Shown here: positions 1-64,000 of the stretch, one piece after another
How positions within the stretch are numbered: position 1 is the first letter of the stretch
How the letters are laid out: each line of letters begins with the position of its first letter
NCBI GenBank assembly: GCA_021787565.1
Contig: JAJYLT010000004.1
Span: forward strand, 52,295-116,294
Direction of reading: 5' to 3'
DNA: 64,000 nucleotides
Source: Acidobacteriota bacterium
GTDB taxonomy: Bacteria > Acidobacteriota > UBA4820 > DSQY01
Notes under the pieces: model-generated
Databases searched by the model: none
Seen by the model: the letters and a program-made list of their open reading frames with translations, nothing else
Told to the model about the DNA's origin: nothing
Program-made: the position numbers and the translations under genes

Positions 1-1
1 C

Positions 2-751
2 AAGCGATGGATGGTGCTGGATTCAGGCAGCAGCGTCATGCTCATTGGTGAAGATACGGTGAAGTCCCTTCACCTGAAACCCGTTTCGCCGGCCCAGTAT
101 TCAGGGCTGGGATCGGGAATCACCAAGCAGACAGAATGGGTGCTCTGCCCGAAAGTGACCGTGGGAGGCGCCGTCATTCGGAATGTTCCCGCCATGGTGA
201 TCGCCAGGCACAGCGACTTCTGGGAGCGCCGGGGAATTTGCCCGCTGTCACTCTTTCGCCCGTGGGCAATCCTCTTTGATCGGCGCCACGGCCGCCTGAC
301 GTTGTATCCCTCTGGGACCGATCCGGATGCAGTCCTGGGCCCCGGCACGTTTCGCCTACCAGCGATTTGGAGCGGCGCCCATCCCTGCGCCGAGATTTCC
401 ATTCAGGGCCATCCCGGTTGCTTTTGCGCAATAGACACGGGCGCCGTCAACACGGCTATCGTCGGTCGATATGCCAAGTCGATCGGAGTCCAGCCGCTAT
501 TGGGCAGGTTTGGGGGCGTTCGCAACCTGACTGTGTCGGGTAGCTTCGATAGCGGCTTGGCTGAAAACGTATCGATCCAGTTTGGGACACAGCAATTGCA
601 TATGGGCGTGGTTCAGGTAGCGCCTTTTTCTTTGGATGGCCTGTTCTTTCCCGTTTACGCCAACCTCGGCCGGGACATCCTGGACCTCTATGAGGGCTTC
701 TATGATTGGCCTCACGACGTCGTAGCTTTCAAGGCCTACGACAAGGGCTGA
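2..751 (+). CDS. retropepsin-like (clan AA) aspartic protease domain protein; 5' end lies outside the window
   Basis: The reading frame is open from the window edge. It has two D-[ST]-G-type motifs (VLDSGSS near the start, AIDTGAV mid-protein). The C-terminal GRDILDLY region aligns by eye with the C-terminal half of the 38486..40000 protein (LDTGAES, LLDTGAP, GRDILNRY). Confidence 0.6.
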   Translation, partial: KRWMVLDSGSSVMLIGEDTVKSLHLKPVSPAQYSGLGSGITKQTEWVLCPKVTVGGAVIRNVPAMVIARHSDFWERRGICPLSLFRPWAILFDRRHGRLTLYPSGTDPDAVLGPGTFRLPAIWSGAHPCAEISIQGHPGCFCAIDTGAVNTAIVGRYAKSIGVQPLLGRFGGVRNLTVSGSFDSGLAENVSIQFGTQQLHMGVVQVAPFSLDGLFFPVYANLGRDILDLYEGFYDWPHDVVAFKAYDKG

Positions 752-948
752 CCCCTCCTGCTGGGAACGAAGAGAAGAAGCTGCCTGCAATAGACCTGAA
801 AGTTCGGCGGGCGGCTGAGGGATCTACGGTGTCGGACCTGAGACCGACGGTCCGCCGACGCCCGGGCGCCGGGTCCGCCTGATCTAACGGGTCGCGGGAG
901 GCTTCTCCAGCGGGCCGAGGGATTGAACCCGAACCTCGGCGGCTAAGG

Positions 949-1365
949 TCACGCCCCCCTGCCGCGAAAATGCGTGCCCGGCGGGAACCGCAGGCGGAAG
1001 GTGCCCGCCAGGACCGAGAGCAATTCCTCCTCGCCGCGCAGCGCCCGGGTCGTGACCCGTTCGCCCCTGTCCTCCACGAGCTCCATCCCTCGGAGGACCC
1101 AGCGCACCTCGGGCGCGGGAAGCTGGGCGGTGGCGGTGCGGACGAAGCGCGACTCGGGGTAGGTGGAGGTGAAGTGGTTCGCCACCACGTAGTCCACGTG
1201 GTGGCGAGGCTCCATCGTGAAGGCGTAGAGGTCCAGCCAGGACCCCTCCCTGAGCGACTGGAGCACCCAGGCCCCGTCCTCGGGCACGACGCGGTAGCTC
1301 CACGCGAACTGCCGCGCCGCCTCCCCCCTGCAAAGCCTGGCCGGAGAGCTTTTTCAAGGTGTGCT
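949..1365 (-). pseudogene. arylamine N-acetyltransferase, C-terminal fragment only
   Basis: The translation FAWSYRVVPEDGAWVLQSLREGSWLDLYAFTMEPRHHVDYVVANHFTSTYPESRFV fits the C-terminal domain pattern of NAT enzymes. The frame is closed by a stop at 1366-1368, so only about 140 codons remain. The N-terminal Cys-His-Asp catalytic part is absent, and the neighbouring gene ends at 1382. Confidence 0.55.
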
Positions 1366-1381
1366 TAGAGCCGGCGATGCC

Positions 1382-1819
1382 TCAGGACGCGGAGGTCGGC
1401 GACGAGGGAGAAACGGCCTGCTCGCCCGTCACCCCGAACTGGGCTTTGACGTTCTCTTTGAGCAACATCACGATCGTGAAGATGCCGAGCACCGTCCCGA
1501 AGGGCATGAACATGCAGGCCACCCCGGCCATGACGAGGCAGAATAGGTACCGCCTCCTCTGATCGAGGAACCGCCCGGCGAGAAAGAGGCAGACGGCGAA
1601 GGTGAAACCGCACGCGATGAAGATCGAGCCGAAGGCGATGAGGAACCAGCCCACCAGCGCGAAGGGAAAGGGCTCCTTCGGGTCGGTGAAGGCCCCCGAC
1701 ACCAGGCCGATGCCCACCGCGACGTGGATCGTGGGGACCAGAGAGAAGAGCGCGGCCATCCCCGCCACGACGTAATGGAAGATGCTCAACAGCCGAAGGT
1801 ATTGATCGTCCTGCGTCAT
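1382..1819 (-). CDS. small integral membrane protein (about 4 TM helices), unknown function
   Basis: 145-aa ORF with four long hydrophobic stretches (YVVAGMAALFSLV, ALVGWFLIAFGSIFIACGFTFAV, YLFCLVMAGVACMF, GTVLGIFTIVML). Codon usage is GC3-rich like the flanking genes. Confidence 0.6.
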   Translation of the reverse strand: MTQDDQYLRLLSIFHYVVAGMAALFSLVPTIHVAVGIGLVSGAFTDPKEPFPFALVGWFLIAFGSIFIACGFTFAVCLFLAGRFLDQRRRYLFCLVMAGVACMFMPFGTVLGIFTIVMLLKENVKAQFGVTGEQAVSPSSPTSAS

Positions 1820-1969
1820 CGGAGTCCCTCCTCGCAGTTCATGCGAAGCCCGGGTTCAGCGCCTTCCGCTCGCCAGCATGCGCCTCGTGACGAACCCTGA
1901 CGTCTCTCCGCCCTGGCCCCGTGTGCCGCGCCGCAGGCCGTATATCCGGCGCCCAGGTCTCCCTCCCGT

Positions 1970-2731
1970 TCACGGAGTGGCGGGCGGGTTGAAGACGAGG
2001 GCGGAATCGGGGACGGCGGCATTGAGCGCGGGCTCATAGGTGGTCACCTCGACGGCGTCCCCCCTGCTAGTGGGTAGGGTCATCTCGACCTTCCGCACGA
2101 CGTAGGTGGCCTCGTCGATCCATACGGTCCAAGAAAGTATCGGGTATGGCCTGGGGAGCTTCCGCTTCTCCGCCACTTTGGGAGGGGGAGGAGGAATTTT
2201 GCCCTCGACCACGAAGCACGCGTGCCCCTCGACCGGCTCGTCGGCCTTGTGTACGGCATCGGTCAGGTCGCTCAACCGCCGACCTTCGACCTCCTTCGGC
2301 ATGAGCAGTGAGGGGACGGTGTGGGCCGACCCTGCCGACACGCCCGTGGCCGCCGCGAGGGCCATGTTCAGCGAATCCTCCTTCTTCACGCCCGGCCGAA
2401 GGTCCCACCAGCTCCTCACCTCGCCCCCGTGTCGCCAGATGACGTATTCCGGCGCTCCCGTGGAGGAGCCCTCCTCCGCGTACTCGAAGTGGAACCGGTC
2501 CGGCCGCACGAAGGCCGTCGAGAAGGACAACTCCCTCGTTGACGTCCCGTCGCCCGTGTGAAAGGTCGTCACCACGCTCCCCGTGTCCCGGTACGAGGCG
2601 CACTCGGCGTACACCTGCGCCGTTCGCGCCAGGATCTCCTTCGCCGGCTGTGGGTCGGGCGCGGCGCTGGCGGCCTTCTCCGGCGCGGCGTCGCGGTCGG
2701 CGCAGGCGAGGCCGTACAGCGGCAGCTTCAC
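1970..2731 (-). CDS. LolA-like / DUF2092-like secreted protein or lipoprotein
   Basis: 253-aa ORF with a GTG start. The N-terminus KLPLYGLAC is followed by an Ala/Pro-rich linker. The beta-rich body has the AKEIL..YAECASYRDTGSV pattern seen in LolA-fold proteins. The signal peptide is unusually short and the frame is open upstream without a start codon, so the 5' end is uncertain. Confidence 0.5.
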   Translation of the reverse strand: MKLPLYGLACADRDAAPEKAASAAPDPQPAKEILARTAQVYAECASYRDTGSVVTTFHTGDGTSTRELSFSTAFVRPDRFHFEYAEEGSSTGAPEYVIWRHGGEVRSWWDLRPGVKKEDSLNMALAAATGVSAGSAHTVPSLLMPKEVEGRRLSDLTDAVHKADEPVEGHACFVVEGKIPPPPPKVAEKRKLPRPYPILSWTVWIDEATYVVRKVEMTLPTSRGDAVEVTTYEPALNAAVPDSALVFNPPATP

Positions 2732-3204
2732 CGCCGCCTGCTTGCGGATGAACGCCGTGAAGGCGGGATCGGCGAGAGAGAACCGCCGCGAGCAGAAGAC
2801 GTACCCAGCGATAACGGGAGTGCTGGTCGCCGGGGAGCGGGTCGTTCCCCCGACAAAGGTAGAGCCGTCGCACGGCGATCCCCTCAGACGCCAGCGCCGC
2901 CCATAGGCGCTCCTGCCCCAAAGGCACGTTATGCTTCCGGTCCATCACCCCTCCCTCGGCCATCCTGGCCCTCTCGTGCGGTTACGTGCCTCATGCCCAT
3001 CCTTCGCGGCCTCCCCTCCCAGGGGGAACTCGCCTTTCCTCACCAACTGTCGCTCCGCGACTCTTTGGCGAGGGCGATGCCGAGTTCGGTGAAGGAGGCC
3101 ATGGCCTCGGGGGCGCCGGCCTCGCAGCCCAGGGAGAGCGTCATCTCAAGATCTGACCCCCAGGCTTTCCGGAGGGATTACACTCCTCTCTGGAGGGTTC
3201 AGAC

Positions 3205-4522
3205 ATGAGGAAGGAGCTGGGGCCTGTCCCGAGACTGGACGAGGATTGGGAAGTGATTCTGCGGCATCTGCCAGAAGGCTGGGAAGATAAGGCCCTCGAG
3301 CTGGGAGCGATGACGCGGGCCCGGGGGTTCGAGAGTCCCGAGGCGCTGCTCCGGACGCTCCTGATTCATCTCTCGCAGGGGTGTTCCCTGAGGGAGACGG
3401 TAGTCAGGGCCCAGGAGGGAGGGATCGCCTGTGTGTCCGATGTGGCCCTATTCAAGCGGCTTCGCGCCTCGGGGGAATGGCTCCGCTGGATGGCGGGAGG
3501 CCTCTTGGGTGGCGCTTCCTGGACCGGGGTGCATGATGGAGGCCTGCGGGCGAGGGCCGTGGACGCAACGGTGGTTAGCGAGCCGGGCAGCACGGGCACG
3601 GACTGGCGCCTGCACTACGCGATCGACCTCAAGAGCCTAAACTGTGATCACTTCGAACTCACGGACGCTACCGGCGGTGAGTCGCTCCTGCGGGTACCCA
3701 TCTCGCCTGGCGACCTCCTCATCGGTGACAGGGCGTACGGCGGGGCGCCGGGGGTGAGGCACACGGTGCAATCGGGTGGGCACGTGCTCATCCGCTTGCG
3801 GCTGAACGGTCTCAGGTTGGCCACCCCCAGGGGAGTCGCCTTCAGCCCCCTCCACCGCGCCCGGCACCTCGAGGCCGGCGAGATCGGGGAGTGGCCCGTG
3901 TGCGCACTGGGAGCGGGCGAACCTATCCGGGGCAGGGTCTGCGCAGTGAGGAAGAGCAGGGCCGCCGCGGCCGAGGCGGAGAAGCGGTTGCTGAAGGAGT
4001 GCTCCAAGAAAGGGAAGAAGCCCACTCCGGCGGCGTTGGATGCGGCAAATTTCGTGCTCCTGTTCACCACGATCTCCGTTCAAGCCCTGTCCCGGTGGGA
4101 TGTGTGCGAACTGTACCGGGCTCGCTGGCAAATCGAACTCGCGTTCAAGCGGCTGAAATCCATCATGGCCCTCGGTCATTTGCCGAAGCACGACCCGGAG
4201 AGTTGCAAAGCCTGGCTCCACGGTAAGCTGTTCGTGGCCCTCCTGCTGGAGAGGACACTGGAAAGTGCCCGCGCATTTTCCCCCTGGGGGTACCGTGCGG
4301 CGTAGAAGACGCGGTATCCGGTTGGACCTTGTGGACAACCGCTGGCGCGAGTCAGCCTATCTCCTGCGAGAAATCCAGCGGGCGGTAGATCCATCGCCAG
4401 GCCTTGCTTCCAGTGTGTGCCAGTGGCGCAAGATCGAAAAGAGACTCAGGGCTTCCCATCGCTGGCGGTGGACGCAGATGGAGGAGTTAGACGCATTAGG
4501 TATAGTCGATGCGTTATCTTAA
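3205..4522 (+). mobile_element. IS4-family DDE transposase gene, interrupted by a +1 frame change near 4265-4305
   Basis: ORF 3205..4305 carries LIGDRAYGG and the IS4 Y-x2-R-x3-E-x6-K signature (YRARWQIELAFKRLK). It stops right after FSPWGY. A transposase-type C-terminus (NRWRESAYLLREIQRAVDP...WRKIEKRL) continues in ORF 4265..4522 in another frame. The element ends are not resolved. Confidence 0.75.
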
Positions 4523-4590
4523 GTTAGCGCTTATGCCCGTGAACCCCCTACCTATTCTCTCAGAATTCGGTAACGACCTTCTGATGCATG

Positions 4591-4606
4591 GGTCAGGCCT
4601 TCAGTG
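4591..4606. repeat. half copy (R-arm GGTCAGGCCTTCAGTG) of the island-specific palindromic element
   Basis: Matches the 5' arm of the elements at 7121 and 7910. No partner arm follows. A reversed fragment of the other arm (CTTAAGTTAGCGC) lies at about 4519-4531. Confidence 0.6.
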
Positions 4607-4677
4607 CTGGTCCTTTCCAACTCCTTCAGCAATGGCCTGGCCCCTTTTCCCGCATGCCCCCATTTCTCGCACTTGCC

Positions 4678-7110
4678 TCAATCCGTGCCGCTACATTCTA
4701 GCGAGGCCCGAAATGCGGGATGCACCACATACCACCCCGCACCCCCCTCAATCGGAACCATCAACTTTCTGAGGTCATACCTCATCTCGTAAGAATACCG
4801 TGGCCTTTCATCCTTCTTCCCTTGCACACCCAGAAAGCCATACCATGCGAGAAGCATCGCCGCATCGTCAACCTGTTCGGACGACAATCCTGCCCCCAAG
4901 AGAAGCTTCTTCACTTGGTCAGGCGGCAGGCACACGTCGCACCCAAGGAACACATACAGAATGTCCGGAATGCCTGGGTACACATCGCTCAATTCCGATC
5001 CCGCCAGCTGAAGCATGTCGTATGAATAATCGGCTTCCGCCTGCTTGAGATCTTCCCCCTGGACCCTATCGTGTCCCCGATTTATGGCAACCTCAATGGC
5101 CCGATGCAGAAACGAAAGAAAGTCCCTTGGTCGCATAAATGTTCTCTCAACGATATATTGAAAGGAATCCGAGGTATCGACGTATCGGTCAAATACTGCG
5201 CGCCATGTCTCTTGGAAGGAACCATTAAGGCCACCCGATGCTATAGCCCGTAATCGGAACAGTTCCTTGAACAGCTCCGTGTCTGCCCAGTCAAGAATAA
5301 TCGCTGTATCCTTTCCCTTATCGGCGGTTTCTCGGACGAGATGTTCATAAATGTCATTTCGGAGAAACACGAGACAATGGAAACGGACTCCCTGCTCTTC
5401 CAACTGGCCTTGAAGCTTCCGCGTGGCTTCAAGCAAGGTTCTAATGATTAGAACGTCGGACGCAGTTGTGCCCCTGGTAGGCCATCCTTTGTCAAGATTA
5501 TCAATGACGAGAGCTACCTCATCTTTGTCGCCGAGGTAATTTGCAACCGCGCAGTTCAATTGAGGAATGTCCTTCACGTATAGTAGCTCGGTTAGTTGGC
5601 TCGGGGATGGGACACCTCCCAGTTTCTTGCAGGCATTAGAAATGCTATTAACAAAGGCAAAGAGTCGCTCAGAGAAATCACCTCTTTCCGCATGCCCTAG
5701 CTTAGAGTCAATTAATGCGACCGCTTCATACCGTTTCCGCCGTTCTGGATCCCGGCTGGCCCATGGCTCCTCATCTTCAGTTATCTTGTGCGCAAGTTCT
5801 GCTAGGAGGATGGCATTCCAAAACGCGGTCATGGTATGTTCCTGCAGTCCAGGGGTTAGTTTCTCCAGTACCGATTCCCGTAATTTTGTGAATTGGTGCC
5901 CTTCGGGTTTCAGATCTAATACAAAGCGTGAGCGACTGTTCCCGAAAGAATCTTTGTACGCATAGAAGATTGCTGTCTTTCCCGAACCCTTTCTTCCAAT
6001 TACCAGCCTAGCGTAGCCTTGCTTAGCTTGTTGATATTGACCTGTCTTTAAGAAGTATGCCTTAAGGGGTTGGCGTTCGTTTTCAGCCGCGACGTCACCA
6101 ATATCCAACTTTTCAAGAAGTCCCTCTGGGGGCACGACTTGCCTGGTTTCCTGCCTTTGAAGCCAATTGATTATTTGCGTTATGGTGGGCTCCACCAAAC
6201 GAGGGACTTGATTGGGATCAGTGTAGCTCTTGGCCATGTCTCTATAGTCAATCGGCTGTTGAACATGCCCTTCTTGCAGCATTAATACGGCCTTCTTTGA
6301 TGCCATAGCTAGCCCGGCCGCAAATGCGCATCGTGCATTATGGACCTCAGCGCCTTTTCTTTCCTTGCTCAATAGGTGTGTAATGACGCCCAACGAGCTG
6401 CCCACTTGCCTTCGCACTTCATATAAGGACATTCTCGGCGTTTCAGTGGGATCAAACATCCGGAATTTTACGGCAGATCTTTTCAGGCTTGCTAGAAGGC
6501 GCACCTGGCCCTCAGTTTGCAGTGGACCAGCGAGCACATATAACGGAGCCTCAATGTTGATTGGGGCTGTAGTTGCAGCAAGCGCTACCAGGGGTAGGCA
6601 CTGTTTGATTCTTGCGCTGAGTTGTTCGGAATTCTGAAAGTCTGTATATCCCATTGTATCAAGCAAGCCCAGATCATCAAAGGCTCTCTTATCCTTAATA
6701 AAGGACGCATCTCGTATAGGCGCCACTGGGATTTCAAGCCCCAGTGCAAAACCTATCTCAAACAGAACGTTGAAATTGAGAGTGGTCACATCGGCAAAGA
6801 GATAGTTTGTTCGCCTCATCGCTTTGCAAATTGAACAAAATACTATCTGTCCTGCTATGTGCAAATCCTCCCAACTGCTCCATGGGCTCCCCGACGCATC
6901 TTGCTTAAGAATTGCAATGGCGGCCTTTATCGTCGCCGCAATCATGGGTGGATCTGATGGATAGAGGAACAAGCCATCCCCAGGCTCTGGCTCTGTCAGG
7001 TCCTGGTCACACTGTCCTGATGCATACTGACAAAAGGAAGGCGGCATCGAAAGGGAAGATTGGTCGTTCACAGGCTTTCTCCTAAAGGGATCTGAACACA
7101 GCTTCATCAA
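4678..7110 (-). CDS. tandem TIR-like / nucleoside 2-deoxyribosyltransferase-like domains fused to a P-loop NTPase (candidate defence protein)
   Basis: 810-aa ORF. The N-terminal ~330 aa hold two flavodoxin-like modules; the first ends in YLFADVTTLNFNVLFEIGFALGL, an acidic motif reminiscent of TIR-like/NDT-like folds (COG4271, CAP12/Pycsar-effector-type TIR). Walker A is GRKGSGKT and the Walker B-like motif is EVALVIDNLDKGW. An alternative GTG start at 7071 is preceded by AGGAG. Confidence 0.65.
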   Translation of the reverse strand: MMKLCSDPFRRKPVNDQSSLSMPPSFCQYASGQCDQDLTEPEPGDGLFLYPSDPPMIAATIKAAIAILKQDASGSPWSSWEDLHIAGQIVFCSICKAMRRTNYLFADVTTLNFNVLFEIGFALGLEIPVAPIRDASFIKDKRAFDDLGLLDTMGYTDFQNSEQLSARIKQCLPLVALAATTAPINIEAPLYVLAGPLQTEGQVRLLASLKRSAVKFRMFDPTETPRMSLYEVRRQVGSSLGVITHLLSKERKGAEVHNARCAFAAGLAMASKKAVLMLQEGHVQQPIDYRDMAKSYTDPNQVPRLVEPTITQIINWLQRQETRQVVPPEGLLEKLDIGDVAAENERQPLKAYFLKTGQYQQAKQGYARLVIGRKGSGKTAIFYAYKDSFGNSRSRFVLDLKPEGHQFTKLRESVLEKLTPGLQEHTMTAFWNAILLAELAHKITEDEEPWASRDPERRKRYEAVALIDSKLGHAERGDFSERLFAFVNSISNACKKLGGVPSPSQLTELLYVKDIPQLNCAVANYLGDKDEVALVIDNLDKGWPTRGTTASDVLIIRTLLEATRKLQGQLEEQGVRFHCLVFLRNDIYEHLVRETADKGKDTAIILDWADTELFKELFRLRAIASGGLNGSFQETWRAVFDRYVDTSDSFQYIVERTFMRPRDFLSFLHRAIEVAINRGHDRVQGEDLKQAEADYSYDMLQLAGSELSDVYPGIPDILYVFLGCDVCLPPDQVKKLLLGAGLSSEQVDDAAMLLAWYGFLGVQGKKDERPRYSYEMRYDLRKLMVPIEGGAGWYVVHPAFRASLECSGTD

Positions 7111-7120
7111 ATGATCGAGC

Positions 7121-7170
7121 GGTCAGGTCTTCGGTGTTGGTTATGGGGGCGCTAACAGTAAAGACTGACC
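7121..7170. repeat. island-specific ~50-bp imperfect palindrome (full copy)
   Basis: GGTCAGGTCTTCGGTGTTGG-TTATGGGGGCG-CTAACAGTAAAGACTGACC. The outer stem is about 10 bp with a bulge and the inner stem pairs TGTTGG with CTAACA. It lies between the lipoprotein gene and the 810-aa gene. Confidence 0.8.
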
Positions 7171-7303
7171 TTTCCAATTGCCTGTCGGGTGCGCAACGCC
7201 GCCTCCGAGTGTTATCTCCCCTCACTGTTCCTTCGGCCTGCGACCTGCTTCGCTCGAGCTAACGGCTATCCAAGCCACCTCCCGCGCCATGACCAACTGC
7301 TCC

Positions 7304-7843
7304 TCAGGCTTTCCAATGAAATATCTGGCTCAACGTTTTGTCGGCTGCATCATCGATGAATCGCATTGGACTCCCCGGTGCCAAAGTGAAGCCGGTAGCC
7401 GTTCGATTGTAGCTAGATGCGGCCAGCATGGTGTGAGTTCGGGCATCGAACACCTCTAGTGAGATGCCCGCCTTATCCCCATTGCCCGACCAAGCCGTAG
7501 CATTATCTTCCCAGTTCGTAAAGCTGGGCCGAACAAGATAATCAAATGAATTCTCCTTGGCTTCCCTGTATCCCGCTTCGAGCGCGGTGGCTTGTGTGAT
7601 CGAGATTTTCATGGAATGCTGCATCATTCGATCCCGTACTGCGGACACGAGTGCATTTGAAGAGCCCTTAGTAACCTCTTCCCCCCGTTCTTGCGCATCA
7701 TCGCAGGATAGTATCAGGAACTTCCCAGCCGGGTTTATTGATTGCCCTGGCACCACTTCCCCAACAACTCTAGTACGGGGTACAGAGCATGCCAGGCACA
7801 GACCGAAGACGACGGCAATGGCTGATGGTAAGTAGAGTTTCAT
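7304..7843 (-). CDS. lipoprotein, DUF4823-like, unknown function
   Basis: 179-aa ORF with a good RBS (AGAGGAGGGG) and a signal peptide with lipobox (VFGLCLAC-S). The FTNWEDNATAWSGNGDK segment resembles the DUF4823 lipoprotein family from memory. Confidence 0.6.
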   Translation of the reverse strand: MKLYLPSAIAVVFGLCLACSVPRTRVVGEVVPGQSINPAGKFLILSCDDAQERGEEVTKGSSNALVSAVRDRMMQHSMKISITQATALEAGYREAKENSFDYLVRPSFTNWEDNATAWSGNGDKAGISLEVFDARTHTMLAASSYNRTATGFTLAPGSPMRFIDDAADKTLSQIFHWKA

Positions 7844-7909
7844 GTCCCCTCCTCTTTACCCAACTAGATAGCGTGGGCTTCGCACTTATAGTACCCACTG
7901 AGACGCAGG

Positions 7910-7962
7910 GGTCAGGTCTTCAGTGTAAGTCATTTCGGACGCTAACAGTAAAGATTTGACCC
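7910..7962. repeat. island-specific ~50-bp imperfect palindrome (full copy)
   Basis: GGTCAGGTCTTCAGTGTAAG...GACGCTAACAGTAAAGATTTGACC. Two stem positions are G-T, which would be G-U pairs only in a plus-strand transcript. It starts 16 nt after the stop of 7978..8541. Confidence 0.8.
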
Positions 7963-7977
7963 CATTTCCGCGCAACA

Positions 7978-8541
7978 TCACGGCTTTCCCGCCTCTCTTG
8001 GGGCTGGCTTCTCCTTGCCTTCAGGTTTTTCCGCTCCAGGGGCAGCCACTTTGTCACCGGGCCGGGGAGAGACGAGGATTTGAACGTCCCCTGACTCCAG
8101 CGGGAGAATTACTTCAATCTTCTTTATGGTCCTGGCCTGCCCAGAACCGGAGGTGGCCACATTGCTGATCAAAGCTCCGGCCAGAAGGACATAGCCCAGG
8201 ACGAACGTCCACATCATGATGTTGTACGACCATTTTACCCAAGGTCCCAATGCTGGCGGCTCTGGAGGGGCGCCGGCAGCATCAGGGGCAGGTACTCTCA
8301 GGTCACGCCAAGCCGAGAAGGACGTAAAGACCCCAGAAAGCGCAGAGATCGCCAGTAATACCCAGGCCGCAATCATGGGGAACTTCCCGTGCGGCGCACC
8401 CTGAAAGCGGTCATAGAAATAGGTCCCGGATAGAACCAAGGCTCCTGTTGCTACACCGACCAACCAGTTGCTGCCATCCCGGATCCATTCCAGCCTTTTC
8501 GAATGCAGGTCAGCCTCTCCCATCAGCCACCCCCTACCCAC
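7978..8541 (-). CDS. membrane protein (3 TM helices) with charged Pro/Lys-rich tail, unknown function
   Basis: 187-aa ORF. Hydrophobic segments are WLVGVATGALVLSGTYF, MIAAWVLLAISALSGVFTSF and IMMWTFVLGYVLLAGALI. It lies 19 nt downstream of the 93-aa ORF, so co-transcription is likely. Confidence 0.6.
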   Translation of the reverse strand: MGRGWLMGEADLHSKRLEWIRDGSNWLVGVATGALVLSGTYFYDRFQGAPHGKFPMIAAWVLLAISALSGVFTSFSAWRDLRVPAPDAAGAPPEPPALGPWVKWSYNIMMWTFVLGYVLLAGALISNVATSGSGQARTIKKIEVILPLESGDVQILVSPRPGDKVAAPGAEKPEGKEKPAPREAGKP

Positions 8542-8560
8542 CTAGCCGAATGCGCCCTCC

Positions 8561-8842
8561 TCACGAGGCACAGAGTGGGCATCCGCTCGAGAAGGCATGC
8601 CGGAGATTGACGTGAGTCATTCCCAGGTTTCCTCCCCTCCTAAGCTCCGCGACAAGCCTCCCGGAGGCCCAATATGTCGCTTCCAGGAGGTCGTCGTTCG
8701 CCGCCCGATGGATAGCCGAGGCGTATTGCTTAATGATGGAATCCGCGATGGCCTCAGCCTCCGGCCTCCAGATCGGAACGGAATGAATGAGGTTACTTAT
8801 GAGAATGTCCCGTGCGCGGTCTACGACGCTGCCATCCGCCAT
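8561..8842 (-). CDS. small soluble hypothetical protein (93 aa)
   Basis: Intact ORF with an ATG start, immediately upstream of the membrane-protein gene. No recognisable motif. Confidence 0.45.
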   Translation of the reverse strand: MADGSVVDRARDILISNLIHSVPIWRPEAEAIADSIIKQYASAIHRAANDDLLEATYWASGRLVAELRRGGNLGMTHVNLRHAFSSGCPLCAS

Positions 8843-8928
8843 GGTCCTCCTCCCTCAGTGGGGTTCCCTCTCAAGAATGCGACATTCCTGCTGTTCTGCC
8901 TAGAAGCAGAACCCGCATTTCAAGAGCA

Positions 8929-8955
8929 GGGGCGCTAACAGTAAAGACTTGATTC
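8929..8955. repeat. half copy (L-arm GGGGCGCTAACAGTAAAGACTTGATT) of the island-specific palindromic element
   Basis: The 15-nt core CGCTAACAGTAAAGA is identical to the copies at 7151 and 7941. The partner arm is missing. An unrelated perfect 7-bp hairpin (GTTCTGC-ctagaa-GCAGAAC) lies just upstream. Confidence 0.7.
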
Positions 8956-9051
8956 CTCTTCATCCTCGGGCGCTCGCCGACCTTTTCCTTGCCGCCCAGC
9001 AAGATCCTACGCCTCCTGTGGCCTTTCAAGGTGCGACCTTTCTTCCACCAA

Positions 9052-12000
9052 TTACTCGAACCCACGGATGTTCTCCTCTTCTTCCCGCTTCCTGTCGACC
9101 TCCGCCATCCGTCTCAACTTGCGGGCGGAATTCATTGCCCAGCGCTTCAATTTCGGGTGCCTGGTTCGAATAGCGACCTCATCTAGAGTTCTGGCCAACT
9201 CCCCCCAATGGGCTGATGCGGGCCCGCTCCACCCTCCCGACAAGAAAACCGAGAAGTACTCCTCTCCGACATCCTTCCTGCCACCGTAAGCCGCAAGCAT
9301 ACGACCGGTGAGCGTCTCATCATTCGATAAGTCTTTGTTGGCGAAGTGTGCCACGATCGCACTTCGCTCTGCCGGTTGCTCTCGAACCCATTCCAGCACC
9401 ATCTCGGGAGGAATCTGGTCCATGATGCCGGCCGGGAATCCGACGCTAAAGGAATAGACCCCCGCAGACCGTGACAAGTGCGGCAGTAACGCTTGCCATA
9501 CGTCGCCAGGGTTCTGCTTAACACAAGCTTGTAGCACCACGGCCGCCTCACTATGCTCGGCGAACCAGATCCCAGCGGAATGGCTGGCCTGCTCTCGGAA
9601 GATCGCCGCGGCAATCTCCCCTGGGTGGTCGCAGACGTACCTTAGCGCCAGCTCCTTCCAGAAGTGATTGGTCATCGAACTGCTGCGTATGAGGTCCGAG
9701 TCAACTATCAGCTCAACCGCCAGTGCGCGCCATCTTTCTGCTTCCGTCTCTGACTGCTTGAGCCGCTGGTCAAGGATGGCGACGGCCGTCGCGCGATGGC
9801 CGCCTTCTGTCATGGCTCTAAGAACATTCTCTAGAAGGTCCTGTGACAGGTTTCCCCCCCAGACACCGTAGCCAAGCTGTCCCACGATCTCCGGCGGGAT
9901 TTCTTCTTGGCGAAGGAGGCTCGCAAGCTGAACCGACACGCCAGCGGTAGCGCCGCAGCGCCAAGCTACTTCGAAAAGGAGACCTGTCGGACGAGGATCA
10001 CGGTGAAGGACGGCCTCAAACCAATGGTCATACCAAGCATCCCCGCGACCCCGCCGCAACGCGCCAACATAGCCACACAGGATTCGAAAGTCGCGGCCGG
10101 AACCCGCGAACTCAAGTGCCCGTGCTGCAAATGTGCCGTCAGGGTCCTCGGCGGCAAGCGCCTCGCCGAGCCGCCAGGCGTCTGTCGCATCTCCCGAGGT
10201 CAACCAGGGCCATTCTTCAGCTAGCACACCATCAGATTCGAGGAGTTCCTTCGCAAGTTGCCGGAGATCGACTTGTTCCTCCCGGTCCCAGAATGTTTGT
10301 CCCACGAGTTCTCGAATGCGTCCTGTCAGCGATGCATCCTTGAATCGGGCGTGCATGGAATCCAGGCAAGCGAGTTCGCTTTCCGGCAGGCCCTTTGAGT
10401 ACTTGCGCGCGCGATATACGGCATCCGCGATCATTCTGCGAAGCGGCTCCCGCGACTGGGGATATCTGACCCGGACGGCGTCGAAGTACCGGCCAACAAA
10501 TGGTCGAGCATCCGGCTGTCTTAACAAGAACTTGAGTTCTCTGGCTGCCTCCAAGAAGTCTCTTTCTAGTTCGGCATCACCTTCCGCTGCGAGGGCAGTC
10601 ACACGCTTGATGGCAGATTCGATGCATCCAACGTGCTCTGCCCTGGTACTGGGCTTCCACTCCTCTTCAGGAAGCTCGTCGGATGCCGGTTCTGTAACCA
10701 TACGGCTCACGTGAGGCGCGCCAGCACGCGTTAGCGCTTTAATCACCAGCCTGTCAAGAGTAGATCGGTTCTCGTTGGACAAGTCATCAAGGACCTGCAG
10801 GCGCTCCAGGTAGGGCACAGCCGTGCCGCCCAAGAAGATCTGAAATAGGCCGACGAACTCGGCGGTGGCATTGTTCGCCCATGTTTCGTTTTCGGCTTCC
10901 GCCAAGAGGGCAAGTGCTTTCGCAGCGTCCGGAAATACTTCGGATCTCCAGGCGAGTCGAACGAGCGTCGACACCGCTATTCTGCGAGCAGCACCGTCAA
11001 CGCGCTTCCTGTCCGCAATGTCGCAGTCAGTCAATGCGCCAAGGATATTGCGTGCAGCTTGGTACGGATCGGCAGAGGAAAGGGCTGACCATCGCCGGAC
11101 CGCACGCGCATCGACGAAGTCAGCCAGATGAAAAAAACGATCTAAGGCCTGCCGAGCGAATTCTTTGGTGGTTGGGTTGCTTGCGATGGACCTAATACGC
11201 TCATAGTAGGCGTCTCGCGCACCCTCTGTCGGTAGAGCATCGGGCAAACCAGAAAGATGATTTCCGTAGGTCCTCCAAGCCTCAATGGCCAAGTAATTCC
11301 CTAAAGGAGTTGGCGAGATGTATCGGTAGCGGCCACCACGAGGCACGATCCCAAGTCGGCGGTCAAAGGCCTCTACTTCTGCCTGTGCAATATTCCAATC
11401 GAGATGAAGGTGACCTGATACCGCTTGGCCCTCGGTCTGCACTTCCTCGGTCCAGCCAACACTGGCAAGGACAGCAACAACATGAAGGGCACGCCTGTCG
11501 CCTGGACCGAGCATGCGGTCTAGGAAATCACGGATTTCCTCTCGATCTAGAAGCCCTCGAATGTTCAAGGCGGGGTCCTTGGCGACCGCATCGGCTGCCA
11601 GCAGCGCCAGTCGTATGTAGCCATCGGCAAACCGAACGACAAATTGCACGTGCTCTGGGGGCATCGTGGTGTGTAATGCTGAGACGACCTTTCCTGCCGT
11701 CTCTTGGTCCAAGGGATTAACCTTGAAGGACTGAATGCGAGTTGGCTCAGGTGATGCGCAGTGGCCAATGGTGATGAGACGGATCCGCCCATTTGTACGG
11801 CCAATCGAATCACGCAATGGCAAAAGTTGGTCCGGTTGTACCTCATCAGCAACAACTACCAGGCGAACATCGGGCTCGGCGGCGGCAGAATCAATTAGTG
11901 CGGGCAGGCGGAAGTCGGCCGCCTGCCGGAAATAGACTACAAATGCGGACCACGGCGCATCACGGCATAGCTCCAGCGCAAATCTCGTTTTGCCCACACC

Positions 12001-12687
12001 GGGTTGGCCTTGGATGTGCAGGTGTTGGACCGTCCCGGAATCGAACTCCATGGCTGCTCTCAGTTTCTCCAACTCAGACATCGTGTTGTCCAGTGCCTGC
12101 CAGGGCACCTGATGAACCTCGGCCCTCAACCAATCACCGAGCAACCACAGGCCCCCGGGTCGTCCAGCCCACCGGGCCGCAACGGCCGGATTCTGATTGC
12201 ACCAGGTGGTGAGGCGCTCACTCCCGATCACTTCAATACTTCCGGTGGTAATATCTGCGGCCAGGGCCTCGTCCCTCAGTACATCCTTGCGGTCCGCTTC
12301 ACCTTGTACGCCGTTGGTCGACCCACTTGCGACAACAACGAAACGTCCCTCGTCTTCCAGCGTCTTCCTCGGTATTGGCTTGATTACCTCGCCCTTGAGT
12401 TTTGAAGGCTGACCCGCAACTCCGGCCTTGAACTGCCAACAGGTGGCGGTCCTGCCGAGCCATGAATCGTCTAGTTCGGGCTCAGCAGTCCATCCATCAC
12501 ATCCGCCATCCTTTGCCTTTCCTTCGGTGTTGATCGTCAGTCTAGATAACGGAGATCGACAACGGTGGGCTTGGGCTCGCAACAGGTCATGCATTAGCTC
12601 AGTAAGGTCCGAATCACTCAAGGCTGCAATCCTCGCGGGCGATACCTGCAGGGCATCGCGGTAGACTTCTGGATGAGGCCTACTCAT
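9052..12687 (-). CDS. Mrr-like (PD-(D/E)xK) nuclease domain + STAND-type P-loop NTPase + long alpha-helical repeat region (Avs-like single-gene defence candidate)
   Basis: 1211-aa ORF with RBS GGGGAGG. The N-terminus (SDSDLTELMHDLLRAQA...KDGGCDGW...CWQFK) fits the D...(E/Q)xK restriction-endonuclease pattern. Walker A is GQPGVGKT and Walker B is LVVVADEV. About 750 C-terminal residues are Leu/Ala/Arg-rich and helical. Confidence 0.7.
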   Translation of the reverse strand: MSRPHPEVYRDALQVSPARIAALSDSDLTELMHDLLRAQAHRCRSPLSRLTINTEGKAKDGGCDGWTAEPELDDSWLGRTATCWQFKAGVAGQPSKLKGEVIKPIPRKTLEDEGRFVVVASGSTNGVQGEADRKDVLRDEALAADITTGSIEVIGSERLTTWCNQNPAVAARWAGRPGGLWLLGDWLRAEVHQVPWQALDNTMSELEKLRAAMEFDSGTVQHLHIQGQPGVGKTRFALELCRDAPWSAFVVYFRQAADFRLPALIDSAAAEPDVRLVVVADEVQPDQLLPLRDSIGRTNGRIRLITIGHCASPEPTRIQSFKVNPLDQETAGKVVSALHTTMPPEHVQFVVRFADGYIRLALLAADAVAKDPALNIRGLLDREEIRDFLDRMLGPGDRRALHVVAVLASVGWTEEVQTEGQAVSGHLHLDWNIAQAEVEAFDRRLGIVPRGGRYRYISPTPLGNYLAIEAWRTYGNHLSGLPDALPTEGARDAYYERIRSIASNPTTKEFARQALDRFFHLADFVDARAVRRWSALSSADPYQAARNILGALTDCDIADRKRVDGAARRIAVSTLVRLAWRSEVFPDAAKALALLAEAENETWANNATAEFVGLFQIFLGGTAVPYLERLQVLDDLSNENRSTLDRLVIKALTRAGAPHVSRMVTEPASDELPEEEWKPSTRAEHVGCIESAIKRVTALAAEGDAELERDFLEAARELKFLLRQPDARPFVGRYFDAVRVRYPQSREPLRRMIADAVYRARKYSKGLPESELACLDSMHARFKDASLTGRIRELVGQTFWDREEQVDLRQLAKELLESDGVLAEEWPWLTSGDATDAWRLGEALAAEDPDGTFAARALEFAGSGRDFRILCGYVGALRRGRGDAWYDHWFEAVLHRDPRPTGLLFEVAWRCGATAGVSVQLASLLRQEEIPPEIVGQLGYGVWGGNLSQDLLENVLRAMTEGGHRATAVAILDQRLKQSETEAERWRALAVELIVDSDLIRSSSMTNHFWKELALRYVCDHPGEIAAAIFREQASHSAGIWFAEHSEAAVVLQACVKQNPGDVWQALLPHLSRSAGVYSFSVGFPAGIMDQIPPEMVLEWVREQPAERSAIVAHFANKDLSNDETLTGRMLAAYGGRKDVGEEYFSVFLSGGWSGPASAHWGELARTLDEVAIRTRHPKLKRWAMNSARKLRRMAEVDRKREEEENIRGFE

Positions 12688-12913
12688 TTCTTGCTGCCTC
12701 CCCTAACCGATTCATATCGTCACGAACCGTATTGCCAGACGAATTGGCGGTACCGCCTTCGAAATGACGGGGTCACGAGATAGCCGAGTAGGGCGGCCAT
12801 CGTCTCTGTGATGGCCACCTTTCTCAGAAATCATAGCGGCCGTTCCCTTTCCTTCGGCCCTCCACTTGCATGGTGGCGGTGGGCAAAGTCGAATCGCCGC
12901 TCTTACCGACTGT

Positions 12914-12972
12914 ACTCTCTTCACCTCTTGACCTCTTGACCTCTTCACCTCTTTACTCTTCACCCTTTACCA
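12914..12972. repeat. octanucleotide tandem repeat (CCTCTTSA)n
   Basis: CTCTTCACCTCTTGACCTCTTGACCTCTTCACCTCTTTACTCTTCACCC with period 8, at the right border of the low-GC island. Confidence 0.8.
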
Positions 12973-13057
12973 TTCCTTCTCCGTGCTCTCGGCGCTCTCC
13001 GTGGTGAATCCCCCGCCCCGGGGTCGGACCGGGGGCGGGGGTGGTGTCGGGTTGGGT

Positions 13058-13615
13058 TCAGCTCTGTGGCGCCTGTGTGGCGGGGGGCTGGTCTCCTCCC
13101 GGGCTGGCCGGGCCGCCGTTGCCGCCGGCGGGGGGGATGAGGCCCCTGAAGCGCTGGGCGAGGGCGGGGTTGCTGCGCCGGTACTGGAGGACGCCGGCGG
13201 TGGCGATGGCCTCGATGGCGGCTTCGACGCGCCGCTGGATGTCGTTCTTCGCCGCGCCGTTGGAGCGGCGCCGGACGGCCTCGCGGATGTCCGCGGCCCA
13301 CTGCGCGCCGGCGGCCGCGATGTCCTCCTGGGACCCGGTCAGGCCCTTCACCTGCCCGGTCTTGATGGGCCGGTCCGTCTCCATGGCTTCCAGTTGGGTC
13401 AGGTCGGCGCCGAAGCCGTCCATCAGCCCCGCGGGCAGGCGCGGCTCCAGCTCCTTCAGATACTGCTGTCCCAGCATCTTCGCCTCTTTGCCGTAGGCGA
13501 CGACCCGATCGATTTCCCATTTGGGCTTGTTGTCTTTCCTCACGGTCATTCCCTCATTCGTTTCAGGTTTCCCTTTCCCTCGTTGCGGCTCGTGTTGTCC
13601 TTTCTTGCTTCCCAT
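13058..13615 (-). CDS. hypothetical protein
   Basis: 185-aa ORF with protein-like composition (KPKWEIDRVVAYGKEAKMLGQQYLKELEPRL...). An alternative ATG at 13549 is preceded by GAGGGA. A GC hairpin (CCCCCGCCCCGG...CCGGGGGCGGGGG) follows the stop. No family recognised. Confidence 0.5.
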   Translation of the reverse strand: MGSKKGQHEPQRGKGKPETNEGMTVRKDNKPKWEIDRVVAYGKEAKMLGQQYLKELEPRLPAGLMDGFGADLTQLEAMETDRPIKTGQVKGLTGSQEDIAAAGAQWAADIREAVRRRSNGAAKNDIQRRVEAAIEAIATAGVLQYRRSNPALAQRFRGLIPPAGGNGGPASPGGDQPPATQAPQS

Positions 13616-14526
13616 CCCACACCCTGGGCCTCCCCCGGCGTCTTCTCCCCCCCCCTTTCCAAGACCTCTCTAGGCCGGTCGCCCTCCCTAACTGATGAAA
13701 ACACACTGTTTACGAGACCCGCGCGGGGCCGTCCGACGCCCGAACGGCTCCTCCCGGGAGCTGAACGCCGTCTCGCGCGAGCGGCGGGCGGGGCCCCGCG
13801 CGGGGCGAGCCCTCCCTCCGAAGGAAAAAGGCGCCCGCCGCCCCCGGTCACGGGGCAACGGGGTCTCGCCGGCTGGGGCGGCGAGGGGACGGAGGCGACG
13901 GGCGTTGAGGGGGCCTCGGCGGGGCGCGATAGGGCGCCGCCCGGGGGTGGCGGACACGGAGCGCACCCGCCAAGGCCGATCGTAGAGAGGGAAACCGAGC
14001 CAGGACGGCCTGACCGCCGGAGCGGCCCGGCTGGGCGGGGGGTGCCTGCCGGTTCTCGGCGGTCATCCCCCCGGGTTGCAAGAAAGCCTCCCTCGGGGGA
14101 AAAAGAGCCCCGCCGCCCCGGGGACATGGGACGGCGCGCGTGCGGCCTGGACGACGCGACGCCCCGGGGGCGGCGGGGGGCACGGTTCTCCGGCGGCGCT
14201 CCGCCCCCGCCCGGCAGGCCAGGCCGGGGGGCGCAAGCACGGAGACGACGAAGAACCCACCCGAAGGAGGGTTCACGGACTATGTGTGGAGGGCCAGGCG
14301 CGGGGCGGGGGCAGGGAGCGGATGCCGCGAGAGGAGCCCCCGGGGCCGCCCGGCGCCCCGCCGCGAGACCCGCGCGCGCGTGCGGAAATGGAGCTGTGAC
14401 GGGCTTCCCAAGTGCCATGTCCCCCCTCCCTCGCGATGACTGACCTTGGAGCTTAGCTGGTATGGTGGAAGCATAGTCCCGCCCGGGCCGCCTGTCAAGA
14501 CGAGGCGCGCTGACGAGGCGCGCTGT

Positions 14527-15463
14527 CGTCATCCTGACGGGGCCCCTCGAAGGGCCCATGGCCCCGCCGTTGCGGCGTCATCCTGAGGCATCCTTCGAAG
14601 GGCCGCCCTGGAAGGATCTCAAGGGTGGGAGATGCCCGGACCTCGCCTGAGATTCTTCGGGGGATGGCCGTTGGGGGCAGCCCTCAGAATGACGACCATG
14701 GGGGCGGGAGGGGGAACGTGATGGGTGCGCGTCATCATGAGGAACCCTTCGAAGGGCCGCCCTGGAAGGATCTCAAGAGTGGGAGATGCCTGGACCTCGC
14801 CTGAGATTCTTCGGGGGGAGACCGTTGGGGGCAGCCCTCAGAATGACGACCATGGGGGCGGGAGGGGGAACGTGATGGGTGCGCGTCATCCTGAGGCACC
14901 CTTCGAAGGGCCGCCCTGGAAGGATCTCAAGAGTGGGAGATGCCTGGTCCTCGCCTGAGATTCTTCGGGGGGAGACCGTTGGGACAGCCCTCAGAATGAC
15001 GGGCACGGGGGCGGGAGGGGGCTGGATTCCCGCCCCACCGGGGACCGCGTCATCCTCGGAAACCTTTCGAAGGGCCGCCCTGGAAGGATCTCATGGGTGG
15101 GAGATGCCCGGACCTCGCCTGAGATTCTTCGGGGGGAGCCCGCCGCGGGCGGCCCTCAGAATGACGGCAATGGGGGTGGGAGGGGGCTGGAATCCCGCCG
15201 TCCAGAGGCCGGCGCCGGATACAGGCCGGCGGGATTCCGTGTCAGAAGCCCTCTGTGGGCTTGCCACGGAATGACAGGGCATGGAGGAAGTGGAGGACCA
15301 GTCTCGAAGCGGCGGGCGAGGGCGCCCGCCCCACCGGGGAAAATGTCATCCTGAGGAAGACCTTCGAAGGGCCGCCCTGGAAGGATCTCAAGGGTGGAAG
15401 GTGTCCGGGCCTCGCCTGAGATTCTTCGGGGGGAGACCGTTGGGGGCAGCCCTCAGAATGACG
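14527..15463. repeat. tandem array (about 6 units) of ~154-bp nested-palindrome repeats
   Basis: Units start with GTCATCCTGAGG and end with CCCTCAGAATGACG. An inner inverted pair is GAAGGATCTCAAG / CTGAGATTCTTC. Successive GTCATC starts are seen at about 14577, 14731, 14885, 15048 and 15343. Reading through gives the PEILR...QND pseudo-peptides known from similar repeats in other phyla. Confidence 0.85.
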
Positions 15464-15795
15464 GCGACGACGGCGGGATGCGGAATGTGAGGCGTGCGAT
15501 AGGGGCGGAGGACGAAAGACCACTGGTATCCGTCATCTTTCGTTTCATCATCCCATGAACCCCGCCCTCAGCGGCGATGGTGCGCTGAGGGCGTTGTTTC
15601 GGTAACATTGACACTGGGGCGCCGGGGAGCCAGTTCTTCGGATCGGCCTCGCAAACTTTTCGCGCCCATTACCGTATGATCAGTCTTCCTGGGTCCGGCA
15701 GGTATGATCTGGCGGGCATCCTTTTCTGGGGCACCAGACGGGCTCAAGTGGAATCGCCGGCCGCTGAATGCCGGCGCCGAGAACGGGAGGCCACT

Positions 15796-16365
15796 GTGAC
15801 TTCTGAATCAATTGTGTGGGTCGTCGTTGGGCTCTTTCCTGTTTCGGAGATTGCACTCGGCATCTTCAAGCGGGCCGGCTCCCGCTCCGCTTCCAGTGAA
15901 GACCGCGGCTCGTTGCGGATCCTTTGGCTCGCCATCATGCTCGGTATCCTCTTCGCCATGGCGTCCCTGCGGGTCTCCTCGGCCAGCCTTCGGCTATCCA
16001 GCGCCGTGGTTTACGCCCTAGCCCTCGTCTTCCTCCTTTCGGGACTCACCATTCGCTGGATCGCGATCGTGACTCTCGGTCGCTTCTTCACCGTCGATGT
16101 CGCCATCCAAAAGGACCACGTGGTGGTTCAGCACGGCCTGTACCGCCTTGTGAGGCACCCGTCCTACTCCGGGCTTCTGCTGGCTTTCTTCGGCCTAGGC
16201 TTGTTCTTCGCCAATTGGCTCAGCCTCCTCGGCCTGCTGGCGCCGATCACCCTGGCGGTCATCAACCGAATCGCGAAAGAGGAACGGGCGCTTCTTGCGG
16301 CCCTCGGTGCACCCTACGCGGCCTATTGTGCCCGTACAAAACGCCTTCTCCCCGGCTTGTTCTAG
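15796..16365 (+). CDS. isoprenylcysteine carboxyl methyltransferase (ICMT) family / phospholipid methyltransferase-like membrane protein
   Basis: A GTG at 15796 is preceded by GGGAGG. The protein has multiple TM helices and the C-terminal motif HGLYRLVRHPSYSGLLL...EERALL typical of ICMT/PEMT-fold enzymes. The track ORF begins at 15676, but its first 40 codons look non-coding. Confidence 0.7.
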   Translation: MTSESIVWVVVGLFPVSEIALGIFKRAGSRSASSEDRGSLRILWLAIMLGILFAMASLRVSSASLRLSSAVVYALALVFLLSGLTIRWIAIVTLGRFFTVDVAIQKDHVVVQHGLYRLVRHPSYSGLLLAFFGLGLFFANWLSLLGLLAPITLAVINRIAKEERALLAALGAPYAAYCARTKRLLPGLF

Positions 16366-16396
16366 CCCACCAGCCGAGGCTTGCCATCGGCCGGCG

Positions 16397-16893
16397 GGTG
16401 GAGGACCAGCCTCGAAGCGGCGGGCGGGGGCGCCCGCCCCACCGGGGGCCGCGTCATCCTGACGGCGCCCCTCGAAGGGCCCATGGCCCCGCCGTTGCGG
16501 CGTCATCCTGAGGAACCCTTCGAAGGGCTGCCCTGGAAGGATCTCAAGAGTGGGAGATGCCTGGTCCTCGCCTGAGATTCTTCGAGGGAAACCCGCTGCG
16601 AGCGGCCCTCAGAATGACGGGCACGGGGGCGGGAGGGCAGAAGAAGAAGGGCACAGCACGAAGTCACAGAGCAAGGGCGAATGGATAATGCAAAGGATGA
16701 CACTGACGGCCGACTGCGGGTGGAGGACCAGCCTCGAAGCGGCGGGCGGGGGCGCCCGCCCCACCGGGGAAAATGTCATCCTGAGGAAGACCCTCGAAGG
16801 GCTGCCCTGGAAGGATCTCAAGGGTGGGGGACGCCCGGACGGCGCCTGAGGTCCCTCGGAAGGCGCCCGTTGCGGGCAGTCCTCGGAATGACG
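16397..16893. repeat. second array of the ~154-bp nested-palindrome repeat plus GGAGGACCAGCCTCGAAGCGGCGGGCGGGGGCGCCCGCCCCACCGGGG sub-repeat
   Basis: It uses the same GTCATCCTGAGG...CTCAGAATGACG units as 14527-15463. The sub-repeat recurs at about 15290, 16395 and 16718. Confidence 0.8.
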
Positions 16894-16932
16894 GGATGGA
16901 AGGGCCCCTCGTTTCTTCGAAGGCCTCCCTAC

Positions 16933-16966
16933 GCCCTAGTCCCCTAGTCCCCTAGTCCCCTAGTCA
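16933..16966. repeat. octanucleotide tandem repeat (CCCCTAGT)n
   Basis: CCCTAGTCCCCTAGTCCCCTAGTCCCCTAGTCAC, directly downstream of the stop codon of 16973..18364. Confidence 0.85.
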
Positions 16967-16972
16967 CTTTCC

Positions 16973-18364
16973 TCACGGCAGCGGCAGCGCCGCGTGGATG
17001 AGCTTGTAGTCGCCCTTGCGGGCGGCGGGGACGACGGCCCAGCCGTCGTTGAGGGTGAGGGTCCAGCCGTCGCCCTTGAGGGGGCGGGCGTTGACATCCT
17101 TGGGGGCGGGGACGCGGACGCCGTTGACAAAGCCCTCCTTCTGGAGGAGCAGGGCGCCGTGCCTGGCTTCGAGGATGCCCCAGGCGGCGGAGACGCGCAG
17201 GTAGGGGTAGACGGTGCCGAGCCCCTCCAGGGGGACGGGGTTGGTGGGGTCGAAGGAGTAGGTGAAGTAGGAGGCGGGCGGCAGGGTGAGGACGGGGCCC
17301 TCCACGAAGCGCGCGTGCAGATCCTTCACCTCCTGGATCTTCTCCTTGGCGCGCTTGTCCTCCTCGGCCGCGAGCCGGGCGCCGCCGTAGGCCTTGGCGC
17401 GGGCCTCGGCGACGGCCTTGAGGTCGGCGGGGAGGGTGATGCCGTCGGCCTGGGCGAGGAGCGCGGAGAGGTCGTCCTTCGGCGTGAGGGCGCGCTGCCA
17501 GCCGGGCTTGGCCTGGTCCAGCAGGAGCCCGTAGGCGGGGCCGGTGACGTAGGCGAAGCTGCGGATGAAGCTGGGGTAGGAGGGGGCGCCCTGGAGGCCG
17601 GCGGCGGCGTAGGCCTCGGCCTCGGCGCGGCTGCGGGCGCTCAGGGCGATGCCGACGTACTCGGGGATCCCCTCGTGCATCTCCAGGGCCTGCTCGCCGG
17701 CGGCCTCGCCCGGGAAGAGGGAGCGCCGGTAGGCGCGGAAGATCAGGGCGTCCTCCACGGCGCGGCGGCGCGACGGCTTGGGCCCCACGAGGGCGGCCTG
17801 GAGGGCGCGCCACTCGAGCTGGAGCCAGAGGCGCCCGTCGCGGGTGTCGAGCGGGGCGCAGGCGGTGTCCGGCCCGCTCAGGCCGAGCTTCTCCTGGATG
17901 CGGTGGAAGGACTCGTGCATGAGCAGCACGTCGCGCTGGAGGCGGTTCTCGGGCAGCGGCCAGCGGACCATGGTCCACTCCACGCCGGCCCAGCGCATGG
18001 CCGTGTTGGCGATGTTCTCCTCCGCGGGCAGGGTGCCCACGAAGACGCTCCCCTCGGCTTTCAGGAGGTTCTTGTAGTCGGGGCGGTTGGCCACCACCTG
18101 GCGCGTCGCCTCGTCCACGAAGAGCATGGAGCCGTAGAGGGGGGTGCCCCACATGCGCCCGCCGTCGGCGTCCGAGAGGGCCTTGGCCTCCTGGAAGCAC
18201 TTCGCCGCCAGGGTGAGATCGATGCCCCCGGCCGGCTTGGCGGGCTCAGCCGCCATCGCCGCCGCCGAAGCCGCCGCCAGCACCAGGGCCAGCCCGAGGA
18301 GCCGGCCGCTCCAACCGCGGAGCCCGGATGGCCTCCCACCGCCGTTCATCGCATACGATTTCAT
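16973..18364 (-). CDS. secreted protein with HExxH motif (putative zinc metallopeptidase, family not recognised)
   Basis: 463-aa ORF with signal peptide LLGLALVLAAASAAAMA. It has MHESFHRIQ (HExxH) and a downstream EMHEGIPEY that could supply a third ligand. Confidence 0.55.
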   Translation of the reverse strand: MKSYAMNGGGRPSGLRGWSGRLLGLALVLAAASAAAMAAEPAKPAGGIDLTLAAKCFQEAKALSDADGGRMWGTPLYGSMLFVDEATRQVVANRPDYKNLLKAEGSVFVGTLPAEENIANTAMRWAGVEWTMVRWPLPENRLQRDVLLMHESFHRIQEKLGLSGPDTACAPLDTRDGRLWLQLEWRALQAALVGPKPSRRRAVEDALIFRAYRRSLFPGEAAGEQALEMHEGIPEYVGIALSARSRAEAEAYAAAGLQGAPSYPSFIRSFAYVTGPAYGLLLDQAKPGWQRALTPKDDLSALLAQADGITLPADLKAVAEARAKAYGGARLAAEEDKRAKEKIQEVKDLHARFVEGPVLTLPPASYFTYSFDPTNPVPLEGLGTVYPYLRVSAAWGILEARHGALLLQKEGFVNGVRVPAPKDVNARPLKGDGWTLTLNDGWAVVPAARKGDYKLIHAALPLP

Positions 18365-18454
18365 GGTGAGCCTCCCGCGGGCCGTGGCCCCGCCGCCCCG
18401 GGCCGCCCGCCGATCGAGGCATCATCGTACCACGCGGGGGGAGGGGGGGAAGGC

Positions 18455-19000
18455 GTGATGAGGTGATTAGGTGATTAGGTGATGAGGTGATGAGGGTGAG
18501 GGGAGGCCTTCGGGGGCGAGATGAGGGGATGAGGGGATGAGGGGATGAGGTGATGAGCGATTGAGCGATTAAGCGATTAAGGAAATAGCGCGGGGGAAGG
18601 CCTTCGAAGCAGGACGGCCGGAATCGCTTTGGCCGTCATTCCGGGACCTGGTTGCGCTTCGCTGGCCGGGATTTCAGCTTGTCGGGAATCCTCCTCCGTC
18701 ACCGCCCCAGATTCTGGACTCGCTCCGCTCGCCAGAATGACCGCAAAGGAGGGGCCGTCATTCCAGGTCCTGGTCGCGCTGCGCTTGCCAGGATTTCAGC
18801 TTGTCCGGAATCGGATTCTGGACTCGCTCCGCTCGCCAGAATGACCGCAAAGGGGGCCGCGCTCCGCCCAGTCCCCTCCCTGCCTTTCGCTCAATCGCCT
18901 TTCGCTTAATCGCGTCTCGCTTAATCGCTTCATCGCCTTTCGCTCAATCGCGTCTGTCCTCTAGCGTCCTCTCGTCTCCCATCTCTCGTCTCGCCTCCCA
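18455..19000. repeat. ~550-bp composite intergenic palindrome built from 8-nt tandem repeats with two central ~105-bp direct repeats
   Basis: The left arm is (GTGATKAG)n, (GATGAGGG)n and (GCGATTRA)n. The right arm carries the reverse complements (CGCTCAATCGC, CGCTTAATCGC, CTCGTCTCCCATCTC). The centre holds two copies of GTCATTCCRGG...GATTCTGGACTCGCTCCGCTCGCCAGAATGACCGCAAAGG. Confidence 0.8.
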
Positions 19001-19089
19001 CTGCTCGCTCTTCGCCGTTTTCCCCGAGGAGGGGACGCCACGACATCGGCGCCCCCTCCCCGGGGTTGGGTGCTTCGCTCTCCCCGCGC

Positions 19090-21777
19090 CTACTTCGGCT
19101 CGGGTCCCTGGGTCACGCGGACCAGGTCGTCGGGGCGCAGCCACTTGGCGTAGGCGGCCTGGATCTGGGGCGCCGTGAGGGCGAGGTATTTGTGGGCCGC
19201 GAGGGTCGGCTCGTCGAGGGGCAGGTCGTGGGTGGAGCGGTAGATGAGCCCGTGGGCGATGCTGCCCACGCTCGACTCGGAGAGCGGGATCTCGCGCAGC
19301 ACCAGCGCCTTGGCCTTCCGCAGTTCCTCGGGGGTGACGGGCGCCGTGGACATGGACTTCAGCTCGCGCACGACCATGGTCTGCGCCTTGCTCACGTTGG
19401 GCGGGTCGCAGCCGTAGCGCACCACGTAGAGGGAGCGCTTCTGGCCCACGTCGAAGGTGGAGGAGACGTAGTAGACGAGCCCGCCCTTCTCGCGCAGGTC
19501 GCGGTAGAGGCGCGTGGCGTAGAAGGCGCCGCCGAGCACGTGGTTGCCGAGCTCGAGGGCGTAGTAGTCGGGATTGGAGCGGTTCAGGCCGAGGGTCTCG
19601 GCGAGGGTGACGCTGTCCTGCACGCGGCTGCTGTCGGGCACCACCGTGGAGGAGGGCTTGTTGGCCGGGACGGCCGGAAGCACTGTCTCGGGCTTGGGCC
19701 CTTCGGCCTTCCACCCGCCGAAGTACTTCTCGACGGCGGCCTTGGCCTGCTCCGGGGTGACCTTGCCCATCACCACGATGGTCGTGAGGTCGGGCCGGAA
19801 GACCTTGGCGTAGTAGGCCTTCACGTCCTGCAGGGTGAGGGCGGAGACGGTCTGGGGCGTGGCCTCCCTGAGGCTCGGGTCCTCCTTGGGGAAGAGGGCC
19901 GCGTCGAGGGCCCGGCCCGAGAGGTAGAAGGGGCTTTGCAGGAGGCCCGCCACGGAGCGGGCGGTCTGCATCTGCATGATCTTGAAGGCCTGCTCGGGCA
20001 GGGCGGGGTTCAGCTCGTTGTCGGCCAGGAGCTGGACGGCGCGGTCGAAGTGGTCCGCCAGGGCCTCCACGGAGAAGCTGGTGCCCGCGGACTCCTTGGC
20101 GCCGATGTCGTCGAGGGCCTTCTGGAAGGCGAGGCGGTCCAGGGTCGTGGTGCCGAAGGAGAAGAGCTGGTCCAGGACCTGGTTCACCCCCTCCTGGCCC
20201 TTGGGCGTCTCCAGGTCGGACTGATTCTTGATCTGACCGAAGACGGTGACGGTGTCGCTGATGGACTCGGGCTGCACGATGAGCGTCAGGCCGTTGGGGA
20301 GGGTCGTCACCACCGGGTTTACCACGGAGGCCGGGACGGAGAGCCGGCCCAGCGCCTTCTCAGCCCAGGGCGGGAGCTTCACGGCCTTGGGGTTCTTCGG
20401 GGCGAAGGACTCCTTGCCGCCGAATCCCTTGGAGGAGAGCGGCTTGCCCGAGGGCTGGGGGGTGAGGATCGCCACGATGGCGTGATCCTGGTCCAGGACC
20501 TGCTTGGCCACCCGGTCCACGTCCGCCACCGTCACCTTCTCCATGGCCCGCACGTCGTCGTCGGGGGACTGGCGCCCCTCCACGGCGAGGGCCTGGGACC
20601 AGGCCTCGGCGAGGCCCGAGACGGAGTTCTTCTGAAGCTCGGAATCGGCCAGCTCCTGCCGCTTGGCCGCCTCCACCAGGTCGGCCGGCAGGCCCTTCTG
20701 CACCGCCTCGGCCAGGATCCCCTTCATCTCCTTCACGAGACCGGCCGCGTCGGCGCCCTTGGGGAAGACGGCCATGGTGAAGCCGATCCCGGCCTTCGGC
20801 AGCGCGCTCATTTGGAAGCCGGCGTAGAGGGCCTTGCCCTGCGGCACGAGGCCGTAGAGGTTCCAGCGCTGGCTGCTCAGGACGTCGCTCAGCACCTGCG
20901 CCGCGGCGTAGTCGGGGCTGTCCGAGCCGGGCATCCTGAAGCTCACGATGGCGAGGCCGTAGGGAAGGTCGGTGGTGAGGTTCAGGGTCTCGGGCTTGAC
21001 GGGCTCCAACGTGACCGCCGGGTGCGCCGCGATCTTCTTGGAGGGGATGGAGCCGAAGAGCTTCTCCACCTCCTTCAGCGTCGCCTGCGGGTCCACATTG
21101 CCCACGATGACGAAGATGGCGTTGTTGGGCGCGTACCAGGAGTCATAGAACTGGTGCAGCATGGCGCCCGTGGTCTTGTTGAAGGAGGGCCGCGTACCCA
21201 GGGCGTCGTGGGCGTAGGGCGTGCCCTTGAACATGGCCGCCAGCAGCTTGGTGTAGAAGACGTACTGCGGGTTGGAGAGGTCTTGGGCCACCTCCTGCTC
21301 GATGGCCCCGCGCTCCTCACCCCACAGCTTGTCGGTGTCGAGGACGCCGCTCATGCGGTCCGCCTCGATGTGCAGGGCCAGGTCCAGGTCCTCGGCGGGG
21401 ACGGTGAAGAAGTACTGCGTAACCGTCTGCTGGGTGTCCGCGTCGAAGTCGCCCCCCATGGCGGCGGTGATGTCGGCGAGCTGGTCGGCCGAGAGCGCCG
21501 GGCTGCCGCGGAACATCATGTGCTCCTGCGCGTGGGCCATGCCGGGGAAGCCCTCAGGCGCCTCGTTGGAGCCCACGAGGTAGTTGATCTCGGTGGTCAC
21601 CACCGGGGCCAGCTTGTTCTGGACGATCACGACGCGCAGGCCGTTCTTCAGGGTGGCCCGCAGGACGCCCGGCTTCTGGGCCGTCTGGCCGGCCGCCATG
21701 ACCCGCGGCGCCCCGATCACGCCCACAAACAGCAGGGCCATGGCTCCCCACCTTCCCAGCTTCTGGAGCCTCCTCAT
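19090..21777 (-). CDS. M16 (pitrilysin/insulinase) family zinc peptidase, double-length (two M16 units), secreted
   Basis: Inverted zinc motif HAQEH in GMAHAQEHMMFRGS. The signal peptide MRRLQKLGRWGAMALLFVGVIGAPRVMA starts at the ATG at 21777; the track ORF starts 42 codons earlier. Confidence 0.85.
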   Translation of the reverse strand: MRRLQKLGRWGAMALLFVGVIGAPRVMAAGQTAQKPGVLRATLKNGLRVVIVQNKLAPVVTTEINYLVGSNEAPEGFPGMAHAQEHMMFRGSPALSADQLADITAAMGGDFDADTQQTVTQYFFTVPAEDLDLALHIEADRMSGVLDTDKLWGEERGAIEQEVAQDLSNPQYVFYTKLLAAMFKGTPYAHDALGTRPSFNKTTGAMLHQFYDSWYAPNNAIFVIVGNVDPQATLKEVEKLFGSIPSKKIAAHPAVTLEPVKPETLNLTTDLPYGLAIVSFRMPGSDSPDYAAAQVLSDVLSSQRWNLYGLVPQGKALYAGFQMSALPKAGIGFTMAVFPKGADAAGLVKEMKGILAEAVQKGLPADLVEAAKRQELADSELQKNSVSGLAEAWSQALAVEGRQSPDDDVRAMEKVTVADVDRVAKQVLDQDHAIVAILTPQPSGKPLSSKGFGGKESFAPKNPKAVKLPPWAEKALGRLSVPASVVNPVVTTLPNGLTLIVQPESISDTVTVFGQIKNQSDLETPKGQEGVNQVLDQLFSFGTTTLDRLAFQKALDDIGAKESAGTSFSVEALADHFDRAVQLLADNELNPALPEQAFKIMQMQTARSVAGLLQSPFYLSGRALDAALFPKEDPSLREATPQTVSALTLQDVKAYYAKVFRPDLTTIVVMGKVTPEQAKAAVEKYFGGWKAEGPKPETVLPAVPANKPSSTVVPDSSRVQDSVTLAETLGLNRSNPDYYALELGNHVLGGAFYATRLYRDLREKGGLVYYVSSTFDVGQKRSLYVVRYGCDPPNVSKAQTMVVRELKSMSTAPVTPEELRKAKALVLREIPLSESSVGSIAHGLIYRSTHDLPLDEPTLAAHKYLALTAPQIQAAYAKWLRPDDLVRVTQGPEPK

Positions 21778-22169
21778 CGCCCACGAGGTCCGGAGGGCCT
21801 GCGAGAGCGCGGAGGATCTCCGATTCCCAATTGCATTCATCTGACAACTCCTCAGGAAAAGGGACATGCGGTCGCCCCACGGCGGGGGCAAGGACGACGA
21901 CAAAGCGAGACTTCGGGGGAACGGCGCAGGCCGCGGGGGTGGTGCCGAAGAGAGCTACACGGGGAGAGGAAGATCCGCATCACGCCTCATTCGCGGTTTC
22001 CCTCCCGGAACGACGCGCTGCCGGACGATGGACAGGGCTGCGGTGCCACCACCTGCTCCCCCCTGGACGGGCACTTGCCTGGAGCTTCGCCGGGGGGACC
22101 GTCTGGACCCGACCTTAGCTCGCCCGGCCGCTTCTGTCAACTGACGGGAGAGGCCCCTGTCGGGAGAGG

Positions 22170-22319
22170 CCCCAATTCCGCGGTGGAAGCGGAACCGCTT
22201 TGTAGGAGCGGCGCCTCGCCGCGATCCAGGGGAACCCGCTGAGACGATACGGTTCCAGTGAACGGCCCATCGCGCCGGGGCGGCGCTCCTACGGTGAAAA
22301 ATCAATCGCGGAATTTGGG
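22170..22319 (+). mobile_element. ~150-bp MITE-like element, variant subtype
   Basis: Terminal inverted repeats are CCCAATTCCGCG...CGCGGAATTTGGG and the internal inverted pair is GTAGGAGCGGCGCC...GGCGGCGCTCCTAC. Flanks are GGGAGAGG / GGGAGACG (7/8 direct repeat). Confidence 0.8.
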
Positions 22320-22439
22320 AGACGCGAAACGGGAGACTTCCTTCCCGAACCCCCACCTCTCTGCGTCTTGGTGCCTTTGTGGCGATTCCTTGTCCGGATT
22401 TCGCCTCTTCAGTTCCTGCGCCTTCGCAGGGAATCGCCT

Positions 22440-23972
22440 CTACCACGAGCTCTTGAGCTCGCCGATGGCGGCCTCCACGGCGTCGAGGACGGCACAGGCC
22501 CTGACGGCGTCCCGCATGGCGTTGTGGTCCTTGAAGAGGGGGCGGTCCTCCTCCAGGTGGGCGACGACCTTGCGCACGGCGGCGTGGGCCGCGCGGGTGC
22601 CCTCGCCCGGCTTGAACTCGCGGAAGTCGAGCCCCTGGGCCGCGGCGATGAACTCGATGGCCAGCACTCCGTTGGCGTTCTCCAGGATCTGGCGCGTCTT
22701 GAGGGCGGCGTTCATGCCCATGGAGACGAAGTCCTCCTGGTCCGCCGCCGCGGGGATGGACTGCACGTAGCTCGGGGCCGAGAGGATGCGCTGCTCCACG
22801 ATGAGCATGTCGGCGGTGTACTGGCTCAGCATGTGGCCCGAGAACATACCCGCGCCCTTCGTCAGAAAGGCCGGCAAGCCCACCGAAAGGGCCGGGTTCA
22901 GGAGGCGGTTCAGGCGGCGCTCGGAGAGGACCGAAACCATCGCCACGCCCGCGCCCACCACGTCCAGCGGCAGGCTCACGGGCGTGCCCTGGAAGTTGGC
23001 GCCGGTGTAGACCTTGTTCTCCTCCGCCACGAAGATGGGGTTGTCCGCCACGCCGTTGAGCTCGATCTCGATCTGCTTGCGGGCGTGGGCGAGCTGGTCG
23101 CGCAGGGCGCCCACGACCTGGGGCGTGGCGCGCATGGAGTAGGCGTCCTGCACCTTCACCTTGAGCTTGCCGGTGACGAGGTCGGAGCCCGCCGTCACGG
23201 CGCGCAGGTTGGCGGCGCAGGTGATCGCCCCGCGGAAGCCGCGCAGCTCGTGGAGCTTCGCCTCGTACGGCCTCATGTTGGCCAGCAGCGCCTCCAGGCT
23301 CATGGCCGCGGCGATCTCCGCCTGCTTGACCCAGCGTTCCGCGTCGTAAAGCTCCAGGCAGGCCATGCCGGTGATGAGGTTGGAGCCGTTGATGGCGGCC
23401 AGGCCGTCGCGCGCCTTCAGTCCGGGCACCGGGACGCCGGCCTGCTCCATGGCCTCTCGCGTGGGCATCCGCTTCCCTTGACAAAAGCACTCGCCCTCGC
23501 CCATCAGCGAGAGGGCGCACTGGCTCATGGGCGCGAGGTCGCCGCAGGCCCCCACGCTCCCCTTCTCGCAGACCACGGGAGTGATGCCCGCGTTCAGCAG
23601 GGCCGCATAGGTGAGCGGGATCTCCGGCCGGCAGCCCGAGAAGCCTTTGGCGTGGACGTTGATGCGGCTCAGCATGGCGGCCCGCACGTGCTCGACGGGC
23701 GCCGGCTCGCCGATGCCTGCGGCGTGGTTGTAGATGAGGTACTTCTGGAACTGCTGGACCTGGTCGTCGCTGAGGGCCACCTCCGAGAATTCGCCGATGC
23801 CGGTGTTCACGCCGTACATGGTCTCGTGGGCCTGGATCTTCTTTTCCAGCATGGCCCGGCAGGCCTTGATGCGCTCGATGGCCTCGGGGGCGAGCTCCAC
23901 CCGCTCGCCGTGCCGGGCCGCGCGCACCACCTCCTCTATGGTCAGGTGGCTTCCATCCACGCGGATCGTCAT
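22440..23972 (-). CDS. histidine ammonia-lyase-like MIO-family enzyme (HAL/PAL/aminomutase superfamily)
   Basis: 510 aa from the ATG at 23972 with RBS GGAAGGAGGGG. Motifs include YGVNTGIG and NHAAGIG. The MIO-forming region reads GSVGACGDLAPMS, so the triad is Ala-Cys-Gly rather than the canonical Ala-Ser-Gly. No hutU/hutI genes are nearby. Confidence 0.8.
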   Translation of the reverse strand: MTIRVDGSHLTIEEVVRAARHGERVELAPEAIERIKACRAMLEKKIQAHETMYGVNTGIGEFSEVALSDDQVQQFQKYLIYNHAAGIGEPAPVEHVRAAMLSRINVHAKGFSGCRPEIPLTYAALLNAGITPVVCEKGSVGACGDLAPMSQCALSLMGEGECFCQGKRMPTREAMEQAGVPVPGLKARDGLAAINGSNLITGMACLELYDAERWVKQAEIAAAMSLEALLANMRPYEAKLHELRGFRGAITCAANLRAVTAGSDLVTGKLKVKVQDAYSMRATPQVVGALRDQLAHARKQIEIELNGVADNPIFVAEENKVYTGANFQGTPVSLPLDVVGAGVAMVSVLSERRLNRLLNPALSVGLPAFLTKGAGMFSGHMLSQYTADMLIVEQRILSAPSYVQSIPAAADQEDFVSMGMNAALKTRQILENANGVLAIEFIAAAQGLDFREFKPGEGTRAAHAAVRKVVAHLEEDRPLFKDHNAMRDAVRACAVLDAVEAAIGELKSSW

Positions 23973-24294
23973 CGCGTCCCCTCCTTCCAAGGTGCGACGG
24001 GGGCAGGAACAGGGCCTCCCGAAGGGGGCCATCTTCTCGCAACCCGTGAAGGCGAGTCAAACGGGGGATTTCGAATGGCGAAGCGCGAAGAAATCACCAC
24101 GACGACACCAAGGCACAAAGGGATTGGGGATTGGGGATTTTAGAAAAGAACCGGCTTCCCCGCTGCGCTCCGAAGAATCGCGACCGGGAGGCCGCTCCCA
24201 CAACCATCGTGGGAGGCGCCTCCCGGCGGCGACCTCTTGCAGCGCCCGATTCCCATCGAACCTGACACTCGCCAGCCTGTAACCTTATCCTGCC

Positions 24295-25281
24295 CTACCG
24301 GTCGATGGCCTTCATGGCCTGCTCGTGGTAGCGAGGGCCGGCGGTGATGCCAGCGGGGACGGCCTCGTCGAGCTGGCGCACGTCGGCGGAGCTCAGGTGC
24401 ACGTCGAGCGCCGCGGCGTTCTCTTCGAGGTAGCGGCGGCGCTTGGTGCCGGGGATGGGGATGATCCCGTCCCCCTTGGCCAGAACCCAGGCCAGGGCGA
24501 GTTGGGACGGCGTGCAGCCCTTCGACTTGGCCATGGCCTCCACCTTCTCCACGAGCCGCAGGTTCGCCTGGAAGTTCTCCCCCTGGAAGCGCGGGTGGTG
24601 GCGGCGGTAGTCGTCCTCGGGCAGGTCCTCGGGCTTGCGGAAACGTCCGGACAGAAAGCCGCGCCCCAGCGGGCTGTAGGCCACGAAGGCGACGCCCAAC
24701 TCCCGGCACGCGGGCAGGATCTCGGGCTCGGGGTCTCGCGTCCAGAGGGAGTACTCCGTCTGGAGGGCCGAGATGGGGTGGACGGCGCAGGCCCGGCGGA
24801 GGGTCTTGGGCGAGGCCTCCGACAGGCCGAGGTGGCGCACCTTGCCCTCTTCGACGAGCCGGGACATGGCCCCCACGGTCTCCTCGATGGGGACCTGCTG
24901 GTCCACGCGGTGCTGGTAGTAGAGGTCGATCGTGTCCGCGCCGAGGCGCTTCAGGCTCGCCTCGCAGCAAGCCTTCACGTACTCGGGACGGCCGTTCACG
25001 CCGAGGAATTCGCCCTTGGCGCCTCGGACGTTTCCGAACTTGGTCGCCAGGAAGACCTGGCCGCGCCTCCCGGCGATGGCCTGGCCCACGAGCTTCTCGT
25101 TCTCGCCCACGCCGTACATGTCCGCCGTGTCGAGGAAGGTGATGCCCAGATCCAGCGCGCGGTGGATCGTGGCGATGGACTCCGCGTCGTCCCGGCCTGA
25201 GTAGAACTCCGACATGCCCATGCAGCCGAGGCCCTCGGCGGAGACCTCGGGTCCGTTCTTGCCCAATCTTCGCATCTGCAT
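24295..25281 (-). CDS. aldo/keto reductase family oxidoreductase
   Basis: [24 protein letters not shown]...[15 protein letters not shown]...[13 protein letters not shown] is a typical AKR (Tas/YghZ-like) pattern. 328 aa. Confidence 0.85.
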
Positions 25282-25327
25282 CGCACTCTCCTTTTCAGGA
25301 TCCTTTCAACGCGCGACCGACGGGCCT

Positions 25328-25879
25328 TCATCCCGCCTTGAAGGCCATCCAGAGGACCCGGACGTAGAGGAGCGCCAGGAAGGCCCCGCTCATGCCGAGC
25401 TTCGTGGCCAGCCCCAGGGCCCGGCCGATGCCCGCCCCGATCCCCGCCTTCAGGGCTTTGCCGGCGTGGCGCTGGCGCACCGCCTCCACGATCAGGGCGC
25501 CCGCGAAGGCGCCCAGGATGGTGCCTGGGATGGCGCCCAGACCCCACCCGAAGGCGGCCCCCAGCACGGCGCCGGCGATGGAGCCGCCCAGCGCCGCCCA
25601 CCCGGCGGCGCGCGAGCCGCCAAAGCCCTTGGCGCCGAAGTAGCCCATCCCCCATTCCACCGCCTCCCCGATCAGGGCGATCGCGACGCCCACGAGCAAG
25701 ACCCAGGCGCTCATCGCCTTGAAGCCCTCCAGCAGCCCGTAGAGCAGGGCGAGCAGGATCATGATCCAGGTGCCGGGCACCTGGAAGACGATCAGCGCCC
25801 ACGCCACGGTGGCCAGCACGAGGAAGAGCGCCGGCGCGACCACGACCAGGAGGATGTGCACGAAGCTCTCCATCGTCAC
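25328..25879 (-). CDS. DUF456-like membrane protein
   Basis: 183 aa with Gly/Ala-rich TM helices (GTWIMILLALLYGLL, GAVLGAAFGWGLGAIPGTILGAFAGALIVE). Confidence 0.55.
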   Translation of the reverse strand: MTMESFVHILLVVVAPALFLVLATVAWALIVFQVPGTWIMILLALLYGLLEGFKAMSAWVLLVGVAIALIGEAVEWGMGYFGAKGFGGSRAAGWAALGGSIAGAVLGAAFGWGLGAIPGTILGAFAGALIVEAVRQRHAGKALKAGIGAGIGRALGLATKLGMSGAFLALLYVRVLWMAFKAG

Positions 25880-25915
25880 CTCGGAGGAATGGCCCCGCCG
25901 GCGGCGGGGAGGGGG

Positions 25916-26551
25916 TTAAAGACCGGGCCCTGCGAGGAGGGCGACGCCGCGCTCCAGCAGGGCGGTGCGGACCTTCTCGTCCGAGGCCGGGTCGACGGGC
26001 CTCGTGAGGTCCCAGAGAACGCTCACGCCGAAGCCCACTTCGGCGGCGTCCTCCGCGCTCCACAGCACGCAGTAATCGCGCGCCAGCCCGCAGAGGAAAA
26101 TCTCCGTTACACCGCGCTCCCGCAGATAGCCCCCCAGGCCCGTGGGAGGTCTCGTTCCGCCGGGTCCCCAGTTGTTGCGAAAGCCGCTGTAGGAGTCCAC
26201 CGCCGGATCGGTACCCTTGCGGATCACCGCAGACGCTTTCTCCCAGGGCATCCCGGCCAGCAATTGGGCCCCGGGCGTTCCCTGCACGCAGTGGTCGGGC
26301 CAGAGCACCTGTTCCCGGCCGTAGAGCTCGATCACATCGAAGGGGCGGCGGCCCGGGTGAAAGGAGGCGAAGGAGACGTGGCCGGGCGGATGCCAGTCCT
26401 GCGTCGCCACGCAGAGCCCGAAGCGGCCCGAGGCCATGAGCCGGGCGATGGGAGCCACCACCTCGTCGCCCCGCTCGATCCCGAGAGGCCCGCCGGGGAG
26501 GAAGTCGGGCTGGATGTCCACCACCAGAAGGGCGCTTCGTCTCCCGTCCAC
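25916..26551 (-). CDS. pncA: nicotinamidase/pyrazinamidase (isochorismatase family)
   Basis: LLVVDIQPDFLPGG, ATQDWHPPGHVSF and FLCGLARDYCV (catalytic Cys context). 211 aa. Confidence 0.8.
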   Translation of the reverse strand: MDGRRSALLVVDIQPDFLPGGPLGIERGDEVVAPIARLMASGRFGLCVATQDWHPPGHVSFASFHPGRRPFDVIELYGREQVLWPDHCVQGTPGAQLLAGMPWEKASAVIRKGTDPAVDSYSGFRNNWGPGGTRPPTGLGGYLRERGVTEIFLCGLARDYCVLWSAEDAAEVGFGVSVLWDLTRPVDPASDEKVRTALLERGVALLAGPGL

Positions 26552-26667
26552 CAGAGCCTCCCTGCGATCGCCTCATTCCCGTCCTGCCCCTAGCTTACCC
26601 CAGAGGCCGCGCATGTAAAGGGGGCGGCCGACCGGAGGCCCCGACCAAGGCCCGGGGAGCCGGGGCT

Positions 26668-26818
26668 CCCCAATTCCGCGATAGCGGCTCAACGCCTGCG
26701 TAGGAGCGGCGCCTCGCCGCGAACCGGGTGACCCTGGGACCAGGATGCGGTGCCCGCGTACGGTCCGTCGCGCCGGGGGCGGCGCTCCTACGAGTGCAAT
26801 TCCATCGCGGAATTTGGG
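26668..26818 (+). mobile_element. ~150-bp MITE-like element, main subtype
   Basis: Has the same TIRs and internal inverted pair as the other copies. It differs from the 27743 copy at one position that I could see. It is flanked by GGGGCTCC on both sides, an 8-bp target-site duplication. Confidence 0.85.
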
Positions 26819-26875
26819 GGGGCTCCGGCCCATTGCCGATGACGTGTCAACTTGCTAGACTGTCAAGGAGAACCG

Positions 26876-27448
26876 ATGGCGTCCGGCGCGGGGGGCGAAA
26901 CCGAGATGGACCTTTGGAGGGATGCACTTCAGATCCGCCTGATCAGAGCCCTCTTCGCCGTCTTCGGCGGCATCGTCCTGGCGTGGCTGATTCAACACCT
27001 CTGGAAGGGCCCATACGGCTTCTCGCTGGCGGTGGCACCTGTGCTCTTGATCATTTCGTGGAAAGCCGTCTCCCTGGGTTCCTTTCTCCGCCGAGGGAAA
27101 AGACCGCCCTTTGCACCCCAGCCTTCTTCCCACAGCCCCGAGCCCATGCAGTGGTCCCCCTCCGTGCGGAAGATCGAGCAGGACAAAGCACGGCAGGCCG
27201 TCGAGTGCATCGTCGCCCAGCGCATCGTGAGCCAGAGTTCTCCCGAGGCCATCTGGCAATCCGAGATTGGGGAGTACTGTCGCTACCTGGCCCGGCGCCT
27301 CGGGGAACTTGGGATGGAGCCTCCCGAGAGCCTGGAGAAGGATGTGCTCTGGGCCGACCGGACGGCCGCCGCCACCCAGGACTACCCGAAGAGCCTCGCG
27401 CGGGCCCTGGCCCAGCTCGTGGAGCGGCAGGCCAAAGCTGGCCGCTGA
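26876..27448 (+). CDS. hypothetical membrane-anchored protein
   Basis: The ATG at 26876 is preceded by AAGGAG. Two N-terminal TM helices (LIRALFAVFGGIVLAWLI, SLAVAPVLLIISW) are followed by a soluble helical tail. No family recognised. Confidence 0.5.
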   Translation: MASGAGGETEMDLWRDALQIRLIRALFAVFGGIVLAWLIQHLWKGPYGFSLAVAPVLLIISWKAVSLGSFLRRGKRPPFAPQPSSHSPEPMQWSPSVRKIEQDKARQAVECIVAQRIVSQSSPEAIWQSEIGEYCRYLARRLGELGMEPPESLEKDVLWADRTAAATQDYPKSLARALAQLVERQAKAGR

Positions 27449-27598
27449 GGCAGGCCCGCCCCCGGCAGCGCCCGTCCCGCACCGGTCGGGCACCCGATTC
27501 GGGAGATTCCGCCAGGAACCAGAAGCAAGTCCCGCTCTCATTTCGACCGGGGTTGCTCCTCGCTTCGTGTTGATGAGGGATGGGGACAGATGATGCCG

Positions 27599-27674
<76 letters not shown>

Positions 27675-27742
27675 ACCGTGCCGGTTTCCCGGCGTCGAAT
27701 AGCATAGCCGGCGGGGACTTTCGAGTCAAGAGCGGGGCTTCG

Positions 27743-27893
27743 CCCCAATTCCGCGATAGCGGCTCAACGCCTGCGTAGGAGCGGCGCCTCGCCGCGAACC
27801 GGGTGACCCTGCGACCAGGATGCGGTGCCCGCGTACGGTCCGTCGCGCCGGGGGCGGCGCTCCTACGAGTGCAATTCCATCGCGGAATTTGGG
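27743..27893 (+). mobile_element. ~150-bp MITE-like element, main subtype
   Basis: Near-identical to 26668..26818. Flanked by GGCTTCGC on both sides, an 8-bp target-site duplication. Confidence 0.85.
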
Positions 27894-27911
27894 CTTCGCT
27901 CACCGACCCTG

Positions 27912-29912
27912 TCACCGCTGTTCTTCCTCGACCTCCAAGCGCGCCGGGTCACGACGGCAGTGGATGACGAGCCTGAGCGACTCGCCCGGTTGGAACCGGA
28001 CGGTCCGCCGGGCCGCGGCGAAGAAGGGGAAGGGCCTCGGGGCCTTCACCTCGAAGCCCAGGGCGTAGGTGCGCGCCGGCAGCTCCCGGCTGACCTCCAG
28101 GCGGAAGCCGGTGCCGTCCTGGCGGCGCGGAAGATCCAGGATGGGGACGACCCTCTCGATCCGTCCGTCCACGAAGAAGACGATCTGGCCGCGATCCAGC
28201 GGCCCCTCTACCACGAGCGTGAGGTGGGCGGTTTCGGCCGCGGGGGAGGCGCTGGAGGCCACCGAGCCTGGCGCGCCCGGGGCCGTCTCGACTCCGGAGA
28301 GAAGGCCGGCCAGCCGCTCCGGCAGGTCCGCCGTGGGCACGAGCGCCACCGCCAGGCGGTCGGGGTAGCGCTGCACGCGCACGGTGAGGGTGACCTCTCC
28401 CGCCGGCGGCACGCGCACCGTCTCGTTCGTGTCGGCGGCAAACGGGGAGGGCCTCTCGGAGACCACAGCGATAGTGACCTTCCGTTCACCCGGGGCGAGA
28501 AGAAGACGGTCCGCCAGGAGGAGCCCCTTTCGGCCGCGCCCCAGGCCGCCGAGGAATGGGCGGTCGAGGAGCGTCTTCCCGCCGGCCTCCACGCGGATGC
28601 GCCCGCTCGCGAGCGGGCCCTCCGCCACGATGCCCACCGGGATGGGCTTGGCGAGGGGCGGAGTCCTCCTCGCCTTCTCCGCCGCCGCGGCCGCCGTTCC
28701 AGGCGCAGGGCCGGTGGCGGACGAGGCCGGCGTAAGCCGCGGGGCGCCGGTGCTGGGGGGAACGGGCGGGGCCTGGGTGGCCGGGGGTGGGGCCGACTCC
28801 TTCGGGGCGCTTGCCTGGACACCGGCGGGGGAAGCGATACGGCCGCGCCACCGCGTGGCTATCCGCCAGGAAGCCACGATCACTCCCGCGGCCGCGAGTA
28901 CCGCCAGGGCCATGAGGGCCGCCTTCGCCCCCCTGCCGAGCCCCCGGGGCGGGGCCGACATCGTGGCCGGCTGCCCGCCGGTGGCGGGCCGGGTCACGCC
29001 GCTCGAGCCTCCAGCCGACCGGCGCTGCGAGGCGGCGGAAGCGGGAGAAGCCACCACCTGGGTGCGCTCGGTCACCTCCCGAAGCGCCGCCGCGGCCGCC
29101 TCGCCATCCGCGAAGCGCTCGGCCGGGCTCTTGCGCAGCAGGCGCTCCAGGACGCCGGCCACCTCGCCGGGAAGGGACAGCGAGGACACCGGCGGCACGG
29201 GCTCCGAATGGACCACGTTGTAACAGATGGCCGAGACCTCCTCCCCCTTGAAGGGGCGCTCCCCGGTGAGCATGAGGTAGTAAACGACGCCGAGGGAAAA
29301 GAGGTCGCTCCGACCGTCCAGCGAGTGTCCCAGGACCTGCTCGGGGCTCATGAAGTTGGGGGTGCCGAGGACCTCCCCGGTGCGCGTCAGGTCGCTGGCT
29401 GAGAGCCTGGCCACCCCGAAGTCCGTGATGGCGGCTCGGCCCTTCGCATCCAGGAGGATGTTGGCGGGCTTGATGTCCCGGTGGACCACGCCCTTCTCGT
29501 GGGCGTAGGCCAGCCCCGCCGCCACCTGCCGGGCGATGGAGGAGGCCTCCTCGATGGAGAGCTTGCCGGCCCGTTTGAGCCTCTGGGCCAGGCTCTCCCC
29601 CTCCACGAGCTCCATGACGATGTAGGGGACGCCTCCCTCCTCGCCGGCGTCGAAGACGGTCACGATGTTCGGGTGGTGGAGATTGCCCGCCGCCTGGGCC
29701 TCGCGGAAGAAGCGCTGGCGGTACTCGTCCCTGGCCTCGTCGGGCAGGTTCCCCGAGAGGGAGACCACCTTGATGGCCAGGGCTCGGCCGATGATCGGGT
29801 CCCGGGCGCGGTAGACCACGCCCATGGCGCCCCGTCCGATCGTCCCCTCGATCTCATATCGGCCGATCTTCTGCACACTCGGAGCATAGCGCCCGGGGGA
29901 GGGGCCAGGCAA
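27912..29912 (-). CDS. Ser/Thr protein kinase with TM segment and extracytoplasmic C-terminal domain
   Basis: GRGAMGVVYRA, AIKV, HRDIKPANILL, DFGVARL and GTPNFMSPE. A Pro/Ala-rich linker and a TM helix (ALMALAVLAAAGVIVASW) are followed by a ~290-aa C-terminal region. Confidence 0.9.
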   Translation of the reverse strand: MPGPSPGRYAPSVQKIGRYEIEGTIGRGAMGVVYRARDPIIGRALAIKVVSLSGNLPDEARDEYRQRFFREAQAAGNLHHPNIVTVFDAGEEGGVPYIVMELVEGESLAQRLKRAGKLSIEEASSIARQVAAGLAYAHEKGVVHRDIKPANILLDAKGRAAITDFGVARLSASDLTRTGEVLGTPNFMSPEQVLGHSLDGRSDLFSLGVVYYLMLTGERPFKGEEVSAICYNVVHSEPVPPVSSLSLPGEVAGVLERLLRKSPAERFADGEAAAAALREVTERTQVVASPASAASQRRSAGGSSGVTRPATGGQPATMSAPPRGLGRGAKAALMALAVLAAAGVIVASWRIATRWRGRIASPAGVQASAPKESAPPPATQAPPVPPSTGAPRLTPASSATGPAPGTAAAAAEKARRTPPLAKPIPVGIVAEGPLASGRIRVEAGGKTLLDRPFLGGLGRGRKGLLLADRLLLAPGERKVTIAVVSERPSPFAADTNETVRVPPAGEVTLTVRVQRYPDRLAVALVPTADLPERLAGLLSGVETAPGAPGSVASSASPAAETAHLTLVVEGPLDRGQIVFFVDGRIERVVPILDLPRRQDGTGFRLEVSRELPARTYALGFEVKAPRPFPFFAAARRTVRFQPGESLRLVIHCRRDPARLEVEEEQR

Positions 29913-29992
29913 GGAGGCTCATCGATGGGAAGCACCGGAAAGAGGCGGGGGCATGGCCCCCGCCTCTTGAGTGCGGCCATTCAGCCCGCGCT

Positions 29993-30214
29993 TACCAGAC
30001 CTGGCAGCCCTTGGCGTCGCGCCGGAGGCGCTCCCCAAGGAGGGGCTCGGCCGCCCCTCCTCGGCGCTCCCTCCCGCTTTCGCGGGGGTCGCTGCTCCTC
30101 TCCGCCCTCTCGCGGGAGGCCCTTTGAGCGGGGGAACCTACCCGTTCCCCCGCACCCCCTCGCCACGCCAAGGTCGTGTAGATCATTCGCCTACCAGACC
30201 TGGCAGCCCTTGGC
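29993..30214. repeat. ~175-bp three-hairpin GC-rich element flanked by a perfect 23-bp direct repeat that duplicates the 3' end of the M13 peptidase gene
   Basis: TACCAGACCTGGCAGCCCTTGGC occurs at 29993-30015 and 30192-30214. The interior has hairpins GGAGGGGC/GCCCCTCC and GCGGGGGAAC/GTTCCCCCGC. It is homologous to 40093-40250. Confidence 0.8.
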
Positions 30215-32248
30215 CGCGGCCATGGGGCCCGCGGTGCACCCGAAGGCCTTGGCGAAGGCGGGCATGTCCGAAAGAGTGCCGTTGACGCGGTAGCGGGCCG
30301 CCGGGTGCGGGTCCACGGTGGCGAGCAGGCGGGCGAACTGGGGCCGCGTGCTGCTCGCCCAGACGGTGGCGAAGGCCAGGAAGAAGCGCTGGTCTCCCGT
30401 GAAGCCGTCCACGACGGGCGCGGGCTTGTCGCCCAGGGCCATGTGATAGGCGCGGTAGGCGAGGGTGAGCCCACCCAGATCGGCGATGGCCTCGCCCTCC
30501 ACGAGCTTGCCCTGGAGGTGGAGGTCATTGTCCACGACGTACTGGCTGGCCTGGTCCACGATGCACTGGCCCCGCTCCTTGAAGGCCTTGAGGTCCTCGG
30601 GCGTCCACCAGTTCTTGAGGTTGCCGTAGGCGTCGTACTGGCTTCCCTGGTCGTCGAAGCCGTGGGTGATCTCGTGTCCGATGACCGCCCCGATGCCGCC
30701 GTAGTTCTCGGCGAGGTCGGCCTTGGGATCGAAGAAGGGCGGCTGCAGGATGCCCGCCGGGAAAACGATCTCGTTCATGCCGGGGTCGTAGTAGGCGTTC
30801 ACCGTGGGCGGGGTCATGCCCCACTCGGTGCGGTCCAGCGGCTTGCCGATCTTGGCGAGGTCGCGGGCGTCCTCGAAGGAGGAAGCGCGCCAGAGGTTGC
30901 CGACGTAGTCTCCGGGTTTGATCTCGAGCTTGCTGTAATTCCGCCACTTGTCGGGGTAGCCGATCTTCTCCACGATCTTGTCGAGCTTGAAGATCGCCGC
31001 CTTGCGCGTGGCTTCGCTCATCCAGGGCAGGGTCTCGAGATCTTCGCGCAGGGCCGCCTTGATGTGGTGCAGGATGTCGAGCACCTGGGCCTTGGCTTCG
31101 GGGCTGAAGTACTGCTTCACGTAGAGCTCGCCCAGGGCCATGCCCATGGCGCCGTTGGTGGCGGACACGGCCTTCTTCCAGCGCGGCAGGTCCTGCTGGG
31201 CGCCGGTGAGGGTCTTGGAGAAGGCGAAGTTCTCCTTGACGAACTCGCTGGAGAGGGCCCCCGAGTACCGGCTCACGAGGTGCCAGCGGAGGTAGGTCTT
31301 CCAGTCGTCGAGGGGGACGGTCTTGAGCTCGGCCGCCAGCCCCTTGAAGAAGCCCGGCTCGCCCACGTTGATGTGGCCCTTGATCTCGGGAAGGCCGATC
31401 TCGCGGGCGTAAAGGGTCCAGTCGAAGTCGGGGGTCAGGGTGGCGATTTCGGCGAAGGCCATGGGGTGATAGGTGGCCTTGGGATCGCGGCGCTCGACGC
31501 GCGACATGGAGACCTTGGCCAGGGCCGTCTCCAGCTTGAGGACCGTCTGGGCCTCGGCGGCGGCCTTGTCGGCCGGATCGCCCAGGAGCTCGAAGACCTT
31601 GGTCACGTGGTTCACGTAGGCATCGCGCACGGCCTTGGTCTTGGGATCGTCCTTCAGGTAGTAATCGCGGTCCGGAAGGCTCAGCCCTCCCTGGTGGAAG
31701 CCCGCGATCACCTCGGTGGCGTCCTTGGCATCCTGCTCCGACCCCACGCCGAAGAAGACGTTGACGCCGTGGTGCTGGAGGATGGCGGCCTCCTTGGCGA
31801 GGCCCTTCATGTCCTTCACGTCGGCGATGGCCTGGAGCTCCGGCTGGAGCGGCTTGATGCCCAGCTCGTCGGCCTTCTTCTCGTCCATGGCGGCGGCGTA
31901 GAACTCGCCCAGCTTGCGCTCGATGCTGCCCGCGGGGGCCTTGGTGTCCTTCTCTGCCGCTTCGAGAATGCCCCTGAGCTCCTCCTGGTTGCGAAGGGCG
32001 AGGGCGTCGAAGCTGCCCCAACGCGGGTACTCCGGCGGGATGGGGTGCTTGGCCACCCAGCCGCCCGTGGCGTACTTGAAGAAGTCTTCGCAGGGCTTGA
32101 CGCTGGTGTCCAGGTTCGCGGGATTGATACCGTGCACCACCGGCGCCGCTTGGGGCTTGCTCTGCTTGGTCTTGGGCTCCTGGGCCGACGTGGCGAACCA
32201 GGGGGCCGCCAGCAGGAAGCCCGCCAGCAGGATTGTCCATGCTCTCAT
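30191..32248 (-). CDS. pepO: M13 family metallopeptidase (PepO / endothelin-converting-enzyme-like), secreted
   Basis: VIGHEITHGFDDQG (HExxH), GEAIADLGG and NAYY. The signal peptide MRAWTILLAGFLLAAPWFATSA starts at the ATG at 32248 with RBS GGAAAGGAG. Confidence 0.9.
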   Translation of the reverse strand: MRAWTILLAGFLLAAPWFATSAQEPKTKQSKPQAAPVVHGINPANLDTSVKPCEDFFKYATGGWVAKHPIPPEYPRWGSFDALALRNQEELRGILEAAEKDTKAPAGSIERKLGEFYAAAMDEKKADELGIKPLQPELQAIADVKDMKGLAKEAAILQHHGVNVFFGVGSEQDAKDATEVIAGFHQGGLSLPDRDYYLKDDPKTKAVRDAYVNHVTKVFELLGDPADKAAAEAQTVLKLETALAKVSMSRVERRDPKATYHPMAFAEIATLTPDFDWTLYAREIGLPEIKGHINVGEPGFFKGLAAELKTVPLDDWKTYLRWHLVSRYSGALSSEFVKENFAFSKTLTGAQQDLPRWKKAVSATNGAMGMALGELYVKQYFSPEAKAQVLDILHHIKAALREDLETLPWMSEATRKAAIFKLDKIVEKIGYPDKWRNYSKLEIKPGDYVGNLWRASSFEDARDLAKIGKPLDRTEWGMTPPTVNAYYDPGMNEIVFPAGILQPPFFDPKADLAENYGGIGAVIGHEITHGFDDQGSQYDAYGNLKNWWTPEDLKAFKERGQCIVDQASQYVVDNDLHLQGKLVEGEAIADLGGLTLAYRAYHMALGDKPAPVVDGFTGDQRFFLAFATVWASSTRPQFARLLATVDPHPAARYRVNGTLSDMPAFAKAFGCTAGPMAAAKGCQVW

Positions 32249-32387
32249 TCGTCGCTCCTTTCCGAGGATCCAACAGTGCACACTTCCGCCCCTGGGGGCG
32301 TCCGTTCCGAATCTTGGTGTACGTCGGGGAACCTCCAGAGTTTCACCCGCCCCTCAGGCAGGCCGGGCCGCCGCCGCAACGGCCGCC

Positions 32388-33236
32388 TCAGCCGCGCAGG
32401 ACCCTGTCCACCACCCGGTCCTTGCCCGAGGTCTTGGCCTCGTAGAGCAGCCCGTCCGCCTCCTTGATCAGCTCGTCCACGGAGGCGGGGGGCCGGTTGC
32501 AGGCGATGAGGCCGATGCTGCAGCACAGGGGAAGCGACGGCTCCGCCGGCGCAACTTCGGAGAGGCGGCGGCGAACCTTCATGGCCGCCTCGATGGCCCG
32601 GTCGCGGCCGGTTTCCGGGAAGAGGATGGCGAACTCGTCCCCCCCCAGCCGCCCCACGGTGTCGGAGGCGCGCACCGATCCCACGAGCGCCGACGCCACC
32701 TGCCGCAGCAGCCGGTCTCCCGCCGCGTGCCCCAGCCGGTCGTTCACCTCCTTGAAGTCGTCCACATCGAGATAGGCGAGCGAGAGCGGATGGCCGTAGC
32801 GGCGCGTCCGCTCCAGCTCGGCCGCGCACACCTCCACGAAGTGGCGGCGGTTGGAGACGCCCGTCAGATCGTCCGTCTGCGCGAGGTTCCGGATCTTGTC
32901 CATGGAGCCGTGGAGGGAGACCAGGACGTGGCTCACCACCAGGAAGAAGGCCAGCTTGGCGAGCAGGTCCCACACGAGGAAGGCGTTGTTGGAATAGTGC
33001 TTGCCGTTCAGCAGGTCGGTGACCAGGGTGGTGACGGCGCTCACGACCGAGAGGGCGAACGACGGAAACCGCCCCGCGTACCACGCCGCCACGGAAATGG
33101 GAATCAGGTAGAAGATGGCGAAGCTGAATTCGAAGCCGGTGTAGTAGTCGATCACGGCCACTCCCAGCAGCAGAAGCACGCTGAGGCTCAGCGCGAGGCG
33201 GGGAGAAAGCGGTTGGCGAGAGAGGAGGAGGGTCAT
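32388..33236 (-). CDS. membrane-anchored diguanylate cyclase (GGDEF)
   Basis: N-terminal TM helices, then RASDTVGRLGGDEFAILF (an RxxD I-site plus GGDEF). The likely start is the ATG at 33236 (MTLLLSRQPL). Confidence 0.85.
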   Translation of the reverse strand: MTLLLSRQPLSPRLALSLSVLLLLGVAVIDYYTGFEFSFAIFYLIPISVAAWYAGRFPSFALSVVSAVTTLVTDLLNGKHYSNNAFLVWDLLAKLAFFLVVSHVLVSLHGSMDKIRNLAQTDDLTGVSNRRHFVEVCAAELERTRRYGHPLSLAYLDVDDFKEVNDRLGHAAGDRLLRQVASALVGSVRASDTVGRLGGDEFAILFPETGRDRAIEAAMKVRRRLSEVAPAEPSLPLCCSIGLIACNRPPASVDELIKEADGLLYEAKTSGKDRVVDRVLRG

Positions 33237-33389
33237 CGGCGGCGGTCTTCCAGCGGGCCCTGCGGCGGGCGAAGGTGATCCCGTTCCCGACTTCACTCCA
33301 TCACTGTACAACAGCGCCGCATGAGGAACAAGCACGGCTCCGTCCGGACGCCGATCGGCCGCCCCCCAAGCGAGGGGCTCTCCCGACCG

Positions 33390-34580
33390 TCACTCGACGC
33401 GGAGGAAGGCGACCTTGAGGTACTCGCCTTCGGGAAAGCCGAGGAGGACAGGATGATCGGGCGCCTGGCCGCGGAAGTCGAGCAGGAAGGCGCGGCGACG
33501 CGATCGCACCGCGGCGGCGCGCAGGAGATCGCGAAAGTCCTCCCGCCAGAGATGGTGGGAGCAGGAGCACGAGACGAGCAGGCCACCGGGCCGGACCAGG
33601 GCAAGGGCCAGTTCGTTGAGCCTGGCATAGCCCTTGAGGGCCTCCGGCAGGTGTTTCTTGGACTTCGCGAAGGCGGGGGGGTCCACGACCAGCGCGTCGA
33701 AGGAGCGGCCCTCGCGCCGCAGAGAGGCCAGGACGTCGAAGGCGTCTCCGCAGTGGATCTCGCACTCGGGAAAGCCGTTGGCCGCCGCGCCGGCCTCGAC
33801 CCGGCCGCACGCGGGTTTCGATGCGTCCACGAAATCGCAGGAAGCGGCGCCCGCCTTCAGCCCCGCCAGTCCCCAGACGCCCACGTAGCAGAAGACGTCG
33901 AGGAGCTCCATGCCGGGGCGGATCAGGCTGGAGAAGCGCCTCACGTTTTCCCGCTGGTCTAAAAAGAGCCCCGTCTTCTGGCCGTCGAGAAGGGGAACAT
34001 CGAGCGTCAGGCCGAGGTAGTGGACGCGGCAGGCTCCGGGCGCCTCCTCGGGCTCCGCCGACACGGCCCTGGCCAGCCCCTCCATCTCGCGCATGGGGGA
34101 GTCGTCCTTGCGCACGAGCAGTCCCGGTTTCAGGAGGGCGTGCAGGGCCGATTCGGCCCTGGGGCGCAGGAGCTCCATCCCGGCCGTGAGGGTCTGCGTG
34201 ACGAGCGCGTCGCCGTAGCGGTCCACGATGAGCCCCGGGAGGCCGTCCGCCTCGCCGAAGACCAGGCGCGCGCACTCCTCGCCGGGATAGAGCGCCTCGC
34301 GCCGCGCTACGGCGGCGGCGAGCCGCGCCTCCAGCCAATCCTCCGGCAGAGGCTCGGAGCCGCGCTGGAGCCAGCGCACGGCGATGAGCGTGTGGGGATT
34401 GTAGTACCCCATCCCCATGGGCTCCCCGCCGGGGCCGTCCACCGCCACGAGCGAACCCGGCGGCAGCTCAGGCACCGCCTGGAGCTCGTTGGAGAAGACC
34501 CACGGGTGGCCGGAGCGGATGCGTTTTTCCCGGCCCTTCTGGAGCCGGAGGCGGGGGAGTTTCTCGGGGGGGAGGGTCAT
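33390..34580 (-). CDS. rlmI: class I SAM-dependent rRNA methyltransferase, RlmI-like (PUA + MTase)
   Basis: N-terminal RLRLQKGREKRIRSGHPWVFSNEL, then GQKTGLFLDQRENV, then the MTase core LDVFCYVGVWG...DPPAF. Confidence 0.8.
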   Translation of the reverse strand: MTLPPEKLPRLRLQKGREKRIRSGHPWVFSNELQAVPELPPGSLVAVDGPGGEPMGMGYYNPHTLIAVRWLQRGSEPLPEDWLEARLAAAVARREALYPGEECARLVFGEADGLPGLIVDRYGDALVTQTLTAGMELLRPRAESALHALLKPGLLVRKDDSPMREMEGLARAVSAEPEEAPGACRVHYLGLTLDVPLLDGQKTGLFLDQRENVRRFSSLIRPGMELLDVFCYVGVWGLAGLKAGAASCDFVDASKPACGRVEAGAAANGFPECEIHCGDAFDVLASLRREGRSFDALVVDPPAFAKSKKHLPEALKGYARLNELALALVRPGGLLVSCSCSHHLWREDFRDLLRAAAVRSRRRAFLLDFRGQAPDHPVLLGFPEGEYLKVAFLRVE

Positions 34581-34593
34581 CGCATAACCTTTC

Positions 34594-34700
34594 GTGATGA
34601 GGTGATGAGGTGATTAGGTGATGAGGGGACGAGGAGAAAGCCGGACGAATCGTGAAACCACCTTCGTTTTCGGCATTACCTCATCTCACCACCTCGGCAC
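34594..34700. repeat. intergenic imperfect palindrome with (GTGATKAG)n arm and inverted CCTCATCTCACCACCTC arm
   Basis: GTGATGAGGTGATGAGGTGATTAGGTGATGAGGGGACGAGGAG ... central hairpin GCCGGACGAA/TTCGTTTTCGGC ... ATTACCTCATCTCACCACCTCGGCACC. It fills the rlmI-proS spacer. Confidence 0.75.
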
Positions 34701-34716
34701 CCTGCCATCTCGGCGC

Positions 34717-36467
<1,751 letters not shown>

Positions 36468-36598
36468 CGGAGCGAGCGCGAGAGCGGAGACGGGCGCGCG
36501 GGACGCGCGACTCCCGTGATGCGGAGATAGGGCGGGAGGCCCCTCCGTGTGCTGTCTGTCACCTGCTTCCAGGGTGAACCCATCACTGGGACGGCACG

Positions 36599-37228
36599 CT
36601 AGCCCTCGCCCCCCGCCGAGGGCCTGAGGACCGTCAGCGCATAGTGGCTCGGCGTGATCATCTCCGCCTTTCGGAACCTCAGACCGGCCTCCAGCGCAAG
36701 CTCCTCGGCCCGATGGTGGTGAATCCGGTGTTCGTAGGGAGGCCCATCATCCTGCCTCATCTTGGCCCAGTCGATGAGGACGACGGGAGCACCGGGCTTG
36801 GTGACCCGGCCCATCTCCTTCAGAAAGGCCACCGGTGCCTCCGTCTCGTGAAGGACGAAGCAGGCGAGGGTGAAGTCGGCGATCCCGTCCGGCAGAGGCA
36901 GGCGGGACTCCTCGGAGGGGAGCGTCTGAAGCCAGGGAGGCGGCCGTTTGGAGCGAAGGTGCTCCAGCATCTCCGGCACGAGGTCGAGGGCGTAGACCGT
37001 TCCCTCCGGCCCCACGAGTTCGGCCGCGGGCAGCGAGAAGAAGCCACTTCCGGCTCCCACGTCCACGAAGATCATGCCGGGCCCCAACCCGAGCTCCCGC
37101 AGGATCTTCTCCGGAGGCATGGCCCTGTACCGATCCGGGTTTTCAAGTCTGTTCAGATGGGAAGGATCGAACTTGTGCGCCACTTTGGACTCCTTCGCGC
37201 CGTGACCGCCAGCTTCAGGCTGGGCCAC
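36599..37228 (-). CDS. class I SAM-dependent methyltransferase (Methyltransf_11/25-like)
   Basis: MIFVDVGAGSGFFSLPAAEL is the glycine-rich SAM motif. 209 aa. Confidence 0.75.
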   Translation of the reverse strand: MAQPEAGGHGAKESKVAHKFDPSHLNRLENPDRYRAMPPEKILRELGLGPGMIFVDVGAGSGFFSLPAAELVGPEGTVYALDLVPEMLEHLRSKRPPPWLQTLPSEESRLPLPDGIADFTLACFVLHETEAPVAFLKEMGRVTKPGAPVVLIDWAKMRQDDGPPYEHRIHHHRAEELALEAGLRFRKAEMITPSHYALTVLRPSAGGEG

Positions 37229-37292
37229 TCAAGAGGGGGCGCCGGGCGCCCCAGGCAGAGAGAGATTCTACCCCGCGCCGGAGGTAACGGGT

Positions 37293-37444
37293 CCGAAATT
37301 CCGCGATGGAGGCGCAACCCCTCTGTAGGAGCGGCGCCTCGCCGCGATCCCGGGGGAACCCGCTGAGACGATGCGGTTCCCGTGAACGGCCCATCGCGCC
37401 GGGGGCGGCGCTCCTACGCGCCAAATTCCATCGCGGAATTTGGG
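37293..37444 (+). mobile_element. ~150-bp MITE-like element, variant subtype
   Basis: Its interior resembles the 22170 copy (GAACCCGCTGAGACGAT). TIRs are GAAATTCCGCGAT...ATCGCGGAATTTGGG. The flanks share ACGGGT. Confidence 0.8.
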
Positions 37445-37851
37445 ACGGGTGGTCCAACTGGCGCGAGGGCCGGGACTGATGGGAAAGTTGCACCGATGAA
37501 ACCGATGCCCTGCTTTCTGAAACGCGGCCCCATGTCGTTAAGCGCGAGAAACAACCGTGCCGGCTCGCGCCCAGAGCATCCGGCCATTCTTGCTTATCTC
37601 CTTCCATTCGTAGGGTTAGCCGTCTCGGATCCGCCCGTGCCCCCATCCCTTCGAGGGCCAGGCGGACGCGAGGGACAAAATGGCCCAGGGGCTCCCCCCC
37701 ATGCAGGAGATCGCCAACCAAGACTGCAACTCCTGCCTTTACAGGGGATAGCCCATTTCGGCCGGGCGGCGCCGTGAATTGGCATCGACCTTGCTTTGGA
37801 TACGGCGCGCACCGCCTGAGGATAGGCCGATGCGTTGCGGTGGAGGAAGTG

Positions 37852-38175
37852 ATGATCCAGTTGACCGAGCAGGCCATCCAGGCAGTGAAGAGCTTCATCG
37901 GTGAAGAGGGCCGTAGCGGTGCCGGGCTCAGGATCTCCGTCGTAGGAGGCGGGTGCAGCGGCTTCCAGTACGATCTGTCCCTGGTGGACCAGGGCACCGA
38001 AAACGACGAGAAGTACGAGTTTCAGAACCTTCCGGTCTACGTGGACAAGACGTCGCTGCTCTACCTGAAAGGCACTGTCGTGGATTACGTGAGCGATATC
38101 AGGGGCTCCGGGTTCGTGTTCCAGAACCCGAATGCGGTGGCCTCCTGCGGGTGCGGGCACTCCTTCGAGGCCTGA
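37852..38175 (+). CDS. erpA: iron-sulfur cluster insertion protein (HesB/IscA/ErpA family)
   Basis: 107 aa from the ATG at 37852 with RBS GGAGGAAG. Motifs are GLRISVVGGGCSGFQY and the C-terminal SCGCGHSF. Confidence 0.85.
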   Translation: MIQLTEQAIQAVKSFIGEEGRSGAGLRISVVGGGCSGFQYDLSLVDQGTENDEKYEFQNLPVYVDKTSLLYLKGTVVDYVSDIRGSGFVFQNPNAVASCGCGHSFEA

Positions 38176-38271
38176 GCCCTGCCCCGGGCGGCGTAGAATT
38201 CGCCGGCCCCGGGCCTGGAACCCGAGAGGTTCCACGAGACGCTTTCCAAAGAGGATCCCCCCTCCTCTCAG

Positions 38272-38311
38272 AACTCCCCGGTCGCAAGACCGGGGAGTTC
38301 CCCCTCCTTTT
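38272..38311 (+). terminator. hairpin plus weak T-tract (terminator-like)
   Basis: AACTCCCCGG-tcgcaaga-CCGGGGAGTT followed by CCCCCTCCTTTT. It is preceded by the motif AGGATCCCCCCTCCTCT, which recurs before the next hairpin. Confidence 0.4.
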
Positions 38312-38366
38312 CGGAGGGAGCGGGGTGAACGAACGGCTTTCCCATGAGGATCCCCCCTCCTCTGAT

Positions 38367-38401
38367 AGCTCCCCGGCGCTGAACCGGGGAGCTTTTCTTT
38401 C
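38367..38401 (+). terminator. rho-independent terminator candidate downstream of erpA
   Basis: AGCTCCCCGG-cgctgaa-CCGGGGAGCT followed by TTTCTTTC. Confidence 0.55.
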
Positions 38402-38485
38402 TACGCGAGAAGCGAGGTCCAAGGTCCAGGAGGCGAAGAGCGGAGACCGCCCTGTCCAGCTCCCCTTCACCTCCTCACTTCTCAG

Positions 38486-40000
38486 TCACTTCATATCGGG
38501 ATAGGGCACCAACGTGACGGCGTTGCCCGGGCCGTCGAAGACCATCCGGTACCGGTTCAGGATGTCCCGTCCCAGGATGCCCCAGAGGGGAAGCGGGAAA
38601 CGCTGAGGGACTTCGGTCACGGGCGCCACGGGTTCGTGAAAGACCCGCCCCGCGAACTCCAGGGTGACCTGCTCCGCCAGCCCCGAGGAGAAAGCTCCCG
38701 AAAACCCCAGGCCGTAGAGGTTCCCGTATTTCCCCGAGTTGATGCGAATGCCGAGCTTCGGGACGTATTGGGAGGCCAGCAGGGTGTAGGGGGCCCCGGT
38801 GTCCAGCAGGAAGGGGAAGGGCCCCCGCCCCTGGAGCCTCACCTGGACGAGCGGCACGCCCTCCACCCAGAGGAGCGGCAGGGTGGTCCCCTTCTCTCCC
38901 AGGAGCTGCTCGGGCGGCGTTCCCTTGGGCCAGAGAGCGAACTTCCCGTGCCGGCGGTCATAGTACGTCACGAACCCGGCGAAGGGGGAAAGCCCCAGAT
39001 ATCCGCCCTTCTTGGTCCAGAACTCGCTGTCCCGCACGTTGATCACCGCCGGCTGCTGGGTCACGGTCATTCCGGCTATCTCCAGGCGCGAGATCACGAC
39101 GGAGCGGGACTGGCGGGGACCCTGGTAGCCCCAGCCTTCGAGGGACACGGCTCCCAGCTCGGGCAACCGAAGCTTCCGCGCCAGATCGGCGTTGACCAGG
39201 ACCGACTCGGCTCCCGTATCCAGGGCCATCCAGGTTTTCTTCCCGTTCATGACCACCTTGAGGCTGGGCTCCCTGTAGATCTCCCGGAGCTGGGTGCTTC
39301 CCGGAAACTGGGCGGGGGGGGCGATCTGTACGGGGCCCATCGGCGCCAGGGCTCCGTAAAGCCGAACCCGCTCCGCCAGGGCCTGGGAGTCGGGGCCGAT
39401 CCGGGCGATGGCCTTCAAGACCGCCAGCTTCGCCGCCGGATCATCCAGCGCCCTCACTTTCAAGGAGAGCAGATCTGCGGTGGGAGGCATGCCTTCCGCT
39501 TCGGCCTGGGAGATCAGGGACAGGGCCTCAGCCTTGCGCCCCAGACCGAGGGCGGCGTTGACCATCTTGGGAAGGGCCAGCACCCGCCACCGCTCGTCCT
39601 GCAGGACGGGCCGCCATGCCGCCAGCGCCTCCTCGGCGCGGAAGTCGAGAAAGAGACAGTCCCCATATATCAGCCGGGCTTCCGGGTCGGCGGGCGAACG
39701 CTCCGCCGTCTCCTTGGCCGCCGCGAGGGCCTCGATCCACCGCCCCCCCTCCACCAGGCTCTTGACCCAGGCGGCACGCAGGCCGAGGTCATCGGGCTTC
39801 CGCCTGACCTCCAGCTCCAGCTCGGCCGCGGCATCGTCGAAGCGCCCCTCCCGGAGAAGGGCTAGCCCGCCGGAGGGGGCAGGGGTCTGGGAAGCCAGAC
39901 TCACGGCCACCGCGACAAGAATCGCCCCGGCCAGACACCGATGCCCGCCAGCAGCCATGACCACTCTCCGTCGGACGGAAACTACTCCGTCTATGAGCAT
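38486..40000 (-). CDS. TPR-like N-terminal region + tandem retropepsin-like aspartic protease domains, secreted
   Basis: The likely start is the ATG at 40000 with RBS GGGGGAG. A signal-anchor (CLAGAILVAVAVSLA) and a helical repeat region are followed by LDTGAES and LLDTGAP aspartyl motifs. It is a paralogue of the partial gene at 2..751. The track ORF (766 aa) runs far upstream into repeat DNA. Confidence 0.7.
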   Translation of the reverse strand: MLIDGVVSVRRRVVMAAGGHRCLAGAILVAVAVSLASQTPAPSGGLALLREGRFDDAAAELELEVRRKPDDLGLRAAWVKSLVEGGRWIEALAAAKETAERSPADPEARLIYGDCLFLDFRAEEALAAWRPVLQDERWRVLALPKMVNAALGLGRKAEALSLISQAEAEGMPPTADLLSLKVRALDDPAAKLAVLKAIARIGPDSQALAERVRLYGALAPMGPVQIAPPAQFPGSTQLREIYREPSLKVVMNGKKTWMALDTGAESVLVNADLARKLRLPELGAVSLEGWGYQGPRQSRSVVISRLEIAGMTVTQQPAVINVRDSEFWTKKGGYLGLSPFAGFVTYYDRRHGKFALWPKGTPPEQLLGEKGTTLPLLWVEGVPLVQVRLQGRGPFPFLLDTGAPYTLLASQYVPKLGIRINSGKYGNLYGLGFSGAFSSGLAEQVTLEFAGRVFHEPVAPVTEVPQRFPLPLWGILGRDILNRYRMVFDGPGNAVTLVPYPDMK

Positions 40001-40092
40001 TGTAGCTCCCCCATGGCTGTACAAGACTATTTCAACTCGCGCTTGTGCGGTTTGCCTTCCGGAGCAAAGCGGAGGAAGGCGCGTCCCGGCCC

Positions 40093-40250
40093 GTCGCGCG
40101 GGGGCGCTCCCCAAGGAGGGGCTCGGCCGCCCCTCCTCGGCGCTCCCCTGGCGCGCGCCAGGGGAGCTGCTCTTCCCTGCCCTTGCGGGGGTGGCCCTCT
40201 GAGCGGGGAAACCTCCCCGTTTCCCCGCACCCCTTCGACCGGCGTCGTCC
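40093..40250. repeat. second copy of the ~175-bp three-hairpin GC-rich element
   Basis: It shares GTCGCGC.GG.GGCGCTCCCCAAGGAGGGGCTCGGCCGCCCCTCCTCGGCGCTCCC and GAGCGGGGAAACCTCCCCGTTTCCCCGCACCCC with 30016-30190. Confidence 0.75.
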
Positions 40251-40758
40251 CTTCGCTTTTCGCTGCAAGCGAAAAGCGGCGTCCCGGCGCCGATGGGCCT
40301 CATGCAAGGAAGCCGAGGCGGCCGCACCGGAAGCGTACTCCCTGTACGCTGAGGATGCGGACGCCGAAGGCTGACGAAGCAGGAGGTCCGTCGCCGCCGG
40401 CGCACCCGTGGAGGGTGGGGGGACGGTGTACGCCAGGAAAGGCCGGGCCTGGCGCCCGAAGGGCTGCTGAGGGACTGCGGACGGAGCGCGGCCACGCTGG
40501 CGTGGTCGCGCCCGTCAAAGGCCCCCAGCGCCGCGCCAACGGCGCGGCCAAGGCCCGGCCGTGGTTCGGAGCCGGCAAGGTGGCCCATTTTGGACGGGCA
40601 TGTAGCTCCTCGCAGATCGCAGGTTCGGCTCTTCCGACGGTTGGCAAAACCCTGACGAGGTGGTACTTTGTTCCGACCGAGAACCGGGGCCTGGCTGGGG
40701 CGGCCCGCGGACCGGGACCCCGCAGACCCACTCGCGGCTTCGAAGCAGGGAGGATCCC

Positions 40759-42180
40759 ATGCCCGTTCGCGTCCGCTTCGCTCCATCCCCCACCGGCTAC
40801 CTCCACGTGGGGGGCGCCCGCACGGCGCTCATCAACTGGCTCTACGCCCGCAGGCACGGCGGCGCGTTCATCCTGCGCATCGAGGACACGGACGAGGCCC
40901 GCTCCACGCCCGAGATGACCCAGGCCATCCTGGACGGCCTGAGTTGGCTCGGCATCGCGTGGGACGAGGGCCCCTTCTTCCAGAGCGGGCGCCAGGCCCT
41001 CTATCGCGAAAACGCGAACAAGCTCCTCTCCTCCGGCCACGCCTACCGCTGCTTTTGCAGCAAGGAGGCTCTTGATTCGCGGCGCAACGCCAGCGGCAAA
41101 CCCGCCGAGTGGAAGTACGACCGGCTCTGTCGCGCGATTCCCAGGGAGGAATCGGACCGCCGCGCCGCCGCGGGCGAGCCCTTCGTCGTCCGCTGCGACG
41201 TGCCCAAGGGCAAACTCGCCTGGGACGACGTGGTGAAGGGACGCATCGAATTCGACAGCTCGGAGGTGGAAGACTTCGTGCTCCTCCGATCGGACGGCAC
41301 TCCCACTTATCACCTGTCGGTGGTGAGCGACGACGTCGCGATGGGGATGACGCACGTGATCCGCGGCGAGGACCACATCAGCAACACGCCCAAGCAGATC
41401 GCCCTCTACGAGGGGCTCGGCGTGGAGCCGCCCGTCTTCGGGCACCTGCCGCTCATCCTGGGCATGGACAAGAAGAAACTCTCCAAGCGCCACGGCACGG
41501 TCTCCGTGCTCTCCTACAGGGACGAAGGCATCCTGCCCCTGGCGCTCTTCAACTTCCTGGCCCAGCTCGGCGCCAACCTCGGCGAGGAGCCCTTCCTCAC
41601 CATGACCGAGGTCATCCGCCGATTCGACTTCTCGGCCCTCAAGAACTCGGCCTCGGTCTTCGACCGCGAGCGGCTCGCCTTCATCAATGCCAAGGTCATG
41701 GGAGAAACCTCTCCTTGCGAACTGGCCGTGGTCCTGAGGCCCTTTCTGGAAGCCCTCTTGCCCGCCGGTCCCGAGCCCGGGGAGGCCGCGGTCAGGGTCA
41801 TGGCCACCCGGGCCAAGGACCTGCGCGAGCTGGCGGCCATGCTGGTGCCCTTCCTGACCCTCGATTTCCCCCTCGACCCGAAGGGGCTGGAAAAGGCGCG
41901 GAAAGACCCCGGCGCCCTCGCCGCGCTGGAAGGCCTGCTGCCCAGGCTGGAAGGCCTTGCCGAGGACGAGTGGGGCCCGGCCAAGCTGGAGGAGGTGCTC
42001 CGCGGCCACGCCGAGGCCTCCGGCGTCAAGGCCGGCGCCCTCATCCACCCCTGCCGCCTGTTCCTCACCGGCCGCACCGAGAGCCCCGGCATCTTCGACG
42101 TCCTGGCCGCCATGGGACGCCCGGGGACACTGGCTCGCCTGAAAAGGGGGCTCGACTCGGTGAGCGCGGCCGGGGGGTGA
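40759..42180 (+). CDS. gltX: glutamate--tRNA ligase
   Basis: MPVRVRFAPSPTGYLHVGGARTALINWLYARRHGGAFILRIEDTD (HIGH-type motif) and KLSKRHG (KMSKS). The ATG at 40759 has RBS AGGGAGG. Confidence 0.92.
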   Translation: MPVRVRFAPSPTGYLHVGGARTALINWLYARRHGGAFILRIEDTDEARSTPEMTQAILDGLSWLGIAWDEGPFFQSGRQALYRENANKLLSSGHAYRCFCSKEALDSRRNASGKPAEWKYDRLCRAIPREESDRRAAAGEPFVVRCDVPKGKLAWDDVVKGRIEFDSSEVEDFVLLRSDGTPTYHLSVVSDDVAMGMTHVIRGEDHISNTPKQIALYEGLGVEPPVFGHLPLILGMDKKKLSKRHGTVSVLSYRDEGILPLALFNFLAQLGANLGEEPFLTMTEVIRRFDFSALKNSASVFDRERLAFINAKVMGETSPCELAVVLRPFLEALLPAGPEPGEAAVRVMATRAKDLRELAAMLVPFLTLDFPLDPKGLEKARKDPGALAALEGLLPRLEGLAEDEWGPAKLEEVLRGHAEASGVKAGALIHPCRLFLTGRTESPGIFDVLAAMGRPGTLARLKRGLDSVSAAGG

Positions 42181-42316
42181 GGGATAGAATCGGAGAGACA
42201 GGGGAAACAGAGAAGAAACGAAGAAGAGGGTAGTCGCCCGCGCCCGGGCCCTTCCACCGAACATTGGACATCGATGTGCCGCCCTCCGACTCGGCCCTTC
42301 GCTCCCGCCCTTCCGT

Positions 42317-43309
42317 TCAGAAGCGGCACCCCAGCCCGACCAGGAAGACGTCCGTGTCCCGGCTGTACCCCGTGACGATCCGGTTCCAGTGGGCGGGGAT
42401 CTCCCACCGGTCGTTGATCCGGTAGGCCATGCGCAGGGTGACGATGCCGGCGAGCGTCCCTCCGGGCACCAGCTCGGTGGACGAGGGCGGGCGGCGCTTA
42501 TCGATGGCGACGTAGGCCCCGCCTCCCGCGCCGAGGACGAGGTGGTTTCCAAGAAAGGCGCGCACGGCCTGGATCTCGGCGATGAGGCCGTTTCGCCGGA
42601 CCACGCGGCTGTCGCCCTCGTTCAGCCAGGCGATGGAGGCGTCCCAGTAGCGGCCGATGCCCCGCCGGTACTCGAAGCTGGAGGCGATGGACGACTGGGA
42701 GTGAAAGCTGTTGACGATGGTCTGGCCGGCGAAGAGGGTGACCTCGTTGCGCGTGGTCCACTCCGCCTGGTGGGGCGGCCTGGGTCGGGGGCCCGGCGCG
42801 GACGGCGCGGAGAGCTGGTAGCCGATCCCCAGCACGGCGGACCAGGCGTCGAAACTGTGCGCGGCCTGGATCCAGTTCATCCTGGCCTGGAGGAGCCATC
42901 GGCTCCGCGTGTACCAAGTGGCGCTGAGACTCTCGATGGCGCCCCAGCCGTGGACGTCCGAATAGGAGCCGCCGTGCGCGGCCTCCGTGGTATCGAAATA
43001 GCGGTAGATTCCGCCCCCTGCGGCCAGAGCGAGCCGCCGGTGGAAGACGGTCAGCCGCCCCCAGTACTGGAAGGCGTTGCCGTCCCGGTGGTGGTAGGGA
43101 AAGTGGCCCTCGTTCATCCAGGCCACGCTGAAGGCCGTGTGCTCGCTCACCCCTTGCAGATATTCAATGGCCCACGCGTAGGAGTTGTCGTGAATCTTCC
43201 CGTCCCGGGTCGCTCCGCCCAGCAGCGAGAGCTCCTGGGCCTTCGGGTGAGGGCCCGCGGCCAGGAAGAGGATCAGACCCAAGGTCGTCGTCAGGATCGC
43301 CCGCTTCAT
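42317..43309 (-). CDS. outer-membrane beta-barrel protein with internal duplication, unknown function
   Basis: Signal peptide MKRAILTTTLGLILFLAAG. It has an alternating hydrophobic pattern and two similar halves (AFSVAWMNEGH / DASIAWLNEGD). The C-terminal residue is Phe (LGCRF). Confidence 0.6.
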   Translation of the reverse strand: MKRAILTTTLGLILFLAAGPHPKAQELSLLGGATRDGKIHDNSYAWAIEYLQGVSEHTAFSVAWMNEGHFPYHHRDGNAFQYWGRLTVFHRRLALAAGGGIYRYFDTTEAAHGGSYSDVHGWGAIESLSATWYTRSRWLLQARMNWIQAAHSFDAWSAVLGIGYQLSAPSAPGPRPRPPHQAEWTTRNEVTLFAGQTIVNSFHSQSSIASSFEYRRGIGRYWDASIAWLNEGDSRVVRRNGLIAEIQAVRAFLGNHLVLGAGGGAYVAIDKRRPPSSTELVPGGTLAGIVTLRMAYRINDRWEIPAHWNRIVTGYSRDTDVFLVGLGCRF

Positions 43310-43468
43310 CTTTCCTCCATGCTTCCGCCACCCTGGGAGCATAAGGCTCGTCCACTGGACACCTGTCCCGACTGAGCCCCGTTCCCGCTTTGATCTTCAT
43401 TGCAGAATAACAATGCACCGTCGCGATTTCTTTCGCCTCGGCCCCCACAGCCGACCAATCATGATGGC

Positions 43469-44038
43469 CTAGGAAAGGCCATGCTCCAGAAGGATGCTGA
43501 TGCCGATGGCGATGAGGACCAGTCCTCCGAGGATGTCGGCCACCATCGGGAGCATGCGCAGTCGCATGAGGGCCCTCCCGGCATGGACGCCGGCGGCGGT
43601 GATGCAGGCGGTGACCACACCGATGGTCAGCGCGGGCCACCAGATGGAGACGTTCAGGAGCGAAAGGCTGAAGCCCACGGCGAGGGCATCGATGCTCGTC
43701 GCGAGGGAGAGCAGCATGAGGGTGAAGCCTCTGGTCGGATCCTGAGCCTCGGCCCCCTCGTCTTTCGGTCTCAGTCCCGCAAAGACCATCCGGCCCCCGA
43801 TGAATCCGAGGAGCCAGAAGGCCACCCAGTGATCGTAGGCCTGAATGAAGCGCACCACCGCCAGGCCCGAGGCCCAACCCACCACCGGCATGAGGGCTTG
43901 GAAGAGGCCGAAGTGCCAGGCGAGTCGGAAGGTCTGGCGGTGGGAGACCAGCCGGAGCGACGCGCCCGTCGCCACCGCCACCACCAGGGCGTCCATGGAG
44001 AGCGCCACAGCCAGAGCCAGAACGGTCCACAGATCCAC
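43469..44038 (-). CDS. mntP: manganese efflux pump MntP family
   Basis: GTG start. LALAVALSMDALVVAV and LLSLATSIDALAVGFSL are the duplicated DUF204 motifs. 189 aa with 6 TM helices. Confidence 0.8.
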   Translation of the reverse strand: MDLWTVLALAVALSMDALVVAVATGASLRLVSHRQTFRLAWHFGLFQALMPVVGWASGLAVVRFIQAYDHWVAFWLLGFIGGRMVFAGLRPKDEGAEAQDPTRGFTLMLLSLATSIDALAVGFSLSLLNVSIWWPALTIGVVTACITAAGVHAGRALMRLRMLPMVADILGGLVLIAIGISILLEHGLS

Positions 44039-44141
44039 TCGCTCCTCCTGAGTTAGAGAGGCGAGACGTGAGGTGCGAGATGCGAGACACGAGGCGCGAA
44101 TCGCAAGGAAGACGCTGAAGGCTCAGAGCGAAGGGAGGGGC

Positions 44142-45869
<1,728 letters not shown>

Positions 45870-46008
45870 CTTCCATCCCCGTTCAGCAGCGGAACCCCTG
45901 TCCGCCATGGAAATGGAATTCTATCACCAAACGGTCCCGGAGTCGGGCAGCGCCGGGAGGCCCGATCCTGCTTTCTCTCCCCTGTGGGTGGGCGGCTGGT
46001 TGCGGCCG

Positions 46009-46407
46009 TCATCCATCCGGCGCCATTCTGGCCCAGATCTGGCGGAGCGTGTGGGCCAGGGTCATGGGGTCGAAGGGCTTCACGAGGACGTCCAGGGCCC
46101 CCTCCCCCCGCAGCCTGGCCACCTCCTCCTGCTGGATCTTGGCCGTCATGAAAACCACCGGGATGGCCTCGGTTTGGGGGTCCCCCCGGAGCCTCCTCAG
46201 CGTCGTCACGCCGTCCATGTCCGGCATCATCACGTCCAGGAGGATCAGGTCGGGATGGAACGTCCGAGCCAGGTGCATGGCCTCCTCGCCCGTGCCGCAC
46301 GTCTCCATCTCGAAGCCTCCCACGCCCTCCAGGGCCAGCCGGGCTATGGCCTGGATGTCGGCGTCATCCTCGACGTGCAGGATCCGGAGCAGGGAGGAGG
46401 CGCTCAC
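46009..46407 (-). CDS. single-domain response regulator (CheY-like receiver)
   Basis: ILHVEDDADI...DLILLDVMMPDMDG...VVFMTAK...KPF. Confidence 0.85.
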   Translation of the reverse strand: MSASSLLRILHVEDDADIQAIARLALEGVGGFEMETCGTGEEAMHLARTFHPDLILLDVMMPDMDGVTTLRRLRGDPQTEAIPVVFMTAKIQQEEVARLRGEGALDVLVKPFDPMTLAHTLRQIWARMAPDG

Positions 46408-46410
46408 GAT

Positions 46411-49221
46411 CTACTCCTCGACCTTCGATCCGGCCCGCGCCGACCCTTCCTGGGCCTGGATCAAGGCGTGCAGCGCAGCCACCAGATCCTGGTGGGTGCC
46501 CCTGGACTTGACGAGCGCGGCGTTGACCTTCCTCGCCATCTCCCGCGGCGACTCGGCCGCCGAGAAGACGATGACCGGAACGGCCCTGCCGTCGGGCGCC
46601 TTGAGCTGCGGCAGCAGGTCCAGGCCCACGCCGTCGGGCAAGTCGAGATCGAGGATCGCGGCGTCGAACCGCTCCCTCGCCAGCAGCTTTTCCGCTTCCC
46701 CCAGGCTCCGGGCCGACACCATTTCGGCTTCGCCGGCGAGCACCACGGCCAGCACGCGCACCACGTCTGGGTCGTCCTCCACGTGGAGGATTCGGGGCTT
46801 GCCCGCGACCCAGCCCTTGCGCGCGGCCAGGCGGATGGTCTCCGCGAGCCTCGCCCGCTCCAGCGGAGGACTCAGCCAGTCCAGGATGAGCAGGGCCTCA
46901 CCCTCCATTCGCTCGGAGGGACCTGGGCTCTGCCCGGAGACCATGACCACGGGGAGCGATCGGCCCGAGGCGCTGGATCGCAGGTTGCGCACGAAGGTGA
47001 GGCCGTCCCCGTCGGGGAGTTCTGGGCTCATCAGGAGGGCCGCGTATTGCGACTGCTCGATCAGGCCCCTGGCCTCCCAGGCCGTGGCCGCTCTCTCCAC
47101 CGTGTAGCCCTCCTGCGTGAGGGCCTCCTGGAAGCGCCGACTGGCCCGGGCATCGTTGACGCACACCAGGACCGGCCTCCTCGCCCCGCCTGGAGAGGGG
47201 CTCGGGCCATCCAGGGATGGAGCGACGGGAAGGTCCACATGGAAGGTCGTGCCCCGCCCGACCTCGGTCTCGAACCCGATCCGCCCCCCCATGTGCTCCA
47301 CGATCGCCTTGCTGATGCTCAGGCCGAGGCCCGTTCCGCCCTTCTGCCTCGCATCCGAAGCGTCGGCCTGGGCGAAGCGCTGAAAGATCCGTTCGCGGAA
47401 TTCCTCCCGAATGCCCGGTCCGTGATCCGCCACCGAGATTCGCACCCACCCTTCCGCGGCATTCACCGATACGTCCACCGTGCCGCCCGAGGGGGAGAAC
47501 TTGCAGGCGTTGGAGAGGAGGTTGGCCAGCACCTGGGCCAACCGGTTGGGATCGGCCAGGACCTGGCTGCCGGGCGCCGCCTGGGCCAACACGAGCCGCA
47601 CGCCGTACTGGTCGGCGTAGGCCTGGTTGGAGGCCAGCGCCAGCTCGACGTTGGCCATGACGGTCAGAGGCTGGATCGCGAATTCCATCCGTCCCGATTC
47701 GATCTTTTCCATGTCCAGGATGTCGTTGATGAGGAGGATGAGCCGCTCGCTGTTCTTCAGGGCGATACGGACCAGTTCGCCGGCCTTGTCGGGGAGAGGA
47801 CCCGCCGCGCCGCCCGCCAGCAGCCCGAGGGAGCCGCGGATGGAGGTGAGTGGCGTGCGCAGTTCATGGCTGACGGTGGAGACGAATTCCCGCTTCAGCC
47901 GCTCCACCTCCTTCAGTTGCGTGAGGTCCCGCACGTTGCCGGCGAACCGCCTGCCCTGGATCGTCTGGAACTCGAAGAGGGAGACCTCCACGGGAAAGAC
48001 GCTACCGTTCTTGCGCCGCGCCTCCCACTCCGTGACGCGACCCACGGCCTGCCGGTGGGTCCGCCGCAGATACTCCTTGGGGTCACCCTCCACCGTCTCG
48101 GGCAGAAGGAGAGAGAGGTGCTGGCCCACGAGTTCCTCCTCCGTATAGCCGAACATGCGCTGGGCGGCGGGATTGACGAGCTCGATGACCCCCTCCTCCG
48201 TGATGGTCACGAGACCGCCCAGGAGCTGCTCGATGATGGCGCGGGTTCGGACTTCGCTGTCCCTGAGGGCCTCCTCGGCCCGCCTGCGCTCCGTGATGTC
48301 TTCGGCGGTGCCCACGTAGCCCTGGACTTTGCCCACTTCCGACCGCACGGCGGCCGCCCTCGCCAGCACCCACCGCACCTCCCCGTCGGGGCGGCGGAAA
48401 CGGAACTCGTGGATCATTTCCTCGTCCCAGAGCAGCGCCCGCCGCCACGCCATGAGGAGTTCGTCCTGGTCGTCCGGATGGACGGCCCTGATCCAGCCCA
48501 CGCCCAGGCTCTCCTCTGGATCCAGCCCCGTGATTTCGCACCATCGAGGGTTCGTGTAGAGGCACAGCCCCTCCGCGTCCGTTTGGAAGACCCCCACGGG
48601 CGAAGCGGTGGAGAGCGTGCGGAAGCGCTCCTCGCTCTCGCGCAGCGCCTGTTCTTGCCGGCGGGTCTCGGTGATGTCCCTTCCGATCCAGAGGAAGCCC
48701 GAGGGAAGGCCCTTGGCATCGTAAAGCGCGCTGATCGAACAGAGTACGAGAAGCGCCGATCCGTCCTTGCGCACCCAGGTCCACTCGCGCTCCCCGGCGA
48801 GGCCGGCCCTGGCCAGATCGGCAAAGATGCCGAAGCCCCGCACCGGCCTCCCTAGGCGCCGGGCCAGGCCGCGTCCGCACTCCTCCACCTCTTCGCCGCG
48901 ATGAAAGATCAGCGGCGATGCCTCGCCCACGACCTCTTGCGCGGTGTAACCCAGCATCCGCTCTGCTCCGCGGTTGAAGAGGTTGATGGTGCCCGCGGGG
49001 TCGGTGGCGATGACGGCCAGCTCGGTCGCGGCATTCAGGACGGCCCCCAGCCGCTCCGTGGAGTCCGCCAGGGCCTCCTCGGCGGACCGGGAGACCGAAG
49101 CGTCGCGAAGGATGCCGTCCGTGGCCTGCCTCAGGATGGCCCTGAGCCTCGCTTCGCTCTTTCGGAGGCGAGCCAGGTCCTCCCGCCGGTCGAGGCCTTC
49201 GTGAGAGGAGGGGCGCTTCAC
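46411..49221 (-). CDS. hybrid sensor histidine kinase (multiple PAS + HisKA + HATPase_c + two receiver domains)
   Basis: Several PAS-like repeats, the H-box VSHELRTPLTSI, the G-boxes GTGLGLSISK, then two receiver modules (VLVCVND..., ILHVEDDPDV...). Confidence 0.9.
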   Translation of the reverse strand: MKRPSSHEGLDRREDLARLRKSEARLRAILRQATDGILRDASVSRSAEEALADSTERLGAVLNAATELAVIATDPAGTINLFNRGAERMLGYTAQEVVGEASPLIFHRGEEVEECGRGLARRLGRPVRGFGIFADLARAGLAGEREWTWVRKDGSALLVLCSISALYDAKGLPSGFLWIGRDITETRRQEQALRESEERFRTLSTASPVGVFQTDAEGLCLYTNPRWCEITGLDPEESLGVGWIRAVHPDDQDELLMAWRRALLWDEEMIHEFRFRRPDGEVRWVLARAAAVRSEVGKVQGYVGTAEDITERRRAEEALRDSEVRTRAIIEQLLGGLVTITEEGVIELVNPAAQRMFGYTEEELVGQHLSLLLPETVEGDPKEYLRRTHRQAVGRVTEWEARRKNGSVFPVEVSLFEFQTIQGRRFAGNVRDLTQLKEVERLKREFVSTVSHELRTPLTSIRGSLGLLAGGAAGPLPDKAGELVRIALKNSERLILLINDILDMEKIESGRMEFAIQPLTVMANVELALASNQAYADQYGVRLVLAQAAPGSQVLADPNRLAQVLANLLSNACKFSPSGGTVDVSVNAAEGWVRISVADHGPGIREEFRERIFQRFAQADASDARQKGGTGLGLSISKAIVEHMGGRIGFETEVGRGTTFHVDLPVAPSLDGPSPSPGGARRPVLVCVNDARASRRFQEALTQEGYTVERAATAWEARGLIEQSQYAALLMSPELPDGDGLTFVRNLRSSASGRSLPVVMVSGQSPGPSERMEGEALLILDWLSPPLERARLAETIRLAARKGWVAGKPRILHVEDDPDVVRVLAVVLAGEAEMVSARSLGEAEKLLARERFDAAILDLDLPDGVGLDLLPQLKAPDGRAVPVIVFSAAESPREMARKVNAALVKSRGTHQDLVAALHALIQAQEGSARAGSKVEE

Positions 49222-50867
49222 GGCCTCCCCTCCGCGAGGGCCACTCGCTTTCGGCCCTGGACCTTGGCCGTGTAGAGGGCTTCATCGGCGGCATCGATCC
49301 ACGCATCCACCCCGGTCAGGGAAGGGGCGAGGACGGCCAAGCCCGCGCTGAAGCTGGCCCGAAGGGTCTCCCCGCCGGGGATGGACACCGGCGTGGCGCT
49401 GAATTCCTCCAGGAGGCGCCGCACGAGCCGGAGGGTCTCCTCGCCGCTCAAGTCCTCGAGGATGAGGGCGAACTCCTCGCCTCCGTAACGGCCGATCACG
49501 TCGGCCTGCCTGAGGCGCTGCCTCAGGAGCCCGGCGAGGGCCACGAGAACGCGGTCTCCGGCCAAGTGGCCCCAGCGGTCGTTGACCTCCTTGAAATGGT
49601 CCAGGTCGAGCATGGCCAACACGACTCCCCGGCCCCTGGGTCTGGTCCGCTGCGAGTAGATGGCCGCGGCGCGGTCGAAGAAGGCGGAGTGGGTCAGCAG
49701 CCCCGTCAGCCCATCGTGGTCCACGAGGCGGCTGAGCTGCCGGGCCTTCTCCAGCTGCGCCGCAACGGACGCCAGCAGGAGCGATGGGTTCACGGGCTTG
49801 GTCAGGTAGGCATCGCCGCCCGCCCTCAGCGCCTGGATCTGGTCCCTGAGCTGGCCCTGCGTGGTCAGGAAAATCACGGGCAGGGTCGCGAAGGCCTCGG
49901 ACTGTCGGAGGTAGCGCACGAGGGAGAAGCCGGATAGGCGCGGCAGGAGCACATCCATGAGCAGCAGGTCGGGCCGGAAGGCGGCGAGTTCCGCCTCCAG
50001 CCTTCCCGGGTCGCCGCACAGCCTGAAGCGGTACCCGGCGCTCTCGAAGATGGTGGCCAGCAGCCTGCCTTCCAGGGGGTCGTCCTCCACCGACAAGATG
50101 CGCGGCGGCCGGGTCCGGCGGCCTTCCAGCAAGCCCTCCAGCCGTTTCACGAGGTCCTCCCACCGGACGGGCTTGGCGAAGTAGCCGTCGGCCCCGCAGT
50201 GGATCGCCTCGACCCGGTCCGGGAAGTCGCTCAAGACGCTCACCACCAACACCACCGGGGTCTCCCCGCCGGGCTGCAGCCTGAACCAGCGAACCAATTC
50301 GAATCCCGAGCCGCCGCCCAGGCGGATGTCGGTCACCACGGCGTCGGGCAGGTCCCGTTCGAGCAATCCCCTGGCCTCCTCCACCCCCTTCGCCAAGGCG
50401 ACCGTCATGCCCCTGTGCTCCAGAACGCTCCGGAGCGCGGAGGCGAATTCGCCGTCGTCCTCCACCACCACGATCCTGTAGGGATGTTCGCGGCGGTACA
50501 CGCCGCCAGGCGCTTCCGCGGCGGCCGGCGCGCACGCGGGGACGGTCCTGATGAGCACCTCCTCCAGCCTGTCCACGAGTTGGCCCCAGCCGCCGATCTG
50601 CCGGGTGTCGGGGAGTATGGCGGCCTGGAGCAACCGCCCTGCCTCAGCCTCGCCGATCCGCCCCATCTCCGTGACCTCGGGGAAGCCGAAGGTGGTGCCC
50701 AATCCCGACAGCTTGTGAAAGCCCAGCAGGAGATCCCGGAGGGCCTCCTGGTCGCCGGGATCGGCCGAAAGCAGCCCCAGGCTCCGCCTGAGCTGGCTGA
50801 CGCGGTCCGGCGCCCCCTGGAGGAATTGCTCCCTCAGCGCCGCGATCTGGGCATCCCACGATCCCAT
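49218..50867 (-). CDS. HPt + two receiver domains + GGDEF (PleD-like response-regulator diguanylate cyclase)
   Basis: N-terminal HPt-like FHKLSGLGTTFGF, REC modules (IVVVEDD..., ILSVEDD...) and RQADVIGRYGGEEFALIL. A 4-nt overlap with the downstream kinase gene suggests an operon. Confidence 0.85.
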   Translation of the reverse strand: MGSWDAQIAALREQFLQGAPDRVSQLRRSLGLLSADPGDQEALRDLLLGFHKLSGLGTTFGFPEVTEMGRIGEAEAGRLLQAAILPDTRQIGGWGQLVDRLEEVLIRTVPACAPAAAEAPGGVYRREHPYRIVVVEDDGEFASALRSVLEHRGMTVALAKGVEEARGLLERDLPDAVVTDIRLGGGSGFELVRWFRLQPGGETPVVLVVSVLSDFPDRVEAIHCGADGYFAKPVRWEDLVKRLEGLLEGRRTRPPRILSVEDDPLEGRLLATIFESAGYRFRLCGDPGRLEAELAAFRPDLLLMDVLLPRLSGFSLVRYLRQSEAFATLPVIFLTTQGQLRDQIQALRAGGDAYLTKPVNPSLLLASVAAQLEKARQLSRLVDHDGLTGLLTHSAFFDRAAAIYSQRTRPRGRGVVLAMLDLDHFKEVNDRWGHLAGDRVLVALAGLLRQRLRQADVIGRYGGEEFALILEDLSGEETLRLVRRLLEEFSATPVSIPGGETLRASFSAGLAVLAPSLTGVDAWIDAADEALYTAKVQGRKRVALAEGRP

Positions 50868-50908
50868 GCTTCCCTCTTTCCCGTCCGGCTACCCGCTCCG
50901 GAAGTCTC

Positions 50909-51553
50909 CTAGCCCAGGTGCTTCTGCAGGAGGGCCCTGAGGGTCTTGAAGTCCACCGGCTTGGCCACGTAGTCGTCGACGCGAAACTGGCGCATGGCTT
51001 CGGTTTTGTACTGGCCGGCCGTGAAGGCCGAGGTCATGACCACCACCTTGATGGACCCCGTCGCGGGATCGCTTTTGAGCCGGCGGCAGACCTCTCGACC
51101 ATCCACCTTCGGCATGAGGGCGTCGGTGAGGATCAGGTCCGGCAGGTACCGCCGGGCCAGGTCCAGGGCCTCCTGGCCGTCGCGTGCCACGAGGAGGGAG
51201 TACCCCAGACTCATCACGGCACCGGAGGCGATCCGCTGGATCTCCCGCTCGTCGTCGGCCACGAGCACCAGCGGCCGGACCACCGCCTCCGGGCCGGGAG
51301 GCGCTTCGGGCTGAAAGGGGAGGCCCCGCTCCTCCATCTTGCGCCGCCACAGCTCGGGTGGGGCCTGGGACCAGAAGCGGTCCCTGTACTCCCTCGGAGC
51401 CTGACAGAAGCAATGCAGGCAGGCGGGGCAGACGAAGGTCCGCGCCGTGGTCAGGCAGGAGCACCAAGTGGCCTGCATCGCGTCGAAGGAATTCCGGCAG
51501 GTGGGACAGGTAACCATGTACGCCGTCGCGGGTGGGTTAGGATGATCGGCCAT
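50909..51553 (-). CDS. response regulator receiver with N-terminal Cys-rich (zinc-ribbon-like) domain
   Basis: From the ATG at 51553: VTCPTCRNSFDAMQATWCSCLTTARTFVCPACLHCFC (eight Cys), then REC (LVLVADDE...DLILTDALMPKVDG...KP). Confidence 0.7.
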   Translation of the reverse strand: MADHPNPPATAYMVTCPTCRNSFDAMQATWCSCLTTARTFVCPACLHCFCQAPREYRDRFWSQAPPELWRRKMEERGLPFQPEAPPGPEAVVRPLVLVADDEREIQRIASGAVMSLGYSLLVARDGQEALDLARRYLPDLILTDALMPKVDGREVCRRLKSDPATGSIKVVVMTSAFTAGQYKTEAMRQFRVDDYVAKPVDFKTLRALLQKHLG

Positions 51554-51716
51554 GTCGGCTCCTGGGGCGCTCTCCCCCGCTCGCGCCCCCGTCGGGCGAA
51601 GTTCAATGGCAAAGAGTATATCACCAGCCATACAGGAGGTCCCGAGAATCATTGCCGGAAGGACATGATCCCCTGTCCCCTGTCTCCTTCTCCCAACAAT
51701 TTACAACCCCGACGGT

Positions 51717-53699
51717 TTGAGGCATCGTATGCGCAGGAGGCCCTCCAAGGTGGATTTCCTGACGATCCGCTTCTCGCCTCGGCTCCTGAATACCGACCTG
51801 GTGCAAAGCTGCGCGCTCCTGGACGGGTTGGACCTGGCCCCCCTCGATTCGGCCGAGCCCCTCCCCCCGGGCGTGCCGGTGCTCTATCTCCTAGCGCCGG
51901 GCGAGAGCGCCCCGGCGCAGGCCGGCATCGATTCCTACGTCTGCGTGGTCGGCGAGGCGGCAGACGGAGAGCCCGACGATGCCCAGGGGGCGTGGCTCCG
52001 CATCGGGAGCTCCTCCTCCCTGGAGACCTTCGTCAACCTCACCCGGACCCGGTGGCCCTTCGTCCCGGTGGCCATGGCCTTCGCCCGTCTGCGCCAGGAG
52101 TTCGACGCGCAGGCGCTCGTCCTGGACCAGCTCACGGAGGTGAGCCTGGCCCTCTCCAGCGAGCACAACTACCGGCGGCTGCTCTCGCTCATCCTCTCCC
52201 GCGCGCTGCTCCTGGCGGGCTGCGATGCGGGGAGCCTCTACCTGACCATCCCCGAGGAGGAGGGCCCGCCGACCAGGCTGCTGTTCGCGGCCGTGCAGAA
52301 CGACTCCAAGCCGATCCCCTTCGAGGAGACCGAGCTGTGGATCTCCAAGTCCAGCCTCGCCGGTTACGTGGCCGCCACCGGCGAGACGCTCGTCATTGAC
52401 GATTCCTACACCATCCCGCGCGACGCCCCGTACCGGTTCAACAGGGCCTACGACGAGCAGGTGGGGTACCGGACCAAGTCCCAGCTCATCATCCCCATGC
52501 TCAACCAGAAGGGGGACATCACGGGCGTCCTCCAGCTCATCAACAAGAAGCGGAATCCCCCGACTCTTCTTGATTCGCCCGAGGAGGTGGAGGCGGAGGT
52601 CGTCCCCTTCGATGCGGCCACCATCAACCTCATGCGGACCGTGGGCAGCCTGGCCGCCGTGGCCATCGACAACAACCGGCTCTACCAGAGCATCGAGCGG
52701 CTGTTCGAGGGCTTCGTGCATGCCTCGGTGACCGCCATCGAACAGCGCGACCCGACCACCTCGGGCCATTCCCTGCGCGTCTCCGTTCTCACGGTAGACC
52801 TGGCCGAAAAGGCCGGACGCGTGGAGAGGGGCCCGCTGGCGGGCCTGCGATTCACTCCGGAGCAGTTGCGGGAGATCCGGTACGCCGCCCTCCTGCACGA
52901 CTTCGGCAAGGTCGGCGTTCGCGAGAACGTGCTCGTGAAAGCCAAGAAGCTGTACCCCTTCGACCTCGAACGAGTCCTCACCCGCCTGGAGACGGCCCGC
53001 CTTTGCGCGGAGCGCGATCTCCTGATGCGGCAGGTGGAGCGCCTCACGGCCGGCGCCGTCCGCCCCCAGGAGATGGAGGCCTTTGCGCGGGAGATGCGGG
53101 AGACGACGGCGAAGCTGGACCGGTTCCAGGAGGTGGTCCTGCGCGCGGACGAGCCCACGGTCCTGCCCGAGGGCGACTTCTCGGCCCTGAAGGAGATCGC
53201 GGCGACGAGTTTCACCGACCGCATGGGCCGCGGGCAGGCGTTGTTGGAGCCACAGGAGATGGCCGTGCTCTCCATTCGGAAGGGCAGTCTGAGCGAGGAG
53301 GAGCGGCTGGAGATCGAGAGCCACGTCACCCACACCTTCCACTTCCTCAAGCAGATCCCCTGGACCTCCGAGTTGAGGGGCATCCCCGAGATCGCTTACG
53401 CCCACCACGAGAAGCTCAACGGCAGGGGATACCCGCGGGGCGTGACCGCCCCGGTCATTCCGGTCCAGTCGAGGATGATGACGGTCGCGGACATTTTCGA
53501 CGCCCTGTCGGCCTCCGACCGCCCGTACAAGAGGGCCGTGCCCGTGGACCGGGCCCTGGACATCCTACGGGATGAGGCCGGCGCGGGGCTGCTCGATGAG
53601 GCCCTCGTGGAGCTGTTCATCGATGCCAAGGTCTACGAGACCACCCGCCACCTCAGCAACGTCGCCCAGGGTTCTCCGGCGTCACGGCCGTCCTCTTAG
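51717..53699 (+). CDS. GAF + HD-GYP domain protein (putative c-di-GMP phosphodiesterase)
   Basis: A GAF-like middle region, then HSLRVS...LLHDFGKVGV...HHEKLNGRGYPRG (HD and GYP motifs). Transcribed divergently from the phosphorelay operon. Confidence 0.85.
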   Translation: MRHRMRRRPSKVDFLTIRFSPRLLNTDLVQSCALLDGLDLAPLDSAEPLPPGVPVLYLLAPGESAPAQAGIDSYVCVVGEAADGEPDDAQGAWLRIGSSSSLETFVNLTRTRWPFVPVAMAFARLRQEFDAQALVLDQLTEVSLALSSEHNYRRLLSLILSRALLLAGCDAGSLYLTIPEEEGPPTRLLFAAVQNDSKPIPFEETELWISKSSLAGYVAATGETLVIDDSYTIPRDAPYRFNRAYDEQVGYRTKSQLIIPMLNQKGDITGVLQLINKKRNPPTLLDSPEEVEAEVVPFDAATINLMRTVGSLAAVAIDNNRLYQSIERLFEGFVHASVTAIEQRDPTTSGHSLRVSVLTVDLAEKAGRVERGPLAGLRFTPEQLREIRYAALLHDFGKVGVRENVLVKAKKLYPFDLERVLTRLETARLCAERDLLMRQVERLTAGAVRPQEMEAFAREMRETTAKLDRFQEVVLRADEPTVLPEGDFSALKEIAATSFTDRMGRGQALLEPQEMAVLSIRKGSLSEEERLEIESHVTHTFHFLKQIPWTSELRGIPEIAYAHHEKLNGRGYPRGVTAPVIPVQSRMMTVADIFDALSASDRPYKRAVPVDRALDILRDEAGAGLLDEALVELFIDAKVYETTRHLSNVAQGSPASRPSS

Positions 53700-53882
53700 G
53701 ACCAGCGCAGAAATAACTTAACGTTTTCGCATCCCATCTTCGCGCGATCTTGACGCGATTCTCGATCGCAAAATCCTCAACGTAGTCTTCAACTACGCCT
53801 GCGGTTTTGCTCCCTCCAATCGCGCCAATCTCACACGAATCTGGGCGCGAATTCCGTTAACCTATTTCTGCGCGGGTCCTTA
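53698..53882. mobile_element. AT-rich ~185-bp MITE with 26-bp terminal inverted repeats and TTA flanks
   Basis: The left end is AGGACCAGCGCAGAAATAACTTAACG. The reverse complement of the right end is AGGACCCGCGCAGAAATAGGTTAACG (23/26). TTA is present on both flanks. The interior is clearly lower in GC than its surroundings and has no ORF. Confidence 0.8.
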
Positions 53883-54053
53883 GTGTTGTGCCCCCGCCCT
53901 TAGGCGACCATGGACCCTACCGGGACAGCGCACGAGCGCTTCGATACAAGGTGCGGGGAAGAACGGCGGGGGCGGGGGGACGACGCCTGCAGACGGCCAA
54001 ACCCGGCTTGGCGCCCCCGCATTCCGGGCCGGCGCTTCGCGGGCCCCGCCGCC

Positions 54054-55160
54054 TCAGGCCACGTCGATTCTGGCGGGTTTGCCGAAGTGGAATCCCTGGC
54101 CGTAGCGGAAGCCTAACTGGGAGCAGGTCTCCCCCTCTTCTTCACACTCGATGCCCTCGGCAAGCGAGGTCACGCCCATGTCCGCGGCCATGCGCACCAG
54201 GGTCCTCACCAGGTGGAGGCGGCGGCGGGGCGCCTCGTGGATGCCGCGAACCAGCGAGACGTCGAACTTGAGGACAGTGGGCGGCACTTCGATGAGCTCC
54301 AGGAAGCGCGCCTGCCCGGCCCCGAAGTCGTCGTAGGCCAACCCTACCTTCAGCTCGGACAGGCGGTCCCGGAGCCTTTTCATCAGAGCCAGATCGGTCA
54401 CCGCCTTTTCGCTGATCTCCACGGTGATCGGCGTCTCGGGATAGAGCTCGCGCACGGCGCGGAGGGCATCCGCGAGGTCGGGCCGGAAGGTTTCGGCGGG
54501 ATGGAGGTTGACGTAGAGCGTGGGATGGCCGGGGAGGGATGAGCCCTGCCGGATGCCCTCCTCCCAGAACACCCGGCTCAGGCTCGCTCCCAGACCGAGC
54601 CCCTCGGCGATCCGGAAGAGGGTGCCCGGATTCGAGGGAAGGCCAGACTGAGCGGCCCGGCCGAAGATCTCGTACCCCACCCGCTCCCGGTCCCGCAGCC
54701 TGAGGATGGGCTGGAAGAGGCACTGGACCGACCGGCTTTCGATCAGCTCCTTCATCTGGGGCTCGTAGGCCGGGAAGATGTCCTGGAACACCTCCGCAAG
54801 CTGAAGGGAGGTGCTGGTCTCCTCCTCCTGGCCGCCGGCCGTCCTGAGTGAAACCCTGAAGGCCAGGTCCCCCACGTGCAGCAGGTCTCCGCTACGAAGA
54901 GGGGCGGTCCGGACCACGCGCTTCCGATTCACGAAGGTGCCGTTGGTGCTCTTCAGGTCCTTCACCTTGAGGAGCCCGCCTTCGCTGAAGATCTCGGCAT
55001 GGAAACGGGAGATCTTGTTCGAGGAGAGGCAGAGATGGCAGTCCGCGTGCCGGCCGATGCAAAAGGGCATCGGCACCAGGGGGATGATCCATGATTTGCC
55101 GTCGGGGAGGAGCCCTTCCAGGTACCACTCCCCTTCGCCGGGGCAGCTTTCCGCTTCCAC
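54054..55160 (-). CDS. FHA domain + EAL domain protein
   Basis: FHA: CIGRHADCHLCLSSNKISRFHAEI...STNGTFVN. EAL domain: QPIL...YEIFGR, EISEKAV, DDFGAGQARF, KFDVSLV, LAEGIE and GQGFHFGKP. The catalytic residues appear retained although the name motif reads EIF. Confidence 0.8.
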   Translation of the reverse strand: MEAESCPGEGEWYLEGLLPDGKSWIIPLVPMPFCIGRHADCHLCLSSNKISRFHAEIFSEGGLLKVKDLKSTNGTFVNRKRVVRTAPLRSGDLLHVGDLAFRVSLRTAGGQEEETSTSLQLAEVFQDIFPAYEPQMKELIESRSVQCLFQPILRLRDRERVGYEIFGRAAQSGLPSNPGTLFRIAEGLGLGASLSRVFWEEGIRQGSSLPGHPTLYVNLHPAETFRPDLADALRAVRELYPETPITVEISEKAVTDLALMKRLRDRLSELKVGLAYDDFGAGQARFLELIEVPPTVLKFDVSLVRGIHEAPRRRLHLVRTLVRMAADMGVTSLAEGIECEEEGETCSQLGFRYGQGFHFGKPARIDVA

Positions 55161-55362
55161 GCTCAGCCTCTCCCCCGGGCTGCCTCGCGGCAGAGTGCAA
55201 GAGTGCCCCTGCCTCCCCCCCGTTGGTCGAGCGCAAGCCCGACAAGCAGCCGACGCCTAAGTATAGGCCTCTTTTGGACCGCGAGACAGAAGCGGGCGCT
55301 CCCCGGTGGAAATGGCCGCGGAGTGGGCGGCTTCCGGTGCTCTTCCGGCCGGTGCCGACCTC

Positions 55363-56142
55363 TCACACCTCCACCAGCCCCTGCAGGGTGCGGCAGAGGG
55401 CGGGCGTGGCCCCGGCCACGATGGTTCGGCCGAAGAGGTAGTCTCCCCCGCCCGAGAAATCGCAGCACTCCCCTCCCGCGGCCCTGAGGATGGCGGCTCC
55501 AGCGGCCACATCCCAGGGCCACAGGCCCCGCTCCCAGAACCCGTCGAACCGCCCGCAAGCCGTCCAGGCGAGATCCAGGGCGGCGGCACCGCAGCGCCGG
55601 ATGCCGGCGGTGGCCAGGACCATCCGGCGAAATCCCTCGGTGTAACCGTTCAGGTGGTCCAGCTCCTTGAAGGGAAAGCCCGTGGCCACGAAGGCGCCCC
55701 CCGGATCGGTCCGACCTGAAGTGGCGAAGGGCCGCCCATTGAGCGTCGGGCCCTCTCCCTCTCCGCCGCGGAACAGCTCGTCGTGGACGGGATCGTAGAT
55801 CACGCCGAGCTTTGGACTCCCTCCCTCGATCAGCCCCACCGATACGCAGTAGACGGGCACCCGGTGCACGAAGTTGTTGGTGCCGTCCAGCGGGTCCACG
55901 CAAAAGAACAGACCTTCTTGCCCCGAGGCGCTCCCCGACCCCTCCTCGGCCAGGAGGGGAACGCCGGGGAAGGCCTTGGCGAGAGTGGCCTGGATGACCT
56001 CCTCGCAGGCCGTATCCGCCGAGGTCACGTAGTCGTTCCGGCCCTTCTCCTCGATCCAGGCCGGGCCTTCAGCCCTCGCCTTTTTCAAGATCCGGCCCGC
56101 GGCCTGGGCGGCCGCCACCATGGCGTCCAGATAAGCATTCAT
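55363..56142 (-). CDS. suhB: inositol monophosphatase family protein
   Basis: LAEEGSG, CVDPLDGTNNFVH and WDVAAGAAIL. Confidence 0.85.
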   Translation of the reverse strand: MNAYLDAMVAAAQAAGRILKKARAEGPAWIEEKGRNDYVTSADTACEEVIQATLAKAFPGVPLLAEEGSGSASGQEGLFFCVDPLDGTNNFVHRVPVYCVSVGLIEGGSPKLGVIYDPVHDELFRGGEGEGPTLNGRPFATSGRTDPGGAFVATGFPFKELDHLNGYTEGFRRMVLATAGIRRCGAAALDLAWTACGRFDGFWERGLWPWDVAAGAAILRAAGGECCDFSGGGDYLFGRTIVAGATPALCRTLQGLVEV

Positions 56143-57077
56143 GCGTCGGGCTCCTGGGCCTCCTCCGGCGCCTTCCTCCGGGCGCGAGGGTGGGCCTTGT
56201 CGTAGACGGCCTTGAGCTGGGCCGTGGCCACGTGGGTGTACTTCTGAGTGGTGGAGAGGCTGGCGTGGCCCAGCAGCTCCTGGATGGTTCTGAGGTCGGC
56301 CCCCCGGGCCAGCAGGTGGGTGGCGAAGGAGTGCCGGAGCGTGTGCGGCGAGGCGTCGCCTCCCTCCGGAAGGGCCGGCAGGTAGCGCTCCACGATGCGC
56401 TGGAGGCTCCGGGAGGTGAGCCTGCCGCCGCGCAGGTTGCAGAAGACGGGGCCGCCGGGGCGCAGCTTGCCGGCCTCGGCGCGCGCCGCCAGGTAGCCCT
56501 CCAGGGCCCGCGCCGCCGGCTCGCCGAAGGGCACGATCCGCTCCTTCCGCCCCTTGCCCACGACGCGCACCAGGCGCTCACCGAGCAGGAGCCTCTCCAT
56601 GTCCAGGCCCACGACCTCGGAGGCCCGCAGGCCGGTGGCGTACAGGAGCTCCAGCAGGGCCCGATCCCTGAGGCCCGCGAGCGTCTTGGTGTCCGGTTGG
56701 GGCGGCGCCTCCACGAGCGCGGCGGCCGCCGCCTCCGTGAGAACGCGCGGTACCTTCCGCACCTGGCGGGGCGTATGCAGCGCTCGCGCCGGGTTGAAGG
56801 CGATCCGCCCCTCGCGGTGGAGAAACCGGAAGAAGCTCCGGATGGTGGCCAGCTTGCGCATGACCGTGGACTTTCCCAGTCCCCGCTGGTGGAGAAATCC
56901 CAGATAGGCTCTCAGCGTCAGGGTGTCCACCGACTTCAGGTCGATGCCCGCCGGGAAAAGCGTCTTCAGGAAGGATCGGAACTGGGCGAGGTCGGAGAGG
57001 TAGTTGCGCAGCGTGTGGTCGGAGACGCGCCTCTCGTCCCGGAGGTGGGCTTCGAAGTCCTTGATCGCCCTATCCAT
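56139..57077 (-). CDS. xerC: site-specific tyrosine recombinase XerC/XerD family
   Basis: SDHTLRNYLSDLAQFRSFL and the C-terminal HTLRHSFATHLLARGADLRTIQELLGHASLSTTQKYTHV. It overlaps both neighbours, which fits a housekeeping operon context. Confidence 0.85.
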   Translation of the reverse strand: MDRAIKDFEAHLRDERRVSDHTLRNYLSDLAQFRSFLKTLFPAGIDLKSVDTLTLRAYLGFLHQRGLGKSTVMRKLATIRSFFRFLHREGRIAFNPARALHTPRQVRKVPRVLTEAAAAALVEAPPQPDTKTLAGLRDRALLELLYATGLRASEVVGLDMERLLLGERLVRVVGKGRKERIVPFGEPAARALEGYLAARAEAGKLRPGGPVFCNLRGGRLTSRSLQRIVERYLPALPEGGDASPHTLRHSFATHLLARGADLRTIQELLGHASLSTTQKYTHVATAQLKAVYDKAHPRARRKAPEEAQEPDA

Positions 57078-57708
57078 TCTCTTCGCGCGCCTCGTCCGGT
57101 GCGCGCTCTTTCAGAACCGATTCCAGATAAGATCGCAGGGCCCGGATCGCCTCGCCCCGGTGACTCAGGCGGTCCTTCTCCTCCTGCGACGCGCGGCCGA
57201 AGGTCTTGCCCAGGCTGGGGTGGTAGAAGAGGGGGTCGTAGCCGAAGCCGCGCTCGCCCTCCGGAACCTTGGCGATGAAGCCATGGACCCGCCCGCGAAA
57301 GAGGCGCTCCGCACCACCGGGCTCCATCAGGACCACGATGGCCTCGTAGTAGGCCGCCCGGGCCTCACCGTCGAGGCTGGCCATGCGCTCCAGCAGGAGT
57401 TCGTTGCGCGAGAGGTCGTCGGGGCGCCCGCCGAAGCGCGCCGAATAGACCCCCGGTTCTCCGCCCAGCGCGGGAACCACGATGCCCGAGTCCTCCGCGG
57501 CCACGTAGCCGCCGGGGAGCAGGGCTGCATAGCCCCTCGCCTTGAGACGGGCGTTCTCCTCGAAGGTGGCTCCCGTCTCCTCCACCTCGGGAACCGCGGG
57601 AAGGTCGTTCAGGAAGAGGAGCCTCAGCGGCAGACCCGAGAGGAGCCCTCGGATCTCGCGCTGCTTGCCGGGGTTGGTCGTGGCGAAGAGGAGGTCGGTC
57701 ATGGGCAC
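57070..57708 (-). CDS. rdgB: non-canonical purine NTP pyrophosphatase (RdgB/HAM1)
   Basis: LLFATTNPGKQREI...EETGATFEENA...GFGYDPLF. Confidence 0.88.
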   Translation of the reverse strand: MPMTDLLFATTNPGKQREIRGLLSGLPLRLLFLNDLPAVPEVEETGATFEENARLKARGYAALLPGGYVAAEDSGIVVPALGGEPGVYSARFGGRPDDLSRNELLLERMASLDGEARAAYYEAIVVLMEPGGAERLFRGRVHGFIAKVPEGERGFGYDPLFYHPSLGKTFGRASQEEKDRLSHRGEAIRALRSYLESVLKERAPDEAREENG

Positions 57709-57850
57709 CTCAGGTCAGGGGGCAGTAGGAAGTGAGGAGTGGGAAGTGAGGAGTGAAAGGCCCGATGGTTCGGCATCTTTGCGGTCCCACATTCCGCATC
57801 CCTTGGCGTCTTGGTGTCTTGGTGGTGCTTCTTCTTTCCGAATCCCGGTC

Positions 57851-59119
<1,269 letters not shown>

Positions 59120-59311
59120 GGTGCCTCCTCCAGAGGGCCAAGTATACGCCACCAGGTCAAGCGCATGCCGTCCTTTTCCCCTCCCCAAATGGGGCCATGA
59201 CCGTCATCTTTGAGGGTGAAGTCATGCAACGGATTCATGATTCATGCTGGAGGATCGGCTATGCAATGCGTAATCACGCAACGGGGCCGCGGTGCCGCGG
59301 GAGGTGACAGC

Positions 59312-59542
59312 ATGACTGCCACCGCCAGTTCGGGCGGCGCGATCTCCAGCCAATCCGCGGCCGTGATCGTCCAAGCCTTCCCCGCCCTGCTCCGGTACCA
59401 GTGGACGACGCTTCAGACTTCGGGCGCCCTGGCACCGCCGGTTCCGGGCACGGTCTTCCCCAACGACACGCTGCCGATTCCGCCGAACACCCCATCGAGA
59501 CGGCGGATAGCGAAGACGCAAGCGCGAAATCCACTGCGCTGA
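59312..59542 (+). CDS. 76-aa ORF carrying a copy of the C-terminal segment of the 907-aa secreted protein (small protein or gene remnant)
   Basis: The ATG at 59312 is preceded by GGGAGGTG. Residues FPALLRYQWTTLQTSGALAPPVPGTVFPNDTLPIPPNTPS match residues near the C-terminus of 60004..62727. DNA at 59376-59490 versus 62408-62523 shows about 10 mismatches in ~115 nt. Confidence 0.4.
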   Translation: MTATASSGGAISSQSAAVIVQAFPALLRYQWTTLQTSGALAPPVPGTVFPNDTLPIPPNTPSRRRIAKTQARNPLR

Positions 59543-59770
59543 GGGCTGCCACCAAACGGTAACGGCCTGTTCCCTTTTGGTGGCGCTGCACCAAAGCGAA
59601 ACGGGCGTGCAGTCATGGGTCACATGCGGGCAACGCTCACCGGAAGGGCGTTGCCGCGCCATAGAGTCGACAATCTCAGCTGACTGAATGGTTGGCAAGG
59701 GAATTGCTTTTGTAGTATGTAATGGTCCAGCAAACCCTATCAGTCATGACTGGACCGGAGGGTTAGGGTA

Positions 59771-60007
59771 ATGGTTATGAGGCAGCTTACCTCGGTCGTA
59801 CTCGGCCTGTCGTTCGGAATAGCGGCATGGGCCGGCAACTTCCGGTTGCGCCCCGTAGGCGGGAATGTACCTTCCGGCCAGGAAACGGTCGCGGAGGTAG
59901 TTACGAACCCCCGATGGCAGGCGCTGCCGCCGTTGCCGGTCCATGTGGCGGGAGCGGCGAGAGGTGAAGATACTCCCAACGAGAACTGCGCGGGAGTCGG
60001 AGCATGA
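59771..60007 (+). CDS. small secreted protein (78 aa), translationally coupled to the downstream large gene
   Basis: RBS GGAGGG. Signal peptide MRQLTSVVLGLSFGIAAWAG. Its stop overlaps the next start (ATGA). Confidence 0.5.
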   Translation: MVMRQLTSVVLGLSFGIAAWAGNFRLRPVGGNVPSGQETVAEVVTNPRWQALPPLPVHVAGAARGEDTPNENCAGVGA

Positions 60008-62727
60008 AGAGATATTCGATTGAGAGAAAGGGCGTTACAGGGCCAAAGGTATGGAAGGCGTGGGCCTTTGCGGCCTTCGCCGGGGCGGTAATCTTGACCG
60101 GGCCGGTCGAAGCCGACACGCCGCCAGCCGATCTAATCCATCTGACCCCCTTATCGGGCGGAGTCATGAGCGTGATCCCGGCCGGGCCGGCCGATTTGAG
60201 TCTGCCCGGTCTGCACATCGTGGCGGTGGATGCCGCCCCCGGTGAGATCGTTCAGGTCACCCAGGGGCAGGACGATGGCTGGGTGTCCGTTCCCCTGGTC
60301 GGCGGTAGAGCGAAGCTGCCGTTCCATCCGAGCACCTTGGGCGATCTCTGGTCGCTGCGATTTCGCACGGCCTCGGGCGACATGGCCTCGGTGACCCTGG
60401 TCCCCGACGAGAGCCTCGTCCTGGTTCCCCCGCCCACCGAGCCCCGGCCCCCGCTCCGGGGCCTCCTGGTCGCCAACTGGGGCACGGCCTCAAGGGCCAA
60501 AGTCCGGGCGCTCGACGAGAAGGGAAAGGCCCTCCCCGTTCTGTCGGTCGGGGGCGAGGCGCTACCCTGCAAAGGGAGTTGGTACGACCTGGGCTACGTT
60601 CCGTCGGGCTTCCAGGTCGGCTTGAGCGTCAGCATTCCGGGGGATGACCCTGCACCAGTGATCGTGCAGGTAAAAACAGACGACGGTCGGACGGCCTCCT
60701 ACGCCCTGCGCACGGTGACCGAGACCCTGAACACGACGCCCGTCTCCTGGCCCTCCGAGACGATCGGCTCGGGCGGCTGGACCGCATACACGCAGCTCGG
60801 CGCACCCATCGAGGACAAGAGCGCCGCAAACGGCGATCCCTCTACGGGCGGCACGACGCCGCAGCAGGACACGGACATCACGCGCGGCGACTCGCCCTAC
60901 TACCCCAGCGCCCTCTACGCCTTCGACCCCGTGAACCAGGTCTTCTTCTACCGCATCCGCGTCTCTTCTTCACCTCTCACCAACGGTGCGCAGTCCGGCG
61001 GGACATACACGGGCGGCGACCCTTGGGACAACGTGACCTGGAACCTGCTCATCGACACCGACGGGGACGGCCACAAAGAGTTCACGGTGGTCCTGGACGG
61101 CGACAGCGGGGGCCACGTCAACAGCGACATCTCCGCCACGCCCGGCGTGACGGACGGCGACGACCTCAAGGTCTACTACAACAACCTTCCCCAGCAGGAC
61201 GTCACGGGGGAAACGGTATCCAGCGGCCAGGTAACTGCCCCCGGCGACCTGGTCTGGTGGGGCAACGCCGGAACCCACAGCGCCACGGTGCCCGCGAACC
61301 CTTCGAACCCAGCGGACGGTGCCACGTGGGACTTCGGGCGTTCGCGCTGTGTGTACCACTCCTCCTCCAACGGGACCTGGGGGGCGGGCTGGTTCGTGGA
61401 CTTCCAGTTCCCGATCTCTGCGCTGATGGACGCCTGGAACAACGGCAACGGCGGGCGGCAGCTCGTGGGCGTCAACACTCCCATCGCCTTCGGGTACAGT
61501 ACGTCCAACAGCAACTCCAACCCCCTGCAGAAGGACTTCGCCTCGACCTACGCCTACACCGCGAGCGCTACGGCGCGCTTCCCCTTCTCCGACGTGGTAA
61601 CCCTCGCCACGGGCATCACACAGTTCCCCCAGGTGGGGAGCATGATGCTGTCGAACATCGTCTGTCCCAACCAGGCCACCGTCTCCACGAGTGTAGCCGA
61701 CGCCCTTCAGGTCTCGCCGCCGGACACAGGCAGCGGCACGGTGACGGACACTATCGGCAGCGTCACTTTTCAGTACTATGCCGACCTCAACGGCAACGGA
61801 CTGCCTGACGACGGCTCCTCATGGACGAACATGGCGACCGCGGGATCGAGCCTCAACCCCGACACGTCGGGCGACTTGGCACCGGACGGCATCACGGCCT
61901 CCTTCAACGACTGGGGCGTGGTCTGGAACACTTCGGGGCTGCCGAGCGGCCAGTACCTCATCAAGGTCATCGCGGTGGACGACCAGGGCAACACCACGAC
62001 CAAGACCATCGGCTCCTACGTGGTGGATTCCACGGGAGCCAACTGCCGCGTGGGCATCAACGCCTCCTGGAGCTCCTACAGCGACCCCAGCCACCTGGTG
62101 CCCTCCACCCTGTTCTTGAATAGCCCTCCGGCGACGGTGTACATGAACGGGTCCTTCTCGCCCTCCACCACCTACAACGTGGCCTATTACGACTCTACCG
62201 GCGCGCTTATCACCTACTCGGCGATGACCAGCGATACCTTCGGGACCATGCTATCGAGCCAGCTGGCGCTTACGAGCACCAGCCCGACCGGCACATACAA
62301 CAGCGTTGTTTACCCGGTTTCCTTCACCCCACCGAGCACCTTCAATGGTACCTATAACAGCACGTCTAACCCGCTGCTGGCGGACTGTGCCTTCATCGTT
62401 GCAGCTCCCTTCCCCGCCCTGCTCCGGTACCAGTGGACGACGCTTCAGACTTCGGGTGCCCTGGCCCCGCCGGATCCAGCGCAGGTCTTCCCCAACGACA
62501 CGCTACCCCTTCCGCCGAACACGCCCTCAGACCCGGCGCTGCCCACGAATCCCCAAGAGGTCGCCCAATTCCAGTCGGGCGCTACCTTCCCCCACCAGAG
62601 CACGGATGCCACCGACATGACGGTCCAAGTGGTCTACTACCAGCTTCAGGGAAACACGGGGAACACGCTGCGCGTCACCAAGGGCACCGACGCAAGCGGC
62701 AATCCCATCGTCCAAATCACCTACTGA
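60004..62727 (+). CDS. large secreted protein of unknown family (907 aa) with Asp/Gly-rich Ca-binding-like loops
   Basis: Signal peptide WKAWAFAAFAGAVILTGPVEA. The body is Ser/Thr/Gly/Asn-rich and beta-type. It has DxDxDG-like loops (LIDTDGDGHKEF, YADLNGNGLPDD). The GC content is lower than in the flanking housekeeping genes. Confidence 0.75.
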   Translation: MKRYSIERKGVTGPKVWKAWAFAAFAGAVILTGPVEADTPPADLIHLTPLSGGVMSVIPAGPADLSLPGLHIVAVDAAPGEIVQVTQGQDDGWVSVPLVGGRAKLPFHPSTLGDLWSLRFRTASGDMASVTLVPDESLVLVPPPTEPRPPLRGLLVANWGTASRAKVRALDEKGKALPVLSVGGEALPCKGSWYDLGYVPSGFQVGLSVSIPGDDPAPVIVQVKTDDGRTASYALRTVTETLNTTPVSWPSETIGSGGWTAYTQLGAPIEDKSAANGDPSTGGTTPQQDTDITRGDSPYYPSALYAFDPVNQVFFYRIRVSSSPLTNGAQSGGTYTGGDPWDNVTWNLLIDTDGDGHKEFTVVLDGDSGGHVNSDISATPGVTDGDDLKVYYNNLPQQDVTGETVSSGQVTAPGDLVWWGNAGTHSATVPANPSNPADGATWDFGRSRCVYHSSSNGTWGAGWFVDFQFPISALMDAWNNGNGGRQLVGVNTPIAFGYSTSNSNSNPLQKDFASTYAYTASATARFPFSDVVTLATGITQFPQVGSMMLSNIVCPNQATVSTSVADALQVSPPDTGSGTVTDTIGSVTFQYYADLNGNGLPDDGSSWTNMATAGSSLNPDTSGDLAPDGITASFNDWGVVWNTSGLPSGQYLIKVIAVDDQGNTTTKTIGSYVVDSTGANCRVGINASWSSYSDPSHLVPSTLFLNSPPATVYMNGSFSPSTTYNVAYYDSTGALITYSAMTSDTFGTMLSSQLALTSTSPTGTYNSVVYPVSFTPPSTFNGTYNSTSNPLLADCAFIVAAPFPALLRYQWTTLQTSGALAPPDPAQVFPNDTLPLPPNTPSDPALPTNPQEVAQFQSGATFPHQSTDATDMTVQVVYYQLQGNTGNTLRVTKGTDASGNPIVQITY

Positions 62728-62784
62728 GAACGCTGCCACACGCCGCTATGGCCAGGGCGTTTCAGGATGCGGAGCGGCCTCGCT

Positions 62785-62973
62785 TCAATCGTGTTCGTAA
62801 GCGGAAGGCGACGATGAGGTTGCGGCCGCCTGTTCTACCGTAAAGGTCTGGATGGCGTCGCGGTTGCGCCCCTGCCTGGCCACCTGGCCGTACCCCTCTT
62901 CGTCCGCCTTCTGGATGGCCGAGAGGACGCGGCGCATGTTGGCCTCATCGTCGGCGATCAGGATCTTGGCCAT
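62785..62973 (-). pseudogene. response-regulator receiver domain, N-terminal fragment only
   Basis: MAKILIADDEANMRRVLSAIQKADEEGYGQVA is a typical REC beta1-alpha1-beta2. The ORF ends after 62 aa, before the phospho-acceptor Asp region. Confidence 0.6.
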
Positions 62974-62982
62974 GGCAGAACC

Positions 62983-63390
62983 TCACCTTTCCGGACCGGG
63001 CAGCGTCAGGACGAACGGAACCCGCCCGGGTTCGTTGGCCTTCAGTTCCAGGGAGTCACCGTGGGCCACGGCGATGGCCCTGCCGATGGCCAGCCCGAGA
63101 CCCGTACCCTTGGGCTTCGTCGTGAAGAGGGGCTCGCATACCCGGGCCGCCGCCTCCTCGGGGATGAGGCCCGCGCTGTTCTCGACCCAACTGACGAACC
63201 AGGAACCAGGCGATGACCACCACCACGAGGTAGAAGAGGGCCGTGTTGGCCGCCTCGACCTACTCGCTCGCCTCGGTCGGCGGGTGCATCCGGGAGTAGA
63301 TCCACACCTCGGCCATGGTCATCGAGCCGGCCGCTGCGGCCACGGCCGATACCCCCCACGGGCCGAACCGGAAGGCGGCGGCCACGAGGG
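62983..63390 (-). pseudogene. sensor histidine kinase remnant (TM region + HATPase_c tail; in-frame stop and internal deletion)
   Basis: The last 67 codons read VENSAGLIPEE...EPLFTTKPKGTGLGLAIGRAIAVAHGDSLEL (G2 box). Directly upstream, in another frame, lies the TM helix ALFYLVVVVIAWFLV, preceded by a TAG at 63260-63262. No HAMP/HisKA segment remains. Confidence 0.6.
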
Positions 63391-63399
63391 GGACCACCA

Positions 63400-64000
63400 T
63401 CAGCACGATGGTGGCATGAGGCCCGGGAAGATCTCTCTCCGGTAGACCTGGAAGACCTCCAGCGAAACCGTGAAGAGCAGCGGGCCCACGATGATGCCCA
63501 GAAAGCCCATGGTGGCCAGCCCTCCGAGCACGCCCAGCAGCACCACCAGCAGGGGCACCTTGCTCTTCCCGCTGATGAAGTAGGGGCGGATGAAGTTGTC
63601 GATGGAGGAGACCACCGCCATGCCCCAGAGGGTGAGGATGGCCGCCTTCCCCACCTCCCCCATGGCCAGCAGGTAGAGCGCCCCGGGGACCCACACGAGG
63701 GCCGTCCCCACCACCGGGATGAAGGCCGTGATCACCATGACCGCACCGAAGAAGACCGGCGAGGGAAGCCCCACGATGGCGAAGCCGATGCCGCCCAGGA
63801 TCCCCTGCACGATGCAGGTCAGGACGATCCCGTAGAGCACCGCCGACACCACGCGCTTCACGGCTCCCACGATGACCGCCTTGTCCTCCTGCTTCAGGGG
63901 CACCATCTCCCAGAAGGCGGTGGTCATCTTCTGCCCGTCCCGGAAGGCGAAGAAGAGCACGGCGATCATGATGAAGAACTTGAAGACAGCGGCGATGGCC
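63400..64000 (-). CDS. AI-2E family transporter (PerM-like); N-terminus outside the window
   Basis: FIPVVGTALVWVPGALYLL, IDNFIRPYFISGKSKVP and LLVVLLGVLGGLATMGFLGIIVGP. The frame stays open to the window end. Confidence 0.8.
   Translation of the reverse strand, partial: AIAAVFKFFIMIAVLFFAFRDGQKMTTAFWEMVPLKQEDKAVIVGAVKRVVSAVLYGIVLTCIVQGILGGIGFAIVGLPSPVFFGAVMVITAFIPVVGTALVWVPGALYLLAMGEVGKAAILTLWGMAVVSSIDNFIRPYFISGKSKVPLLVVLLGVLGGLATMGFLGIIVGPLLFTVSLEVFQVYRREIFPGLMPPSC

Follow-up and report, generated by a model that had tools for sequence, protein, structure and literature searches.

Within the 64-kb window, by which we mean the whole stretch of DNA analysed, an island of 8.5 kb at about 4.4-12.95 kb departs in composition from its surroundings: its GC content is 0.49-0.60, compared with 0.64-0.73 across the rest of the window, the GC at third codon positions (GC3) is 0.51-0.68 in its five genes and 0.80-0.95 in the genes on either side, and tetranucleotide usage deviates most from the window background over 4-8 kb, where the distance reaches 0.59 (median about 0.15). 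The five ORFs all lie on the minus strand, at 4678-7071, 7304-7843, 7978-8523, 8561-8842 and 9052-12687 (g1 to g5), each with its own Shine-Dalgarno sequence and separated by spacers of 64-210 nt. A first-pass annotation of this DNA had placed a low-GC block at about 4.4-12.7 kb, with five co-oriented minus-strand ORFs and a repeat-dense right border, and the analysis confirms all three. An octamer tandem array (CTCTTCAC, about 6 copies, 12917-12964) lies at the compositional border on the right, and immediately beyond it the GC climbs from 0.55 to 0.66-0.74; a 154-nt tandem array (14575-15186) and more octamer arrays (16934-16965 and 18455-18557) lie on the same side.

On the left, the island adjoins the gene of an IS4-family DDE transposase (366 aa, 3205-4305, plus strand), and a 112-aa Acetyltransf_2 gene fragment confirms one of the gene fragments anticipated at this border. 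The transposase had been described as frame-broken and the island as IS-flanked. We see no visible break in the ORF, which is matched by the NCBIfam model transpos_IS4_1 (E 2.7e-36, 125 bits, cut-off 115) over profile positions 3-331 of 332 and by Pfam DDE_Tnp_1 (E 1.8e-13), and an insertion sequence is found on the left side only, so that the island is better called IS-adjacent. The transposase gene is host-like in composition (GC 0.66, GC3 0.80) and lies outside the low-GC block, a search for significant terminal inverted repeats around it found none, and its context is identical in all 8 contigs on record.

The island block is thus compositionally foreign, and the case for its horizontal acquisition is entirely a compositional one. 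One could alternatively regard the island as native DNA, its lower GC reflecting either local constraints or an old, now fixed acquisition, in line with the observation that all 7-8 public contigs bearing the flanking genes also carry the island, with no empty site or island-free variant among them, and that it ends without a tRNA, integrase or direct repeats as boundary marks. We consider this improbable, however, given the low GC3, a tetranucleotide distance of four times the background, and the fact that the closest relatives of g1 and g5 are found in unrelated phyla and in different contexts. The island is also internally heterogeneous, with a GC of 0.50-0.52 in g1 and g2 and of 0.58-0.59 in g3, g4 and g5, which suggests that its genes came from more than one donor.

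The gene g5 (9052-12687, minus strand) encodes a protein of 1211 aa in which the first-pass annotation had recognised an Mrr-like nuclease on a large P-loop NTPase; a PADLOC search and Foldseek comparison of an AF2 model (pLDDT 86.2) agree with this, and point to an NTPase of the STAND class in a protein of Avs type. The PADLOC profile PD-Lambda-4_A matches g5 at E 5.2e-21 over aa 18-711, with the nuclease region inside the alignment and the protein from aa 711 on outside it, and likewise matches 38 of 40 members of the g5 family (best E 1.9e-29). The intact N-terminal Mrr-like PD-(D/E)xK nuclease (aa 18-190; 12118-12636, minus strand) has the invariant residues D60, D64, Q85 and K87, of which D64 is placed just ahead of strand 65-67 and Q85-x-K87 within strand 82-87 in the model. 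It is followed by an NTPase, helical and winged-helix module (aa 200-460; 11308-12090, minus strand) with an RFC-like match and matches to Avs3, SAMD9 and Avs5, in which the Walker A motif GQPGVGKT (K233) and the Walker B motif VVVADE (D281/E282) are intact, K233 and D281/E282 again being invariant family columns. The remainder (aa 461-1211; 9055-11307, minus strand) is all-helical in the model, with Foldseek matches to the solenoids of CAND1, importin-beta and SF3B1, and is presumed to be the ligand sensor.

By sequence homology, the closest known relative of g5 is PD-lambda-4A/Avs8, the similarity taking in the nuclease, the NTPase and the beginning of the helical region. Avs8A of E. coli ECOR07, which combines an Mrr nuclease with a P-loop NTPase (10.1101/2025.07.02.662641), binds the HK97-fold major capsid protein, and this switches on its DNase activity (10.1101/2025.07.02.662641; 10.64898/2026.01.04.697583). 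Common to the two proteins are an Mrr-type nuclease at the N-terminus, a P-loop NTPase of the STAND class and a long helical C-terminus; the differences are that the match ends at position 737 of the 1283 in the profile, leaving the C-terminal 500 aa of g5, its sensor, unalignable, that g5 has no Avs8B partner (no PD-Lambda-4_B match, and no conserved downstream gene at its homologues), and that PD-lambda-4 has been reported only from Proteobacteria, whereas hosts of the g5 family include Armatimonadota, Oceanidesulfovibrio and many uncultured lineages. With Avs3, Avs4 and Avs5 (AVAST) and with SAMD9, g5 shares the succession of effector, STAND module and repeat sensor. Its best structural matches are Avs3 (8dgc_B, the top match, E 1.7e-6), SAMD9 (9zjs_A) and Avs5 (EfAvs5, 9jap_A; AVAST5, 9nc9_D), with HEAT/ARM solenoids after these; the TM-scores of Avs3, Avs5 and SAMD9 to the model are low (0.13-0.17), because only single modules superpose. 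No PDB chain is matched by g5 at the sequence level, and no Avs1-5 PADLOC profile matches the family at E<=1e-3.

Homologues of g5 at 52-62% identity were found at four loci, solitary each time and in four unrelated contexts: one next to a type I R-M system and an AAA_15/DUF3696 gene, one close to a PARIS-like pair, one within an integrase/HigBA islet and one flanked by uvrC and kdp. Taken together, these comparisons support the assignment of g5 as a predicted stand-alone antiviral STAND protein of the Avs8/PD-lambda-4 lineage, whose role in defence has been validated experimentally. If g5 works like Avs8, Avs3 and Avs4, its solenoid would bind a conserved phage protein, this would release autoinhibition, and ATP-dependent oligomerisation would then juxtapose the nuclease domains, leading to DNA cleavage and to abortion of the infection. 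The identity of the ligand is not transferable from Avs8, since g5 cannot be aligned to the Avs8 profile in its sensor half.

The second large P-loop protein, g1 (797 aa; 4678-7071, minus strand; GTG start with AGGAGA ahead of it), had been credited with a TIR-like/NDT-like N-terminus, and this reading also holds. The protein is matched by the NCBIfam model ATPase_Sll1717 at E 8.9e-87 (292 bits, cut-off 75) and has 1365 homologues at E<=1e-5. Its AF2 model (pLDDT 82.8) contains two Rossmann-like domains, of which the first is a TIR/NDT-like domain of flavodoxin type (aa 31-158; 6598-6981, minus strand) that Foldseek relates to DNPH1 (9i58_B, TMt 0.70) and PdTIR (3h16, TMt 0.65) with probability 1.0 each; SARM1 and MyD88 are further matches of the N-terminus, the single-domain E-values being weak (0.01-0.03). 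Pfam Nuc_deoxyrib_tr matches 16 of 50 family members (best E 1.3e-6) and the window's own g1 at E 0.15 over aa 77-119. Glu105, within the motif NFNVLFEIG, is invariant. In the second Rossmann-like copy (aa 177-311; 6139-6543, minus strand), delimited by AF2 secondary structure and an alignment motif, HNARCAxxAG, an Ala replaces the catalytic Glu of the first, and this copy is probably a regulatory or pseudo-dimer partner. The ATPase module (aa 324-791; 4699-6102, minus strand) has an intact Walker A motif GRKGSGKT (K365) and a Walker B region VIDNLD (D524/D527), and Pfam AAA_16 matches 45 of 50 family members. In a profile comparison with g5 the P-loop was the sole common part, and membership of the STAND class is not supported. 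A search of the PDB by sequence gave no match to g1.

Several known systems resemble g1 in part. In retron-Eco1 (Ec86) NAD(P)+ is hydrolysed by an immune effector with a fold of the NDT family (PMC12673091), and this fold recurs in the first domain of g1, with its Nuc_deoxyrib_tr match and retained Glu; g1, however, lacks the reverse transcriptase and msDNA, and has the enzyme domain fused to a Glu-less copy and an ATPase. NDT/TIR-like NADase effectors thus have precedents (PMC12673091, 10.64898/2026.05.01.722283). Swarozyc, a DUF4062 TIR-like NADase, is a single-protein system that spreads by horizontal transfer; its TIR/NDT-like NADase, with a catalytic Glu, is N-terminal, and an auxiliary sensing domain lies at the C-terminus. 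The auxiliary part of g1 is a P-loop ATPase and not the Swarozyc AUX domain, and DUF4062 (PF13271) is absent from the families matched by any g1-family member at E<=0.01. Component C of the PADLOC candidate PDC-M28 shows a weak match in 30 of 50 members (best E 1.1e-8), which covers only about 110 residues of the ATPase region, PDC-M28 being multi-gene and itself an unvalidated candidate while g1 is solitary. The family also bears weak similarity to TIR effector profiles, and none of the HMMs of named defence systems matches g1. If g1 works as these parallels suggest, the ATPase module would be a switch and domain 1 an N-glycosidase, and activation would lead, as for the NDT effector of retron-Eco1 and the NADases of the DUF4062/Swarozyc type, to hydrolysis of NAD(P)+ or a (deoxy)nucleotide and so to abortive infection.

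Alternatively, g1 may have nothing to do with immunity and be a regulated N-glycosidase of nucleotides or NAD that serves the cell, for instance in nucleotide salvage, stress response or signalling, and happens to be laterally mobile. Among 132 neighbouring ORFs in 20 genomes the commonest Pfam families are indeed housekeeping ones (MFS transporters, outer-membrane barrels, ribonucleotide reductase, DNA ligase), Phage_integrase and HNH_2 account for only 3 matches each, and one homologue sits between gyrB and gyrA inside a dnaA-dnaN-recF-gyrB-gyrA cluster. The mean column identity across phyla, 61-68% for the g1 and g5 families, is unusually high for immune sensors, and beyond the lack of a match to any named defence HMM the NCBI name is just 'P-loop ATPase, Sll1717 family'. 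Yet the family is spread patchily, solitary in 76 species genomes of more than 12 phyla at 40-65% identity between phyla, and without conserved context, as is typical of mobile accessory genes, and its architecture, in which an AAA_16-type ATPase carries an enzymatic TIR/NDT-like head, is standard among abortive-infection NTPases. In addition, g1 adjoins an Avs-type gene here, a homologue elsewhere is carried by a mobile element and has ThsB_TIR and TIR_2 genes next to it, two homologues are on IMG/VR viral contigs, and the likeness to PDC-M28C and TIR effector profiles, weak as it is, recurs. A purely cellular role consequently appears to us somewhat unlikely, and still a serious alternative. 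A role in defence is something we only infer for g1, with genomic context arguing only weakly in its favour.

The three remaining genes differ in kind. The gene g2 (7304-7843, minus strand) encodes a predicted lipoprotein of 179 aa with an N-terminal signal and Cys lipobox, belonging to the DUF4823 family (Pfam PF16105, E 1.9e-10, 41.2 bits, cut-off 25.9). The product of g3 (7978-8523, minus strand) is a membrane protein with three TM segments, of 181 aa if the start is set at Met7 of the 187-aa ORF, as we do here; its 17 homologues share a conserved N-terminus, RSxRLxWIRDGSNWLVG, long forms carry an OmpA-like C-terminus, and the match to SLATT_4 reaches only E 0.083. For g4 (8561-8842, minus strand), a soluble protein of 93 aa ending in CPLCAS, profile searches gave no family match, and no relative was found among 1.84 billion representative proteins; at three other loci a g3 homologue is immediately preceded by a g4-like ORF whose product ends in CPLCA(S). 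The sequences thus indicate that g4-g3 is a conserved pair of so far unassigned role, which elsewhere occurs in housekeeping contexts. None of g2, g3 and g4 carries a defence signal, and the best explanation is that g4-g3 and g2 are envelope-associated passengers.

The co-orientation and close spacing of the five genes, a repeated intergenic element common to them, and an arrangement that is identical in all contigs of the source population could be taken to mean that they form one cooperating defence system or operon, the two NTPases serving as its sensor and its effector, and the small and the membrane proteins playing accessory parts. The comparative data largely refute this, and we regard it as most unlikely. 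The other four genes are absent from all 76 g1-family loci, where tblastn with g2-g5 returned zero matches, and from all four g5-family loci, no homologue of g2, g3 or g4 being found near either; g1 has no conserved neighbour, the commonest neighbour family being common to just 5 of the 76 loci. The individual Shine-Dalgarno sequences and the 64-210 nt spacers also speak against a single system, and the identical contigs all represent one population and so add no independent information. Because the homologues of g1 and g5 are solitary and have unrelated neighbours, the five-gene arrangement is not a unit.

The repeated element is an imperfect palindrome of about 50-80 nt, of which one copy follows each cassette (g5, g3, g2 and g1), and which, as the first-pass annotation had it, separates the modules and occurs nowhere else in the window. 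Its 15-mer TCTTTACTGTTAGCG occurs 3 times (0.02 expected) and the partner arm also 3 times (0.21 expected). On the minus strand, copy A, a left arm only, lies between g5 and g4 (8929-8961, 15-mer at 8933-8947); copy B between g3 and g2 (7895-7975, 15-mer at 7940-7954, right arm at 7910-7925); copy C, which folds as a hairpin, between g2 and g1 (7105-7185, 15-mer at 7150-7164, right arm at 7121-7136); and copy D, diverged but full-length, downstream of g1 (4575-4655, right arm CACTGAAGGCCTGACC at 4591-4606). Copy D is colinear with copy B over about 80 nt and folds as a long-range hairpin.

Integron cassette arrays and mobile insertion cassettes likewise consist of co-oriented units with a similar imperfect palindrome behind each. 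The palindromes here might be recombination or transposition sites whose machinery stacked the cassettes, the candidates being attC sites of integrons, inverted repeats derived from an IS (as in MITEs or mobile insertion cassettes) and other att sites. The integron-like size of the imperfect hairpins would fit, the last copy abuts the IS4-family transposase, and near the opposite side of the transposase gene there are 15 nt of which 12 are complementary to the arm of that copy. This match is not significant, however (best local alignment score 8, shuffle mean 8.9), nor are the hairpins any more stable than shuffled sequence would give (z from -0.1 to -1.7; for copy B, the best hairpin, -1.3 to -1.4). 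According to precomputed Pfam matches, the 10 kb to the left and to the right contain neither a tyrosine recombinase nor IntI, and a 22-base pattern found no further copy in JGI metagenomes. We do not regard the palindrome as an attC site, its arms, as read from the sequence, having no R''/R' core consensus (RYYYAAC/GTTRRRY) in the right place, and it cannot be shown to be an IS end, no significant IS terminal repeat being present. We give recombination sites only a small chance; the palindrome most likely reflects a common history of assembly, or common regulation.

The five-gene block had been read as a defence island as a whole, possibly with one or more undescribed systems. At least g5 falls in a validated defence lineage, and it is related to the known Avs8; g1 is unmatched by any named system. 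The island is probably best seen as compositionally foreign DNA made up of four separate cassettes (g5, g1, g4-g3 and g2) rather than as one five-gene system, with g5 an Avs-type protein, g1 a candidate for defence, and the rest passengers. As a widespread and so far unnamed fusion of an enzyme with an ATPase, the g1 family may constitute a new single-gene defence.

The GC content of the sequence, computed in 500-nt windows, drops to 0.49-0.60 between about 4.4 and 12.95 kb, against 0.65-0.70 before and 0.66-0.79 after, and every other 2-kb bin of the 64-kb window has a value of at least 0.64. The drop recurs in GC3 (0.51-0.68 in the five island genes, g1-g5, versus 0.80-0.95 in the flanking genes) and in the tetranucleotide profile, where the distance from the remainder of the window reaches its maximum, 0.59, at 4-8 kb against a median of about 0.15, confirming the low-GC block described by the first-pass annotation. 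Its five co-oriented minus-strand genes could likewise be resolved, as g5 (9052-12687, 1211 aa), g4 (8561-8842, 93 aa), g3 (7978-8523, 181 aa), g2 (7304-7843, 179 aa) and g1 (4678-7071, 797 aa), each individually preceded by a Shine-Dalgarno sequence. The start of g3 was set at Met7 of a longer ORF, matching the g3 homologues, and that of g1 at a GTG at 7071 with AGGAGA ahead of it; in-frame TTG and ATG codons further upstream lack a ribosome-binding site, and the 797-aa form is also the one picked by gene callers. Inside the island, g1 and g2 have a GC content of 0.50-0.52 and g3, g4 and g5 one of 0.58-0.59, a split that hints at more than one donor.

The borders required more revision. The left one carries an IS4-family DDE transposase gene (3205-4305, plus strand, NCBIfam IS4 model) of host-like GC content, which had been described as frame-broken. 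Since the ORF spans practically the whole IS4 model (positions 3-331 of 332), it is not visibly so. Two ORFs of 85 and 87 aa follow it in other frames on the plus strand (4265-4522 and 4509-4772), the second overlapping the 3' end of g1; both are annotated by some gene callers, no family evidence was obtained for either, and they may be what was taken for a broken transposase. Local alignment of the two IS flanks gave no significant terminal inverted repeats, and because the context of the transposase is identical in all eight public contigs that carry it, the ends of the element are unmappable. No IS is present at the right border, so that the island is IS-adjacent rather than IS-flanked. The repeat-dense character attributed to the right side is, on the other hand, well founded: GC reaches 79% within 12900-19000, where we mapped a 154-nt tandem array of 3.9 copies (14575-15186) with related copies at 15296-15481 and 16446-16894, octamer arrays at 12917-12964, 16934-16965 and 18455-18581, and dispersed repeat families of 87-186 nt; inverted pairs join 16915-16968 with 18463-18609. 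Two ORFs called at 13058-14418 (163 and 290 aa) have Arg/Pro-rich low-complexity translations with no Pfam match and are probably not genes. There is no tRNA gene at the island edge, the sole one in the window being tRNA-Phe at 27.6 kb. To the left of the transposase, a 112-aa fragment of an Acetyltransf_2 (arylamine N-acetyltransferase) gene (949-1287, minus strand) adjoins the 3' part of a 528-aa Asp_protease_2 (retropepsin-like) gene (1-751), and a HicA toxin pair and a patatin-like gene lie further left on the same contig, outside the window. With the fragment, the HicA pair and the patatin-like gene on this side, the variable region may be larger than the low-GC block.

The island, with g5 at 100% protein identity and in constant arrangement, also occurs in the metagenome-assembled genome GCA_027328665.1 and in ENA and Logan assemblies. 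As a search by flanking proteins found no island-free allele on record, the presumed horizontal acquisition is supported by composition together with phylogenetically scattered relatives, and not by presence/absence data.

Whether the five genes form one unit, a possibility that the first-pass annotation had raised, can be addressed through their relatives. A single five-gene system is contradicted by the lack of co-occurrence in 76 plus 4 related loci: relatives of g1 and g5 occur without the other island genes, and no homologue of g2-g5 was found at any of the 76 g1-family loci. Overall, the original observation was largely right, and the interpretation as a defence island is right for g5 and plausible for g1, but the idea of a five-gene system is wrong.

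What the modules do share is an intergenic palindrome, which is indeed confined to the island. The window has three exact copies of the 15-mer TCTTTACTGTTAGCG (7150, 7940 and 8933; 0.02 expected) and three of the partner arm CACYGAAGRCCTGACC (4591, 7121 and 7910; 0.21 expected), all of them inside the island. The copies between g3 and g2 (B) and between g2 and g1 (C) are full, the one between g5 and g4 (A) consists of the left arm alone, and the one downstream of g1 (D) is full but diverged and can be aligned to B for about 80 nt, such that each cassette (g5, g4-g3, g2 and g1) is followed by one copy. By inspection the arms read GGTCA.../...TGACC, and they could form an imperfect stem of 11-13 bp with a loop of 27-30 nt, with unexceptional folding energies. 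The g5-g4 spacer also contains a perfect 8-bp stem-loop (8890-8925, minus strand, GTTCTGCT-TCTA-GGCAGAAC region), located just past half-copy A, in the place that the right arm takes in copies B and C. An array of cassettes separated by repeats recalls an integron, but the palindromes differ from attC sites in that, on inspection, the arms lack the RYYYAAC...GTTRRRY core, and there is no IntI nearby, nor any Phage_integrase in the roughly 10 kb to each side. If the arms are read as terminal repeats of the IS4 element (MITE/MIC), 12 of 15 positions can be matched, but local alignment of the two IS flanks with each other is no better than with shuffled sequence. A sigma-70 promoter or an intrinsic terminator finds no consensus match at the palindromes, nor do the hairpin energies stand out, and a 22-base pattern retrieved no copy from JGI metagenomes. 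The most economical reading is that the palindrome reflects a shared assembly history or a shared regulation of the cassettes.

The clearest immune assignment is that of g5. The PADLOC profile PD-Lambda-4_A matches its residues 18-711 (E 5e-21) and is matched by 38 of 40 members of the g5 family (best 1.9e-29); the Avs1-5 PADLOC profiles have no match among the same 40. The N-terminal region, which falls within this alignment, is a PD-(D/E)xK/Mrr-like nuclease domain with the invariant residues D60, D64 and Q85-x-K87; in the AlphaFold2 model of residues 1-1200 (mean pLDDT 86.2), D64 and Q85/K87 map to strands beta-2 and beta-3 of a core with the order alpha-beta-beta-beta-alpha-beta. Pfam Mrr_cat gives no direct match to g5. 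The model continues from this alpha/beta domain into a P-loop domain, a helical/winged-helix module and, from about residue 460, a solenoid, residues 461-1200 being all-helical with pLDDT mostly above 85. The central part is a STAND/AAA_16-type module whose Walker A motif (GQPGVGKT) and Walker B motif (VVVADE) are invariant in the family; AAA_16 is matched by 24 of the 40 members and nSTAND3 by 3 (Pfam). For the presumed C-terminal repeat (TPR-like) sensor, Foldseek returns HEAT/ARM solenoids, and TPR_14 matches weakly. The best PDB match in Foldseek is terminase-bound Avs3 (8dgc_B, E 1.7e-6), followed by SAMD9, EfAvs5 and AVAST5 and then by the HEAT/ARM solenoids; sequence and profile searches of the PDB gave nothing useful except an RFC-like P-loop match. 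These Avs8-related profile and structure matches uphold the defence reading for this gene, and from sequence and model we conclude that g5 is probably a stand-alone Avs-type sensor-nuclease, related to Avs8 in its chassis. By analogy with such proteins, its trigger would be a phage protein that it binds directly, whereupon it would oligomerise and the effector would fire.

The comparison with Avs8 itself delimits what is new. PD-lambda-4A, renamed Avs8A, combines a STAND NTPase and an Mrr nuclease domain, and its DNase is activated upon binding of HK97-fold major capsid proteins (10.1101/2025.07.02.662641; 10.64898/2026.01.04.697583). Homology to g5 does not extend over the full length of the protein or into the capsid-protein-binding sensor: g5 covers profile positions 9-737 of 1283, leaving its residues 712-1211 unaligned, so that its sensor half is not alignable to Avs8A. 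Furthermore, Avs8 is a two-gene operon with Avs8B, whereas g5 has no PD-Lambda-4_B-like gene, none of g1-g4 matching that profile at E<=0.1. For g4, as the candidate partner, this lack of a match is joined by that of a conserved downstream gene at the g5-homologue loci (L004-L007), and we reject it as an Avs8B counterpart. The novelty of g5 is an Avs8-related chassis with a different sensor and without a B gene. The family has at least 297 members, mostly of about 1210 aa and 48-62% identical over the full length, and does not occur in two supplementary files of a 2026 STAND survey. The homologue is solitary in all four loci examined: it is flanked by uvrC and kdpD in one, follows a type I R-M system and an AAA_15/DUF3696 gene in another, lies some 5 kb away from an AAA_21 + DUF4276 pair in a third, and belongs to an integrase/AlpA/HigBA islet of Oceanidesulfovibrio marinus in the fourth. 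At L006, a 515-aa PNP_UDP_1 + Lcl_C protein is encoded directly downstream of the g5 homologue (10833-12380), and an AAA_15/AAA_21 + DUF4276 pair is found about 5 kb away. Purine nucleoside phosphorylase-like domains are a known type of defence effector.

The second large gene, g1, combines a different pair of modules. Its C-terminal 470 residues match NCBIfam NF047389 (P-loop ATPase, Sll1717 family) over the entire profile (1-454 of 454) at 292.1 bits against a cut-off of 75, and AAA_16 is matched by 45 of 50 family members (Pfam); no paper on Sll1717 was found in the literature searched. A paralogous relation of its NTPase to that of g5 is not supported, as the P-loop alone aligns. The N-terminus has a flavodoxin/Rossmann-like fold of the TIR or NDT type, with two successive Rossmann-like domains in the AlphaFold2 model of residues 1-340 (pLDDT 82.8, pTM 0.83). 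Nuc_deoxyrib_tr is matched by this region in 16 of the 50 members (best 1.3e-6; Pfam), g1 itself reaching E 0.15 over residues 77-119 (profile positions 52-96). PDB sequence and profile searches gave nothing useful, and Foldseek gave generic two-domain matches for the whole N-terminus and, for single domains, DNPH1 (TMt 0.50-0.70), the bacterial PdTIR (0.65), SARM1, MyD88 and TIR-STING, with probabilities of 0.96-1.0 and weak E-values of 0.01-0.03. Glu105, inside the stretch aligned to Nuc_deoxyrib_tr, is invariant in the 50 sequences, in a motif (N)xNxxFE(I)G that reads NFNVLFEIG in g1; its agreement with a conserved catalytic Glu is one of motif, and domain 2 has Ala at the aligned position. 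As an immune protein, g1 would use its ATPase as a switch and Glu105 for catalysis.

The family comprises 1365 proteins at E<=1e-5 among the candidates scored, including those of the isolates Terriglobus roseus DSM 18391 and Actinoplanes utahensis NBRC 13244. In species-representative genomes, homologues with 37-65% identity to g1 were located at 76 loci, with no identical copy, in Acidobacteriota, Nitrospirota, Gemmatimonadota, Actinomycetota, Chloroflexota, Bacteroidota, Verrucomicrobiota, Thermodesulfobacteriota, Pseudomonadota, Spirochaetota, Omnitrophota, Bacillota, Planctomycetota and a CPR lineage; two copies reside on IMG/VR contigs. Immune effectors that hydrolyse NAD(P)+ include the NDT-type retron-Eco1 N-glycosidase (PMC12673091) and the TIR/NDT-like DUF4062 'Swarozyc' NADase (10.64898/2026.05.01.722283). 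Given these precedents, and the profile, model and distribution data, it is plausible but unproven that g1 is a single-gene abortive-infection protein. The defence reading thus stands for g1 as plausible, without support from a named profile: no antiphage family of PADLOC v2 or NCBIfam gives a significant near full-length match, the weak ones being PDC-M28C (1.5e-4), the CBASS TIR effector (4e-4) and mad8, and DS41_1 scores 21.6 bits against a cut-off of 370. It also differs from Swarozyc, as DUF4062 (PF13271) is not one of the ten families that the 50 members match at E<=0.01. A cellular, non-immune role is a serious rival; the neighbours of g1 homologues are mainly housekeeping genes, with none conserved, the largest neighbour cluster being common to 5 of the 76 loci. 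One homologue (57% identity; L010 7001-9382) separates gyrB from gyrA in a dnaA-dnaN-recF-gyrB-gyrA cluster that is canonical in all other respects. At another locus (L011 7001-11001), ThsB_TIR, a 167-aa ORF and a TIR_2 gene come directly after the homologue, on an element that also carries resolvase, primase-helicase and HTH_17 genes, and which may be a composite TIR-based locus. The specific proposal that g1 represents an undescribed single-gene abortive-infection system of many phyla, in which a tandem NDT/TIR-like N-glycosidase with one catalytic and one Glu-less copy is gated by an Sll1717-type P-loop ATPase without a repeat sensor, is one we put forward tentatively, at somewhat less than even chances. 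What is novel about g1 is an unnamed NDT/TIR-like ATPase fusion.

For g2-g4, neither families nor contexts carry an immune signal, and the defence reading does not extend to them. The product of g2 is a DUF4823 lipoprotein (41.2 bits, above the Pfam gathering threshold of 25.9). For g3, 17 homologues share a strongly conserved three-TM N-terminus and the motif RSxRLxWIRDGSNWLVG, with an OmpA-like peptidoglycan-binding C-terminus in about half of them (long forms). A SLATT effector was considered for g3 and discarded, SLATT_4 giving E 0.083 and 12.7 bits against a cut-off of 55, with matches in 3 of 15 family members. No relative of g4 was found among 1.84 billion representative proteins. A g4-like ORF ending CPLCA(S), usually missed by gene callers (g4 ends CPLCAS), directly precedes the g3 homologue at three of the four loci available (L089 5750-6501, L093 1206-1839, L095 4811-5519), which, on gene order, makes g4-g3 a conserved pair. 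Its contexts elsewhere feature a radical-SAM protein, an acetyl-CoA synthetase/GNAT protein and a two-component system, with no defence-related neighbours.

For sub-cloning, g5 and g1 should accordingly be treated as separate single-gene units rather than as parts of a whole five-gene block, and g2-g4 should not be assumed to be immune genes. If active, g5 would combine the Avs8-type nuclease-STAND chassis with a new sensor, whose ligand would be a new one to find, and would take this chassis into soil and sediment lineages outside the Proteobacteria. Should g1 prove to be a defence gene, a very widespread family of more than 1300 homologues would join the NDT/TIR-like effectors that deplete NAD or nucleotides, its regulatory module would be a so far unstudied ATPase without repeats and, since it has no repeat sensor, it would need to sense infection in a manner unlike that of Avs and NLR-like proteins.

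Follow-up and report, generated by a model that had tools for sequence, protein, structure and literature searches.

The best functional precedent for a nucleoside 2-deoxyribosyltransferase (NDT)-like domain in defence is Retron-Eco1 (Ec86), in which an NDT-like N-glycosidase hydrolyses NAD(P)+ as the defence effector (PMC12673091). DUF4062/Swarozyc, described as a TIR-like NADase with a distant relationship to NDT domains, also acts in defence and is activated in a supramolecular complex (10.64898/2026.05.01.722283), and the N-terminal fusion of TIR or DrHyd domains to STAND-type NTPases is a theme in comparative genomics (PMC7159879). The stretch of Acidobacteriota DNA analyzed here, 64,000 nucleotides in length and hereafter called the window, encodes a protein in which two alpha/beta modules, the first a putative N-glycosidase of the NDT/TIR-like type, are followed by a P-loop ATPase of the Sll1717 family.

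The protein resembles each of its closest counterparts in part. The NCBIfam model of its ATPase, NF047389, covers the ATPase only and has no function attached; the protein represents a branch with a tandem NDT-like unit. With the NDT/DNPH1 enzymes (Rcl; PF05014, clan Nribosyltransf) it shares an F-E-I-G motif and, as far as the structure matches suggest, a flavodoxin-like fold, but classical NDTs form small homodimers or hexamers, whereas the domain is here fused to a Glu-less copy and an AAA+ ATPase. The Retron-Eco1 effector is ruled by a reverse transcriptase-msDNA complex, in place of which we find a fused ATPase. CAP12/Pycsar TIR (PF10137) and DUF4062 domains share with the first module a motif of the N-x-N-V-x-F-E-x-G type and, apparently, a TIR-like fold, but are driven by cyclic-nucleotide sensors or a phage portal and not by an Sll1717 ATPase. 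The Avs/bNACHT/STAND fusions follow the same plan, in which one polypeptide carries an enzymatic effector at its N-terminus and, centrally, an NTPase switch that includes a winged helix; however, the C-terminal repeat or sensor domain of Avs/NLR STAND sensors is absent here, and the ATPase is structurally nearer to Orc1/Cdc6, SSO1545 and TnsC than to STAND NB-ARC/NACHT domains (Apaf-1/NLR). Finally, DS-41 ("AAA2", DefensePredictor) is a validated single-protein ATPase defence of ~502 aa whose HMM weakly matches the start of the ATPase, but which lacks the NDT-like N-terminus. A preliminary description of the locus knew of no described system of this architecture, and our literature searches found none either: no paper on "Sll1717" was returned, and NDT combined with ATPase/STAND and defence gave only retron, Thoeris and DUF4062 papers.

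Gene start and N-terminal unit

The window sequence contains an uninterrupted 810-codon ORF at 4678..7110 on the minus strand. The TTG at 7110 is the longest possible start only, and 810 aa is the maximal reading. The real start of the gene is likely the GTG at 7071, giving 797 aa, because an AGGAG lies upstream, a database twin (P0001; 797 aa, 100% identical) begins at this codon, and homologues are 790–800 aa long. Residue numbers below refer to the 797-aa protein, and feature coordinates are collected in Table 1. The gene is real and intact and not a chance ORF: 1136 proteins match at E<=1e-3, the best 120 of them all full-length with 48–65% identity. The 810-aa ORF of the preliminary description is thus present and unbroken, although its strand was left unstated and the protein is likely 797 aa, and the motif strings quoted there are all found: ADVTTLNFNVLFEIGFALGL (residues 93–112), GRKGSGKT (359–366) and LVIDNLD (521–527).

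Table 1. Features of the gene and its surroundings, in window coordinates
Feature	Position	Strand	Basis or remark
Low-GC island carrying the gene	4306..12950	.	49-59% GC vs 67-72% in flanks; boundaries approximate
Shine-Dalgarno AGGAG	7079..7083	-	6 nt ahead of GTG; read directly from sequence
CDS of 797-aa protein (likely start)	4678..7071	-	GTG start 7071, stop codon 4678-4680; twin P0001
Four cysteines C14, C21, C79, C82	6826..7032	-	C14/C21 in N-terminal hairpin; C79/C82 at helix start, FCSICK
Module 1, NDT/TIR-like alpha/beta domain, putative N-glycosidase effector (res. 28-165)	6577..6990	-	Profile and structure searches
Core motif D94-VTTL-N99-F-N101-VLF-E105-I-G107-FALG	6739..6792	-	E105 codon 6757-6759; aligned with Rcl/DNPH1 catalytic-Glu motif
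Module 2, second alpha/beta module without Glu (res. 170-310; HN245ARCAFAAG253)	6142..6564	-	AlphaFold2, conservation
Sll1717-family AAA+ ATPase module (res. 324-797)	4681..6102	-	NF047389, AlphaFold2, Foldseek
Walker A GRKGSGKT (res. 359-366)	5974..5997	-	G, R, K, G, G invariant; Lys nearly invariant
Walker B LVIDNLD (res. 521-527)	5491..5511	-	D524 and D527 invariant
R647-P-R649, invariant; candidate arginine finger/sensor 2	5125..5133	-	Role inferred from AAA+ fold
C-terminal winged-helix-like domain (res. ~717-791)	4699..4923	-	Secondary-structure order; Orc1/Cdc6 and SSO1545 matches, which carry such a domain

In the AlphaFold2 model of the N-terminal part (pLDDT 86.5, pTM 0.87), two alpha/beta modules are predicted with confidence for the first ~310 aa, seen as strand-helix repeats at residues 31–160 and 177–308 and rigidly packed together. 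For module 1, PF05014 (Nuc_deoxyrib_tr) is the sole family recurrently matched across members: 24 of 28 match the motif region sub-threshold (best E 3.5e-5), the window protein itself scores 14.9 bits (E 0.03), under the gathering threshold of 28.8 bits, and a Leptospira plasmid homologue clears that threshold (31.4 vs 28.8 bits). A profile comparison with PDB sequences aligns E105 onto the catalytic Glu (YELG) of Rcl 2klh/DNPH1, though at a non-significant E of 2.3, and the motif is kept almost throughout 175 homologues (D94 in 173, N99 in 174, N101 in 175, E105 in 174, and G107 in 173). E105 has the position of the catalytic Glu of the PF05014 family, in an (F/Y)-E-(I/L)-G motif that follows the fourth strand. 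In Pfam searches, the window protein matches none of the PF10137/COG4271 CAP12/Pycsar domain, DUF4062 and the canonical TIR families. Other homologues touch PF10137 (CAP12/Pycsar-TIR) and DUF4062 sub-threshold, distant ones reaching 13.9–18 bits only on PF10137 (gathering threshold 24.7), and two give weak PADLOC TIR-effector matches.

Foldseek, queried with the two-module model, finds DNPH1, PdTIR, MAL-TIR, a phage CMP hydrolase and, in BFVD, a CAP12-TIR protein (prob 0.87); SARM1 and TIR-STING are also among the TIR folds matched. The DNPH1 chains have prob 0.97–0.98 and TMt 0.56–0.60 at an E of only ~0.02–0.04, for a query of two modules with which TIR domains score equally (PdTIR 3h16 and MAL 5uzb, prob 0.99, TMt ~0.6). 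Unrelated two-Rossmann proteins (EngA, glycosyltransferases) top this search with TM 0.2–0.3, and we took them for generic two-domain similarity. The weak PF05014 matches and the Foldseek results support placing module 1 in the NDT/TIR-like superfamily, where it looks nearer to NDT than to canonical TIR domains. The likeness to PdTIR, MAL, SARM1 and TIR-STING, with the weak PADLOC TIR-effector and CAP12-TIR matches of some homologues, would also suit a TIR-like signal generator, whose cyclic ADP-ribose-type messenger would switch on an effector not linked to it, in the manner of ThsB in Thoeris. However, profiles favour NDT (PF05014) over the TIR families and no effector gene is conserved alongside in 73 loci, and we consider such a generator very unlikely.

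Module 2 has the general topology of module 1, no Glu, and the near-invariant residues N245, G253, K260, P273, D275, Y276 and R277. Searches of module 2 by itself against Pfam, and against PDB sequences, found no relatives, so that its TIR/NDT assignment depends on topology and on a weak profile alignment to module 1 (hhalign p 0.0046). Four cysteines, C14, C21, C79 and C82, occur all together in 126 of 175 homologues, and in the branch without the N-terminal pair the second pair is mostly missing as well; judging from this sequence pattern, they probably form a structural Zn site that holds the N-terminal tail on module 1. The two consecutive modules of the preliminary description are supported by the model as alpha/beta modules. 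Its TIR/NDT-type fold agrees, for module 1, with the PF05014 matches, the alignment to the Rcl Glu and the DNPH1 and TIR structures found, and the glutamate of its FE(I)G motif is the conserved E105; for module 2 the fold holds only partly, given the missing Glu and the lack of a sequence link.

The ATPase module

The C-terminal part matches the whole of NF047389, "P-loop ATPase, Sll1717 family" (profile positions 1–454 of 454; 292.1 bits against a cutoff of 75, E 8.9e-87), over residues 324–791, which correspond to 337–804 of the 810-aa reading. An invariant AENE helix (residues 329–332) opens the module, and the conservation of the Walker A and B motifs given in Table 1 was read from 32 diverse sequences. 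The Walker B reads hhhDNhD, its second Asp being invariant too, and resembles STAND/NACHT-type Walker B motifs. Pfam gives only a weak AAA_16 match, and comparison of the full protein and of family profiles with PDB sequences returned P-loop fragments, none of them significant. As for DS-41, its model NF053860 (DS41_1_antiphage) scores 21.6 bits on residues 340–389 only of the window protein and 31–48 bits on homologues, against an equivalog cutoff of 370; a Leptospira homologue covers positions 7–379 of the 448 in this profile.

In the AlphaFold2 model (pLDDT 89.8), an AAA+ core is followed by a helical lid and a winged-helix-like end. Foldseek places Orc1/Cdc6 first (2qby_A, E 5.7e-5, prob 1.0), then SSO1545 (2fna, TMt 0.55), with further matches to TnsC and Rpt/RuvB/FtsH, and the module is predicted to be an ORC/Cdc6-like AAA+ ATPase. 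As judged by Pfam and AlphaFold2, the winged-helix-like domain is the last of the protein, with no C-terminal repeats or large sensor domain behind it. The P-loop NTPase noticed earlier is a member of a named family with both Walker motifs, the Walker lysine being nearly invariant, and the "helical tail" assigned to it corresponds in the model and the Foldseek matches to the AAA+ lid and the winged-helix-like domain.

A possible role in defence

We propose, with rather more confidence than doubt, that the gene encodes a stand-alone, single-protein immune protein directed against phages (or mobile elements), in which an NTPase switch controls an enzymatic effector. The best reading of its role, which we infer, is a defence of the abortive-infection type with a putative N-glycosidase effector. 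The protein would be inactive in the uninfected cell. An infection cue, either a phage protein or nucleic acid, may be sensed by the helical insert or the winged helix of the ATPase and would lead to ATP-dependent oligomerisation of the AAA+ modules, which would bring together or unlock the N-terminal units. In each unit the two modules could form a covalent pseudo-dimer, comparable to the obligate dimers in which NDT/DNPH1 enzymes work, with Glu105 coming from module 1 and complementary residues, e.g. D275/Y276/R277, from module 2. Once activated, the unit might cleave NAD(P)+ or a (deoxy)nucleotide at its N-glycosidic bond; the loss of an essential metabolite would then abort the infection.

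If confirmed, this would: (i) define a one-gene defence family that is widespread and is common in soil phyla from which few systems have been tested, such as Acidobacteriota, Actinomycetota, Chloroflexota and Nitrospirota; (ii) extend NDT-like N-glycosidases as immune effectors beyond retrons; and (iii) provide a function for the unannotated Sll1717 ATPase family, which is also found on many enterobacterial plasmids. The tandem pair of an active and an inactive domain would be a tractable system in which to study the conversion of dimeric nucleotide hydrolases into switchable effectors. A more far-reaching version, which we offer as a tentative and rather doubtful one, is a very large immune family outside every defence catalogue searched, in which an ORC/Cdc6-like AAA+ ATPase senses foreign nucleic acid by its winged helix and switches on a Zn-clamped NDT-like pseudo-dimer with one active site, the substrate being the nucleotide pool (e.g. 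dNMP/dNTP or a modified nucleotide) and not NAD+. N-glycosidic cleavage of the nucleotide pool would then be an effector chemistry new to single-protein immunity.

Distribution and genomic context

The architecture is kept in >1,100 homologue clusters (50% identity) from >10 phyla with a patchy distribution, and the N-terminal 320 aa alone match 1120 cluster representatives. The Sll1717 ATPase family is carried by 221 plasmid records, and plasmid relatives from six phyla match the full NF047389 profile. Homologues of the protein include one in Terriglobus roseus DSM 18391 (NC_018014, about 4.8126–4.8149 Mb) and the plasmid-borne WP_095423614.1 of Paraburkholderia and WP_252195590.1 of Bacillus mycoides. 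Sll1717 ATPases without the N-terminal unit occur in Klebsiella (501 aa), E. coli and Planococcus (477 aa), and a Rhodococcus member (662 aa) has a different N-terminus. This absence or replacement of the N-terminus in relatives fits a modular logic of effector and switch.

The same modules could be read with their roles reversed, so that the N-terminal tandem senses a signal derived from a nucleotide or NAD, a capacity that SLOG/TIR-like domains can have, and the AAA+/winged-helix part provides the output, e.g. DNA binding or remodelling. Module 2 is extremely conserved (N245, G253, D275) despite its lack of the catalytic Glu, as for a binding pocket; DNA is the target of ATPases of the ORC/Cdc6 and TnsC kinds; and the two-domain Foldseek matches are similar to cleft proteins with two Rossmann domains (glycosyltransferases, EngA). 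Yet module 1 keeps the full acidic/Asn/Glu motif of a hydrolase (Glu in 174/175), aligned with the catalytic Glu of Rcl, no gene for a signal-producing partner is linked, and Sll1717 ATPases that exist without the N-terminal unit fit an add-on effector. We regard the reversed assignment as improbable.

All-vs-all ORF clustering of 80 genome loci revealed no conserved partner gene, the largest neighbour cluster being present in 5 of 73 loci, and we therefore rejected a multi-gene system that includes the DUF4823 gene and small ORFs of the window. A phage counter-defence gene was likewise rejected, since none of 50,697 phage records matched in tblastn and IMG/VR yielded two loci only. In 43 of 49 loci the GC content of the gene is more than 3 points below that of its flanks; the median difference is −7.7 points, the gene is higher in no locus, and homologues are often found near transposases or integrases. 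Neighbours outside the window that give a defence context include type IIG restriction-modification, AbiEi, SIR2, TIR, PDC-S35, DUF4238, RES-Xre, a DUF4062 protein and a caspase/protease cluster; many other neighbours are housekeeping genes (ThiC, PolA, RNR, ligase, L1). As read from these loci alone, an enrichment in defence islands is suggestive. Homologues consistently embedded in metabolic operons, which would speak against the effector reading of the preliminary description, are not what we find: no neighbour is conserved, and the surroundings vary between loci and contain many mobile and defence genes.

Two alternatives bear on this context. First, the ATPase might control a toxic N-glycosidase from which mobile DNA and not the host profits, in a conflict or selfish function such as a plasmid or island addiction module, the exclusion of competing elements or stress-triggered growth arrest. 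The gene is often on plasmids and near transposases and integrases, is virtually absent from phages, and its GC deviation shows transfer, not purpose. Against this, the loci show no conserved partner gene and no cognate antitoxin, recognised defence genes are co-located in several loci, and large single NTPase-effector fusions are typical of immune sensors, not of addiction modules; we judge the selfish function unlikely. Second, automatic annotation (PGAP, JGI) names some members "nucleoside 2-deoxyribosyltransferase" and some loci have metabolic neighbours, as for a housekeeping nucleotide-salvage enzyme, a true nucleoside 2-deoxyribosyltransferase with a regulatory ATPase. The patchy phyletic distribution without a conserved operon, the AT-richness of the gene relative to its flanks throughout, the island and IS context and the carriage on plasmids make this highly improbable, and we know of no salvage NDT (PF05014) with a 470-aa AAA+ switch.

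Around the gene in the window, PADLOC (2023) has no model for the protein and gives only a weak partial match to the candidate PDC-M28C, and no retron components are found nearby. The reading of an intergenic repeat as an integron cassette finds no support in canonical attC ends or an integrase; a metagenome scan with a 15-mer from it, too short to inform, gave chance single matches only. The low-GC island that carries the gene is horizontally acquired. An IS4 transposase lies beside the gene, and an Avs8/PD-lambda-4_A-like STAND gene is located 2 kb away.

Gene, family and C-terminal ATPase

The open reading frame of the preliminary description is present at 4678..7110, lies on the minus strand, and runs for 810 codons without interruption; the three strings quoted from it, ADVTTLNFNVLFEIGFALGL (residues 93–112), GRKGSGKT and LVIDNLD, were all recovered. 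Its longest reading begins at TTG, while a Shine-Dalgarno sequence precedes a GTG at 7071, from which translation gives 797 amino acids. Database protein P0001, which is 100% identical, has precisely this length, and its relatives measure 790–800 aa. Residues are numbered from this GTG. A protein database search returned 1136 matches at E ≤ 1e-3, the best 120 of which all show ~97% query coverage and 48–65% identity. With the N-terminal 320 aa as sole query, 1120 representatives of 50%-identity clusters were found, mostly 770–810 aa long, which implies the same architecture. As judged by these sequence comparisons, this is a genuine gene on which selection acts. In many genome loci (L005, L007, L010, L011, L014, L015, L017, L019, L028, L044, L060, L062 and others) the homologue is broken into two or three ORFs; frameshift errors are likely, because most are long-read MAG assemblies, and real pseudogenisation may be the alternative.

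The P-loop NTPase claimed for the C-terminal part is borne out by a match to NCBIfam NF047389 (“P-loop ATPase, Sll1717 family”; score 292 bits, cutoff 75 bits) that covers all 454 profile positions. Pfam gives weak AAA_16/AAA_22 matches only, and no solved structure is detectable among PDB sequences. AlphaFold2, given 32 diverse sequences, yields a confident model (pLDDT 89.8, pTM 0.87), and Foldseek aligns it in the PDB with Orc1/Cdc6 (2qby_A, E 5.7e-5), the archaeal AAA+ protein SSO1545 (2fna, TMt 0.55), TnsC, proteasomal Rpt subunits, RuvB and FtsH. Based on these matches of the predicted fold, we assign the module as an ORC/Cdc6-like AAA+ ATPase, in which a ~110-residue helical insert separates Walker A from Walker B, followed by a lid and a C-terminal winged-helix-like domain. 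With the conserved residues listed in the table, the module is very probably capable of catalysis.

Features of the island, its surroundings and the 797-aa fusion protein
Feature	Position	Strand	Remarks
IS4-family DDE transposase	3205..4305	+	NCBIfam transpos_IS4_1, 125 bits; host-like GC; directly at island edge
Intergenic repeat, diverged copy	4575-4650	-	read on minus strand
Fusion protein gene	4678..7071	-	797 aa
Conserved module 2 stretch	~6286-6381	-	res. ~231-262
Shine-Dalgarno AGGAG	7079-7083	-	precedes GTG start
Intergenic repeat	7105-7175; 7895-7970; 8925-8965	-	read on minus strand
DUF4823 protein	7304-7843	-	179 aa; E 2e-10
187-aa ORF	7978-8541	-	faint cytochrome-b/SLATT-like matches only
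93-aa ORF	8561-8842	-	small island gene
Avs8-like protein	9052..12687	-	1211 aa; PADLOC PD-Lambda-4_A, E 5e-21, res. 18-711 vs profile 9-737/1283; weak AAA_16
CTCTTSAC repeat	12917-12956		8 nt, ~5 head-to-tail copies; at GC transition
tRNA-Phe (GAA)	27599-27674	-	sole tRNA in window
AENE helix	res. 329-332		invariant in alignment
Walker A GRKGSGKT	res. 359-366		G/R/K/G/G invariant, Lys nearly so
Walker B LVIDNLD	res. 521-527		D524 and D527 invariant
R571 and D573	ATPase module		invariant in alignment
R647-P-R649	ATPase module		invariant in alignment

The N-terminal unit

The AlphaFold2 model of residues 1–320 (28 sequences) is confident (pLDDT 86.5, pTM 0.87) and contains two modules of repeated strands and helices, ~31–160 and 177–308; since the pTM is high, the model suggests that they are held in a fixed mutual orientation. 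Both had been described as TIR-like or nucleoside 2-deoxyribosyltransferase (NDT)-like, a description that stands for module 1 on the evidence of Pfam PF05014 (NDT), an Rcl alignment and Foldseek, and is only partly justified for module 2, which found no relative among Pfam and PDB sequences. PF05014 matches the motif region below threshold in 24 of 28 family members (best E 3.5e-5; 14.9 bits for the protein itself, threshold 28.8). Distant plasmid-borne homologues score higher, one from Leptospira exceeding the threshold at 31.4 bits, and others give sub-threshold matches to PF10137 (CAP12/Pycsar TIR) and DUF4062. The sole match of the module 1 profile among PDB sequences is Rcl/DNPH1 (E 2.3), in an alignment that pairs D94...E105-I-G with E...Y-E-L-G of Rcl and thereby places E105 on the catalytic glutamate. 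Foldseek single-domain matches are DNPH1, PdTIR, MAL-TIR, SARM1 and TIR-STING (prob 0.97–0.99, TMt ~0.6, E only ~0.02–0.04) and, in BFVD, a phage CMP/hmCMP hydrolase and a CAP12-TIR protein. Among 175 full-length homologues, D94 is conserved in 173, N99 in 174, N101 in 175, E105 in 174 and G107 in 173. We therefore place module 1 in the NDT/TIR superfamily, with its hydrolase-type motif preserved. By profile it appears to stand a little closer to NDT than to TIR, and we regard a TIR-like signal generator as very unlikely.

Module 2 aligns weakly with module 1 in a profile–profile comparison (p 0.0046) that sets N99 over N245 and G107 over G253, with Ala/Val at the Glu105 position. It is conserved as strongly as module 1 (N245 173, G253 175, P273 172, D275 174, Y276 160 and R277 166 of 175), and we read it as a diverged, Glu-less copy complementing module 1. 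As enzymes of the NDT and DNPH1 type are obligate dimers whose active sites are composite, a covalent pseudo-dimer with one active site would be the natural reading of the unit. A conserved stretch of module 2, HLLxxxRxGAxVHNARxAFxAGLAxAxxK, aligns with a cyanophycin synthetase segment (7lgm, THLIPATLEGKAIHNVENAMFAAGMAYALGK) at E 0.08, which may reflect chance or a common nucleotide-binding loop. A subfamily feature is a set of four cysteines, two in an N-terminal hairpin (C14, C21) and two where a helix begins (C79, C82): all are present in 126 of 175 sequences, and in the branch without the N-terminal extension the whole set is mostly missing. They likely form a structural Zn site.

Distribution, proposed function and precedents

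Scanning one genome per species gave at least 80 homologue loci in Acidobacteriota, Actinomycetota, Chloroflexota, Nitrospirota, Gemmatimonadota, Verrucomicrobiota, Planctomycetota, Bacteroidota, Bacillota, Spirochaetota and other phyla, including the cultured Terriglobus roseus DSM 18391. Clustering of all neighbouring ORFs yielded no conserved partner gene, the largest cluster reaching 5 of 73 loci. The nearest two genes per side at 37 loci are heterogeneous; among them are housekeeping genes, integrases and resolvases, together with several genes of defence systems (restriction-modification of type IIG and type I, AbiEi, SIR2, TIR effector, PDC-S35, HNH). In 43 of 49 loci the GC content of the gene falls short of that of its flanks by more than 3 points (median -7.7), and in none does it exceed it. 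A housekeeping salvage enzyme appears highly improbable.

The ATPase family is present on 221 plasmid records. Its annotated plasmid contexts include integrases, IS21 and AbiEi in Paraburkholderia; PLD, HEPN/Toprim-associated, RES-Xre and IS91 genes in Mesorhizobium; DUF4238 and IS66 in Ochrobactrum; a caspase/serine-protease/AAA cluster in Rhizobium; and TIR and DUF4062 proteins in Rhodococcus. There were no matches in 50,697 phage records, and the gene is nearly absent from IMG/VR (2 loci only). That it encodes an element-selfish toxin is unlikely.

Every plasmid relative tested belongs to NF047389 at full length; what varies among them is the N-terminus. The tandem NDT-like unit occurs in plasmid proteins of Paraburkholderia, Mesorhizobium, Ensifer, Bacillus mycoides, Leptolyngbya and Leptospira, two of which PGAP names “nucleoside 2-deoxyribosyltransferase” and “nucleotide-binding protein”. 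The ~480–500-aa proteins of Klebsiella, E. coli and Planococcus have no N-terminal domain ahead of the ATPase. An ATPase chassis with exchangeable N-termini fits the pattern of immune switch-plus-effector proteins, and we hold it distinctly unlikely that the N-terminus is a sensor. Effector-less ATPases of ~500 aa are common on conjugative plasmids (Escherichia 83 records, Klebsiella 64), for example on Klebsiella pneumoniae plasmid NZ_CP084857.1 (L090, 3656–5161) and ~150 other enterobacterial plasmid records; the enterobacterial ones are annotated 'hypothetical protein' and do not match the DS-41 HMM. On Rhodococcus qingshengii plasmid NZ_CP054208.1 (L087, 2060–9464), a 662-aa ATPase with an unassigned 170-aa N-terminus is flanked by a TIR-domain protein and a >1200-aa protein with DUF4062, the Swarozyc NADase domain.

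On balance, we propose that the fusion is a stand-alone abortive-infection-type defence protein. Beyond the architecture, we infer that an infection cue would act on the AAA+ module via the helical insert or winged helix, that ATP-dependent assembly would switch on the N-terminal pseudo-dimer, and that Glu105 would then cleave the N-glycosidic bond in NAD(P)+ or a (deoxy)nucleotide. Precedents for this chemistry are the NDT-like N-glycosidase of Retron-Eco1, which hydrolyses NAD(P)+ (PMC12673091), and the TIR-like, NDT-related DUF4062 NADase of Swarozyc (10.64898/2026.05.01.722283). Comparative genomics has also recorded STAND-type NTPases that carry TIR or DrHyd domains as N-terminal fusions (PMC7159879). 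DS-41, which comes from DefensePredictor, is a validated defence system made of a single ATPase protein; its HMM weakly matches the ATPases of the family, far below its family cutoff and over up to 7–379 of 448 profile positions (Leptospira protein), which hints at distant kinship, not membership. In line with the view that the architecture is not a described system, PADLOC 2023 has no model for NDT-like plus Sll1717 ATPase, none of the papers in the library searched mentions 'Sll1717', and targeted searches for this domain combination as a system gave nothing relevant. With an ATPase from a named but functionless family and an effector from a known superfamily, the family is a sound and widely distributed candidate that brings no surprise in concept.

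The island in the window

The gene lies within a low-GC island at ~4.3–12.9 kb (49–59% GC; genome 67–72%). On the same strand, 2 kb away, is the Avs8-like gene; PD-Lambda-4 has been renamed Avs8, a STAND NTPase sensing major capsid proteins (10.64898/2026.01.04.697583). Because the two genes share it, the island would be a small defence island. The three small genes between them are not kept beside homologues of the fusion gene.

An island-specific intergenic repeat of ~70–80 nt occurs once per gap between same-strand genes. It has the core GTCTTTACTGTTAGCGYCC (3 occurrences in 64 kb, 0.02 expected) and imperfect inverted arms GGTCAG(G)TCTT...AAGACCTGACC, with compensatory arm changes in the diverged copy; its ssDNA folds are weak (z about -1). 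The repeats look like attC-like cassette boundaries, here without canonical ends or an integrase, or like a common terminator or operator. The tRNA-Phe gene is 15 kb from the island and does not adjoin it. From the CTCTTSAC repeat it is ~230 nt downstream to the start of the Avs8-like gene.
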